Assembly (NCBI RefSeq): GCF_963676685.1
Contig: NC_092357.1
Location: 310,001 to 374,000 of the forward strand
Source of the DNA: Mytilus edulis
Lineage: Eukaryota
Reading direction: 5' to 3'
Length of the DNA stretch: 64,000 nucleotides
Position 1 is the first letter of the stretch. The number at the start of each line of letters is the position of its first letter. The position numbers and the translations under genes are program-made. Of this stretch, positions 1 to 64,000 are shown piece by piece. The notes under the pieces were generated by a model, which made no database searches, was not told where the DNA came from, and was given only the letters and a program-made list of their open reading frames with translations.

Positions 1-303
1 TAAACATAACATATCAGTAATAGCATTGCATACTTGATTACATGTATGGGAAGTTAAGTCGCCATCTGTGTTGCGGGTTCACAGATACTATACCTTCCAT
101 TTAGGTATAGTAACGTCCCCACCATACATATCAAGTATCTGCTAATACTGATATGAACTGAGTGAGATAGATCACTCAGTTGGACCGTGACCAAGTCTGT
201 GGACTGGACTTGGTCAGACCAAGGGTCAGACAGCGACCGAGTCGTGGTCCAATCCTTTCCTTTGTACCATGCATGAACTGAGTGAGCTCGATCACTCAGT
301 TCG

Positions 304-960
304 ATTTTAATTTGGGATGTTTTTAATTTTTATCCAAATTTTAATCGGGGATGTTTTAAATTTTTATCCATATTTTAATTGGGGATGTTTTTAACTTTTT
401 ATCCAAATTTTAATCGGGAATGTTTTAAATTTTTATCCATATTTTAATTGGGGATGTTTTTAACTTTTTATCTAAATTTTAATCGGGAATTTTTTGAATT
501 TTTATCCATATTTTAATTGGGGATGTTTTTAATTTCATCCAAATTTTAATCGGGGATGTTTTAAATTTTTATCCATATTTTAATTGGGGATGTTTTTAAT
601 TTTTATCCAAATTTTAATCGGGGATGTTTTTAATTTTTATCCATATTTTAATTGGGGATGTTTTTAATTTATATCCAAATTTTAATTGGGAATGTTTTAA
701 ATTTTTATCCATATTTTATTTGGGGATGTTTTTAACTTTTATCCAAATTTAATTGCAGAAGTTTTTATCTTTTGGGGATGTTTTTAATTTTTATCCAAAT
801 TTTAATTGGGGCTGTTTTAAATTTTTATCCATATTCTAATTGGGGATGTTTTTAACTTTTTATCCAAATTTAATTGCGAAAGTGTTTATCTTTTGGGGAT
901 GTTTTTAAAAGATAATTGGGGATTTATTTAACTTTTTATCTAAATTTTAATTGGGGATGG
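304..960. repeat. ~30-bp minisatellite (ATTTTAATTGGGGATGTTTTTAATTTTTATCCA-like) inside each macrosatellite unit; also ~3283-3700, ~8557-9080, ~11417-11645
   Basis: Directly visible tandem copies; the array length differs between units (longest in unit 1, shortest in unit 4). Confidence 0.95.
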
Positions 961-3900
961 GCTTTTTAATTTGTAAACTGGGTCAGTTTTTTTTTATATT
1001 GGCTGTATAAGTCATGCTTTAGTCAAATCAGAGACTCTAAAATTGGTACTCCAAAAGGAAGAGACTGGTGGTCACTGCGGCCATTTTTTTCGGTGAACTA
1101 GCACCTTAAAGTCCAGATAACCCTCAGGCCAGCTGGCTAGTACATTAGCAGACAGGTACTTTTGTACCATTTGGCATTTTTAAAACTTTTGGCAATTTTT
1201 AATTGAGACTATTTTCTTTCATTTATTTTAAAATATTTTTTACACCGTTTGATTAAATATATATATTTTGGCTTCAAAATGGTTATCCAAGGATAATTTC
1301 TTTAATTGAAATTTACATCACACATTTTGGCTTATTGTAACTTTGGCTGTTACCTTAATTTTCAAAATAATGATAACCATTTAATATTGAAATAAAAACT
1401 ACAACTCCAAATTGGCTCAATATTAAAAAAAATCATGTATATGTTGAAAAGTTTAGATCTTCTTTTCAGTATTGATTTTTTTCATTCTTCCATGCCTGGT
1501 ACTTCATGATTAAAATCTTTTCATCAACTAACACAATTTCATGGGGATATTTAACACACAGAGTAGGCTAACATAGGTGGTTAAGGTTGGTATGGATATG
1601 AGAGAAATGAAGGAAAGGTGAGGGTAAATAATGAGAGTGGTATGTATGGATATATGTTCTATAGGGAGAAAAAGGAAAATTGAGTAGATGAGGGTAATAT
1701 TGAGAGTTGTATGTAAAGTAGTTGGGGACAGAATGTTAATTTCTTTATAAGGGCTTGATGTACTGGTCTAATGGAAGTGCAGTTTTCTTTTTTCTCTTGT
1801 GTAGTTCTTATTTTCTTAAAAAATCTGGAGTAAACATTTTAACTTCTTAAAGTATTGCTGTCAGAAATTAACAAGTTAACAGCCTTTCTTGTTACTGATT
1901 ATGTGCTGCTTATAAATTAACAGTGTAGCACTTCTCAGTGACTAGATAGGGTTGCAGCTTTTCATCAATTTTAGCAGCATTATCTTACAGTTATAGATGC
2001 AGTGATCAACACACTTAACACCTGATTAATGTTTCTTTCATTCTGAGAAAATTTGCTTTCCAGTCTTTTATAAATTTCTTGGTCTAATGTTTCTTATGTA
2101 TCTTTGCTGTTAAGTTTGTAGTTCATTCTCATCATATGTGATTTTTATCAGTCTTAGAAGGCAGTAATAGTGTGAAGGGTGTATGTATCTAACATTTCAT
2201 GGTTAATTTCCAACAGTCAAATCAAGTCTGTAAGCATATGCTTTATTATACCAATTACAAGCAAAATACAAAATGGGTCACTAAGACATTTTACATTGGC
2301 ATACATCATTTTACATCCAAGACTCTTTTAAACTTTTCAAAAACAGCCTCGGTACTCCTGTCAGTGTTTGAAACAAAGCAAAGTGGAACTAGCTTACAGT
2401 GACCTTTTAACACCTACATCATGAAATAAGTACCTACTAATTTGTACTACTAGTACATAGTAATAACACTGTCTGTCATCTGACTCTTGTGTTACCTCGG
2501 ATCAAGAATATCGTGACCTGTTATGTTTTGTGCACAGTATACCTTTAAAATGAAGGTACATTTTCATTAGACAATAATCAACATTTGATAGTTATTTCAA
2601 AGATATGTGGAGGTAATCTGACTAGCATTTGTATGACATAAATGTGTCATTTTTCATGCAAAGACTTGCAAGGCAAAAAGAAGAACTATATTGCATTAGA
2701 TACCATAATCGTTTATTGGGAAAGACTGTACTTTGACATTTTCATAGCTTTCTTTTGGTTTTACTCTATTGTTGAGTTACTGTCGCATTGTATTTACCCA
2801 AACGGTGACATATTCTTGGATCCTTTTGAAAACCTTCAAGGAAACCAACTAAAACTGGACTACTGAGTACATTTGTACTTTAATAAAAAAAAATCACTTC
2901 TTACCACAGGAAACTTGGATGAAATGTTTTTATTTTAATTGTTGTGGTAGGTTTTTCAGTAGTTATTTTATAAACATAACATATCAGTAATATCATTGGA
3001 TACTTGATTACATGTATGGGAAGTTAAGTCGCCATCTGTGTTGCGGGTTCACAGATACTATACCTTCCATTTAGGTATAGTAACGTCCCTACCATACATA
3101 TCAAGTATCTGCTAATACTGATATGAACTGAGTGAGATAGATCACTCAGTTGGACCGTGACCAAGTCAACATGACCAAGTCTGTTGACTTGGTCAGACCA
3201 AGGGTCAGACAGCGACCGAGTCGTGGTCTAATCCTTTCCTTTGTACCATGCATGAACTGAGTGAGCTCGATCACTCAGTTCGATTTTACTTGGGGATGTT
3301 TTTAATTTTTATCTAAATTTTAATCGGGGATGTTTTAAATTTTTATCCATATTTTAATTGGGGATGTTTTTAACTTTTTATCCAAATTTTAATCGGGAAT
3401 GTTTTAAATTTTTATCCATATTTTAATTGGGGATGTTTTTAATGTTTATCCAAATTTTAATTGGGATGTTTTAAATTTTTATCCATATTTTAATTGGGGA
3501 TGTTTTTAACTTTTATCCAAATTAAATTGCGGAAGTTTTTATCTTTTGGGGATGTTTTTAATTTTTATCCAAATTTTAATCCGGGATGTTTTAAATTTTT
3601 ATCCATATCTAATTGCGTGAGTGTTTATCTTTTGGGGATGTTTTTAAAAGATAATTGGGGATGTATTTAACTTTTCATCTAAATTTTAATTGGGGATGGG
3701 CTTTTTAATTTGTTAACTGGGTCAGGGTTTTTTTATATTGGCTGTATAAGTCATGCTTTAGTCAAATCAGAGACTCTAAAATTGGTACTCCAAAAGGAAG
3801 AGACTGGTGGTCACTGCGGCCATTTTTTTCGGTGAACTAGCACCGTAAAGTCCAGATAACCCTCAGGCCAGCTGGCTAGTACATTAGCAGACAGGTACTG

Positions 3901-5704
3901 TTGTACCATTTGGCATTTTTTAAAACTTTTGGCAATTTTTAATTTAGACTATTTTCTTTCATTTATTTTAAAATATTTTTTACACCGTTTGATTAAATAG
4001 ATATATTTTAGCTTCAAAATGGTTATCCAAGGATAATTTCTTTAATTAAAATTTACATCACACATTTTGGCTTATTGTAACTTTGGCTGTTACCTTAATT
4101 TTCAAAATAATGATAACCATTTAATATTGAAATAAAAACTACAACTCCAAATTGGCTCAATATTAAAAAAAAATAATGTATATGTTGAAAAGTTTAGATC
4201 TTCTTTTCAGTATGGATTTTTTTCATTCTTCCATGCCTGGTACTTCATGATTAAAATCTGTTCATCAACTAACACAATTTCATGGGGATATTTAACACAC
4301 ATAGTAGGCTAACATAGGTGGTTAAGGTTGGTATGCATATGAGAGAAATGGAGGAAGGGTGAGGGTAAATAATGAGAGTGGTATGTATGGATATATGTTC
4401 TATAGGGAGAAAAAGGAAAATTGAGTAGATGAGGGTAATATTGAGAGTTGTATGTAAAGTAGTTGGGAACAGAATGTTAATTTTTTTATAAGGGCTTGAT
4501 GTACTGGTCTAATGAAAGCAGTTTTCTTTTTTCTCTTGTGTAGTTCTTATTTTCTTAAAAAATCTGGAGTAAACATTTTAACTTCTTAAAGTACTGCTGT
4601 CAAAAATTAAAAAGTTAACAGCCTTTCTTGTTACTGATTATGTGCTGCTTATAAATTAACAGTGTAGCACTTCTCAGTGACTAGATAGGGTTGCAGCTTT
4701 TCATCAATTTTAGCAGCATTATCTTACAGTTATAGATGCAGTGATCAACACACTTAACACCTGATTAATGTTTCTTTCATTCTGAGAAAATTTGCTTTCC
4801 AGTCTTTTATAAATTTCTTGGTCTAATGTTTCTTCTGTATCTTTGCTGTTAAGTTTGTAGTTCATTCTCATCATATGTGATTTTTATCAGTCTTAGAAGG
4901 CAGTAATAGTGTGTAGGGTGTATGTATTTAACATTTCATGGTTAATTTTCAACAGTCAAATCAAGTCTGTAAGCATATGCTTTATTATACCAATTACAAG
5001 CAAATTACAAAATGGGTCACTAAGACATTCTACATTGGCATACATCATTTTACATCCAAGCCTCTTTTAAACTTTTAAAAAACAGCCTCGGTACTCCTGT
5101 CAGTGTTTGAAACAAAGCAAAGTGGAACTAGCTTACAGTGACCTTTTAACACCTACATCATGAAATAAGTACCTACTAATTTGTACTACTAGTACATAGT
5201 AATAACACTGTCTGTCATCTGACTCTTGTGTAACCTCGGATCAAGAATATCGCGACCTGTTATGTTTTGTGCACAGTATACCTTTAAAATGAGTAACATT
5301 ATCATTAGACAATAATCAACATTTGATAGTTATTTCAAAGCTATGTGGAGGTAATCTGACCAGCATTTGTATGACATAAATGTGTCATTTTTCATACAAA
5401 GACTTACAAGGCAAAAAGAAGAACCATATTGCATTAGATACCATAATCGTTTATTGGGAAAGACTGTCCTTTGACATTTTCATAGCTTTCTTTTTGATTT
5501 TACTCTATTGTTGAGTTATTGTCGCATTGTATTTACCCAAACGGTGACATATTCTTGGATCCTTTTGAAAACCTTCAAGAAAACCAACTAAAACTGGACT
5601 ACTGAGTACATTTGTACTTTAATAAAAAAAAATATTTCACTTCTTACCACAGGAAACTTGGATGCAATGTTTTTATTTTAATTATTGTGGTAGGTTTTTC
5701 AGTA

Positions 5705-8247
5705 TAATAATAATATAATAATAATAATGATAAATTCTTTATTTAAAGAGGGTAAACACAGTTAGTTACAATTACTAATCTTCCCTGAGGCCCTCATATA
5801 CATGTATGCAATACAAGTAAAAACAAAATGATAATAATAAGAGAAAAAAGCAAACATACAACATATAAACACAATTGTTTAGACATAATAGTTCTATGTA
5901 CATGTACCATGATTAAAAGATATAAAACAGTTACAGATTGCATGTAGTAAATAGACATAGTATATACAAATCATTAAAATCATACAAGAGTAATAGTTGC
6001 AATCATTTCAGACTGAATATTGGGACTGTCTCAAGTATTGTTTTATAATTTGTTTAAAAGAATAAGTGTTTTGCACTTTACGCATTTCATAAGGTAGTCC
6101 ATTCCATAAAACTGATCCAGAATAAGCAAAAGATTTTTTAAACAGTTCAGTTTTTGGCTTTGGAACTATCAAATTACCTTGAGTAACACCCCTTAAAGCA
6201 TAAGGATTATTTACAGATATAAGTTGAAACTTTTGAATAAGGTACTGTGGTGCTTCTTTCCGCATACATTTAAATAGCAATAATATTTGTGGTATTTGAT
6301 TCTGTTTTCTACTGTCATCCATCCAAGTTCTTTAAATAAGGGGGCTGATGAGGATAATGGGTCTGCATCAAGAATTAATCTTGATGCTCTTTTTTGAAGT
6401 TTTAATATTCTTACTATCCCTTCATTTTTACATTCTCCCCAAATAATACAGCAGTAATCGATGAGAGGCAGAATATACCCATTATAATATGCTTTCCTGG
6501 CATTAATATATAAAAATTTCTTTAATTTAGAAAGAAGGTATATTCTTGATGAAATGCTAGCACAAATTTGATCAATTTGGTTTTTCCAGCTAAGTGTGCT
6601 GTCAATTTTAACACCTAATAATTTCTCACATGATGAATTTTGTAGTGTTTCTGAATTTATTACTAAATTTGGTTGAAAAGATTGGGTTGATAACTTCTGA
6701 CTTGTTCCAGTAACCAGACATTTAGTTTTTTTGGTATTGATGAACATATTATTCATTTTGCACCATTCTTCAACTTTGCATAAATCTTCTTGAACATCAT
6801 CATGTAAATTTTCAATACTTTTCCCGGATTTATGAAGAGTAGTATCATCAGCATACAAGTCTGTTTTACAATTTTTAATGCACAGGGGAAGGTCATTTAT
6901 AAATAAGACAAATAATAAAGGACCTAGTATAGATCCTTGGGGACACCAAATTTCACATCTTTGTTATCAGAATTAACATTGCAAATGTTTACTTGCTGTG
7001 TTCTATTACTTAGGTATGACCGGAAAAAACCTACTGCAGACTCACTGAATCCGTAAATAGCAAGCTTTAAGCAAAGAGTGTCATGATCTACAAGATCGAA
7101 TGCCTTTTTAAAGTCTAACAGTATTGCTAAGTTTAGATTACCATCATTCATTTTTTGCAGCCATTTGTCAATGATATCAATAAGTGCAGTTTAACAAGAA
7201 TGATGTGGCCTAAAACCTGATTGTGTAGGATGTAAAAGTTTAAATTTAGGCAAGTACTTATACATGTTATTTGAGACATGCCTTTCTAATACTTTTGATA
7301 GAGATGGAAGTACAGAAATTGGTCTGTAATTTGTTGCTAAAACCTTATCACCATCTTTGTAAACTGGTGTTACCTTAGCATTTTTCAGTAATGAGGGATA
7401 GATACCAGTATCTATCATTCTGTTGAATATATATGTGAGAGGAGAGGCAATACATGGGGCACTTATTTTAAGGATTTGGGGTCCAATATTATCAGTTCCT
7501 GATGATTTGTTTACATCAAGTTTAATTAACTCATCAAATAGCTCATTTATCTTTATTGGTGGTATGGTAAATTTCTCATGTTTTTGTTGTTTTAAATGAT
7601 TTTTTAATAAATTTGCTTATATTATTGAAATCTGCCTTGTCAACAGATGTAATGTCCCTTTGCTCTCTTAGTTCTTCAGCACAGGAAGTAAAAAAGCTAT
7701 TAAAAGTATCTGCTATAGATTTTTTATCAATTGTTGTTGTATTGTTCTCATCTGTAGCTAACTCATGTGGGGATTTTTTAAACTTTGGATTCAAGCTATG
7801 AAGGCATTTCCATAAAGATTTTGAGTCATTAGAGTCTTTTACCATGTTTTTATCATAGTTCTTTTTTTGAATTCTCTATTATTTGTTTAGTTTTATTTCT
7901 CCAAAATCTATATTCACTCCACAATCCAAGTGCATTATATTTATCCCTCATGTTCCTAGCATGTATAATTTCACTATTATACCAATCAGGTTGCCTATCC
8001 TTTTTAACTCTCTTTTCAACAACAGGAGCATGTTTATCTAAAACTTTGTTCAACATATCATAAAATAATTGGAGACAAACAGAAGGGTTGTCTTCAAATT
8101 CAATTTTATAAAAAGGTGTACTTTGTAGGTCTAAAAGAAATTCATTTTGATCAAATTTTTTGAAATTCCTGTATGTGATTGTACTGTGTGAATTCTTTTT
8201 GTCTTCATTAACTTCTTTCCTTGTTAAACAAATAGGATAATGGTCAC
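5705..8247 (-). mobile_element. 5'-truncated, frameshifted non-LTR retrotransposon (CR1/L2 group, Crack/Daphne-like) ORF2
   Basis: Minus-strand ORF pieces in order: end of APE endonuclease (SDHYPI), NYRPISVL, QSGFR, LDFKKAFD, GVP, YADD, C-terminal LWNGLP. The 3' end has AATAAA and a (TTA)n-type tail at ~5705-5730. It is inserted into the macrosatellite at CAG-TA-GTTATT, with TA on both sides. Confidence 0.92.
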
Positions 8248-11200
8248 TAGTTATTTTATAAACATAACATATCAGTAATAGCATTGGATACTTGATTACA
8301 TGTATGGGAAGTTAAGTCGCCATCTGTGTTGCGGGTTCACAGATACTATACCTTCCATTTAGGTATAGTAACGTCCCCACCATACATATCAAGTATCTGC
8401 TAAAACTGATATGAACTGAGTGAGATAGATCACTCAGTTGGACCGTGACCAAGTCTGTTGACTTGGTCAGACCAAGGGTCAGACAACGACCGAGTCGTGG
8501 TCTAATCCTTTTCTTTGTACCATGCACGAACTAACTGAGCTCGATCACTCAGTTCGATTTTACTTTGGGATGTTTTTTTTAATTTTTATCCAAATTTTAA
8601 TCGGGGATGTTTTAAATTTTTATCCATATTTTAATTGGGGATGTTTTTAACTTTTTATCCAAATTTTAATCGGGAATGTTTTAAATTTTTATCCATATTT
8701 TAATTTGGGATGTTTTTAACTTTTTATCCAAATTTTAATCGGGAATGTTTTAAATTTTTATCCATATTTTAATTGGGGATGTTTTTAATTTTATCCAATT
8801 TTTAATCGGGGATGTTTTAAATTTTTATCCATATTTTAATTGGGGATGTTTTTAACTTTTATCCAAATTTAATTGCGGAAGTTTTTATCTTTTGGGGATG
8901 TTTTTAATTTTTATCCAAATTTTAATCGGGGATGTTTTAAATTTTTATCCATATTTTAATTGGGGAGGTTTTTAACTTTTTATCCATATTTAATTGCGGA
9001 AGTGTTAATCTTTTGGGGATGTTTTTAAAAGATAATTGGGGATGTATTTAACTGTTTATCTAAATTTTAATTGGGGATGGGATTTTTAATTTGTTAATTG
9101 GGTCAGGTTTTTTTTATATTGGCTGTATAAGTCATGCTTTAGTCAAATCAGAGACTCTAAAATTGGTACTCCAAAAGGAAGAGACTGGTGGTCACTGCGG
9201 CCATTTGTTTCGGTGAACTAGCACCTTAAAGTCCAGATAACCCTCAGGCCAGCTGGCTAGTACATTAGCAGACAGGTACTTTTGTGCCATTTGGCATTTT
9301 TAAAACTTTTGGCAATTTTTAATTTAGACTATTTTCTTTCATTTATTTTAAAATATTTTTTACACCTTTTGATTAAATAGATATATTTTGGCTTCAAAAT
9401 GGTTATCCAAGGATAATTTCTTTAATTAAAATTTACATCACACATTTTGGCTTATAATAAATTTGGCTGTTACCTTAATTTTCAAAATAATGATAACCAT
9501 TTAATATTGAAATAAAAACTACAACTCCAAATTGGCTCAATATTAAAAAAAATCATGTATATGTTGAAAAGTTTAGATCTTCTTTTCAGTATTGATTTTT
9601 TTCATTCTTCCATGCCTGGTACTTCATGATTAAAATCTTTTCATCAACTAACACATTTTCATGGGGATATTTAACACACAGAGTAGGCTAACATAGGTGG
9701 TTAAGATTGGTATGGATATGAGAGAAATGGAGGAAGGGTGAGGGTAATTAATGAGAGTGGTATGTATGGATATATGTTCTATAGGGAGAAAAAGGAAAAT
9801 TGAGTAGATGAGGGTAATATTGAGAGTTGTATGTAAAGTAGTTGGGGACAGAATGTTAATTTCTTTATAAGGGCTTGATGTACTGGTCTAATGGAAGTGC
9901 AGTTTTCTTTGTTCTCTTGTGTAGTTCTTATTTTCTTAAAAAATCTGGAGTAAACATTTTAAATTCTTAAAGTACTGCTGTCAAAAATTAACAAGTTAAC
10001 AGCCTTTCTTCTAACTGGTTATGTGCTGCTTATAAATTAACAGTGTAGCACTTCTCAGTGACTAAATAGGGTTGCAGCTTTTCATCAATTTTAGCAGCAT
10101 TATCTTACAGTTATAGATGCAGTGATCAACACACTTAACACCTGATTAATGTTTTTTTCATTCTGAGAAAATTTGCTTTCCAGTCTTTTATAAATTTCTT
10201 GGTCTAATGTTTCTTCTGTATATTTGCTGTTAAGTTTGTAGTTCATTCTCATCATATGTGGTTTTTATTAGTCTTAGAAGGCGGTAATAGTGTGTAGGGT
10301 GTATGCATCTAACATTTCATGGTTAATTTCCAACAGTCAAATCAAGTCTACAAGCATATGCTTTATTATACCAATTACAAGCAAATTACAAAATGGGTCA
10401 CTAAGACATTCTACATTGGCATACATCATTTTACATCCAAGCCTCTTTTAAACTTTTCAAAAACAGCCTCGGTACTCCTGTCAGTGTTTGAAACAAAGCA
10501 AAGTAGAACTAGCTTACAGTGACCTTTTAACACCTACATCATGAAATAAGTACCTACTAATTTGTACTACTAGTACATAGTAATAACACTGTCTGTCATC
10601 TGACTCTTGTGTAACCTCGGATCAAGAATATCGTGACCTGTTATGTTTTGTGCACAGTATACCTTTAAAATGAAGGTACATTTTCATTAGACAATAATCA
10701 ACATTTGATAGTTATTTCAAAGCTATGTGGAGGTTATCTGACCAGCATTTGTATGACATAAATGTGTCATTTTTCATGCAATGACTTGCAAGGCAAAAAG
10801 AAGAACCATATTGCATTAGATACCATAATCGTTTATTGGGAAAGACTGTACTTTGACATTTTCATAGCTTCCTTTGGTTTTACTCTATAGTTGAGTTACT
10901 GTCACATTGTATTTACCCAAACGGTGACATACTCTTGGATCCTTTTGAAAACCTTCAAGGAAACCAACTAAAACTGGACTACTGAGTACATTTGTACTTT
11001 AATAAAAAAAAAAATATTTCACTTCTTACCACAGGAAACTTGGATGCAATGTTTTTATTTTAATTATTGTGGTAGGTTTTTCAGTAGTTATTTTATAAAC
11101 ATAACATATCAGTAATAGCATTGCATACTTGATTACATGTATGGGAAGATAGTCGCCATCTGTGTTGCGGGTTCACAAATACTATACCTTCCATTTAGGT

Positions 11201-13648
11201 ATAGTAACGTCCCCACCATACATATCAAGTATCTGCTAATACTGATATGAACTGAGTGAGATAGATCACTCAGTTGGATAGTGACCAAGTCAACATGACC
11301 AAGTCTGTTGACTTCTGTTGACTTGGTCAGACCAAGGGTCAGACAGCGACCGAGTCGTGGTCTAATCCTTTCCTTTGTACCATGTATGAACTGAGTGAGC
11401 GCGATCACTCAGGTCGATTTTACTTGGGGATGTTTTTAATTTTTATCCATATTCTAATTGGGGATGTTTTTAATTTTTATCCAAATTTTGATTGGGAATG
11501 TATTAAATTTTTATCCATATTTTAATTGGGGATGTTTTTAACTTTTATCCAAATTTAATTGCGGAAGTGTTTATCTTTTGGGGATGTTTTTAGAAGATAA
11601 TTGGGGATGTATTTAACTTTTTATCTAAATTTTAATTGGGGATGGGATTTTTAATTTGTTAACTGGGTCAGGTTTTTTTTTATATTGGCTGTATAAGTCA
11701 TGCTTTAGTCAAATCAGAGACTCTAAAATTGGTACTCCAAAAGGAAGAGACTGGTGGTAACTGCGGCCATTTGTTTCGGTGAACTAGCACCTTAAAGTCC
11801 AGATAACCCTCAGGCCAGCTGGCTAGTACATTAGCAGACAGGTACTTTTGTGCCATTTGGCAATTTTTAATTTAGACTATTTTCTTTCATTTATTTTAAA
11901 ATATTTTTTACACCTTTTGATTAAATAGATATATTTTGGCTTCAAAATGGTTATCCAAGGATAATTTCTTTAATTAAAATTTACATCACACATTTTGGCT
12001 TATTGTAACTTTGGCTGCGTTGCGTCGCCACCACAGGCATGTATCTCCAGTCAGCGCATTGACCACTTATGGGACGACGACATATCAAGGTGTATATATA
12101 TTGAATATATACTTCTAAAAGGGGTTCGAACTGTTGCTATAACTCTAACTGTTTAGGCTTCACAGAGACATAAAACTGATAAAAGTTCACACCCTGTTTA
12201 TTTCAGTAGTAAGGCACAACATGAATTTATGCAGTTTGACAATAGTGAATAATTATACTATAAACTTGTATGACATTATATAAACAGAAGAAGTCCCAAG
12301 AGGATACATAAAACTTATAAAGGTATGAGATTTATCAATCTCATAGGTAATATCATAGGTTACTTGCTATATTTCCGATGAGGTGCATAAACACCTGAGG
12401 TTCAATTGCACCTAAGGTTTAGGTTACGGTATATAAAGGAGGTGCGGTTGCACCAAGGTTCAATTAAGGTATATAAATAAGGTGTGATTGCACCAAGGTT
12501 CAGTTACAAAGTTCCTGTGCACCCGAGGTTCAAGTGACAGTATAAAAACATGGTGCTGTTGCACCAAGGTTTACAATTTAGTAATAAATGGTCATCTCTT
12601 ATCAAGCCGCATTGCCTCAGCAATGTATATACATTTTGCCTTATACGGTGCAGAGACACCGAAAATAGATCCAAACTTGGAAGCACCGTTAAATTTGAAT
12701 ACCGCTATAAACGGATTAAATGCAGTAAAAGAATCAGTTGATTGGTAAAATCAGCTAAATATAAAATGTAATTTATATTCATAACTTTTCTCTAACGGAT
12801 CAATAATTCACGGAACTATTAAATAAATACTAATGGACCCGGTGCAATTTACAGTTTGACTCCCGGTGCCAACAAAGTAAAAGAATGGTTTCTTTTAATA
12901 GAAACACTCAAGTTTATAAAGATACCTAAAAAGTCATAATTATATTAAACTATCATCGCTACATCTGAAGAAATATTCTGCTGCGACATATTAAAGAAAT
13001 AAACAAGTTAAACTTTATGCGACTAAAATTAACGTGTCTCAAGAAAGTGAACTGAGAAGAATGACGTCACGAGTACGCTGACGTCGCTTTATATATAGAA
13101 TAATATTAACCAATCAAATAATTCGGTTTGCGCAAAGATGGTGGTTCTGTGTATCCTCCGGGCACTTATGCACAATATTACAAATAATTCAGACTTCACA
13201 AAGGATCCACACCTAACTAGATGGATAAATAAATGTATTACAAAGTTAGTAATGCAAGATAAAAGTCGTGACATAATATAATGTAAGTGAAATTCCCAAT
13301 GGAAGTGGTTCGTGTCCCGACAAAAATGGACATTCTGAACTGCAAGTTAAAGGTGAAAGTAGACTAAAACTACAGTATGAGAGCTAATACATATATAAAT
13401 AAGTATTTAAACAATATAGAAGTACACAATTCTATGATTTCTACAACATCAAGTCATAATTATTACATAACGAGCGTAAACTACTAATTTTGGAGTCCCT
13501 TCAACATGCATAAACGACAAGGGAAGGTCTAAAACGCGGAAGTGGAAAACGCGGAAGTGAAAAATAGGTGTATTATAATTAATATCTCTGGAACCGCTTA
13601 AGCTAAATCGATAAATAAAACTGATTCTGAAAGCTATTATATTAGGCT

Positions 13649-14618
13649 AATATGAGGCAGGCATTACCTGTGAATGGGGACGAAGTCTATGATTTTTTTT
13701 TAATCAACAATGTTAAAAAGAGAAACGGAAATACCGTTACGTTTCCGATTGTGGTTCTGTTGTTAGGGATTTTAGTTGTGACGTTATTTAACTTATGATG
13801 TCATATTCAATGTAAACAAAGAAACGCTGTCATCAGGTAACGTTTATTTTTAATAACAAACATTTTTTTTAAATGGATTAGTATTAGTTCCTTTCTTAGA
13901 CTGATAAATATACATTTTATTCAAAGTCTCATGTAAACAAGACCGGAAACGGAAGTAGATTTCTGCGCAGATCCGGAAATTAAAAAACGCAACAAAAAAA
14001 AATTGAACGATTTTGAGTTCATTAGTACAATGAAAAATTCGGAAAATTTTCCCGATTTAAAAAGAAAACTATTATTGAATTTTCTACTGTAATAGGGAAC
14101 TTTGTCCCCATATAAGATAAAATTAAAAAAAATAATATGAGGCAGGCATTACCTGTGAATGGGGACGAAGTCTATGATTTTTTTTTAAATCAACAATGTT
14201 AAAAAGAGAAACGGAAATACCGTAACGTTTCCGATCTTGGTTCTGTTGTTAGGGATTTTAGTTGTGACGTTATTTAACTTATGACGTCATATTCAATGTA
14301 AACAAAGAAACGCTGTCATCAGGTAACGTTTATTTTTAATAACAAACTTTTTTTTTTAAATGAATTAGTATTAGTTCCTTTCTTAGACTGATAAATATAC
14401 ATTTTATTCAGTCTCATGTAAACCAGACCGTAAACGGAAGTAGATTTCTGCGCAGATCCGGAAATTAAAAAACGCGACAAAAAAAAATTGAACGATTTTG
14501 AGTTCATTAGTACAATGAAAAATTCGGGAAATTTTCCCGATTTAAAAAAAAAAATTATTATTGAATTTTGTACTGTAATAGGGGACTTCGTCCCCATATA
14601 AGATAAAATTAAAAAAAA
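13649..14618. repeat. Tandem duplication of a ~485-bp unit (13649-14133 and 14134-14618) in the MULE arm
   Basis: AATATGAGGCAGGCATTACCTGTGAATGGGGACG starts at 13649 and at 14134; the two copies are near-identical. Confidence 0.92.
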
Positions 14619-14624
14619 TATAAC

Positions 14625-15115
14625 TTAAATTCACGAAAAAGCATATAACCCGGTCAAAGTCTGTAAATTGATTCTTGAAAACATTTAAATGACAAATAAT
14701 ATGATATAACCAAAAACATAAATATATTACTATAAAAGGGCAAAAAGTTGACCGGAAGTCACCCTTGTACACAAATGTTGAAGTGAAATTTTCAACTTTG
14801 AATTAGAATTCACAAAAATATAAAAAAGCCCGGTCAAACTCTATCAATTGATTCTTAAAGACATTTAAATGACAAATAATATGATATAACCAAAAAATTA
14901 AATATATTACTATAAAAGGGCAAAAAGTTGACCGGAAGTCACCCTTGTATACAAATATTGAAGTGAAATTTTCAACTTTGAATTAAAATTCCCAAAAATA
15001 TAAAAAGCCCGGTCAAAATCAAGAACAAGATTCGAAAAGACAATTTAATAACAAATGATTTGATATAAATAACAATAAAAATATATCAAACTAAAATTGC
15101 AAAAACTTGACCCGT
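14625..15115. repeat. ~180-bp tandem repeat, ~2.7 copies
   Basis: CCCGGTCAAA...ACATTTAAATGACAAATAATATGATATAACC...TTGACCGGAAGTCACCCTTG repeats with a 180-bp period. Confidence 0.88.
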
Positions 15116-15518
15116 TGCCTAGCTTGTGTTTTAATCTTGACCCCTCTTTTATGGAAAAAATAATGACTAAAACTAGATATAAAATACTTGCTATTTTTAT
15201 TTCATTTAATCAAATTTCAATAGTATATCATTTCTGATATTTCATGTGTTCCATTTAGACATTAACAACCCTCCTCCTTTTTCACCCGGGCTTGGGACCG
15301 GCGTTGGCGGAGTTATTGTTTTTTGTTTGTTTTTTTTGTTTGTTTTATTATTTTGCTTAATTATTTATTGATACACTACACTCAGTGGCTTTTATTTATC
15401 TATTTATTATCTATTTTATGTAGGAAAAATAATGTTCAAATTAATTTCAAGAATAGGTATTGTTAACATTTTAAAAATTTATTTCAAATTTATCAATATA
15501 TAATTTCAGTTAAACTAT

Positions 15519-17495
15519 CTATGTACTTTTTTTGGGAAAATGTGTGAATTTAAACCCAGTTTGACAAAATTCAAGAGCATTTGCAATTGCAAAAAGTCCA
15601 CAATCTATGCTGTTTTGTTGTTTTTGGACATCGGGTATTCTTATTATTAATTTTTTCTTGTCTTTACCGTAGATTTGCGTTAACTGATATTCTAATGAAG
15701 TTGTTAAATTTAATGATAAGCTGTCTAGAAGATATATGTTTCCATCTCTAGTTTGAAGAGACAAAACCCAATGAGCATTACTATTATTGTGTATTTGTAC
15801 ACTTGGTGACTCTTGTGATTGAAAACCTGTTTCACTTACCCATTTACCATTTACCTTAACCGGCGCTAAAGTTGTTTCCTGGAACCCATTTATTTCTGGA
15901 AACTCAAATTTCAGAAGATTTTGCGTTGAAATAATGATATCAGAACATAGATACTTATTATTTAAAATATTTTGTTTGTGCTGTTGACTGCAATATCCTA
16001 TCCACGTGAGATCTGATAGTTTTTGTTTTTTTAGTGGGGGTTTCCATTTCATCTAAGTTGATATCGTCTATCTTTCTTTTTTCACGGGGAGTGATTTATT
16101 AATTTCGGTCGATTTTTTTTCCTCATCTATAATATGTGTTTTTCCCCCATCTTCTTCGATTACACTAAGTTCAAGGTTTTTTTCCGATTTAGGAGTTGAA
16201 AATTCTGTTGATATTTTAGGCGTTTTATTAGGTTTTATTCTACCATTCGTTGAAGGTGTTGTCATCAATTTTTGCTTTAAAAGAGTATTTATAGAAAATT
16301 GTGAATCTTGCGCAGGTTCGAATTCAATTCCATAATCATTTGCTCTTGGTTGTTTTCTTCCTGATTTTTTGTCAATTTTTTTCTTGCTATTTTTTGAAAG
16401 TGCCCTTAAACTAACGACGTTATCTGTTTGTGTTGGCTGTAACCCTGTACTCATTTTTGCAGCCAAAATATGAAAACAAGTAGATGAGGATTCACATTGA
16501 CATGTTTCTTTTGGAAAAAGAGTTACACAGTATTTTCCTTTCCTGCCATTTACAATAAACGCACCTTGTTGTGGAACCAAAGTAATTAAATGATTGTCAA
16601 CAATAAAGCGTGCCAAACTTTGTTGACTGCTATCAGTCGGGTATTCTATGACAGGTTGTTGATTAACTATTACCTCATTATTTTCTAATTTGACCTGATT
16701 AGTACTAGTGTTCTTATCAGAGTTTGTTTGTTTTATGATTTCCTGTGAATTTAAATTGCCTAAAGGATCAGTGTCAGATTGGAAAGAATTAGACTGAAAA
16801 AGTGGCTTGTCGTTTTTTAAATATTCAATTACTTCATCAGGACTTACAATTCTTTTTGGAAATATAGCATCTGATGGTGAAATAAAAACCCAAAGCCAGT
16901 AAATCTACTGGTAGCTCTTTCCAATCATTTTCTCTTTTTAAAACGGCATTCATACTTTCGGAAAGATTGTTTGTTATTCCAGAATAAGGATCAAACATGC
17001 CGGGATATTTTTCAATTAACCATTTACCAGAGTGATTTTTAATTGCCGGAGATATATGTTTATTGAAATGTTCTAAAACTCTAAAACTACGTGGGTCCAT
17101 TTTGATGTTAATTTCAATTTTGTTTCTAAAAATTCTTCTTCATTATCAGAATGCAACATCTGATTCAAATGATCTATATAAATTTTAATATTATCACTAT
17201 CCACTTTGCCTTTTAACCAGAATTTAAAATCTTCTTTCATATGATTCCAACAAAACATAATCGGACAATTTTGTTGGAAAAGTATCTCGAATAGCCCTTT
17301 TTAAACCTGGTTCTTGGTCAATGACAAAAGGAATTTGTTTTTTTATTTATTCTAGGAATTTTATCTTTCAAGAATTTAAACAAAACTTCATGCCATTTAG
17401 CGTGTTTACGTTCATGGATCAAAAATGCCAAAGGAACAAGTGGCGTTTCATCAAATATGACATGTTTGAAAACTATCGGTGATACATAACAATCG
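15519..17495 (-). pseudogene. MULE transposase + SWIM zinc finger + Ulp1/C48 cysteine protease, broken by stops and frameshifts
   Basis: PLVPLAFLIHERK, FCWNH (CxxH motif), ITNNLSESMN (catalytic E), CQCESSSTCFHIL (SWIM), and HWVL...LLDSL...QQNSIDCGLFAIA (Ulp1 H-D-Q-C). Confidence 0.85.
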
Positions 17496-17499
17496 CGAC

Positions 17500-18796
17500 A
17501 ACAGCGTAAAGATCTGGATATATATTTAGGAGTCCATTTATTGTGACAATTTAATATCAAACGGAAGCTTCATCATTTATTTGCTATTTTGTTTATCATT
17601 CATATATCTGAAATTATTATGGTTTCAATCGTTGTGTTAATTTTGTAAATAACATAAGCATACACCTTTTTTTAATGTTTCGCACCAAACGCACCAATAG
17701 TATCTTTACGTATACTATAATGTTTATCTTCAAGTTTGAAAGAGCGACTCTTGCCATCCTTCAGATTAATGATTCTCAAATATAGTGTCCGGCCGTTTAT
17801 AAAGCCAATCATATGCTCTTCAATTATAACAACCTTGTCATTTTCGCTGAAGCAGCATGCATAAAATTTGTAGAACTTATCTGCGTAAATTATGCTTGAT
17901 TGATTATGAAAAAGTGTTTTCTCTGAATGTATGCACAACTGTGATTGCGTAACCTTCAAGTTATTACCACTTGGCTGGCTTTTTGACAATATCGTCTGAG
18001 TATCTTGACCAAAGGTACTTAACATTGTTTCAACATTCTCAGTGAAATTTTCAGGAATAACTTGAACTGACATAGTTCTGATATCATTCTCAAAACCCTG
18101 AAGATTTTCCTCATCTGACAAATGACTGGTATCGAGGTGTTTCACGAGATGGAATAAGTTTACTTCGCTCTCTTCTGTTTCTGCCTTTTCAATGTCTTGC
18201 AGGTTGACTTGAGTTGTTTGTGCTAGAGACGTCAACTGTTCTGTGTTGCTTGCTATTTTCTCAACGCCTTGGTTATAATGAGTATCTATATTTTTCTCTA
18301 GTCGATTCAAACGGTCTTCAATGGTTTAACGTAATTGTTTTAGTCGTTCATGTTGCTGCTCATTGTCGTGGTTTATCTTGCTGGACAGATCATTATATTC
18401 CTCTTTCACTTTTTCTATGATACTTTTCTGGTTGTGTATTCTTTCTTTCAGATCATGTAAAGCTGAACCATCTTTGATTCCCTTGGCAGCTTTCTCTATA
18501 TGATTGATATCACACTCTTTATGTGATTCAGATAAACAAGCAGGACACAATATTTTATCGTGATTAACACAAAAAAAGAGCAACTTCTGTCCGGCGTGTT
18601 CTTTACAAATTTTGGACACGGTTTTGCTTATGTTAGATATATCTTTTATGTCAATAACGTCATGAGGTATGACAAATCTCCTATGGGCTTTACCACAAGA
18701 TCTACACGCAGGCTCCTCACAATCATTACACCACATGACAGCAATCTCTTCTTCATTATCCCTGAGACAACCGGCACACACCTCGTTATCTGCCAT
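17500..18796 (-). pseudogene. RING-less TRIM-like (B-box1/B-box2/coiled-coil, truncated NHL-like C-terminus) pseudogene
   Basis: CAGC...WCNDCEEPACRSCGKAH and CKEH...FCVNHDKILCPACLSESHKEC, then a coiled coil. There is a frameshift at ~18320 and the C-terminus runs into MULE sequence. A splice acceptor TTTTATTTGCAG lies 2 nt before the ATG. Confidence 0.8.
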
Positions 18797-20272
18797 GGCT
18801 GCAAATAAAATAGATAGTCATTTCATGTAGGTTGATATTGATTGATTATTTGGTGTTTAACGACAATTTCAGCACTACATAAAGCTGAGAAAGGAAATGG
18901 GGAATGTGTCAAAGACAGACTATTTCATGACTCTCAGTTATAGTAGATTGAGGAAGCCGGAGTGGTCGTAGAGAACCGCCCACCTTTGGCATGAATCGCT
19001 TTTGGATATAGGAATGAAATAAAACCATTAAATAATTGGAAATTAAATTTAGAGAAGCAAGAAAAGATCAGAAGAAGGGAACTTTGATAAAACAAATTTA
19101 TAAAATTTATTGTCAGTAACTTGATAAAGGAAATCAATGTTACATTACACTTGTAGTAGGAGGTATGTTCGAGTAATGAATGGATGTGTAGGGCGTTTAT
19201 GTTTATGTTTCTACTGTCAGATGATGACTCAGCTTTTGTCTCCAAAGGTTTGGAACCCTCAAATGACAGTGTTGTTCCAACCCCTGATGGGCATAATGGG
19301 AAAAGGAACGTGTGCAGGGAAGTCGCTGGTATCTGCACGGAGGCATTAGCCGTGCACGTTTGTGTTTGGTATATTTTAATAGAAAAGAAAGGATTAGAAG
19401 TATCATTCATGAAACGAAATCAGTATATATACACATAGAAAAACACAAAAATTGAAGGAACAGCGTTTGATGGTCATTTATCCCGCTGTCTAACATTTGA
19501 GCTGCTAATATTTATCATAAATATAATACAATGAACCTGCTGGCTAAGCTTTAAAACATCTTACCTTGTTCACTAACTAAGTTACCAACATACAAATATC
19601 AATAAAAGGAACCTCACTCCAGGTAAAATACATCATGCATAACACGTCCATATGTGTATATCATAATAATGCAGATATTATTGAATGTATTTAAATTACT
19701 TAATAAAATCGATCTTTGATTGGTTAATTATTTTGATTGATAATGTTAATTCTCTTTCAGTCACCAGCTAATAAGATAAAAAAAAAAAGTAGCAAAACCC
19801 AATACAATAGATCATTAAAAGCCTTGCCCTAAGAGGGAGCAAACACTGATAACTTGTGTATGTCTTAAGAATTGTTTTCAAGCCATATTTGCTTTTCAGA
19901 AATGAAGGATGAACAAAATAAAATAAAAATTGAGATCTTTTTGTCAGATCAAGAGCTGTTTTTATAAATACAGGTATATTTTAAGTTATTTTACAATTAG
20001 TAACATCAATTTTATGCCTGTAAAGGTTTGCGTGAATTAGATGTGGATACTAAAAAAATCCAAAAATTGTTTAAAGTTCATACAACCTAAGACTCTTTCA
20101 TCAAACATTTGACTTTTCTACACTTTACACAAGTATTCCCCATTTCAAACTAAAAGATAAATTGAGTTGGTTTTGCTATATATGTTTCATAAAAAATAAT
20201 GACCAACGTAGATACATGTATCTTGTCTTTTGGAGGGATTAATTCTACTTTGTTGTAACATCTCTTGTTTCC

Positions 20273-23200
20273 TATGCTGAGCCGGACTCAACTAGTTTAA
20301 CCACGTTACTGCAATCGCAATCTCGATGAATATATAAAGAACACAACTTGTTTTGAAAATTGTAATTAATATATTCCACCAGAAAGGTTTACATAGTAGT
20401 CAGTAGATTGGTAAACTGAAAGAAATAAAAATACAATATTTTACAATGTGTACGAATTAAATATGAACGTTAAATACAAGATTATTAATCGAGTCAAAAA
20501 CGAAAGTAGAATTTACAGTTCATTTCTCGGATATAAATAACTTACAGTTCGTATGTATTTATAAATCACTTATCCAAAAATAACGGAGTTAAACAGATTA
20601 ATTTATCAGTTTATGATTGAATCAAACGTACTCAGTTGACAGTGGTATGTCTCAATTTCCTCAGAAGGTAAAAAAAGTCGTCCATTTTCCATGTGTTGAA
20701 AAGTTGATGCGGACGGTGTCACAGAAATTAAAGGTAGTCTATAAATACGTTGATTTAAGAAATCGGTCCAGTTCAATTTGTTCCGGATAAATATGAAAAC
20801 ATGTAATAAACATTGAATGTGGAACAGAATACTCCTCGTCTGATGTCTTACTGATATCACTATTTCAAATATATCACACAATTGAATATCTGATTATATA
20901 AATCCAAAGTATCACTATAATATTAATTATACACAGTAATTCTCGATGAGAAGAATCATGTCCACGATTGGTCTTGTGTACACGGATGCTTTTCCATTTA
21001 CGACTACTCGTACTTCTACTTTCCGGACATGTTCGTCGGATCCTTTGAACGATTTTAATATAACTCCTATGGGCCATTGAGTGCGGCAAAGATTTTTGTC
21101 CTTTATGAGAATGACGTCTCCCGTGATAAGATCACGGCGATCGTTGGTCCATTTTCGTCGTGGTTGTAGTAACGGCAGGTACTCTTTTCTCCAACGGGAC
21201 CAGAAAACACTGGCCAGAGCCTGTACACGTCTCCATTCGGCTAGACATAGATCCCGTTTGTCGAATTCTCCAAGCTGATCTGAAGTGAAGATGTAATCGG
21301 TCTTTTGTGTCAATAACATAGCTGGTGTTAAGATTAGCAGATTCTCTGAATCTGTTGATACTGGTACCAGAGGTCTTGAATTGATTATTGCCGAAACTTC
21401 TGCCATGAACGTATTTAGCACGTCATGCGTTATATTCCTTCCAGCGGCGTTGATAAGCATAGAGTCGAGTATTCTCCTTGCTATACCAATCATTCTTTCC
21501 CAGGCTCCACCCATGTGGGAAGAATGTGGCGGATTGAAGATCCAAGTTGTACCAGAATTGTACAGAAAGTTCTTGAAGGGTCCATCTTCAACATTGATTG
21601 AGTCAATCTTTAAATCGTCGATTGCGCCAATAAAGTTTGTTCCACGGTCGGATCGGAAAATCTTAACTTGACCTCTTATAGCGGCGAATCTTCTGACGGC
21701 GTTAATGAAGGCTGAAGAGCTCATTTCCTCGATTAGTTCGATGTGAACAGCTCTAGTCACTAAGCATGTGAAAAGAATTGCCCAACGTTTTGAGTTTGCG
21801 TATCAACCACGTGTTTTACGTGAAACAATTTCCAGGGTCCAAATGTGTCTATTCCAACGTTGGTAAACGGAGGTGATGGTTCAAGACGGTCCTCTGGCAA
21901 ATCAGACATGATTTGACACTCAGTTTTTCCTCTTAGTTTGCGGCATGTCACACATTTGTGAATGAGAGAAGAGATCAAGCGCTTAGCTCCGACGATCCAG
22001 AATCCTGCGGATCGAATCGCTCCATCCGTGAAATGGCGACCTTGATGTTTTATCTTATCATGGTACAAATGTAGTGTCGGACTAATAATGTCGCTATATG
22101 ATGGCGTCCAGGGACGATCAATGGTTTCTTTTCACGGAGGTTTAAGTCAGATTTAGCAATACGGCCTCCTACTCGTAATAGTCCTCGTTCGTCCAAAAAC
22201 GGATTTAGGTTAGCTATCGGGCTCCGCTTATGAATTTGTTGCTGACGTTTAATGCAATCTATTTCATCTCCGTAAACTTCAAATTGAGCAGATATTAAGA
22301 TGAAATTTTCGGCATTCGAATTAAAAGCCTTCCAGAGAAGTCACTGGTGCTGCCTGTTTTGACCCGTGTAAACGGGAAAAACGTTCTAAAAAGGCTATCG
22401 CTCGCACAAGTGATGTCCAGTTGGAGAATCTGTTGAATCTATCAGTTCCGATATCTTTATGCTCAAGTGTGGCAAATGTTTTTGCAACATTAACAGTTGT
22501 ACGGATTTCTCCATCTTACTCTGGGTCTATTAGCTGATATATGTCCTTAGAATTCTTCTGTTCTGAGAAAAGAAGTTGTCTTGGTCCTAATAACCATTCA
22601 CTGTTATGAATTTCGTGAGCAGGTACGGACCTCGTTCCAGAATCTGCGGGATTACGGTTAGTTGGTACATAATTCCATTGACTTGGAGTGCTAAATTTCC
22701 TAATCTTCTCCACTCTATTAGCGACATAGATAAAGAACCTTCTTGTCTCGTTACTGATGTAACCTAAGACAACTTTACTGTCTGTGTAGAATTTCACGTT
22801 GTCTATGTGTAAATCTAAGTTATCCACAATGGTTTGTGTGATCTCAACTGCTAATACGGCAGCAGATAGTTCAAGTCGTGGAATAGTATGACCACTTGTT
22901 GGTGCGACTTTAACTTTCCCAAGAATAAAACCTATGTGTGGTTCACCACTACTGTCGATTGTGCTTAGATATGCAACAGCTGCTATGGCTTTTTCTGATG
23001 CATCAGAGAAGACATGTAACTCCTTTGTGGCGGTTTTGCTGAGATACGGCACGTAGGTACGTGGAATGCGCAATGTTTCGATAGCAATTAGAGTATCTCT
23101 CCAAGATTTCCACTCATCTGCTGTCTCATCAGTGAGAGGTTGGTCCCAATCGACGGTTTCTATAATATTTTCCTTAATAGGAGTTTCCCTTGTATAATCA

Positions 23201-24702
23201 CCGGAGCCAAAAAACCAAGAGGATCGTAGAGACTTTATCGTTGATAAAATTCCTCTCCGAATGATCGGTTTATTTTCTGATGATAATTGAAATAAGAAGT
23301 TGTCAGTGTTTACGTCCCAGCTGAGTCCAAGAATACGTTGTAGGGGGTTTACTGTCGGATTCTAAGTCTAGATCCTTTAGATTTGAAGCCAAATCATTGG
23401 CATGAAACGCAGACATAACTTCTGCACAATTAGAGGCGAACTTGTGAAGCCTTAAGTTTCCATACTTTGCTAATGCTTGTTGTGTGTCCTTCATGAGCTT
23501 AACAGCTTCCTCTTTTGTAGGACATGACGTAAGAACATCGTCGACATAGAAGTCTCTAGTAACAAAGCTAGTCGCGTGACTGCCAAACTCTTGTTCTGAT
23601 GCTTGAGCTGCTTTTCTGAGTCCAAGCGTAGCAACGACAGGTGACGGACTATTTCCGAAAACATGAACTCTCATGCGGTATTCGACAAGGTTCTCCTGTA
23701 GGTCATTGTTTTTATGCCATAAAAATCTCGGGTAATTTCGGTGGTCTTTTCTTACTACATAGCAGTGAAACATGTGTTTAACGTCTGCAGTTACTGCGAC
23801 CATTTCTTTCCTGAAACGCAGCAGTACTCCCAAGAGATCGTTGGTCAAGTTTGGACCTGTTAACAGGACACTGTTGAGTGAAACTCCGTTACATTTGGCG
23901 GAAGAATCAAACACACCCCTAATCTGATCGGGTTTCTTCGGATGATAAACACCAAACAATGGCAAATACCAGCGCTCTTCATGGTCGTCCAATGGTGGAG
24001 CGAGCTCTGCATGGTTATTGTCAAGGATCTTACTCATAAATGTAAGAAAGTGTTCCCGCTTTACTGGGTTTCTATTCAGACTAGTGTCTAACATATTAGC
24101 ACGATGTAGAGCTTGTTGTCTGTTGCTTGGCAACGACTGTCTTGGCACTCGGAACGGTAACGGTGCTACCCAACTTCCTTCCGAGTCTCTCACAAATTCG
24201 TTGTTTATTTGCTTCATGAACATTTTGTCCTCATATGACATTCCAGGCTTATCATCGTCCCTTGTTTTTTCAAAGAGTGGCGATTGTAAATCTTTCGTTA
24301 CAGGGTCCGTGTAATTTTCCCGAATGTCAAACTTGCTTGTGCATGGTTGAAAGTTTGACGGTTGTCCAGTAGGTAGAATGTTGGTTATTTTGACGTTTAA
24401 TTCAAAGGGTACGTGCTGCTTGTTAATGCAGGCCTCTCCTATCACTACCCAACCAAGTTTCAATTGTTGTGCATATGGAGTTCTGGGTGGTCCAATGCGC
24501 TGGTCAAGGACGTGGTGTGCCTCTATAAGGTCTCTGCCAATTAGGAGAAGAATTTGGCAATTTTCGTCTAATGGTAGAATGCTTCCTCTGAGTTCTTTTA
24601 GATGAGGGTGATGTATTGTGACTTCCGGAGTAGGAATTTCGTCCCTATTATTGGGAATATGATCACATTCTATCAAGACCGGCAGGTCAAATTTGTCACT
24701 AC
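20273..24702 (-). mobile_element. Degenerate BEL/Pao LTR retrotransposon (3' LTR 20273-20831 + pol remnant), same family as 55678-63586
   Basis: Minus-strand ORF pieces match the intact copy almost residue for residue (RT YVDD, Pao RNase H HVFSDASE, integrase). PPT GACGAGGAG precedes LTR start TATTCTG. Multiple stops and frameshifts. Confidence 0.95.
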
Positions 24703-25479
24703 CATTACACCCAATTTACAATAGCCTTGACAAATCTCACTACTAGTCTTGTTTGTAGTCTGTTCTACTGTCTTCTCTACTACTTGATGGTCTATTATTG
24801 TCCTTTGTACCCCAATGAATTCTTTAGTAGTTTATTTAGTAACGCTTCGAATATCGGGAAATTAGTTCGTTTGGTGTATATAGCTCATCAATTACTTGAT
24901 TACTCTTTGTTGCCTAATCTTCTTTGCTAATGGATCAAATGTTACTCTGAAGGCAAGTTTGTTTCGAGTATGAGTTGTATTTTTCGTTTAAATTGTTTCA
25001 CGTTTTGTCATGTCGGTCCTTTCTGACTGACTACAAGGTATCTGGTTTGCTAATTACTAGAACGGTATGAAAATATATATTTTACCCAACACATTGTAGA
25101 AAAAAGTATGCAAAAGTTAAAAGTAATGTTTGCACGTCAAAATCGTACAAAGTTGAAAATTAATTTCCCTAAGGAAAAAATCCACCTCCCTCAAAAAATA
25201 GCAACTGGTTGCTAACTGGAATATATAAGTAACCATAATCGGAAGGACAACAGTTTTTCTGATCCGCGAAAGATACCACACATACCGCAATACCGGTATG
25301 TAAAAAAAATTATGGCGAACGACGGACGGGTTATAGTAGACAATAAACCATATGTGCTAATTTCAAAATTCAAGAGTATAGACTTTCAAAATGAACTAAC
25401 ATATTCTAATTTCCATCGATATTGAGTTTTCATCAAGAAATAGACTAAGCTGCTTGGTTTTTTTTTATTTGTTGTTAGT

Positions 25480-25945
25480 GGCTTTGAACTGGCTGTCAGT
25501 AACTGTGAGTACTCACAGATCTGTACCTAGTGTCATTTTGTTGATAGGATATACAAGTATCCGGCCACGTTTACTCTGTGTAGCATTTTTCTTTGTATCC
25601 ATCTGATGAGTTGATCCTTTTTCACTTCATGTGTATTGTTCTTTCTAATGTTGTACCTTTACATCACTGTCCAAGGTTAGTGGGAGGATTGGGAGGCCGG
25701 TAACATGTTTAACCCTGCCACATTCTATATGAATGTGCCTGTCCCAAGTCAGGACCTTGTAATTCAGTGGTTGTCGTTTGTTGGTGTGTTATATATATTT
25801 GTTTTTGTTCATTTTTTATGCATAAATTAGGCCGTTAGTTTTCTCGTTTCAATTGATTTACTTTCGTATTTTCAGAGCCTTTTATAGCTGACTATGCAGT
25901 CTTGGCTTTGCTCATTGTTGAAGGCCGTACGGACGGTGACCTGTA
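25480..25945. repeat. Abundant interspersed repeat (CTTTGCTCATTGTTGAAGGCCGTACGG core); related fragments at ~24960-25050, ~49680-49740 (inverted), ~54140-54370, ~54520-54630
   Basis: The same core motif is seen several times within the window; family not assigned. Confidence 0.65.
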
Positions 25946-26787
25946 TATTCACACGGAAAACCATTTGTACATGTGATTCTTTTACGATTAAAGATCTTTT
26001 TTTTTTAAAGTGTAGTTTTTCTTATTCTTTTTCTTTCCCTTCCTCGTTCATTTATTAGGTTTTTGTTGGGGTGGAAATGAAAAGAAATGAGAAATAAGTT
26101 TTTGAATGTTGTATTTTAATTGATTTTGATATGGAAAGATAATTAGGCCATGTGCAAAAGGGTCATATTTACAGTTTTCTGAACATCTCTCGACTAGCTT
26201 GTCCATAAGGGTGAGGATGTGTATTGGCTAAATTCGTTAGACGGATTAGTTCAATCTTTCTGAATTTTGGATATATTTTTGGACTATAGTACTGTACACA
26301 ACACATTTGACAGGAAGACTTGGTACATTTTTAAGGTAGCACAAAAAAAAGATTTTTCATCCCCAATCAGACATCTTTAAACTGATGTAATTCCACTCAT
26401 CTTTCTTTAAATTTTATAAATGAGGTACCAAAAGAAAGAAGAAGGATTATTCTTTCAAATTGTGATAATTTCATTATGACATAATTATTACATAATCAAT
26501 TGTTATGTAATTAGTTGCCATTCTGTGATGTCCATACTTGAATGAATTAAGCTTCTTTGTTCTTCATAGCATCCTAAATTTTTTTTATAGATTCTTGCAC
26601 AACACAGTTTGACCTCCAAAACTCTGTCTCAGATTTTTCCTATTGTATTTCATTCTCTCATAAATCTTCAATGAAGTTTGCAACATCAATTCATTAGAGA
26701 TCACTAAGTTCAATTGAGTATAAAATTTGTTCTATTGATGATTTTGGAAATCTGAGACACAGTTTTGGAGGTAGCACAATACAAAGA

Positions 26788-27385
26788 TGGTATTCTATTT
26801 CTGATAGAATGTCAGATAGTTCATCAAGACGTGCGTTGTCCTTATTCGTCAAGGTTGGGAATTTGTCAAGTTTACTCCTGAGAGAGGCTTCCAACATTTC
26901 TGGAGCACCATACCGCTCGTCAAGCCTTTTCCATAATCTTTGTATACCTGTTGTAGGATTATTGGCGTTCGACGCTCTTATGCTTATGGCATGTTTAGCA
27001 GACTCTGGACCGAGCCACTTAATCAGTAAGTCGATCTGTTCTGAGTCAGAGACTTGTAACTCATCAGTCACGTTCTTGAAGCTTACTTTCCATGTATGGA
27101 AGGATTCTGCCCGATCGTTAAAGCTTGTTAATCGGGAGAAAAGCAGGTACTTACGTAAGAGAAATCTAGTTATCTCCGATGTGGGGTTGATTTGTTACTG
27201 GTGTGCAACAGGGATCTCTTCTTTAACACCATGTTTGTTGTGTTCAGCAGGGATCTCGTCTGAAAGGCTTAGTTTTTGTAAGCCGGTTACCATTCCCTGA
27301 TCTGGGATTAAGGTAACTTCTGGTGACTTAGTATCGGAAGGCAAGACAGCAGATGTCTGTGGCGGCAAGTTCAGTACCATGGATG
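26788..27385 (-). pseudogene. gag: BEL/Pao gag fragment belonging to the degenerate copy
   Basis: TDELQVSDSEQIDLLIKWLGPESAKHAI... matches ~57565-58243 of the intact element. Confidence 0.92.
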
Positions 27386-27799
27386 CCTTAGTTTTTCGAA
27401 AATTTTTAACTTTAAACAGGAAATTTATAAAAAAAAATTGACCACATTATTGATATTTATGTCAACACCGAAGTGTTGACTACTGGGCTGGTGATACCCT
27501 CGGGGACGAAACGTCCACCAGCAGTGGCATCGACCCAGTGGTGTAAACTGTTATCAAAGGTACCAGGTTTATAATTTAGTACGCCAGACGCGCGTTTCGT
27601 CTACATAAGACTCATCAGTGACGGTCATATCAAAATATTTATAAAGCCAAGCAAGTACAAAGTTGAAGAGCATTGAGGATCCAAAATTCCAAAAAGTTGT
27701 GCCAAATACGGCTAAGGAAATCTATGCCTGGAATAAAAAAAATCCTTAGTTTTTCGAAAATTTTTAACTTTAAACAGGAAATTTATAAGAAAATGACCA
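27386..27799 (-). mobile_element. Non-LTR retrozyme: one ~358-bp monomer plus a ~56-bp direct terminal repeat
   Basis: CCTTAGTTTTTCGAAAATTTTTAACTTTAAACAGGAAATTTATAA occurs at 27386 and 27744 (period 358). The monomer contains a type I hammerhead on the minus strand. Confidence 0.85.
27581..27626 (-). ncRNA. Type I (minimal, stem III-short) hammerhead ribozyme
   Basis: Minus strand reads GACCGUCA-CUGAUGA-GUCU-UAUGU-AGAC-GAAAC-GCGC-GUC^UGGCGU: full catalytic core, stem II, palindromic short stem III, and stem I CGUCA/UGGCG. Predicted cleavage is between 27587 and 27586. Confidence 0.88.
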
Positions 27800-28395
27800 T
27801 TGTCGATATCGCAAAGTAGACGATGTCGACACGATATTCCATAACGTTGTCTGTGTCGTTTCATACTCTTGTCTACATCGCTGACCTTGACGATATCGCG
27901 AGGTAGACAATGTCGAAACAATATTGTACAACGTTGTTGATATGGTTTCACATTCTTGTCCACATCGTTGACATGCACGATATCGCGAAGTTGACAATGT
28001 CGACACGATATTGTACCACGTTGTCAATATCGTTTCATACTGTTGTTTTGGTTAATTGACATTTGAAGTTAATATTATATTATTGATTGTTATTATTAAT
28101 ATGGAGAAAAAGTAATCCATGACATATAAATGTAGAGTTTAACTGAGTTTTGTTAGATCCAAACCATCGCAATATCGGCGATGTCAACGATGTCGTCAAG
28201 ATGTCGATGATGTCAACGGTGTAGAAGAGTAAGGAGAACGATGTAGACGATGTCGTCACGATGTTGTCAATATCACGATGTCTGCGATTTCACCGATGTA
28301 GACAGGAAAAGAGACGATGAGACATTGTTACGAGCAGGTACAAAAATTTATCATGACCGAAATTGAAAATATCGGCAATATCGTCACTACATCGT
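27800..28395. repeat. CGATGT/ACATCG-rich degenerate repeat region (probable non-autonomous DNA element with subterminal repeats)
   Basis: Dense short repeats of CGATGTCG/CGATAT/ACATCG in two blocks (27800-28035 and 28165-28395) around an AT-rich spacer. Confidence 0.55.
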
Positions 28396-28399
28396 GCAC

Positions 28400-29200
28400 A
28401 GAACATAAAATTCTTTGAAACTGACATTATAAAGATACTGGATTTCTTGATTGACCACATATTTGTTTCGATTGGAGGATGTGTTTTCAACAGACTATCG
28501 GCATTCCCAGGGGATATGTGTCCCTCTTCTTGGCGACTTGTTCCTTATTCTTATGAGACTGACTTCACACAGGAATTTCTTATGAAGAAAGAAAAGAAGT
28601 TAGTAGTATCATTTAATTGTCCTTTCCGCTATATAGATAGATGTTGTTCTATCACTAAATAGTTGAACATTTGGTAAACGCATCTATCCAATCAACTAGA
28701 GATAAAGGATGCAACAGATAAAGTTAAGTGTGTCTCATATATATCTTTACTAAGATATAAAAATTGACAATGCGGGTCAGTTGGAAAAAAAAACTTTATA
28801 CGACTTTTGACTGAAGTCATGGAGAAGCTTACATAGACGTTGTACGTTGCCTAATCTCCTCCAAATTTACTGGAATAAAATACTGTTTAAACCTTAAACT
28901 TTACAACAAAAGATATGATTTCAGCTTTCTAATTGTGGACTTTCCATTTCTACATATATGTAGCAACATTCCAGTAGCGCCTACATACGGAGTATATATC
29001 TCCCAATTGATACGATATTCCCAGGCTTGTAATTCCTATCATGATATTCTTGAAAGAGGGTTGCTGCTCACAGCGTATTTTTTAAATCAAGAGTTCCTAT
29101 TGGTGAAGTTTTAAAATCATTCCTTCGTAAATTTTACGGACTCAATCACGAGGTGACTGATGGTTATGCAATATCAGTCTCACAGATGATAGCGGAGATG
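28400..29200 (+). pseudogene. Decayed Penelope-like reverse transcriptase fragment
   Basis: Reading across frameshifts: DIIKILDFLIDHIFV..GG.VF.Q.IGIP.G, FRYID, then KLY.KR.DF.F.IVDFPF..SNIP.AP.YGVYISQLIRYS, which is the PLE RT palm/thumb pattern. Confidence 0.72.
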
Positions 29201-29681
29201 TTCCCAATGTCGTAATCACAATCACGTCAACTTTTCAAGAAAGTGACGTACCGTAAGAATGTGACCTACCGACTACCGTATGAGACTTGAGACCGGGTTT
29301 ATAAAAATATAAGCAACACGAGGGTTGCCACAAGTTTTTGGCGGGGTTCATGTTTCTTAGTATTTAGTTTTTTATGTTGTGATGTAAACTATTGTTTGTT
29401 CATTTGTTTGTTTTCTTTCTTTCTTAGCCACCCTTTGGTATCTTTTTGTCCCTCTTGTAGAAACATAAACAATGAAATACAACACCGTCAACATTTATTG
29501 TATACATGACATCAAGAATCACATATGAAGATAAGTGTCCTTACATGTGCCGAGCTTTAAATCTTAACTCTCACTGGACGAAGGTGTGTGTTTATACATA
29601 TCTAAATGGACGATCTCACGGCATTGTTTACCATAGGCTCAGCCCCCCTCCCTTTTTTCATGGGAAAAAAATTGGTTGATT

Positions 29682-29864
29682 TGTTATGTATTAGGGTTGA
29701 ATTCTGTTCGAGGTCGGGGCTATTCCAGGTAAGGGTGTAAGGTCAGACCCGTAATGCTGTTTTTGATGTTTCTTGAGTATTAGCGTGCTTATGGAGAATA
29801 AAGACGTGTTTGTAATGATGTCTTGTCCATTTATTTAGTCCCCGTAAAAGGCAAGAACATCTCA
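29682..29864 (+). repeat. 5' LTR of Gypsy-A
   Basis: TGTTATG...CATCTCA with internal AATAAA; direct repeat of 47894-48073. Confidence 0.95.
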
Positions 29865-30077
29865 TGGTGGAGGACTTCAAATGGATTAATTTGTTCTGTA
29901 AACCGCTTTTGACAATTTGTTTCAATTTTATACTGTGTAACTGAAATATTTTTGTGAATTACCACGAGGATCGATTTGCGTGCACTGAAGCGTGACACTA
30001 CATGTAGGCGGCAAGCACATGGTTTTTACACAGAGACAATTTTTATTTCCGTTGGTTGTTGAAATTTTTGTTCCCGA

Positions 30078-30815
30078 ATGAGTCTTATTTCTAAAGCCGA
30101 GAAAAATCTCACCAACTTAAGTCCGAGGTTAGAAAATGTGGGAACTTTGAAAAATATACCTGTCGTTTTATCTGACAGTAAGGGAAGGTATTTAAAGGAT
30201 CAGAATGTAGATAAACACCCTGAACGGAAAATTGTATGGTGGATACATCCCGGCACGACGGTACAACAGAATTCACAATGGTTGAAAGAAAAAGCTGTGA
30301 AGACATTTCAGGACGTAGGACAGATACACATTACTCTTTTTATATGGTTGGGCACCTGTGACTTAACATTCAAGACTGGTAAATATGTTTTTTTGAAATC
30401 ATCTGATTTTCAAGTGGTAACAGATCTTTGCCAGGATTTTCGGGATATCTACACCTTTATACACCAGTTCCCAACAGTGCGACTTATTTTTCTTCAAGTT
30501 CCGTTTTATTCTATTTACTGGTGGAACAAGTTTCATAACCACCCTGACCCCGACCAGTTCTTAAAGAAGGACGATATTCTACATGAGCAGATATTAGAAG
30601 TGAATAAGTACATCATCACTTTAAACGAATTTTTAGGACAAAACTCACCGGATTTCAATTTGGACATTTTGGCATCCAGAAAGCGGCACTACGATCTGCA
30701 AACGAGTTATAGTACATCTTTCGCTCTGTACTTGGATGGGATTCATCCGTCACCTACACTAGCGAAGCTTTGGCTTCTCAGACTTTGTTTAAGGCTTAAT
30801 AAAGATTGTAATTAA
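30078..30815 (+). CDS. Extra ORF of Gypsy-A: SGNH/GDSL hydrolase (esterase)-like protein, 245 aa
   Basis: Block I-like VVLSDS(34)KG, block II-like HPG, block III-like WLGTCD(95)L and block V D(220)GIH(223)P, in the correct order and spacing. The ORF is intact and intronless, between the PBS and gag. Confidence 0.78.
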   Translation: MSLISKAEKNLTNLSPRLENVGTLKNIPVVLSDSKGRYLKDQNVDKHPERKIVWWIHPGTTVQQNSQWLKEKAVKTFQDVGQIHITLFIWLGTCDLTFKTGKYVFLKSSDFQVVTDLCQDFRDIYTFIHQFPTVRLIFLQVPFYSIYWWNKFHNHPDPDQFLKKDDILHEQILEVNKYIITLNEFLGQNSPDFNLDILASRKRHYDLQTSYSTSFALYLDGIHPSPTLAKLWLLRLCLRLNKDCN

Positions 30816-31143
30816 AACATTTACCTCACTGATTAGTATGTTTTTCACAGATTTTCAGTTTTGTATGTGAGAATTTATCTCGCTGCTCTTTGTATTGATA
30901 CTTGAACATGGTTGTATGTATAGTGGTTCAGTGTATGTGAGAATTAACTCGCTGCACAAGGCATTAAACAAAGCGTAATACATTTAGACTGAAGTATACA
31001 TATAAAAGTCATTCTAGCTCGCTAGACCCACAACTGTTGATTTTTGCTCTTTATATTAAAATGGCATCTTATGAATGTGTATGTGAGAATTTACTCGCTA
31101 CATGTATAGGGTAATCCTGATCGTTGGTAACATAATTTTGTAA

Positions 31144-32367
31144 ATGACTTCAAATCAACTCTCGGCAAATTTTTCTGATGACGAGTACAACAGTGAGGTC
31201 GAATTTGGATTGATATCAATTAAGTCGCCTGAAACCCCACTACTGCCTTTACCCGTTTCTGTATCACCATTGTCCCAGTACTCTGACGATTCCCTAGAAT
31301 TTGAACTTGTACAACCACACTCTATTCTATCAGACGAATTTTTGTCGCTAAATCAGCTTCGGGAGCCAGATATTAATTATTTACTTACTCCGTCCCCAAA
31401 ACTACCTTTGAACTTTTCAACATGTAATTCAAATCTTGCCATTTCAGACACGATGGAAAAACTAGCAAACTGTCGGAAATTTGGCGGCTATCCCCATGAA
31501 AATGCTGCATTATTTATTGCTGAGTTTGAATCATATGCAACCCTACATAACATCTCACCACTGGACGACAACCGAATAATAGCGGCGCTACATTTACATT
31601 TTACTGGTCCAGCATTAACCTGGTTTAATTCACTATCGTCTGAAAATATGGCATCATGGGAAGCTATAGTACATTTGTTCACAGACAAATATGTTGATTT
31701 AGACTGGCAAAATCCTACAGTTATGCTTGATAGTGAAATCTTTGAAAACATGTCTTTATCGTCAGGCCAGTCAATTGATGATTTTTATTGCCAACTTGTG
31801 GAAAAAGCAAATACATTGAAAAAACCTGATCACGAAATTTTAGTTAAATTCATTAAAGGGTTACCCGAACAACTAGCATTTTTTGTAAGAGCCGGTCACC
31901 ATAGAGACAGTCCATCGGCATTAGCAGCCGCTAAAATGGGCGAAGCTTATGGGTATAGGAAGGCTGAGCTACAAGTAGCTGCGGCAAGTAAACAGGCAAA
32001 ACCTAGTGATAAACGTGACTCCGAGTTCGCCTCCTTACAGTCACAAATAGACACTCTTACTAAGGCAGTCCAAAATTTAACTACATCTAAAACTGATGAA
32101 AGTACAAAACAAAACAGACATACCGATCGATTTGCTTATAGTCGTCAGCAGGCAACTTACCCCCCACAGGCAACAAACAGTCGTCACCAGGCAACCTATC
32201 TCCCTCAGGCAACAAACAATCTTTGTTTCAATTGTAATTCGCCAAATCATATTAAACGTTATTGCAACTGGAACGGACAAGGAGTTAGCAGTTCCGATAT
32301 CACATGTCAGTTGTGTGACCAAATTGGTCATTTAGCGGTTAATTGTAAGAGACTTTTGGGAAACTGA
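31144..32367 (+). CDS. gag: Gag of Gypsy-A (capsid-like domain + two CCHC zinc knuckles); the true start may be the ATG at 31452
   Basis: LHFTGPALTWF capsid-like motif; CFNCNSPNHIKRYC and CQLCDQIGHLAVNC knuckles. Confidence 0.9.
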   Translation: MTSNQLSANFSDDEYNSEVEFGLISIKSPETPLLPLPVSVSPLSQYSDDSLEFELVQPHSILSDEFLSLNQLREPDINYLLTPSPKLPLNFSTCNSNLAISDTMEKLANCRKFGGYPHENAALFIAEFESYATLHNISPLDDNRIIAALHLHFTGPALTWFNSLSSENMASWEAIVHLFTDKYVDLDWQNPTVMLDSEIFENMSLSSGQSIDDFYCQLVEKANTLKKPDHEILVKFIKGLPEQLAFFVRAGHHRDSPSALAAAKMGEAYGYRKAELQVAAASKQAKPSDKRDSEFASLQSQIDTLTKAVQNLTTSKTDESTKQNRHTDRFAYSRQQATYPPQATNSRHQATYLPQATNNLCFNCNSPNHIKRYCNWNGQGVSSSDITCQLCDQIGHLAVNCKRLLGN

Positions 32368-32409
32368 ACAGTCCCGGAGGACACCAGGCACGGTCTTTCG
32401 GGAGGACTG
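32358..32409 (+). promoter_or_regulatory. Programmed -1 ribosomal frameshift signal (G GGA AAC + downstream hairpin) joining gag to pol
   Basis: Heptamer GGGAAAC at 32358-32364 lies directly before the gag stop. Hairpin CAGTCC...GGACTG at 32369-32409 has inner stem CGGAGGAC/GTCTTTCG. The -1 frame is open from the heptamer into the pol ORF. Confidence 0.8.
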
Positions 32410-35400
32410 ATATAGGTGCCAAATGTCGTAGTCGTTCGCCTTCTAGGTCATTTATTAACACTGTTCAATCTGAACATTTTCAAACTTCCGATGATGAAAT
32501 GCAGTGTTCTACATCAAATATGGAAAGCCGGAATAAGTTTATTTATTTGCCTGTACAGATTTTGAATTTGAAAATTGCAGCCCTAGTAGATACGGGAAGC
32601 TCAATAAATGTAATTTCACAACAATTATTTAATTCAATACCTGAAACTCACAAGTCATGGGTAAATTCAACTAGTGAGAAAATTGTTTTAGCTAATAACC
32701 AATCTGTTAACATTATTGGTGTTTCACGAATTAAAATACAAATTCCACAAGGAAAACATTGGATTTTAGTACATGTATTTTCACAAACATCACATCCGTT
32801 ATTATTAGGCACAGACTATTTGGTCTCGAAGAAAATTATGCTAGATTTTTCAAAGTTGACCGTATGTTCCCGTTTCTGTAAAGTGAAAAATCAAAAGCGT
32901 TTGTCAGTTTTGCCAAATTCTGAGATGATAGTATGGGGCAAAGTTCATAATGATATTTTACATGGTATGCAAGGAATATGCACGAACCATAATTATTTGT
33001 TTAAATTGGGTGTTTTGACAGCGAAATCGGTAGTTTCTGTAAATAAAGATAAACTGGTGCCTGTCAAACTGTTTAATTCTACAAATGAAATAGTTGATAT
33101 TCCAAGGGGTCAGATTGTTGCGAAATTTGAGATACTTGACAATGACTCTGATTTAATAGCTACATGTATAGGAAATAGAGAAAATCCAGAGGTTAATAAT
33201 GTACAGTTTTCGACCGAAAAGTGTGAAGATGGGGAACTTAGTGGGACAAAAATTTTCTCCTATTTTGATATTCCAAAACATTTATCTGAGTCTGAACAAG
33301 GACAATTGAAAGGGTTTTTAAAATCGCATGACAACATATTTGTAACAGATGAAAATCCTGCTTTAGGTTTCACGGACGTAGTGCAACACAAGATTATACT
33401 AAAACCGGATTTCAAGCCAAAATATCAGCGATCGTATCGCCTTACCCCAGATAAAAAACAAGTACTTCGGGATCATCTCGATCATTTGCTAAAACAAGGA
33501 ATAATTTCCCCGGTTGGTGAAACCGAAGATATACCCATCACAAGTCCCATAGTGTTAGTTTCAAAAAGAGCCAAGGAGTCCCGAAATAGCCAAAATAGCG
33601 ATTTCAATCAGTCTTCAAACAGTCTCTCTCAGTTCAGATTTTGTTGCGATTTCCGTTATTTAAATTCTCAGTCTCAGCAGTTTTTTTATGGACTACCAGA
33701 ATTACAGGATTTAACAGAGTCTTTCTCAAACAGGACCCCGAATTTCATAACTCATATCGATTTAAGTTCAGGATTTTTTCAGATGCCTATATCTCCAGAC
33801 AGCCAACGATATACCGCATTCAACACTTGTTACGGTACATATAAATTTCTCCGCCTACCAATGGGTTTAAGTTCATCGCCAGGATCATTTCAACTTTTAA
33901 TGGACAAAGTGCTCCATGGGTTAACATTCAATTCATGTCTGTGTTATTTAGATGACGTTTTAATAACATCAGAAACCTTTGAGCAACACCTTAGTGATTT
34001 ACATGAGGTATTTAATCGTTTACAAGCCGCTGGCCTAAAATTGGGCCCTAAGAAATGTCATTTTGCACAGAAATCTTGTTTGTTTCTTGGCCACCTTATT
34101 TCTAAAGACGGTATACAACCACCGCCTGATCGAATTACAGCAGTTCAAGAATATCCGTCACCCCGATCAGTACGTGAACTTCGCCGTGCACTAGGTCTGT
34201 TGAACTGGTTCAAGAAATTTATTCCAAATTTTAGCGCTGAAATAGAACCTCTAACCAAACTTCTTCGGAAAAACGCCAAATTTCGTTGGACATCAGAACA
34301 AGAAAATGCATTTACCAAGTTGAAATCTTTATTGACAAATTCTCCGATCTTAGCATTTCCAAATTTTCATACTGAGTTTTATTTAGCAGTGGATACCAGT
34401 TCTAAAGGTATAGGATACATGTTGTACCAGTATCAGGAGACAGCTAGCGATAGTAAGGATGTCAGTGTAATTCGTTTTGGTTCTAAGTCATTAAGCAAAT
34501 GGCAAAGATCGTACGGACCTACAAAATTAGAATTACTAGGGATGGTAACAGCTATTTTAGATTGTGCAATGTATTTGAGGGGTCGTAAATTTATTGTCGA
34601 GTGCGACCACCAGGCCCTTCGGCCTATATTTCAAAAACAACTTAAAGGGGCCATATATGAACGCTGGGTAGCAATATTGCAACAGTTCAATTTTGAACTA
34701 CGATATAAACCGGCAAAAGATATGCAGGTTGCAGACGCTTTATCTCGGTCAACTCGATTGACAAGTTGTGAAGGTATGATAGTCCTGATCAAGAGGACCC
34801 ATTTTTTCCGTACGTTCCCGAACATGTTGGTGATATACAATTTGAAGGAAAGCGTGTTAAATTTCCGAAATTTATGGATTCTGAAAGTACTGATTTTCAA
34901 GAACACAATCTTCCGGAAGTTAACAACGTAATGCAAAGTCACGACTCCATTAGGAATTTAAAACATTTTAAGCGCAGTAAACAATTTCAAAACAAACAAT
35001 TAGATTTTGGATATGACGCTGATACAGAAGATTACGATGTAGCAAATCAAACAATTTCCAAAATAAAAAGTCAGTTACCAGATTACATAAAATATTCACG
35101 GACAAATGTGACTCTGAAGACCGTAATATAACAGCAGATACAGGAAACCGTGATATACCGGAAACTTCATCTCAAAATATTGACACTGAAAATCAGTCAG
35201 AATCAGTCGATCACAAAACAAGTGCTAAAAATCAGGATACAGAAATTTCTACGGAAAAGGAAGATCATTCAAATTTTACAACGTTAAATACCGATGGTGA
35301 CGAAACCCAAACTAATCTTAGTACAGAAACGGCTACAAGTGAGAACAATACGCAAGTTAAATTCACTGATTCAATTGAAATTTTTAGACATGGTGATTTT

Positions 35401-37141
35401 AGTAAGGACACTTTTCAAAAACTGCAAGTGCGGGACCCATACGTTGGACCTTTTATATCATATTTTGAACAGAATAAATTACCGTCTTCACAGAAAGCTG
35501 CTAGAAAACTTCTACTCGAAACTCCAAATTATGACATGGTGGATGGATTGCTTTTTCATACTCGTACAGCAAAGTATAAAACGGACAAAACTTTTCACTT
35601 CGTATCAACTAGCATTACCAGAGGTCGCTATTAAAACCGTTCTTCGATTGTACCATGACTCACCGTTAGGTGGACACGGTGGCATTCAACATACAGCGGA
35701 CATGTTAAAAGAACATTATTATTTTCCGAAATTATTACAGAGTGTGACGGATTATGTTAGAAGTTGTCACGATTGTCAGAGCCGAAAAGTTACTCAAGTT
35801 AAAACAAAAGCCGGTATCGTCGCTTTTAAGACACCTGAAGCGCCTTTTCAGGTTTGGCAAATGGACCTATACGGACCTGTACCAGTGTCAGCAAAAGGAA
35901 ACTCTTATATATTTACAGCCGTCGATGCGTTCACAAAATTTTTAGTTGCAGAGCCTATACCAAACAAAGATGCGTTGACAGTTGCGGAAGTCTTGTTTAA
36001 ACTTGTATCTCAATATGGGGTTTGCGATACTCTGATCAGTGACAGTGGTTCGGAAGCCACCGCTCGTGCAATTAAGGAAGTGTGTCGATTACTGGAGATA
36101 AATCAGCAATTCACACCGAGTTTTACTCACCACTGTCTTGGTTTGTGTGAAAGAACGCATAGAACGTTTGCAGAACGCATGACGCCTTACATTCAACAGG
36201 GAAAACATTGGGAGGATATGGTACCATCTATTTTATTTTCATTAAATTCAACTGCCAATGACAGTGTAAAATATTCACCTTTTGAAATTCTTTACGGCAG
36301 TCGTCCTAAATTTCCTTTGTCGGGACACGTTCGTGATTTGAATTTAGCGTCAATCCCAAAAGATTATCATGACTATCTTAAACAATTTTCCGAAAGATTA
36401 GATATTATTCGGAATGAAGTAAAGGATCACGCACTAAAGTCGCAAACAGCAATGATGGAACGCGCTAATCAAAAAGTTCATAACTTAACATTAAGACTTG
36501 GCGACTTTGTATACATGAGTAAAGACCCGACAGGTGCAGGACATAAATTTAAATTCAAATTTGCAGGACCATATGTTGTTGAAAATTGTGAAAGTCCACA
36601 CTTATATACATTAAAAGACCAGACTACATCTAAAATTTTCCCGTCAATCCATATTAACAGACTAAAGCCGGCATATGTTCGCAAACCTAATCAATGTAAC
36701 TATTTCATGGATCCAGTTATTACAAATGTCAATCAGTTCACAGTAGAACACGATTTACTATCAGATGAACATTCGGAACACAGTGAGAACGATAGTCCAT
36801 GCAATGATCTTGTTTCATCCGAAAATAAATTATCCAATGTCCCGGATGTAATCACATCAGGAAATAATTTACCCGTGCGACGTTCTAAAAGGACACACAG
36901 AAAACCCATGCGGTTCCGAGACACTAATTTTATGACACCTGAATCGTTCACAGATAGTCATATCAAAGAGAATGTTAAAATCAAACGTATACTAGCTTGT
37001 AAAATAGTGAACGGAACACATAAATATTTAGTTCATCTTTGTGGCGAACCTGCACAGAACGCACGTTGGATGGATATTTCTGATCTCAACGTTAAAGCCA
37101 AAGAGATTATTAGTAAAAGGCCCCCGCCTATAATAAATTAA
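32358..37141 (+). pseudogene. pol: Pol of Gypsy-A: protease, RT, RNase H, acidic spacer, integrase, chromodomain-like tail; ~3 frameshifts (~34775, ~35070, ~35575)
   Basis: LVDTGSS, YLDD, LAVDTS...CDHQAL...ADALSR, HHCC (YHDSPLGGH...CHDC), and the integrase core (MDLYG, SDSG, GLCER). Domain order PR-RT-RH-IN is the Gypsy order. Confidence 0.92.
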
Positions 37142-38101
37142 GTGTATTATAGCTTGGGCGTGTGGAAATTATTCCGCCGCTTACAATGATATAAATGATC
37201 AAAGTAGCCTCTGCTCGTAACTGCATAAGCGTGTGGGATTTTCACTGCCGCTAATTCATAAGTTTCCAGAGATAAAGTTTGCGTAACAAAGTAATGTAAG
37301 AAAAAGAAAAGAAAAGAATCACCAGCATCATCTCTGTTGCACCTGATATTTGTGTGAGGGTTATCTCGCCGTCATTCGTATTCTTGTATAGATGTCCAAC
37401 AATTTGAAAACTTTGAACTGTTAATTGAGTCACTTTATTAATGCTAATCGTTTGTTCAAATTTATTGCATTTCATTATATTTTTGGTTGACTTGGAATAG
37501 CCCATTTTTTTTAATAAGTGTGCATAAATTCATTCAAGATTTGCATATCAGTTTTCACTATTTGCACATAACTGATTTTCATCAAATTTGTTCATGATAA
37601 CGGAAATCATTTGATAGCGTGTACATTTGATACAGTAGAATGAATGTTCATGTGGAATATTGTCAGTAGCGGTGTGATAGAAATCATAAACTGCCGTTTT
37701 AAGAGGTGTTGCTTTTCTGAAACATGTTTCATTAACTATAAATACGGATCCACGAGTCTGTGAGAGAGAGTAGGGGGGTGGGGTATGAGAGTGTGAGAGA
37801 AACAGTTATGGTGGATGAAACCTATTGTGGAAAGCTCATTTTCAATAAGAGGTAGCGGTCTCTGTTGGTTCCTTATCGATGTAAACAGCTACAGTCATGA
37901 CAACATTGTTTCACTTATATATATATATATATATATATCAAACGTCTGAATAATAGTCAACGATTTTTCCCACGTGGGAGCTGGATCGTTACAAGTAACG
38001 ATACATGTACACAATAAAATAAATTATATAAACGTCTAAAAAGTGTACATAACAACACCAATGATATAAAAAGGAACTATAAATGTAATTATTTATAAAT
38101 A

Positions 38102-38128
38102 TTTCGGATAACAGATATCCTTCGTCAG
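38102..38128 (-). ncRNA. Hammerhead-like core in the PLE pseudo-LTR (second copy 41709-41735)
   Basis: Minus strand CUGACGA-A-GGAUA-UCUGU-UAUCC-GAAA. Stem II is clear, but stems I and III were not resolved by eye. Confidence 0.5.
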
Positions 38129-38622
38129 TCAGATTCTGATGTTAAATGAATCATCTTTAAGTCTTCTTAGATTAAACTTTTACTAAATCTTGAAATTTAT
38201 ACAATAAAAAAGGCAAACCGAACATCAGTTAAGACGCTTGCACCATTCTAAAAATTTGTTGAATATGACATAGGTTATATGACTAATTACATCAGAGAGT
38301 TCACATATATGCTTTAAATAAAAATAATAATGTGCGATGTGAACTAGCACAATTTTAAAGCTTTAACGGTGTCGATATTATGATGTTACAAGAAAGATTG
38401 CGTCAATAAGAATTCCAAATAAACAGCACTGAACGGTCTAAATTTCTAAATATTTCAGATTTGACAACTGTAGTGTAGTTACATTAGAGTCTGCGATGTT
38501 TAAAACAAACGGCCGTTAAAATATAATAACAAATTTTGACTAAAGTAAAATAGTTGGACGTGGCTTGGTACTTATACATCCCTCAAAAAATTAAGCAATT
38601 TAATTTGTTATATTCAACAGAT

Positions 38623-41463
38623 TTATTTTAGAGATGAGTAAGGTAAAGAAATAGAAACGGAGACTGTAATAATAAGTAATATAACCCAGATGTGAAGCAC
38701 TGCATGGTGTCGAACTACATTTATCCCATTTGGTGCCAAAGTTGTTAATTTTCTAATCCAAAATCTTTCCCGAGTAAGTCTATCCTCCCTAGACCAAGCA
38801 GAGTTGTGGTCAATGATAGTAATGGTCAGTCGATTGAGATCTGCCTTAGTGTGGCCAGGGGATCTCAAATGTCGACTAAGAGGGAGGTCTGGCTTGCATT
38901 GGTAGTCGCTACGATGACCGTTCATTCGTTTGTGAAACGGCTGTTCTGACTCGCCTACATACTGTTTACTACATTTACACTGTAGGAGATACACAACATT
39001 TGTAGTCTTGCAATTAACATTGCAAAATATGGTGTATTCTGTACCAGTGGAGTGACTGTTAAAAGTCTGGGTATCCAGTATTTGTTTGCAAGTCAGACAT
39101 CGTTTGTTTCCACAACCCTTACAAGAGCCCACCGACGAAGAGCCTGCTTGAGAGGATAACTCAGCTCTCACCAGCAAGTCTTTAAGGCTTTTGGGCCTGC
39201 GGAAAGCCAGTACAGGTGGCTCGGGAAAGATCTTGGATAGTTTAGGATGTTTTTCGATATCTTTCCAACTTTCGCGGATAAGGTGAGACAAGTTGTCAAA
39301 TTTTGGATTGTAAGTCAACACAAAAGGCACCCTCCTGTTGACCTTTTTGACTTTATATTGTAAAAGTTCATCTCGGCTGATGTTGCTAGCACGAGAAAAA
39401 CCTTTATCAATGTCTTTCCTTTTGTAGCCTCGATGTTTTAGGTGACCGCGAAGTTCTTGTAGTCGTTTTTTGGCAACATCGTTGGTGGAGCAAATCCTTT
39501 TTATTCGTATGGCCTGGCTGTAGGGAATGCTCTTGGTGCAATGTTTAGGGTGACAACTTGAAGGAGACAGATATTGATGTTTGTCTGTGGGCTTGCAATA
39601 CAGATCTGTAAATATGTTTCCATCCCTCACTTGCGTTGTAGTGTCAAGAAATGTGATCTTAGAGTCAGAGATTTCATATGTGAATTTTATTGAGGGATGG
39701 GCATCGTTGGCATGTTGAATAAACAAATCTAGTGCTTGTTCAGTATTATCCCACTTCATGTCAATATCGTCAATAAATCGGAACCAAGAGAGGGGTTGAT
39801 AAAGATAAGAATTGAGAATTCTCTGTTCTAATTTCCCCATAAAAATATTGGCATAAGACGGGGCCATCTTTGTTCCCATTGCTGTTCCATTAACTTGGAG
39901 AAAGTGTTCACCATTGAATGTGAAGTTATTGCATTTTAAAACCAAAGTTAGAAGCTGGATGAGACATTCAGTTGGTGGATGTAAGGTGTTATGAGAGTTC
40001 CAGACTTCCCTACAGGCTTCAATACCATCATCATGGGGGATATTAGTATAGAGGGAGGTAACATCAAGCGAGACAAGGATCGTTTCAGGTGGGAGAGGGT
40101 TCAAAGATTCCATTTTTTTAAGATAATGTGTTGTGTCTTGTATATATGATGGTAAATTTTCTACGTGTGGTCGGAGATGAAAGTCAATAAATTCTGATAT
40201 TTTCTCTGTAGGGTGGTCATTGGCGGAAACAATTGGTCTACCTGGATTATTGACTTTATGTATTTTGGGCAGAAGATAGAAACGCCCCGGCTTTGATTTT
40301 TCCGGTTTTAGATATTTAAATGTGGTTTCATCAATATGTCCCTGTTCACACATGTTTTTCAGGTTTGTGGTGATCTCTTTGTTAAATTGAGGGGTGGGGT
40401 CAGAGTCTAATTTCTTATAGAATCTCTCATCAGAGAGTTGACGTTCCGCCTCTTGAATGTAGTCACATCTGTCCATGACGACAACAGCGCTACCTTTATC
40501 TGCTGGTTTAATTATAATGTCGTCTCTGTTTTTAAGTAACCGCACAGCTTCGTTTTCTTCAGAAGATAAATTGTTGAATGTTTGGGAAGTAGCAGTGGAC
40601 AGATGTGTTACGTCGGATTTAATTTTGTCAATAATATGTTCTAAAGTAGCACATTTACTGGGTTTAGGAATCCATGAACTTTTTTTCCTGAATCTGGGAA
40701 TATCGACATCTTCTTGGTCGTCATCTGAGTCGAGATCACTTGTGTCACTATCAGTGGAACTTTTTGTGGTGTCCTTAGAAAAATATTCCTTGATTCTGAG
40801 GGATCTTGCTAACTTGTCTAGGTCATCTTCCAAAAGTATAGAATCTATTTTGCCCGGCGTGGGGCAAAAATTAAGACCTTTTGACAGTACCTTAGTTTCG
40901 GTCTCCGACAAAGCTACTGAAGACAAATTGACTACAGTGTTTGTAGAGTTCATGCAGCCTTGTTTTTTTCTCTTGAATCGGCGATTCCGGGATTTTTTTC
41001 CGGTTATGATGGTACGATTGAGAGTTAAGGTGGTCTGCTCTCTAACAACAGTGTCTAAAAGTACGCCGTCTCGTTTAAATTTATTAACTTGTTTTTTGTG
41101 TAATTTCCGGGATTCAATGCGCAAGATGTCATGGAGGCGCTCGTTGATGGTGAGCAATTCAGGACCGGAAAGTTCTTGGCATGCTTTATTGTAAAGATGG
41201 TTATAACTAGTTTGTAAATTTAAATGTTTATGAGACGCCTCAGCGTGTAATAGATCCATCAATTTCACGGAACTACTGTGGAGAATATTATTCCATCTAT
41301 CCATAAATCTGATAGATTTTTCACCGGTGGTAAGGGGCGAGGCTTTCAAAATAAGCCCAATCGGAACGATACCCTGAGATAGATAAGTTTTTAAATTTGA
41401 TACATGATGTTCGGTTTTAACTATTTTAAGACTCAAAGCTCTAAGCTTTTTAAAAAAAGACAT
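38623..41463 (-). CDS. PLE reverse transcriptase - Cys-rich linker - GIY-YIG endonuclease, 946 aa, intact
   Basis: KPADKG, LDVTSLYT, GTAMG and RFIDD RT motifs; CKGCGNKRCLTC linker; VVYLLQC...YVGES...R...ERFWI...PNGIN endonuclease. Confidence 0.95.
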   Translation of the reverse strand: MSFFKKLRALSLKIVKTEHHVSNLKTYLSQGIVPIGLILKASPLTTGEKSIRFMDRWNNILHSSSVKLMDLLHAEASHKHLNLQTSYNHLYNKACQELSGPELLTINERLHDILRIESRKLHKKQVNKFKRDGVLLDTVVREQTTLTLNRTIITGKKSRNRRFKRKKQGCMNSTNTVVNLSSVALSETETKVLSKGLNFCPTPGKIDSILLEDDLDKLARSLRIKEYFSKDTTKSSTDSDTSDLDSDDDQEDVDIPRFRKKSSWIPKPSKCATLEHIIDKIKSDVTHLSTATSQTFNNLSSEENEAVRLLKNRDDIIIKPADKGSAVVVMDRCDYIQEAERQLSDERFYKKLDSDPTPQFNKEITTNLKNMCEQGHIDETTFKYLKPEKSKPGRFYLLPKIHKVNNPGRPIVSANDHPTEKISEFIDFHLRPHVENLPSYIQDTTHYLKKMESLNPLPPETILVSLDVTSLYTNIPHDDGIEACREVWNSHNTLHPPTECLIQLLTLVLKCNNFTFNGEHFLQVNGTAMGTKMAPSYANIFMGKLEQRILNSYLYQPLSWFRFIDDIDMKWDNTEQALDLFIQHANDAHPSIKFTYEISDSKITFLDTTTQVRDGNIFTDLYCKPTDKHQYLSPSSCHPKHCTKSIPYSQAIRIKRICSTNDVAKKRLQELRGHLKHRGYKRKDIDKGFSRASNISRDELLQYKVKKVNRRVPFVLTYNPKFDNLSHLIRESWKDIEKHPKLSKIFPEPPVLAFRRPKSLKDLLVRAELSSQAGSSSVGSCKGCGNKRCLTCKQILDTQTFNSHSTGTEYTIFCNVNCKTTNVVYLLQCKCSKQYVGESEQPFHKRMNGHRSDYQCKPDLPLSRHLRSPGHTKADLNRLTITIIDHNSAWSREDRLTRERFWIRKLTTLAPNGINVVRHHAVLHIWVILLIITVSVSISLPYSSLK

Positions 41464-41988
41464 AGTTTGCCTGATGGTAAGGCTGTAAGAAAAATCGGAT
41501 CGCGAGATAAATCACTCGATACAGACTAAGAATAAAAATATATATCAAACGTCTGAATAATAGTCAACGATTTTTCCCACGTGGGAGCTGGATCGTTACA
41601 AGTAACGATACATGTACACAATAAAATAAATTATATAAACGTCTAAAAAGTGTACATAACAACACCAATGATATAAAAAGGAACTATAAATATAATTATT
41701 TATAAATATTTCGGATAACAGATATCCTTCGTCAGTCAGATTCTGATGTTAAATGAATCATCTTTAAGTCTTCTTAGATTAAACTTTTACTAAATCTTGA
41801 AATTTATACAATAAAAAAGGCAAACCGAACATCAGTTAAGACGCTTGCACCATTCTAAAAATTTGTTGAATATGACATAGGTTATATGCTATTTTACAAA
41901 AAAAATTGTATTGTGATTTCATAACGTTATCAAATTTTACTATCTAGCATATGAGTAAGATGTGAGATTGTAGAGCAAAGAGTTGAAA

Positions 41989-44900
41989 CGCCAATGTATT
42001 GTATTGATTGTCACATGTATTAATCTGTATTATCTCCCTTACTCCATGTGTCATGATCATACATGTTTGATTGATGGGTTATTTCCCTTTACTGTTTACC
42101 GCCTCACGATCATTATTAAATGTGCCTTTCTAACGATCACATGTGTTATGTTTTCTCTGCTTACTGGCGTGGCGGCAGCGGTTTAAGAAACCCACATCTC
42201 AAATAACTCAACAATTTGAACATTATTCCACTCTAGAAGTAAAAGGTGAGCAGGAAAATTTGTCATTTATTCTGACTAACACGACAACATTTTCTATTGT
42301 TGGACTTAACTGATCTTTACAAAATGGCAGGCACACGTGCTCCAAAACAATGGTCACTTTCAAAAGTTGAAACAATAACATCGTTTGAAGCATGGAGACA
42401 AAACTTACAATATACCTTGTCCCTTGATCAAAACTTCGCAGCGTTCCTTGTAGATGGATTTACATGGCTGAAGAAAACCAACGCCAATCCTTTACGTGGC
42501 ATTGTTGACGATGGCGAGGCGGTTGCCGAAGCTAACCGACGAACAGCAGCCCAAAAGTGCACACATTTGGACCTTATGCTTGGGCAAATAGCAAATTACT
42601 GTCCGATTATTTCAAGAAACACTATAATTAAAAATTCGACATCCATTAATTCTATTTGGCAGTCAATTCGTCTACACTACGGATTTCAGTCTACTGGTGG
42701 ACACTTTCTTGATTTTAATAGCATCTTTTTGGAACCAGATGAGCGTCCTGAGGACTTATTTCAGCGATTGGCTAGTTTTATTGAAGACAATATGCTTCGT
42801 GCCGGTGGCAATATTCATCACCACGGAGAAGTACCTGAAGCCGACGAAGAACTATCGCCTTCTTTGGAAAACCTGATTGTACTAACTTGGTTAAGACTTA
42901 TTAATCGTGACTTGCCCAACCTAGTGAAGCAGCGATATGGAACCGAGTTACGGTCAAAAACATTAGCTTCTTTGAAACCTGAAATTTCACAGGCACTTGA
43001 TAGTTTACTTGACGAAATTCATTCAGCCACTGATGCCAAAGTTTTACGGGCGTCAATAAAAGACAAACATTTTGACAGAAGTGCAAAAAAGACAGGTAGT
43101 ATAAGAACTGGTCGTCAAATAAAGTGTTGTATTTTATGTAAGCAAGCAGGTCGTCCGTCCCAACATTTTTTAAGTACTTGTAAATATTTACCTGATGAAG
43201 ACAAACAATATATGTCCAGAGTAAGGCAATCTTATTGTACAGAAGTAGGTGATAGTGAGTCTGAGGACAATGTTGATAATGAACAAGTCTCATTTTTAAA
43301 TGATAATGTAGGTCATAGTAAGCTTAGAGTTGTATCTGCTTTAAGACGGGTGAGCACTAAACAGTCCCCTTACTTTAAGGCATTTTATAAACATTTCCCA
43401 CTTGAGCTAACACTAGATACGGGTGCTTAGGTGAGTATGATAAAAGCTTCTTCCGCGGATTACATCGGCGTAACAATCAAGAAAAGCAACCATTCCGCTT
43501 TACAAGCTGACGGTGTTACCCCGTTAAATATAGTTGGTGAATGTCATTTCACACTTTCGAGAGACGGAATCGAGTTACAGTTAGAGGCCCTAGTAGTGAA
43601 CGACTTGGACGTTGATATACTCGCCGGTATTCCTTTCATGTCTTCGAACGACATCGCGATTTTCCCTAGCAAACATAAAATCGTAATACGCGATAAGGTA
43701 ACTGTTATGTATGGTAGCCCAAACGAGGAACTTAACTCTAGTAATACTCGCGTACGTAGAACACAGGCCTTTCTTATCCGGGCTCCATCAGCAACTTCAG
43801 TAGTTTGGCCAGGATGTTACGGCGAATACGACATCCCATCGGAAATAGAATCGGATTGCATTCTCGCGGTCGAGCCTCACACTGACGCTTCTCGTACGAA
43901 AGATTGGCCCAGTCCCCAAATTGCCCAGTCGGTCGCAGGCAAAATACGCATCGTGAATAACACGTCGGTACCGCAGTTCATACAACGAAATGAACATCTC
44001 TGTCGAGTACGACTTACGACTACCATAGACAACGCACCAGAGGCACCGGACAATATCCGTGACATAAAAACAACAAACTACATAGACTCCACACATACTT
44101 CCCAATTTTTCAAACAAGTCTCTGTAGACCCAGATAATTTACTTAGTCCAGATCTCCAAACCCAGTTTAATGAACTTCTTCGAAAGTTCAGTGAAGTTTT
44201 TAGTCCTAACTTTGAAGGTTATAATGGGGAAATAGGTCCTTTTGAAGCATCTGTTAATATGGGTCCTGTCCAGCCTCCCCAACGGAAAGGTAGAATGCCA
44301 CAGTATTCAAAAAATAATTTGGTAGAACTCCAAAACAAATTTGACGAATTGGAATGTAAAGGAGTGTTCCGTAAACCCGAAGACGTCGGAATTTCAGTCG
44401 AGTATATTAACCCTTCATTTCTTGGCAAAAAAGCTTCCGGTGGTTTCCGACTTGTAACAGCATTTGCCGATGTTGGCAGATATAGTAAGCCGCAACCCTC
44501 TCTTATGCCTGACGTGGATTCCACACTCCGTACGATCGCACAGTGGAAATATATAATCAAGTCTGATCTTACGAGCGCATTTTACCAAATCCCCCTGGCA
44601 AAAGATTCGATGAAGTATTGCGGAGTCGCGACCCCTTACCGTGGAGTTCGCGTATATACACGTTGTGCGATGGGAATGCCTGGTTCCGAAACGGCTCTTG
44701 AAGAACTAATGTGTCGTATAGTGGGGGATTTCTTACAAAAAGGTTGCGTAGCTAAGTTGGCAGATGACTTATTTTGTGGCGGTAATACCCCGGAGGAGCT
44801 TTTATACAATTGGGAGTGCGTTCTTCAGTCGCTACAAAAATCAGGAATTTGCCTATCACCTAGCAAAACTGTTATTTGCCCAAAATCGATAACAATCCTA

Positions 44901-47747
44901 GGTTGGATTTGGTCACAGGGTTCGATTTCCGCTAGCACACACAGAGTAGCAACACTAGCCTCGTGTCCCGTACCAGACACTGTACGGGGTCTTCGATCAT
45001 TTATCGGTGCGTACAAGATGCTAAGCCGCGTCATTCCGAATTGTTCCAATTTAATTGCCCCATTAGAAGAGAAAATAAGTGGTATGAAATCAGCTGACAA
45101 ATTTATTTGGTCCGACATGCTAAGAGAACATTTCGAGTTTGCCCAAAAGTCTCTGAGCTCTCGTAAAGCCATCACGCTACCTAAATGCAGTGATCAACTG
45201 TGGATAGTCACAGACGGTTCCGTCACTAAACGCGGTATCGGAGCGACCCTATACATAAATCGTGACGGTAAAGTGTCCTTAGCAGGATTTTTCAGTGCTA
45301 AGTTGCGTAAACATCAAGTGTTGTGGCTACCGTGTGAAATCGAAGCGCTTTCCATTGCCGCTAGTGTCAAACATTTCACTCCCTTTATTATTCAGTCAAA
45401 ACTGCAAGCAAATGTGTTGACAGATAGTAAACCATGCGTACAGGGATTTGAAAAACTATGTCGCGGTGAATTTTCGGCCAGTCCGCGTGTCACATCGTTT
45501 CTTTCTGTTGTAAGCCGATACCAGGTCAGCGTCAACCATTTATCCGGTCGTGCAAATATTCCATCCGACTTTGCAAGCAGAAACGCACCCGTTTGTACAG
45601 AGCCTAATTGTCAGGTTTGTTGCTTTATATCGCGTACCGAAGATTCTGTCGTTCGAGCCGTAAGCATTCAAGACGTTCTCAATGACGAATTTCGCTTACC
45701 TTTCACCACCAGGTCGGCCTGGATTAATATTCAATCAGAATGCCCTGATCTTAGACGCACTCACGCTCATTTAAAACAAGGCACCCGGCCCTCCAAAAAA
45801 CTGACAAACATTAAAGACGTCAAACGTTACCTGAATGTTGCATCAATCGCCAAAGACGGTTTGTTAGTTGTTCGGCGTTGTGATCCTCTTGCTCCACCCA
45901 ACGAATTGATCATTGTTCCACGTAACGTTCTTGACGGACTCGTCACCGCTCTACATATTAAGTTGGACCATCCGTCAAAACACCAATTAAACCTCGTCTT
46001 AAAGCGCCACTTTTACGCTTTAGACATGCCAAAGGCGGCCGAACAGGCTAGTGACTCCTGTCACACATGCGCGTCTTTAAAACGGTTCCCTAAGAGCCTC
46101 GTCGAGCAGTCTTCAGAAGACCCACCGGACTTGGTTGGCATATCTTACGTGGCCGACGTTCTTAAGCGCAACCGTCAACTCATACTGGTCGTCAGAGAAA
46201 CTGTAACGTCGTACACTAGTACATGCTTTATCAAAGACGAAAACCTAGGTAGCTTGCGAGATGGGCTCATACACTTATTGATACCGTTAAAGCCTTTAAA
46301 CGGTCCAAGTGTTGTCGTTCGAGTTGACCCGGCCCCGGGTTTTCGCCCTTTATGTGACGATTCATACTTAAAGCAACTCAACATATCAATTGAAATTGGC
46401 CGTGTTAAAAATCGGAACAAAAATCCAGTTGCCGATAAAGCCATCGTTGAGCTCGAAGACGAGTTACTTCGTGAGGAACACGATCATTCTCCTCTATCTG
46501 AAAATACACTAGTTATAGCTACTACAAGACTTAATTCTAGGCTTCGCCAGCGTGGATTGTCCTCCCGCGAACTATGGACTCAAAGAAGTCAGTTTACTCA
46601 TGAACAGTTGCCAATTTCTGACATGAACCTTATTCGCGCACAGCACGAGGCTCGAAATAAAAATCACGGATTTAGCGAAAATTCTAAATGCAGTCGACCC
46701 GGTCGTCCGACCCCTGATATTAATATAGGGGATTTGGTTTACCTTTATACCGACAGATCAAAGACCCAATCGCGAGATCGGTACCTTGTTGTAGCCCGTG
46801 ATGGCGAATGGTGTTTCATCAAAAAATTCTCAGGCAATCAACTCCGCGCCTCGTCCTACAAAGTAAAACTTTCGGAATGTTATAAAGTTTTAAACACTAT
46901 AAGTGCCCAGCAAAATCCAAGATATTCTCAGAATGTGTACAATGAGGAGTCTGATTCAGATGGCCATGACGAAGATAGCCTTCCTGGGCCTATCCGTGAC
47001 CTACCACCAGAACGCGCGGAGCCCCCGCCTATTCTTATTTGCGAAAATATCGACGATGTTGAAAATCTGGACGAGCCGACTGCGCAACATGATAATAGTC
47101 TCGAACATGACTTGACACTTAGTAACTCGAGCACTGAACAAGATAATAAGCGCGTTCTCCGTAAGCGCTCCGAATTGAAAACGCCAGCGCGGTTTAAAGA
47201 TTTCATTTCCTTTTAAACTTGATGCTCACTCGTCACCTTGGGTTAATTGTTTACTTAGAGAATCAGATACAACAAAATGTACGTCGTATTTCATTTACTG
47301 CTTATTTTATGTTTACTACAATGTATATGCACAGTATTTTTTGCTTAACTACTTATATAGTAATATGAATTTGATGAAGATATAGAGACTTTAAAGGAGA
47401 TGGAGAAAAAAAAATGTCAGAATTATTTTGTTTCTTATTGATAGCTATGTGTTTAGTTTATGCATATTGATAACATTTATTTTTATTCATGTTCTTATAA
47501 TAACAGAGATTATTAGTTGACAATTGTAAAGAGAGAGAGAGAGACTTTAAAGGAGAAAAGAAGTTGCGCCAATGTATTGTATTGATTGTCAAATGTATTA
47601 ATCTGTATTATCTCCCTTACTCCATGTGTCATGATCATACATGTTTGATTGATGGGTTATTTCCCTTTACTGTTTACCGCCTCACGATCATTATTAAATG
47701 TGCCTTTCTAACGATCACATGTGTTATGTTTTCTCTGCTTACTGGCG
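41989..47747 (+). mobile_element. Second Ty3/Gypsy element 'Gypsy-B' nested in the Gypsy-A 3' UTR; 181-bp LTRs at 41989-42169 and 47567-47747
   Basis: LTRs differ at 1 visible site. PBS TGGCGGCAGCGG (tRNA-Leu-like) at 42170. PPT AAAGGAGAAAAGAAG before the 3' LTR. Flanks share GAAAC(G), so the exact ends are ambiguous by 1 bp. Confidence 0.93.
42324..47216 (+). pseudogene. Gypsy-B single gag-pol ORF with one in-frame TAG (43428-43430) inside the protease motif
   Basis: Gag with CILC...HFLSTC; LDTGA*VSMI protease; RT KLADD; RNase H VTDGS/TDSK; integrase H..LDH...CHTC, ADV, VDPAPG. Both ORF pieces are in the same frame. Confidence 0.9.
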
Positions 47748-47893
47748 AAACGTATTTCAATAAGATTTTTGCATATGGAGTCGTATTGTACTGAAGATTG
47801 TTTTTTTATAAATTGATATTTACATAGTATTATGGTTTGAACTGAATTCAACCTGTGGAAAAAAATTATCCAAATTTTTGCTAAGCGGGGGGA

Positions 47894-48073
47894 TGTTATG
47901 TATTAGGGTTGAATTCTGTTCGAGGTCGGGGCTATTCCAGGTAAGGGTGTAAGGTCAGACCCGTAATGCTGTTTTTGATGTTTCTTGAGTATGAGAGTGC
48001 TTATGGAGAATAAAGACGTGTTTGTAATGTCTTGTCCATTTATTTAGTCCCCGTAAAAGGCAAGAACATCTCA
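47894..48073 (+). repeat. 3' LTR of Gypsy-A
   Basis: Direct repeat of 29682-29864, preceded by the PPT and followed by TSD GATT. Confidence 0.95.
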
Positions 48074-48859
48074 GATTATATAGGGAATCACTGAAGCATG
48101 ACTTGAGCCTTGGCTATTGATATTAAGAGCTACTCAAATTACTGAAAAATACGTTTATGAGTTATTTATAAAGATTGTATGACGTTAAATATTGTTGTTC
48201 TTCTACATAACTGGTTGGGGTATATTTTCTTTTAGGAATGCATACATTTTGATTTCGTCCTATAATGCGGTTGAACATTCACAGTGGATACGTATCAATC
48301 TAAATATGAAACTCAATTTGTTGTGAAAAAGTGTAAATTAAGGGAGTTCGCTCTCAGTTTCAAAATAATTAATAACTATTCAAAACACTAGTTTATATTG
48401 ATGGGGGATTAATAAAGGAATCCAAGCAGGAAAAAAATGTATAGGTAAGAATTTTACAGATGCCTTATCATTATACATTTAAAAGATTTACAAAAATAAA
48501 AATAGGGTCACCAGGAAAATTTGTTCAAGGCATCACATGGATAAAACCAGAGGATTCCAAAAATCTGTCAAAAAAATACATGACAAGCCAGTTTTCTTAA
48601 TCTTCGAAAGTGGAAAGTTCACCATTGGAAAATTGAAATCCTCATCCTAGGTTAAAGTCGTCGATCTTTTTTAAAAATAGATTCAACTTTGAAGCAAATT
48701 GACCTTTCGGTTCTTGTTCAAGTTCATTGAGGTACTAGTATGTAGTCTGCAAGAGCTGGTTGGAAAGTGTACCTGTGACTGGATTTGGCGAAATGATATA
48801 AACAAAACAATGTTTAATTGGCGGGAGACGGCGAAAAACTATTGAGCGGTAATAAGAAG

Positions 48860-48919
48860 TGACGTCAATCAATTGATGTATTCCGGAAGTACCTCAAAGA
48901 ATTCCTTATTTTAGTAAGT
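48860..48919 (+). promoter_or_regulatory. Candidate promoter/first exon: CRE (TGACGTCA 48860), ETS site (CCGGAAGT 48883), splice donor GTAAGT (48914)
   Basis: Motif cluster upstream of the B-box/NHL gene, whose ATG is preceded by a splice acceptor. Linkage across the assembly gap is inferred. Confidence 0.35.
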
Positions 48920-49269
48920 ATCTCAATTTTTATTTTATACTGCTTATAGACTCGATGTGATAAAAAGTCGTTCATGTAATACCTTTTATCCATTTATGAT
49001 CCTTTCATGCTTTTATATGTAAGATGTTTTATAAATACGATACTGTAAATCAAAAGAACTTGTCATGACAGAATTTGCCAAAAGTTATCTTACAAAATGA
49101 TGATACTGGAGTCTTAATACTAACTACCTGAATTCAGGTTGTTATTCTTATTTATCGAACAACGCAAGCATTATCAGTTGTTATAAAAATTAAACCCGCA
49201 TCCCCCCCCCCCCCCCCAAAAAAAAACACCCCACTTTTGTCAATGAACATATATTTGTTTACCTCTTTT

Positions 49270-49369
49270 NNNNNNNNNNNNNNNNNNNNNNNNNNNNNNN
49301 NNNNNNNNNNNNNNNNNNNNNNNNNNNNNNNNNNNNNNNNNNNNNNNNNNNNNNNNNNNNNNNNNNNNN
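49270..49369. other. Assembly gap (100 N)
   Basis: Run of N. Confidence 1.
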
Positions 49370-50660
49370 AAGCGGTCTAAAGTGTACTATTCTGGCAGAT
49401 ATTTACGAAATTTGTATCAACGATCTATACTAGCAATATTAATGTCGGAAGAATTCAAAAATCAGTTGATCTTTTACTATTAAAGGAGATTTGTCCCTTT
49501 GAATGCAAACGCTACATAAAATTTCAATGTATAAGGCCATATAATGGCATTAATATTGCATTGTCTCACACCTACATTTTTGAAGGATAGTAAAAAGTAA
49601 AATCACGAAAATACTGAACTCAGAGAAAACTCTAATCGGAAAGTCCATTATCAAATGGCGAAATTAAATGACAAAACACATCAAAAACGAATGGACAAGA
49701 ACTGTCATATTCCTGACTTGGTACAGGCATTTTCAAATGTAGAAATTAAGGTTCTGCTACATACACCTGTTTAACATGATGAATTACATTTTTTCGCTGG
49801 TTGACTGTGTACATTATCTAATTTTAAGACCAAACTGACTTTTTTTATAAGTTGTATTTTTTTCATACTCACCACAAATCATGACGCCCTCCCCCTTTTA
49901 AAATTCATTTAGATATTGGTTTCCTAATCGAATTATTTCATTCGACAAACTAAACGTAAACATGAACTGAAATAACCCCAAGGTCGTTTTCCTAAACCTT
50001 GACAATATAAACACGACATTTAAATGTTAGACGTAAAAAGCCGAACAGGTCAATACAGGTATAGTTCTATATCAATATGTTATAATTCAATTTGTTACTT
50101 TTTAAATTCATATACTTTTTGTTTTGTAGAATCAATTAGTGGACAGTTTATGAACTTTAAATTGCCTGTTTATACATATATGCTGATATGCTCAATGCGA
50201 TGCTTTCCGAGATTCAATATTATAGCAATACATAAAACACAAAGAAGGTTCCAAATGGATATGTTGTGTAGAAATTCATTTAGGATTAACAGAACATTAC
50301 ATCGTAATAATGAATTATTCATTAAGTTGAACACGTGAACCCATAAGACGAACTGTAAAATCCCGCCATGTATATCAGTTGTAGTCTAAAGAAAAGTTTT
50401 ACAAAGACAAAAACATATCTTTATTTTATCAAAATAGTTACAATTATATACATGTAGGGATCATACATCATATATCATTACCTCTTTCTCAAAATGCATG
50501 ATACAGGCGTCAGGCAATCAACATTTATGTTACAGCCCAGCTCTTTTGTTCTACCAGACCAGTGTCAGTGTCGGATCCAGAACTTTTCCTAAAAGGGGGG
50601 GGGGGGCGGGGGGGGGGGGCTCCAGTCATGCTTCAGTGATTCCCTATATAATCAACCAAA

Positions 50661-51238
50661 GGAGTAGGTCCGGTAAGGCCCCTTTTTGGCCCAAAAATAT
50701 AACAGATTTTCAAAATTGTTAAAATGTAAACTTTTAGTTATTTATTGGACAGTTGAATGCTTCTGCTACATAAATATGGGCTGTTTTTGACAATACAATG
50801 CACATATATCGGGTTGTAGCACCATTAAGTCATGCTAAATTACTGAAATCTTCAAAATTCTATCATTTTAGTTAAATTTTAGACGGTTTCCGTGTAAAAC
50901 GAAAGTGGCCGCATTCGTGTTCATCCTTAATATTGCAATGTAAGTTGTATTTTATGATAATACATAACATATATAAAGGTTGTGGATTAACACGGATGCG
51001 GCCACTTTCATTTTTGACAAAAACAATCTGAAAAGTGATGTTTTTTGGCATATTTGAGAGATTTTTCATATTTGAGCTTCAATCGGATCGTTTTTAATGA
51101 CTAACTCAGTTAAAATCTTTCACATAAACTAATTGAATCAAGTGAAATAGACACTTAAGTGTTTAAAAAGTGGTCAAAATCTTTCTTCAGATGAAACTGA
51201 AATTTGAGGCCAAAATGAGTCCTTACCGGACCTACTCC
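50661..51238. mobile_element. MITE with GGAGTAGGTCCGGTAAGG TIRs, Spy-like (inserted at AAA|TTT, no TSD)
   Basis: TIR at 50661-50678 and its perfect reverse complement at 51221-51238; left flank CCAAA, right flank TTTTT. Confidence 0.78.
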
Positions 51239-51567
51239 TTTTTCCCACCAAAAGTGGGGGGCCGGGCTTTTCGTAAATAAGTGAGTTGTCAGACTGATTG
51301 TTCAATTGGATTTAACTCTTTTTCAAAAGTGGGGCGAGTTGGTAAACAAGAGTGGGACGATTTTTATAAAGTGGCGATTTAGTGTGGGCCGATTGGCCAG
51401 TGGGGCGAATTGACACGGTTTCCGATGATATTTAATCGGGGGTCATTAAGGGTATACATTAGATAGTAATATATATAAAGTATATCATAATGGTTGTGTG
51501 GCGTTCTAAACTAGATTTTATAAATCGTAAATGGTTTTTCGTCTAATCTAAAACAGCTGGGATGTAA

Positions 51568-51701
51568 AATAGTTATCCCATTCGGACTTGGTGTGTCAGT
51601 GTTAGATCACCCTCTGGCCTTTCAGTATTAGATCACTCTCTGGCCTCCGGCCATCGGGGTGATCTTACACTGACATACCGCGTCTTCATGGGATAACTAT
51701 T
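51568..51701. repeat. Long imperfect inverted repeat with GGCCTCCGGCC near the apex (non-autonomous-element-like palindrome)
   Basis: Arms AATAGTTATCCCAT...TGTCAGTGTTAGATCACC and GGTGATCTTACACTGACA...ATGGGATAACTATT; a short internal duplication lies on the left arm. Confidence 0.75.
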
Positions 51702-52004
51702 GCGGCAATAAATGTATCCGTTTTCTGATGAAAAAAAGGAGATTTGATACGATTGCTACTGATATTTCAAATCAAATCAAATAAATACTGCCTTTAAATC
51801 AAATCAGTAAGCAAATATAATGCAAAACACAGTTGTGGTTACATTTTATCCAATCCTTGTACTTTAACGCTTAACTAGGTAGTCTTGTCTTTTTTTATTA
51901 TTCAAGGTTGCGATGATCAGTTTGTATTATTTTAAGGATAAACATTATCTTTCGACTTGTGAGTAGTACCTTCCAACATTTATTTGGTTTTATTTCAGGT
52001 AGAA

Positions 52005-53675
52005 ATGTCCTCAAAGTCGTGCGAACCTTGTCATTTCCACGGATCATTGAAAAATGCTGACTTTTGGTGTACAAATTGTGAAGAGATGCTATGCAAAGAC
52101 TGTCGCAAACATCACCAATCATCTAAGGCCACTAGAGGGCACCACCTTTGCACTGTTCAGGAGTATGAATTTATGGAGTCGCATCCTTTCAAAGTGCCAT
52201 CACGTTGCACCACACATAACAAGAAGTACGAGGCCTACTGCATCACTCACGAGCAGCCATGTTGTATAATCTGCGTCACTGTCTCCCATGGAGGGTGCGC
52301 AGGCGTAGTTGCATTTGAAGACGCGCTAAAAGGTTTTCAATCAAAAACTGCTCTTTCAGATCTGGATGAACGACTTAACAATTTCAGCATCAATGTAGAT
52401 AATTTCAAACGCAGTAGAGAAAGAGTATTGTCTGATTTAGAGCAACAGAAGGAGAGACTTGAACATGTAATCACGGAAAAAAGACGAGGGATTAACGAAT
52501 ATCTGGATAAGATTGAAGAAAGACTCCGAGGCGAGTTAAAATCGAAATACAACAAGTGCATAGGTGATGTAAAGATCCAAGCTGATAGAATAAAACAAAA
52601 GCAAGGGAAAGTTGAGGAAATCAAGTCAAATTTTGAGCAGGTAAAAGAAAAGAAAACAGGCGTACAATTGTTCTTAGCTACGGGTGAAATACATACAATG
52701 ATTTTAGATCAAGAAAATTTCGTAGAAAACATTTATGAGAGCCTGCATAAATATGACATGTCTGTTACATTTGATGACACAGCAAACAACTTATTAATGG
52801 CTTTGCCAAGCTTTGGCAATATTCATATCACCGAGTCTCCTTGTCGAATCTCTATGGTACTAGGACCGTCAAAGACGCCACTTGTAGATGTACCTTGGAT
52901 TTTCAAACCAGTGCAACTCAAGCAGAAGAAAAAGATTGCTGTGAAGAAGGGGGATAATGGCCTTTATATAAACAGTGGTGTTATAATTGGGGATGGACGG
53001 ATAGTCTTGACGGACAAATATAATAACCGTTTGATAGTCTATACAGAATCTGGAGTATTCCAGCGCGATATTCCACTGTCTTGTTCGCCATGGGACGTTA
53101 CGGAAGTGGAGAAAAGTCACGTGGCCGTCTCCCTACCTGACAGCAGTTTGGTTGAAGTCGTTGATATCAACAAGGGAAAAATTGTAAATAAATTCAACAT
53201 TTCCGGACAATGTTCCGGGATATCATTTACAGGAGCAAATATTTGTGTAGCCGTGGCTGGCGACGGGATACAAGTTTTAGACATGAAAGGACACAAAGTG
53301 AAGACACTTCCGGTTGATGTTACCAGGGAAACGTTCATGACGGGTGACATTGATAAACTGTACTATACACACTATACAACACACACTGTACACTGTACAA
53401 CAATTGACCATGAACAAGTGTACAAATTCAACCATGATGAACTCAATTTCCCACAGGACCTCAGTGTTGACGGAGAAGGCCACGTATTTGTCACCGGATT
53501 CATTTCTAATACTCTACTATGCGTTTCCCCTGACGGTCAGCATAGACAGGTACTTTTACGACAATCAGATGGATTAAATTCACCGACGGCAGTATTCTTC
53601 GACAAGAAAAGAAAATTATTACTAGTCTGTACGAATTCGGCTAGTACAGTGTCTCTCTATGAAATTGTGCATTAA
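52005..53675 (+). CDS. RING-less TRIM-like protein: B-box1, B-box2, coiled coil, NHL/beta-propeller; 556 aa single coding exon
   Basis: CEPC...WCTNCEEMLCKDCRKHH, CTTH...YCITHEQPCCIICVTVSH, a coiled coil, then NHL-type repeats (PWDVT, PQDLSVDGEGHVFV, PTAVFFD). Acceptor TTTATTTCAG ends at 51998, just before the ATG at 52005. Confidence 0.9.
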   Translation: MSSKSCEPCHFHGSLKNADFWCTNCEEMLCKDCRKHHQSSKATRGHHLCTVQEYEFMESHPFKVPSRCTTHNKKYEAYCITHEQPCCIICVTVSHGGCAGVVAFEDALKGFQSKTALSDLDERLNNFSINVDNFKRSRERVLSDLEQQKERLEHVITEKRRGINEYLDKIEERLRGELKSKYNKCIGDVKIQADRIKQKQGKVEEIKSNFEQVKEKKTGVQLFLATGEIHTMILDQENFVENIYESLHKYDMSVTFDDTANNLLMALPSFGNIHITESPCRISMVLGPSKTPLVDVPWIFKPVQLKQKKKIAVKKGDNGLYINSGVIIGDGRIVLTDKYNNRLIVYTESGVFQRDIPLSCSPWDVTEVEKSHVAVSLPDSSLVEVVDINKGKIVNKFNISGQCSGISFTGANICVAVAGDGIQVLDMKGHKVKTLPVDVTRETFMTGDIDKLYYTHYTTHTVHCTTIDHEQVYKFNHDELNFPQDLSVDGEGHVFVTGFISNTLLCVSPDGQHRQVLLRQSDGLNSPTAVFFDKKRKLLLVCTNSASTVSLYEIVH

Positions 53676-53749
53676 ATACAAACGTCAATGTACATTTAGT
53701 AATCGTTTGCTCCTATCATAATCTTACTATTTCCAATTCTGAAAAAAAA

Positions 53750-53960
53750 GGAGATTTCATCGATGATTCTGTAAGAACGATGTTAACAATTCTGAAAGAA
53801 CGATTTCATGAAAGACTCTGTAAGAACGATTTCATGAATGATTCTATAAGAACGATTTCATAAATGATTCTGGAAGAACGATTTCTTCTATTATTCTGTA
53901 CGAACGATTTCATCAATGATTTTGTACGAACATCGATGATTCTGTAAGAACGATAACATC
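53750..53960. repeat. ~23-26 bp minisatellite (GATTCTGTAAGAACGATTTCATGAAT-like) just downstream of the TRIM-like stop
   Basis: About 8 visible degenerate tandem copies. Confidence 0.85.
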
Positions 53961-55677
53961 GATTGACATATTTTGTTATATTGTTATTTTAGAGTTACTT
54001 CTCTTGTTTCATACTAGAACTGAAAATAACGTTGTTTGTTTGTGTCTTGAACGTACTAGGTTACATATTTATGTGTTATTTAAAATCATAGACTCCATTT
54101 AACCTGACTTTCCTGTTTGTATTTGACAGAAACTGTTACAAATATTCCACTTGACACAAACATGTCGTTTGTTTATGAGTTACATGTTTGTTTTTCGTTT
54201 ATTTCTTGTACATAAATTATGACGTTATTTTTCTCGTTTGAATCGTTTTATATTGTTATTTCGGGGCATTTTATATCGGCCTATGCGGTATGGGCTTTGC
54301 TCATTGTTGAAGGCCGTACGGTAACCTATAATTGTTAATTTCTGTGTCATTTGGTCTCTTATGGAGAGTTGTCTTTCGTCGACTTACGGATTTGATTGTA
54401 CCTTTAGTAATTTTCGTCTCTATGTTAATCTAAACAAGGTGTTTTTTTAGTGCATTTTCATAATGTCAACCACAACAATGACTTGGTAATAGAAATATGG
54501 TCACTGGGGAATAGATATGGGTCTTTGCCCATTGATGAAGGGCGTACGGAGACCTATAATTGTTACATTAGGTCATTTTGGTCTCTGGTGGAGAAGTGTC
54601 TATTTGGTAATTAATCACACCACATCTTCTTCGTTTTATAATCTTGGTCTTCTTCTCTGACCAGCAGTAAAACCACTGCGAAGGTGGGACGTCCGTTCGA
54701 TTGTGCGGTATTTATAAATTTGCAACTACGTGCGGTCAGAATCGGGACGTTAAATCTGATGTCTCGTAATCAGTGATTGCCACGCTTTCAGTGCCTTAAG
54801 AACGCTTGCAAAACTCTGAAAGGGCCCTCAGGTGGCAATTTTGCGACGTTTATATTACTGTCCCTTGTCCAATTTACCCTTTTCCCCCGCATTAGACTGG
54901 CTCAAAGAGGGTAAATTCATGCTATTCGACCCCATCACATGACACATACTGCTTCTGTTGTATCTATTGAGAATTTGTTCTCGACCTGAATATGAATGAG
55001 AATTGAGATATTTACCACTGAACTTTAAAACACCTTCCACATTAATCCAAAGCGAGATTTTCAAAACGCTTCATTCAAAGCGACTTTCTACACATTTTAA
55101 AAAATCTTTACAAGTCTTTCAAAACGTATAATCTAAAGCGGGGCTTTCTAAATGTTTAATCCGAAACGAGATTTTCTTATATATTTGATTTATTAACGTT
55201 TAATTCAAAGCGAGACTTTCTAAACGATTAATCCTAATCTTCATTTTGGCAAACATTTCACCGAAAGCAGTTGATTGGCTTATTACTAGGTTTTGTATAC
55301 ATGTACATTGTATATTTGTTTATATTTATTAAAACACACATGGCAATTACTGGAGACTTTATTTAAGAAAATGTCGGAAATGCTTGTTATGATAAAAATA
55401 AAATAATGCGGAGGGATGTTACCGGTGAGGAAAAATCGTAATTGAAACACTGATTTTATTGTAATTTTAATACTTTACTATCGTCTGCATAGCTATTTGA
55501 GATTTATGTGTTATATGCCCCTCTAATCATTATTGGCACGTTGGTGTATCTTAATGAGCTAATATTTTTGTTCGTAAAGTGTTTGTCTTAAATAAAAATG
55601 AAATATTCTTCTGAACTCGTTTATGTTAAGTGACAGCTGCGTTTCGTTCAGAAATAATTCAGTACAACAACTGTAAA

Positions 55678-58600
55678 TATTCTGTTTCACATTCAATGTT
55701 TATTACATGTTTTCATATTTATCCGGAACAAATTGAACTGGACCGATTTCTCAAATCACCGTATTATCGACTACCTTTAATTTCTATGACACCGTCCGCT
55801 TCAATATTTCAACACATGGAAAATGGACGACATTTGAACTTCCTACGGAAATCGAGACATACCACTGTCAAGTACGTTTGATTCAATCATAAACTGTGAT
55901 AAATTAATCTGTTTTAACTCCGTTATTTTTAGATAAGTGGTTTATAAATACATACGAACTGTAAGTTATTTATTTCCGAGAAATGAACTGTAAATTCTAC
56001 TTTCGTTTTTGACTCGATTAATAATCTTGTATTTAACATTCATATTTAATTCGTACACATTGTAAAATATTGTATTTTTATTTCTTTCAGTTTACCAATC
56101 TACTGACTATTATGTAAACCTTTCTGGTGGAATTTATAATTACAATTTCAAACAAGTTGTGTTCGTTATATCTTCATCGAGATTGCGATTGCAGTCACCT
56201 GGTTAAACTAGTTGAGTCCGGCTCAGCATAGTAAATTGACAACAACTTGTCTACACATCTCCTGAACAGGAAATACAACGGAGCATCGTTCGTAGCTGTT
56301 ACCTTGACACTACGCAACACAGCTTGTGCGTCCTAGGCAGCAAACCAACAACGTTGAACAAACATTGCCTACAAATAGTTGATTTACATCATGGATCCCA
56401 GTCACGAGGAACAACAAGAAGAGGTTCAGACTCCGGAGGGAGATGTCACTGAAGAACCTGAAGAAAATCCGTCTAAAACAACAAATTTAGATGAAAATGC
56501 CGAGACTAGGCGAGTGCGTGAACTCACCGAAAAGGGACAGGGAGCCTTTATAGAAAAACGTGACAAGTTCTATCACGACTTAGAGGCCCTATGGTCAAAC
56601 CTAGAATCTCGGTTATTAGAAACGACCAACCCTCCTAACGACCTCCAGCAATTGTTAACAGCACAAGATAAAATTGTACAAGCCTGTACTAATTATCGCA
56701 GGCTCACAGACGAGTACTTGAAATTTCTCAAAAATACGAAAACATTAGACAGCCTTCAAGACATTGATACATGCAAATTCTCAACGGATATCCGAATGTC
56801 TAAAGTAGACCTAGCAATTGAAACTTTGCACGAGCATCGCCTTACCTTGACAAGGGCTAAATCAACAAAAACAAAGACATCTAGAGGCAAGAAATCCTCA
56901 CACAGTGGGAGCTCCCACGTCTCTGACATTTCAAGTCTTGCACGGAAGAAGCGTGCTAAAGCAGAGGCTGCCAGAACTCAGATAGCCTTTGCTGAAAAAC
57001 AGGCCTTGCTCCTAAAGCAGGAGGCAATGATAGAAGAACAGACTCTTTTCAAGCAAAATGAAATAAAGGCCGAGGCAGAACAAGAAGCCATCAGAGCAGA
57101 ACAAGAAGCCATCAGAGCAGATCAAGAAGCCACAAGCAGAAAAGCCGAGGCGGAGCAAGAGGCCACACGCAGAAAAGCCGAGGCGGAGCAAGAAGCTATA
57201 CGTAGAAATGCTGAGGCTGCACACCAGAGAGCTGAAATGAAACGCGAGGCCATACGCAGGAAAACTTTAATGGAACAGGAGGCTGCACGCGCAACACGAG
57301 AAAAGGCCGAAATTAAAGCTGCTATGAACATTCTAGAAGCACAAAGAGAAGCTGCAGCCGCAGAAGCCGAGGCTCGTGTCCTAGAATACGACGGCAGCCA
57401 AGCATTTAGCGATCTTCCTGATGAAAAGGAAGACCCGCTCCAGCGTGTGCAAGATTTCGTCAATAAACTTCCTGTATCAACTGTTGTAAAGGAAGTAACA
57501 GGACCTCAAAAGAAAAAACAAATTCCTGTTAAGATCGAGCTGAGTCACGAAGCACCAGCGTTCGTGCCATCCGTGGCACTGAACTTACTGTCACAGACAT
57601 CTGCTGTCTTGCCTTCCGATACTAAGTCACCGGAAGTTACCTCTATCCCAGATCTGGGATTAGTAACCGGCATACAAAAACTAGGCCTTTCAGATGAGAT
57701 CCCTGCTGAACACCAAAAACAGGGTGTTAAAGAAGCGATCCCTGTCTTACGCACAAAACAAGACGTTATAGAAGAGATCCCTGTTTCACACCAAAAACAA
57801 GGCGTAATAGAAGAGATCCCTGTTGCACACCAGCAACAAATCAATCCCACATCGGAGATTACTAGATTTCTCTTGCGTAAGGACCTGCTTTTCTCCCGAT
57901 TAACAAGCTTTAACGATCGGGCAGAATCCTTCCATACTTGGAAAGCGAGCTTTAAGAACGTGACTGATGAGTTACAAGTCTCTGACTCAGAACAGATCGA
58001 CCTACTGATCAAGTGGCTCGGTCCAGAGTCTGCTAAACATGCCATAAGCATAAGAGCGTCGAACGCCAATAATCCTACAATAGGTATACAAAGATTATGG
58101 AAAAGGCTTGACGAGCGGTATGGTGCTCCAGAAATGTTGGAAGCCTCTCTCAGGAGTAAACTTGACAAATTCCCAACATTGACGAATAAGGACAACGCAC
58201 GTCTTTATGAACTATCTGACATTCTATCAGAAATAGAATACCACAAGGAAAATCCCAAGCTGGGATGTCTGCTAGCTTATTTTGATTCACCGACCGGAAT
58301 AAACCCTGTCATTGAAAAACTACCATATGGACTTCAGGAAAAGTGGATTACAAGGGCGTCTAGATACAAATCTAACCACGGCGTTGCCTTTCCTCCCTTT
58401 ACAGAGTTATCTGCTTTCATCAGTGAAATCAGTAGAATTAAAAACGATCCAGGATTAATCTTTGGGTCAAAAGTCACACCAAATACAAAAGGTGCTGCGC
58501 CAAGGTTCACGTCTTACCCCAAGACTAAAGTTGGTACTCATAAAACAGCGGTTGAGCAACAATCCGGAGACGCCAGCAAACAAGGTCTTTGTATTCTGCA

Positions 58601-61600
58601 CAATACAAAGCATTCCTTAAATGAATGTCGAGCGTTCCGAGCCAAATCAATAGAGGAACGCAAAGGTCTTTTGAAAGAAAACAATGTATGTTACAAGTGT
58701 TGTGATTCTACCAAACACAGAAGCCGGGAATGCAACGCACGCATAAGTTGTAAAGAATGTGGAAGTAAACAACACACTACCGCACTTCACATCACTAGAC
58801 CACAGCAACCTGCAAGTTCTCAGTCTAGCTCGCCTAAGCAAGCCTACGGCGGGGAGCCTATAGAATCGGCTGAAACTAAGGCAACCTCAGTTAACTCTAC
58901 CTGTACTGAGATCTGCAAGGATGCGTATAGCGGAAAATCCTGTGCTAAAATACTGCCTGTGAATGTTTATCACAAAGATAATCAGGACAAAGTTATTCGC
59001 ATGTACGCCATCATTGATGACCAAAGCAACCGGTCACTAGCATCGCCCGAATTCTTTAATCTTTTCGACGTCAAAGATAAACCGGAGAACTATACTTTAT
59101 CAACATGCTCCGGCAAAGTAGTCACCTCCGGGAAAAGAGGAAGAGGTTTCATCATGGAATCAATCAACTGTACTGACAAGTTTGACCTTCCTGTACTGAT
59201 TGAATGTGATCATATTCCAAATAATAGGGACGAAATTCCTACTCCGGAAGTCACAATGCATCACCCTCATCTCAAAGAACTCAGAGGAAGCATTCCACCA
59301 TTAGACGAAAATTGCCAAATTCTTCTCCTAATTGGCAGAGACCTTATAGAGGCACACCACGTCCTTGACCAGCGCATAGGACCACCAAGAACTCCATATG
59401 CACAACAATTGAAACTTGGTTGGGTAGTGATAGGAGAAACCTGCATTAACAAGCAGCACGTACCCTTTGAATTAAATGTTAAAATAACCAATATTTTACC
59501 TACAGGACAACCTTCAACCTTTCAACCATGCACAAGCAAGTTTGACATCCGGGAAAATTACACAGACCCTGTAACGAAAGATTTACAATCGCCACTCTTT
59601 GAAAAAACAAAGGACGATGATAAGCCTGGACAGTCATATGAGGACAAAATGTTCATGAAGCAGATGGACAACGAATTTGTGAGAGACTCGGAAGGAAGTT
59701 GGGTAGCACCGTTACCGTTCCGAGTGCCAAGACAGCCATTGCCAAGCAACAGACCACAGGCTCTTCACCGTGCTAACATGTTAGACGCCAGTCTGAATAG
59801 AAACCCAGTGAAGCGGGAACATTTTCTTACATTTATGAGTAAAATCTTAGATAATAATCATGCAGAGCTCGCTCCACCATTGCACGAACATGAGGAGTGC
59901 TGGTATTTGCCATTGTTTGGTGTTTATCATCCGAAGAAACCCGATCAGATAAGAGGTGTGTTTGATTCTTCCGCCAAATGTAACGGAGTTTCACTTAACA
60001 GCGTCCTGCTTACAGGTCCAGACTTGACCAATGATCTCTTGGGAGTACTGCTGCGTTTCAGGAAAGAAATGATCGCAGTAACTGCAGACGTTCAACATAT
60101 GTTTCACTGCTTTGTTGTCAGAAAAGACCACCGAAATTACCTGAGATTTTTATGGCATAAAAACAATGACCTACAGGAGAACCTTGTCGAATACCGCATG
60201 AGGGTTCATGTTTTTGGAAATAGTCCGTCACCTGCCGTCGCTACGCTTGGACTCAGAAAAGCAGCTCAAGCATCAGAACAAGAGTTTGGCAGTCACGTGA
60301 CTAGCTTTGTTACAAGAGACTTCTATGTCGACGACGGTCTAACGTCATGTCCTACTAAAGAGGAAGCTGTAAAGCTCATGAAGGACACACAGCAAGCATT
60401 ATCAAAATATGGAAACTTACGCCTTCACAAGTTTGCCTCTAATTGTGCGGAAGTTATGTCTGCATTTCATGCCAGTGATTTGGCTTCAAATCTCAAAGAT
60501 CTAGACTTAGAATGCGACAGCAAACCCCTACAACGTAGTCTTGGTCTCAGCTGGGACGTAAACACAGATAACTTCTTATTTCAATTATCATCAGAAAACA
60601 AACCGATCACTCGGAGAGGAATTTTATCTACGATAAACAGTCTCTACGATCCTCTTGGATTTTTGGCTCCAGTGATTATTCAAGGGAAACTCCTATTAAG
60701 GAAAATAGTATCAGAAACCGTGGATTGGGACCAACCTCTCTCCGATGAAACAGCAGCGGAGTGGAAATCTTGGAGAGATACTCTAATTGCTATCGAAACA
60801 TTACGCATTCCACGTACCTACGTACCGTATCTCAGCAAAACAGCCACAAAGGAGTTGCACGTCTTCTCTGATGCATCAGAAAAAGCCATAGCAGCTGTTG
60901 CATATCTACGCACGACCGACAGTAGTGGTGAACCTAACATAGGGTTCATTCTTGGGAAAGCTAAAGTTGCACCAACGAGTGGTCACACTATTCCACGACT
61001 TGAATTATCTGCTGCTGTATTAGCAGTTGAGATTACACAAACCATTGTGGATAATTTAGATTTACATATAGACACCGTGAAATTCTACACAGACAGTAAA
61101 GTTGTCTTAGGTTACATCAGTAATGAGACAAGAAGGTTCTTTATCTATGTCGCCAATAGAGTAGAGAAAATAAGGAAATTTAGCTCTCCAAGTCAATGGA
61201 ATTACGTACCAACTAACCGTAATCCCGCAGATTCGGGAACAAGGTCCGTACCAGCCCACGAAATTCATAGCAGTGAATGGTTATTGGGACCAAGACAACT
61301 TCTTTCCTCAGAACAGAAGAATTCTAAGGACATATATCAGCTAATAGATCCAGAGGAAGATGGAGAAATTCGTGCAACTGTTAATGTTGCAAAAACATTT
61401 GCCACACTTGAACATAAAGGTATCGGAACTGAAAGATTCAACAGATTCTCAAACTGGACATCACTTGTGCGAGCGATAGCCTTTTTAGAACGTTTCTCCC
61501 GTTTACACGGGTCAAAACAAGCAGCACCAGTGAATTCTCTTGAAGGATTTTCGAATGCCGAAAATTTCATTTTAATATCTGCTCAATTTGAAGTTTACGG

Positions 61601-63586
61601 AGAAGAAATTGATTGCATTAAACGTCGGGAACAAATTCATAAGCGGAGCCCGATAGCTAACTTAAATCCGTTTTTGGACGAACAAGGACTACTACGAGTA
61701 GGAGGCCGTATTGCCAAATCTGACTTAGACCTCCGTGAAAAGAAACCATTGATCGTCCCTGGACGCCATCATATAGCGACATTATTAGTTCGACACTACC
61801 ACAACAAGATAAAACATCAAGGTCGCCATTTCACAGATGGAGCGATTCGATCCGCAGGATATTGGATCGTAGGAGCAAAACGCTTGATCTCATCTATTAT
61901 TCACAAATGTGTGACATGCCGCAAACTCAGAGGAAAAACCGAGTATCAAATCATGTCTGATTTGCCAGAGGACCGTCTTGAACCTTCACCTCCGTTTACT
62001 AACGTTGGAATAGACACCTTTGGACCCTGGACAATTGTTTCACGTAAAACACGTGGTGGATACGCCAACTCAAAACGTTGGGCAATTTTATTCACATGCT
62101 TAGTGACAAGAGCTATTCACATCGAATTAATCGAGGAAATGAGTTCTTCAGCCTTCATAAACGCTGTCAGGAGATTCGCCGCTATAAGAGGCCAAGTTAA
62201 GATTTTCCGATCTGACCGTGGAACGAACTTTATCGGCGCAATCGACGATTTAAAGATTGACTCAATCAACGTTGAAGATGGACCCTTCAAGAACTTTCTG
62301 TACAATTCTGGTACAACTTGGATCTTCAATCCGCCGCATTCGTCCCACATGGGTGGAGCCTGGGAAAGAATGATTGGTATCACCAGGAGAATTCTTGATT
62401 CTATGCTTCTTAACGCAGCCGGAAGAAGCCTAACACATGACGTGCTCAACACACTAATGGCAGAAGTTTCAGCAATAGTGAACTCTAGACCTCTGGTACC
62501 GGTATCAACAGATCCAGAGAATCCGTTGATATTAACTCCGGCTATGTTATTGACACAGAAAACCGACTACATATTCACCTCAGATCATCTTGGAGAATTC
62601 GACAAACGAGATCTATGTCTTGCCGAATGGAGACGAGTACAGGCTCTTGCCAGTGTTTTCTGGTCCCGTTGGAGGAAGGAATACCTGCCGTTACTACAAC
62701 AACGACGAAAATGGACCGAAGATCGCCGTGATCTCATCGAAGGAGACGTCATTCTTTTAAAGGACAAAAACATTTGCCGTACCCAATGGCCCGTTGGAAT
62801 TATAGTGAACTCATTTAAAAGTTCAGACGAACATGTCCGAAAAGCAGAAGTGCGAGTAATCGTTAATGGAAAAGCCACAACCTACACACGCCCTATCGTG
62901 GACATGATTCTTCTCGTAGAGAACAACCCTGTGTAATTATATGTATATATATATATATATTGGATTTAGATAGGACATTCACATGTGTTATATTTTATGG
63001 AATAGTGATATCAGATAGATTTCAGACGGGGAGTATTCTGTTTCACATTCAATGTTTATTACATGTTTTCATATTTATCCGGAACAAATTGAACTGGACC
63101 GATTTCTCAAATCACCGTATTATCGACTACCTTTAATTTCTGTGACACCGTCCGCTTCAATATTTCAACACATGGAAAATGGACGACATTTGAACTTCCT
63201 ACGGAAATCGAGACATACCACTGTCAAGTACGTTTGATTCAATCATAAACTGTGATAAATTAATCTGTTTTAACTCCGTTATTTTTAGATAAGTGGTTTA
63301 TAAATACATACGAACTGTAAGTTATTTATTTCCGAGAAATGAACTGTAAATTCTACTTTCGTTTTTGACTCGATTAATAATCTTGTATTTAACATTCATA
63401 TTTAATTCGTACACATTGTAAAATATTGTATTTTTATTTCTTTCAGTTTACCAATCTACTGACTATTATGTAAACCTTTCTGGTGGAATTTATAATTACA
63501 ATTTCAAACAAGTTGTGTTCGTTATATCTTCATCGAGATTGCGATTGCAGTCACCTGGTTAAACTAGTTGAGTCCGGCTCAGCATA
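55678..63586 (+). mobile_element. Full-length, apparently intact BEL/Pao LTR retrotransposon; 553-bp LTRs at 55678-56230 and 63034-63586
   Basis: LTRs differ at 1 visible site. 5-bp TSD GTAAA at 55673-55677 and 63587-63591. PPT AGACGGGGAG. Single uninterrupted ORF. Confidence 0.96.
56391..62936 (+). CDS. BEL/Pao gag-pol polyprotein (~2181 aa from ATG 56391)
   Basis: Coiled-coil gag; three Cys/His clusters (CILH..HSLNEC, CYKCC..HRSREC, CKECGSKQHTTALH); protease IIDDQS; RT YVDD; RNase H VFSDAS; integrase H...H...CVTC, GIDTFG, SDRG, WERMI. Confidence 0.96.
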   Translation: MDPSHEEQQEEVQTPEGDVTEEPEENPSKTTNLDENAETRRVRELTEKGQGAFIEKRDKFYHDLEALWSNLESRLLETTNPPNDLQQLLTAQDKIVQACTNYRRLTDEYLKFLKNTKTLDSLQDIDTCKFSTDIRMSKVDLAIETLHEHRLTLTRAKSTKTKTSRGKKSSHSGSSHVSDISSLARKKRAKAEAARTQIAFAEKQALLLKQEAMIEEQTLFKQNEIKAEAEQEAIRAEQEAIRADQEATSRKAEAEQEATRRKAEAEQEAIRRNAEAAHQRAEMKREAIRRKTLMEQEAARATREKAEIKAAMNILEAQREAAAAEAEARVLEYDGSQAFSDLPDEKEDPLQRVQDFVNKLPVSTVVKEVTGPQKKKQIPVKIELSHEAPAFVPSVALNLLSQTSAVLPSDTKSPEVTSIPDLGLVTGIQKLGLSDEIPAEHQKQGVKEAIPVLRTKQDVIEEIPVSHQKQGVIEEIPVAHQQQINPTSEITRFLLRKDLLFSRLTSFNDRAESFHTWKASFKNVTDELQVSDSEQIDLLIKWLGPESAKHAISIRASNANNPTIGIQRLWKRLDERYGAPEMLEASLRSKLDKFPTLTNKDNARLYELSDILSEIEYHKENPKLGCLLAYFDSPTGINPVIEKLPYGLQEKWITRASRYKSNHGVAFPPFTELSAFISEISRIKNDPGLIFGSKVTPNTKGAAPRFTSYPKTKVGTHKTAVEQQSGDASKQGLCILHNTKHSLNECRAFRAKSIEERKGLLKENNVCYKCCDSTKHRSRECNARISCKECGSKQHTTALHITRPQQPASSQSSSPKQAYGGEPIESAETKATSVNSTCTEICKDAYSGKSCAKILPVNVYHKDNQDKVIRMYAIIDDQSNRSLASPEFFNLFDVKDKPENYTLSTCSGKVVTSGKRGRGFIMESINCTDKFDLPVLIECDHIPNNRDEIPTPEVTMHHPHLKELRGSIPPLDENCQILLLIGRDLIEAHHVLDQRIGPPRTPYAQQLKLGWVVIGETCINKQHVPFELNVKITNILPTGQPSTFQPCTSKFDIRENYTDPVTKDLQSPLFEKTKDDDKPGQSYEDKMFMKQMDNEFVRDSEGSWVAPLPFRVPRQPLPSNRPQALHRANMLDASLNRNPVKREHFLTFMSKILDNNHAELAPPLHEHEECWYLPLFGVYHPKKPDQIRGVFDSSAKCNGVSLNSVLLTGPDLTNDLLGVLLRFRKEMIAVTADVQHMFHCFVVRKDHRNYLRFLWHKNNDLQENLVEYRMRVHVFGNSPSPAVATLGLRKAAQASEQEFGSHVTSFVTRDFYVDDGLTSCPTKEEAVKLMKDTQQALSKYGNLRLHKFASNCAEVMSAFHASDLASNLKDLDLECDSKPLQRSLGLSWDVNTDNFLFQLSSENKPITRRGILSTINSLYDPLGFLAPVIIQGKLLLRKIVSETVDWDQPLSDETAAEWKSWRDTLIAIETLRIPRTYVPYLSKTATKELHVFSDASEKAIAAVAYLRTTDSSGEPNIGFILGKAKVAPTSGHTIPRLELSAAVLAVEITQTIVDNLDLHIDTVKFYTDSKVVLGYISNETRRFFIYVANRVEKIRKFSSPSQWNYVPTNRNPADSGTRSVPAHEIHSSEWLLGPRQLLSSEQKNSKDIYQLIDPEEDGEIRATVNVAKTFATLEHKGIGTERFNRFSNWTSLVRAIAFLERFSRLHGSKQAAPVNSLEGFSNAENFILISAQFEVYGEEIDCIKRREQIHKRSPIANLNPFLDEQGLLRVGGRIAKSDLDLREKKPLIVPGRHHIATLLVRHYHNKIKHQGRHFTDGAIRSAGYWIVGAKRLISSIIHKCVTCRKLRGKTEYQIMSDLPEDRLEPSPPFTNVGIDTFGPWTIVSRKTRGGYANSKRWAILFTCLVTRAIHIELIEEMSSSAFINAVRRFAAIRGQVKIFRSDRGTNFIGAIDDLKIDSINVEDGPFKNFLYNSGTTWIFNPPHSSHMGGAWERMIGITRRILDSMLLNAAGRSLTHDVLNTLMAEVSAIVNSRPLVPVSTDPENPLILTPAMLLTQKTDYIFTSDHLGEFDKRDLCLAEWRRVQALASVFWSRWRKEYLPLLQQRRKWTEDRRDLIEGDVILLKDKNICRTQWPVGIIVNSFKSSDEHVRKAEVRVIVNGKATTYTRPIVDMILLVENNPV

Positions 63587-64000
63587 GTAAAACTCTACCG
63601 GCAGTAACATAGAATTGTGTAACAATAGAACAATATTTGATGTAGCAATTGAAGGAACAATTCTGAGAGATGTAAAAGATTTTCCAAAAAGTTTATTAAA
63701 CAAATAAACAAATCTTCATCTACAAAACAATATCTTTTTCAGAAAAACAAAATATAAAAGTGATTATAAATCAATACATAAAAATATATTTCAAAAAAAT
63801 AAATAATAAATGCACAAACATATGAAATGCAAAATAAAGTAACAAAATACAAAAACAAAAAATATAAAATGTGTGGTGTGAAAAATAATAATAAAAAAAA
63901 TGTAATGGATGGAGTGAAAAATAATTTATGAGTATATATTACATACGTTTTTTAACGACTTTGACTGGCTGTAAAGCCCTCGCACGGTCGGTGAGTATAT

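Follow-up and report, generated by a model that had tools for sequence, protein, structure and literature searches.

Within the window, the whole 64,000-nt stretch of Mytilus edulis DNA analysed here, lies an LTR retrotransposon, Gypsy-A, in which a gene for an SGNH-fold hydrolase stands ahead of gag. The element and the inserts that it has received are laid out as follows:

29678–29681, strand not applicable: 5' target site duplication (TSD) GATT, the same 4 bp being found again at 48074–48077
29682–29864, + strand: 5' LTR of Gypsy-A, TG...CA, 183 nt, 97.3% identical to 47894–48073
29865–29873, + strand: putative PBS-like sequence TGGTGGAGG, abutting the 5' LTR (sequence inspection)
30078–30815, + strand: stand-alone SGNH-fold hydrolase ORF, 245 aa, with S34, G59, C94 (in place of Asn), D220 and H223 (ORF call, predicted fold, family alignment)
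31144–32367, + strand: gag, with Retrotrans_gag, two CCHC-type knuckle stretches and an acidic Ser/Pro-rich N-terminal extension (ORF call, Pfam)
32349–37141, + strand: pol, PR-RT-RNase H-integrase, in the −1 frame relative to gag, which it overlaps, and containing three frame changes (ORF call, Pfam)
36977–37111, + strand: integrase C-terminus, weakly chromodomain-like (Pfam Chromo E 0.002–0.003, 18 bits against a cut-off of 25)
37925–41888, − strand: nested insert, an RT-encoding element with 357-nt direct repeats (Pfam, self-BLAST)
41973–47747, + strand: nested insert, a second LTR-type element with ~198-nt direct repeats (Pfam, self-BLAST)
47883–47893, + strand: polypurine tract of Gypsy-A (sequence inspection)
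47894–48073, + strand: 3' LTR of Gypsy-A (self-BLAST)
48074–48077, strand not applicable: 3' TSD GATT (sequence inspection)

Gypsy-A carries the marks of a Ty3/Gypsy element, namely a TG...CA LTR pair, a short TSD, a PBS-like site and a polypurine tract, and Pfam gives the coding order gag, then PR-RT-RH-IN. No dUTPase family was detected in its pol (Pfam, E≤0.1). An earlier note on this DNA had placed an intact 245-aa ORF between PBS and gag, inside the LTR and TSD boundaries, and the LTRs at 29682–29864 and 47894–48073 with their flanking GATT confirm that placement. The two LTRs differ by two substitutions and one 3-nt gap (97.3% identity over 183 nt, self-BLAST). A repeat finder run on 28–39 kb alone did not return the pair, because the 3' LTR has been displaced to 47894–48073 by the two nested elements. 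As these occupy the 3' region of Gypsy-A, the element spans 18,392 nt, or ~8,650 nt once both are subtracted. The nested element on the − strand has a 962-codon ORF and its insertion point is a TA run; judging by its motifs, we take it to be a Penelope-like element with a GIY-YIG-like tail, for which Pfam makes no call. The one on the + strand encodes RT, RNase H and a weak integrase zinc finger, and its pol is divergent (RT 29% identical to that of Gypsy-A). Its first ORF, of 384 codons, has no Pfam match, and it contains no SGNH ORF.

Several other elements and genes share the window. A BEL/Pao element at 55678–63591 (+) consists of a single 2,185-codon ORF between 558-nt LTRs that are 99.8% identical, and a decayed, inverted relative of it (~92% identical) lies at ~20268–27385 (−). 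Positions 1–12100 are made of a tandem unit of ~2.7 kb with a 34-nt minisatellite, together with an RT fragment at 6211–6963 (−). A B-box/NHL (TRIM-like) ORF of 570 codons (51963–53675, +) and an Ulp1-like protease fragment (15519–16052, −) were also observed.

The pol of Gypsy-A is split into four ORF pieces by three frame changes, from ~34,770 to ~35,630, in agreement with the about three frameshifts counted previously. A long low-complexity stretch at 34772–35634 (+), between RNase H and integrase, takes in all three. The earlier note had set the open SGNH ORF against the broken pol, and this argument does not hold: given pol's rate of three breaks in 4.8 kb, an ORF of 738 nt would stay open by chance with P=0.63. 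An intact ORF in one copy is thus uninformative. Gene capture is common in retroelements, and the SGNH ORF could have been a one-off passenger, either a host gene or a piece of another element, inserted into the 5' leader and without a role there; the comparison with a second element, given below, bears on this directly. In gag, a second AUG was observed after the acidic Ser/Pro-rich extension of 103 codons (31144–31452, +). The extension is 70% identical over 79 aa to a gene model of a sister family, and it is possible that Gypsy-A Gag has two alternative starts.

The SGNH ORF itself runs on the + strand from an ATG at 30078 to a stop codon ending at 30815 (738 nt, 245 aa). Its motifs D33-S34, G59, G92-T93-C94-D95 and D220-G221-I222-H223 stand in SGNH block order, as had been noticed from the sequence. 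The protein has no Pfam match at E≤0.1 and its best match among PDB sequences has an E of only 0.39, and family profiles gave no signal against PDB sequences either. Consequently, the SGNH assignment rests on the fold and on the relatives of the protein. An AlphaFold2 model was built on an alignment (A1) of the query and 27 of the 28 homologues from a first search, leaving out the chimeric P0023, and reached a pLDDT of 91.3 and a pTM of 0.88. The predicted fold is flavodoxin-like, α/β/α with a central parallel sheet, as in the SGNH superfamily, and the block II residue G59 comes after strand 53–56. The leading structural matches of this predicted model are all SGNH/GDSL proteins (Foldseek E 2.6e-7). 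The best is a bacterial GDSL lipase (Z 17.1, rmsd 2.8 Å, 177 residues aligned), followed among others by PAF-acetylhydrolase (Z 16.2) and, below many active esterases, the OSK domain of Oskar (Z 14.6, rmsd 2.6 Å, 164 residues aligned). These proteins are alike in fold (Z 14.6–17.1) but are products of cellular genes with 12–15% identity, and OSK lacks the nucleophile. In BFVD only phage and giant-virus SGNH domains were matched, at 9–16% identity. Neither the domain-swapped ZfL2-1 structure (PDB 4C1B) nor the viral haemagglutinin-esterases are among the structural matches listed (best 50), which we do not take against kinship. The protein is mildly basic (pI 8.8, net +4) and its predicted helix at residues 3–18 has a hydrophobic moment of 0.59. 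A six-frame profile scan of the window found no second copy of the SGNH domain at E<0.07.

A first homologue search recognised 28 relatives among 209 candidates, 30–97% identical to the query; the best named ones are Mytilus coruscus gene models, one of them 91–94% identical in its best stretches. A family profile was then matched to 1.84 billion representatives of clusters at 50% identity, and it retrieved 1,716 at E≤0.001, 832 at 1e-10 and 276 at 1e-30; we examined the best 150 of the 1,716, whose weak tail may include other SGNH families. At the top of the ESM Atlas ranking, which we count as one source of evidence, stand three unnamed clusters whose commonest recorded taxa are Mollusca and Annelida, and the next ranks are held by clusters with GDSL families on 22–33% of their members. 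Pfam GDSL recognises 6 of the 28 first relatives at E≤0.1 and 11 of 135 family members at E≤0.01. No match was obtained in 50,697 phage and 72,556 plasmid records.

The family alignment has 174 rows (the window protein, that of the second element and 172 further proteins, with two chimeras omitted) and a median pairwise identity of 31%. Of the 150 rows spanning all three positions, 143 have the full Ser-Asp-His triad. Residue by residue the conservation is 149/165 for D33 and 161/164 for S34 in block I, 154/167 for G59 in block II, and 156/160 for D220 and 157/160 for H223 in the Asp-x-x-His of block V. At the block III position there is Cys (C94) in 168/174 rows and Asn in 6/174. The earlier reading of the single protein, that the triad is retained and the block III Asn replaced by Cys, therefore holds throughout the family. 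Lys follows the catalytic Ser (K35) in 157/164 rows, and position 90 is Trp in 157/174 and His in 1/174. Since the oxyanion Asn is described as an invariant residue in the available text of PMC10792757, and Cys stands there in 168/174 rows, we file the 245-aa protein as an SGNH-fold variant and not as a canonical SGNH member.

In size and composition the members are uniform. A length of 225–275 aa in a single domain was found in 143/174 proteins. Among these 143 full-length members, 135 have a pI of at least 8.5, two have a 19-residue stretch with hydrophobicity of at least 1.8, two have a hydrophobic N-terminus and none starts with Met-Gly. The K/R fraction is 0.33 around residues 196–210, a basic hairpin of the protein, and 0.23 in residues 1–15. 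Judged from these sequences, the family so appears to be a large and old one of soluble, basic, single-domain proteins with an active site under selection. A short acidic tail after the last helix was observed in P0094, P0128, P0136 and P0161, with a similar 'DIL-I-V...EL' pattern, possibly an interaction motif of one subgroup.

Further information came from a search in which one peptide pattern was run against 185,579 prokaryotic genomes. It gave two loci (L001/L002), both on contig JBEVXV010000340.1, a 20,462-nt sequence filed under a Sedimenticola MAG. The contig consists of an intact Gypsy element, whose LTR may be ~2.4 kb long, repeated head to tail almost perfectly with a period of 10,804 nt. 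A prokaryotic home of the hydrolase was therefore rejected, since the single matching contig is a Gypsy element; from its content, the contig is probably mis-binned animal DNA, a host contamination. The element contains, in this order, a 239-aa homologue of the hydrolase, a PNMA-type gag and a 1,535-codon pol with the domain order PR-RT-RH-IN, as in Gypsy-A. The two elements are 34% identical in the hydrolase, 38% in RT, 35% in RNase H and 29% in integrase, with gag similarity undetectable by BLAST and no match at the DNA level. Of the 75 residues identical between both hydrolases, 50 have different codons, and the differences by codon position are 0.56/0.40/0.72. These codon differences show selection on the SGNH gene, as does the conservation of the family. 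In a FastTree phylogeny of the 174 rows, with a root by midpoint only and moderate deep supports, this root separates the hydrolase of Gypsy-A from that of the second element.

Chimeric gene models give further hints of the same neighbourhood. Thirteen extra segments of at least 25 aa occur in 12 of the 174 proteins: three match Gypsy gag/pol in sense, one in antisense, and nine match neither element. In P0029, a close copy, the domain is followed by a sense match to Gypsy-A gag/pol. P0023 has the domain in front of Gypsy sequence of a sister family (hydrolase 65%, gag 70%), and in P0093 the hydrolase is 36% identical and a downstream pol piece 34% (E 7e-24). P0002 carries an antisense match to the gag-pol junction, and P0151, among the nine segments that match neither element, joins the domain to a PHD finger region. 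We regard such fused models as predictor artefacts that would report the neighbourhood of the gene and not real proteins.

The earlier note had proposed an accessory gene, and its recurrence, as a 34%-identical homologue at the same place of a second element and in the models P0029, P0023 and P0093, bears that proposal out. The SGNH gene is not a one-off. It recurs ahead of gag, with a genomic context known or hinted for a handful of members only. A passenger without role, for which gene capture and the uninformative single copy could be cited, has become very improbable and is largely refuted: the gene keeps its place in the second element, whose RT is 38% identical, and in gene models of a sister family, and the 50/75 different codons, the codon-position differences and the missing DNA-level match speak against it as well. 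We thus conclude, with a probability of about 0.9, that Gypsy-A carries a conserved Ty3/Gypsy accessory gene, situated between PBS and gag and encoding a single-domain SGNH fold in which the Ser-His-Asp triad is intact and the active-site rim is peculiar to the family, with Cys replacing the oxyanion Asn and Lys following the catalytic Ser.

It is a separate matter whether the position 5' of gag is the only home of the family. It might also be a mobile cassette common to several kinds of retroelement (Gypsy, LINE, Penelope-like), which would be compatible with any mechanism of action. Such sharing is documented for other esterases in the available text of PMC5408684, P0151 has the domain fused to a region with a PHD finger, and the context is known for very few of the 1,716 clusters. 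However, 143/174 proteins are single-domain ORFs of 225–275 aa, unlike the LINE ORF1 fusions, both contexts known at the DNA level are Gypsy elements from opposite sides of the tree, and searches for longer fused forms returned one protein, a Gypsy fusion, which is weak evidence. We consider the cassette unlikely.

Another repeated feature of Gypsy-A is a bulged RNA hairpin, recognised by pattern and covariation:

30858–30890, + strand: copy 1, in the spacer between the SGNH ORF and gag
30928–30959, + strand: copy 2, in the same spacer
31074–31105, + strand: copy 3, in the same spacer
37153–37184, 37224–37255 and 37345–37376, + strand: three copies directly 3' of the pol stop

The hairpin has a U bulge, an upper stem starting GUG and a loop mostly starting AAUU, with compensatory changes among copies. 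A strict pattern, defined post hoc from the repeats themselves, has 4 + strand occurrences in the entire window, each of them in one of the six copies, and 0 on the − strand; 0 of 2,000 shuffles reached 4. In the copies, which are related to each other, as has to be considered in reading these statistics, 50 of 54 cells are paired and two-sided changes affect 4 of 9 pairs. The pairing or covariation score was reached by 0 of 500 shuffles, the two-sided count by 29/500 and the pair-type count by 458/500. No Rfam family matches the hairpins. They could possibly act as a packaging, stability or translation signal. A model of the hairpin did not find it in the second element (best E 4.1), which gives no sign that it accompanies the hydrolase.

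Six covarying hairpins just 3' of the SGNH and pol stops invite a comparison with OSK, whose fold is shared (Z 14.6) and which binds RNA (available text of PMC10792757 and PMC8662646). A protein working in this way would bind its own element RNA, possibly at the six hairpins, and control gag translation, RNA stability or packaging, and the basic character of the family with its K/R-rich hairpin would fit. Nevertheless, OSK has lost the catalytic Ser, as described in PMC10792757, in contrast to the triad kept in 143/150 rows; it stands below many active esterases in the structural ranking; the second element has no hairpin copy (best E 4.1); and, according to the available text of PMC3905857, the ZfL2-1 esterase on its own showed no binding to oligo-A RNA. 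An OSK-like regulator of this kind is quite unlikely in our estimation.

The position of the hydrolase also raises the question of how gag is reached. Eight AUGs lie ahead of gag within the SGNH ORF and ten in the spacer, and each of the three spacer hairpins contains an AUG-stop. With that many AUGs leaky scanning to gag is unlikely, and splicing, internal entry or re-initiation would be needed. A spliced gag message was considered because position 29729 is donor-like and position 31447 is acceptor-like, the latter preceding a good-context AUG at 31453 by six bases, and the second element also has an acceptor-like site ahead of gag. This evidence is weak and was set aside, since splice-like sites are no rarer there than background (acceptor-like sites in pol, 2.2 per kb). 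Elements of the MDG1 group, as far as described in the available text of 10.1101/2025.03.14.642691, have two ORFs upstream of gag and one unspliced RNA running from LTR to LTR, and so an ORF-before-gag arrangement is workable without splicing.

Esterases have been described in several other retroelements, and the absence of a precedent in Gypsy elements that the earlier note implied is not supported. In the available text of PMC5408684, the Gypsy-like Vesta1 LTR elements of bdelloid rotifers have a separate GDSL/SGNH ORF3 downstream of pol, and esterases are mentioned for Neptune Penelope-like elements of fish and molluscs; the reviews PMC6431247 and PMC5718144, in the text available, repeat these Vesta and Neptune statements. 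Vesta1 resembles Gypsy-A as an LTR element of Gypsy order with a separate SGNH-type ORF, of putative function, without transmembrane segments. It was described as replacing env, a likeness that we also draw for the Gypsy-A ORF. However, the Vesta1 ORF lies 3' of pol, is ~1.3 kb long and keeps all of S/G/N/H, whereas that of Gypsy-A lies 5' of gag, has 738 nt and has Cys for Asn. Vesta1 pol contains a dUTPase between PR and RT and Gypsy-A pol none at E≤0.1; the two are set apart here by description and not by sequence. Amphibian Ngaro tyrosine-recombinase retrotransposons likewise have an extra SGNH ORF of putative function in a gag-RT/RH retroelement (available text of 10.1101/2021.08.05.455354), but it comes after the recombinase and in another class of element, again compared by description.

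LINE ORF1 esterases (CR1/L2/RTEX, with ZfL2-1) share with the Gypsy-A ORF a basic SGNH domain, the triad and a position upstream of the polymerase gene. They differ in that the esterase is built into ORF1p, where it follows a coiled coil and substitutes for Gag, whereas Gypsy-A has a free ORF besides Gag. Their signature His (H191, four residues before the block III Asn) corresponds to Trp W90, and the gate Ile to Lys, a mapping derived from residue numbers in the available text of PMC3905857. As for accessory ORFs, sORF1 and sORF2 of MDG1/412 also lie upstream of gag in env-less Gypsy elements, and sORF2 enables cell-to-cell spread (10.1101/2025.03.14.642691, text available in part). By that account, sORF2 is a myristoylated, transmembrane, FAST-like protein of 63–107 aa, in contrast to the 245-aa soluble enzyme fold of Gypsy-A, which has no transmembrane stretch and belongs to a family with an MG start in 0/143.

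Our literature searches, run outside Repbase, Dfam, GyDB and subscription journals, turned up, among the papers listed, no SGNH gene 5' of gag and no account of the hydrolase family. A look-up of the term 'esterase' did not find it in the available text of the mollusc, bivalve, annelid and metazoan surveys PMC6238403, PMC10294476, PMC8220671 and PMC13524379, and found it in that of PMC9025612 in a reference title only. A Repbase entry may well note a SGNH ORF of the Gypsy-A type. Gypsy-type elements that carry an SGNH gene of their own are thus already known, and it is the 5' position and the hydrolase family that look undescribed. The Gypsy-A gene is one that resembles the retroelement esterases, differs from both the LINE and the Vesta types and lacks the canonical Asn.

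How the protein might act can be proposed from its sequence and by analogy. We lean, somewhat short of even odds, towards a soluble, basic and active acyl-hydrolase that would bind anionic membranes and help particle assembly or traffic. Translation at the 5' end of the element RNA would yield a soluble hydrolase in the cytosol, which would dock on negatively charged membranes via its basic surface and N-terminal amphipathic helix and cleave, with low turnover, an acyl ester of a lipid or of an acylated membrane component. Cleavage might give an env-less element a membrane platform or a release step for particle assembly or traffic, a role likened to that proposed for the ZfL2-1 LINE esterase. 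We favour catalysis because the triad is kept, and anionic membranes because the charge, the basic hairpin 196–210 and the amphipathic first helix fit. We also favour this reading because ZfL2-1, the one studied retroelement esterase, behaves in such a way: it has a pI of 10.8, is weakly active and binds anionic phospholipids and liposomes (available text of PMC3905857). The analogy is a loose one, since the signature His is Trp in 157/174 rows and no fused ORF1 part ties the protein to RNA or particle, and the basic surface is equally well compatible with RNA binding. Also to be weighed against the membrane reading are the mild basicity of the window protein and its missing oxyanion Asn. A conserved and specific interface with Gag is made less likely by the comparison of the two elements, whose hydrolases are 34% identical and whose gags have no detectable similarity.

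That same discrepancy is what a target in the host would predict, as the gene is common to elements whose Gags are unrelated by BLAST. The hydrolase could strip acyl or acetyl groups from a host protein, lipid messenger or glycan and blunt silencing or innate defence, with no role in the particle. Its stand-alone gene, its first-translated position and its conserved triad would suit this, acetyl esterases and PAF-acetylhydrolase are among its structural neighbours, and deacetylation and de-palmitoylation are listed as options for LINE esterases in the available text of PMC3905857. On the other hand, the ZfL2-1 esterase, which belongs to a different family, had no histone-peptide deacetylase activity according to the same text, and the N-terminus is not signal peptide-like, so that extracellular glycans are unlikely targets. 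We hold a deacylase directed at the host to be rather unlikely. It is tempting to go further than membrane-aided assembly and to see here a fourth gene, of ancient date, in the Gypsy elements of marine invertebrates, which hundreds to more than 1,000 families across distant lineages would share. Acting on membranes in place of env, a lipid hydrolase whose active site is a new Cys/Lys variant would allow particles that lack env to pass through membranes into germ cells or from animal to animal. This is a speculative and doubtful proposal at present.

SGNH esterases are now found in LINEs, Penelope-like elements, Ngaro, rotifer Vesta and elements of the Gypsy-A type, and in none of them has a role in transposition been demonstrated. 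The conserved change of Asn to Cys with a neighbouring Lys provides a natural variant of the SGNH oxyanion hole. As the family is mostly invisible to Pfam (11/135 at E≤0.01), element annotation misses it, and gene prediction merges it into spurious host genes. It is a very large family of small (~240 aa), single-domain and predicted soluble proteins, encoded by a separate gene beside an ordinary gag-pol. Such a protein can be assayed alone, and the question of why retroelements carry lipases thereby becomes more testable than with the LINE ORF1 fusions.
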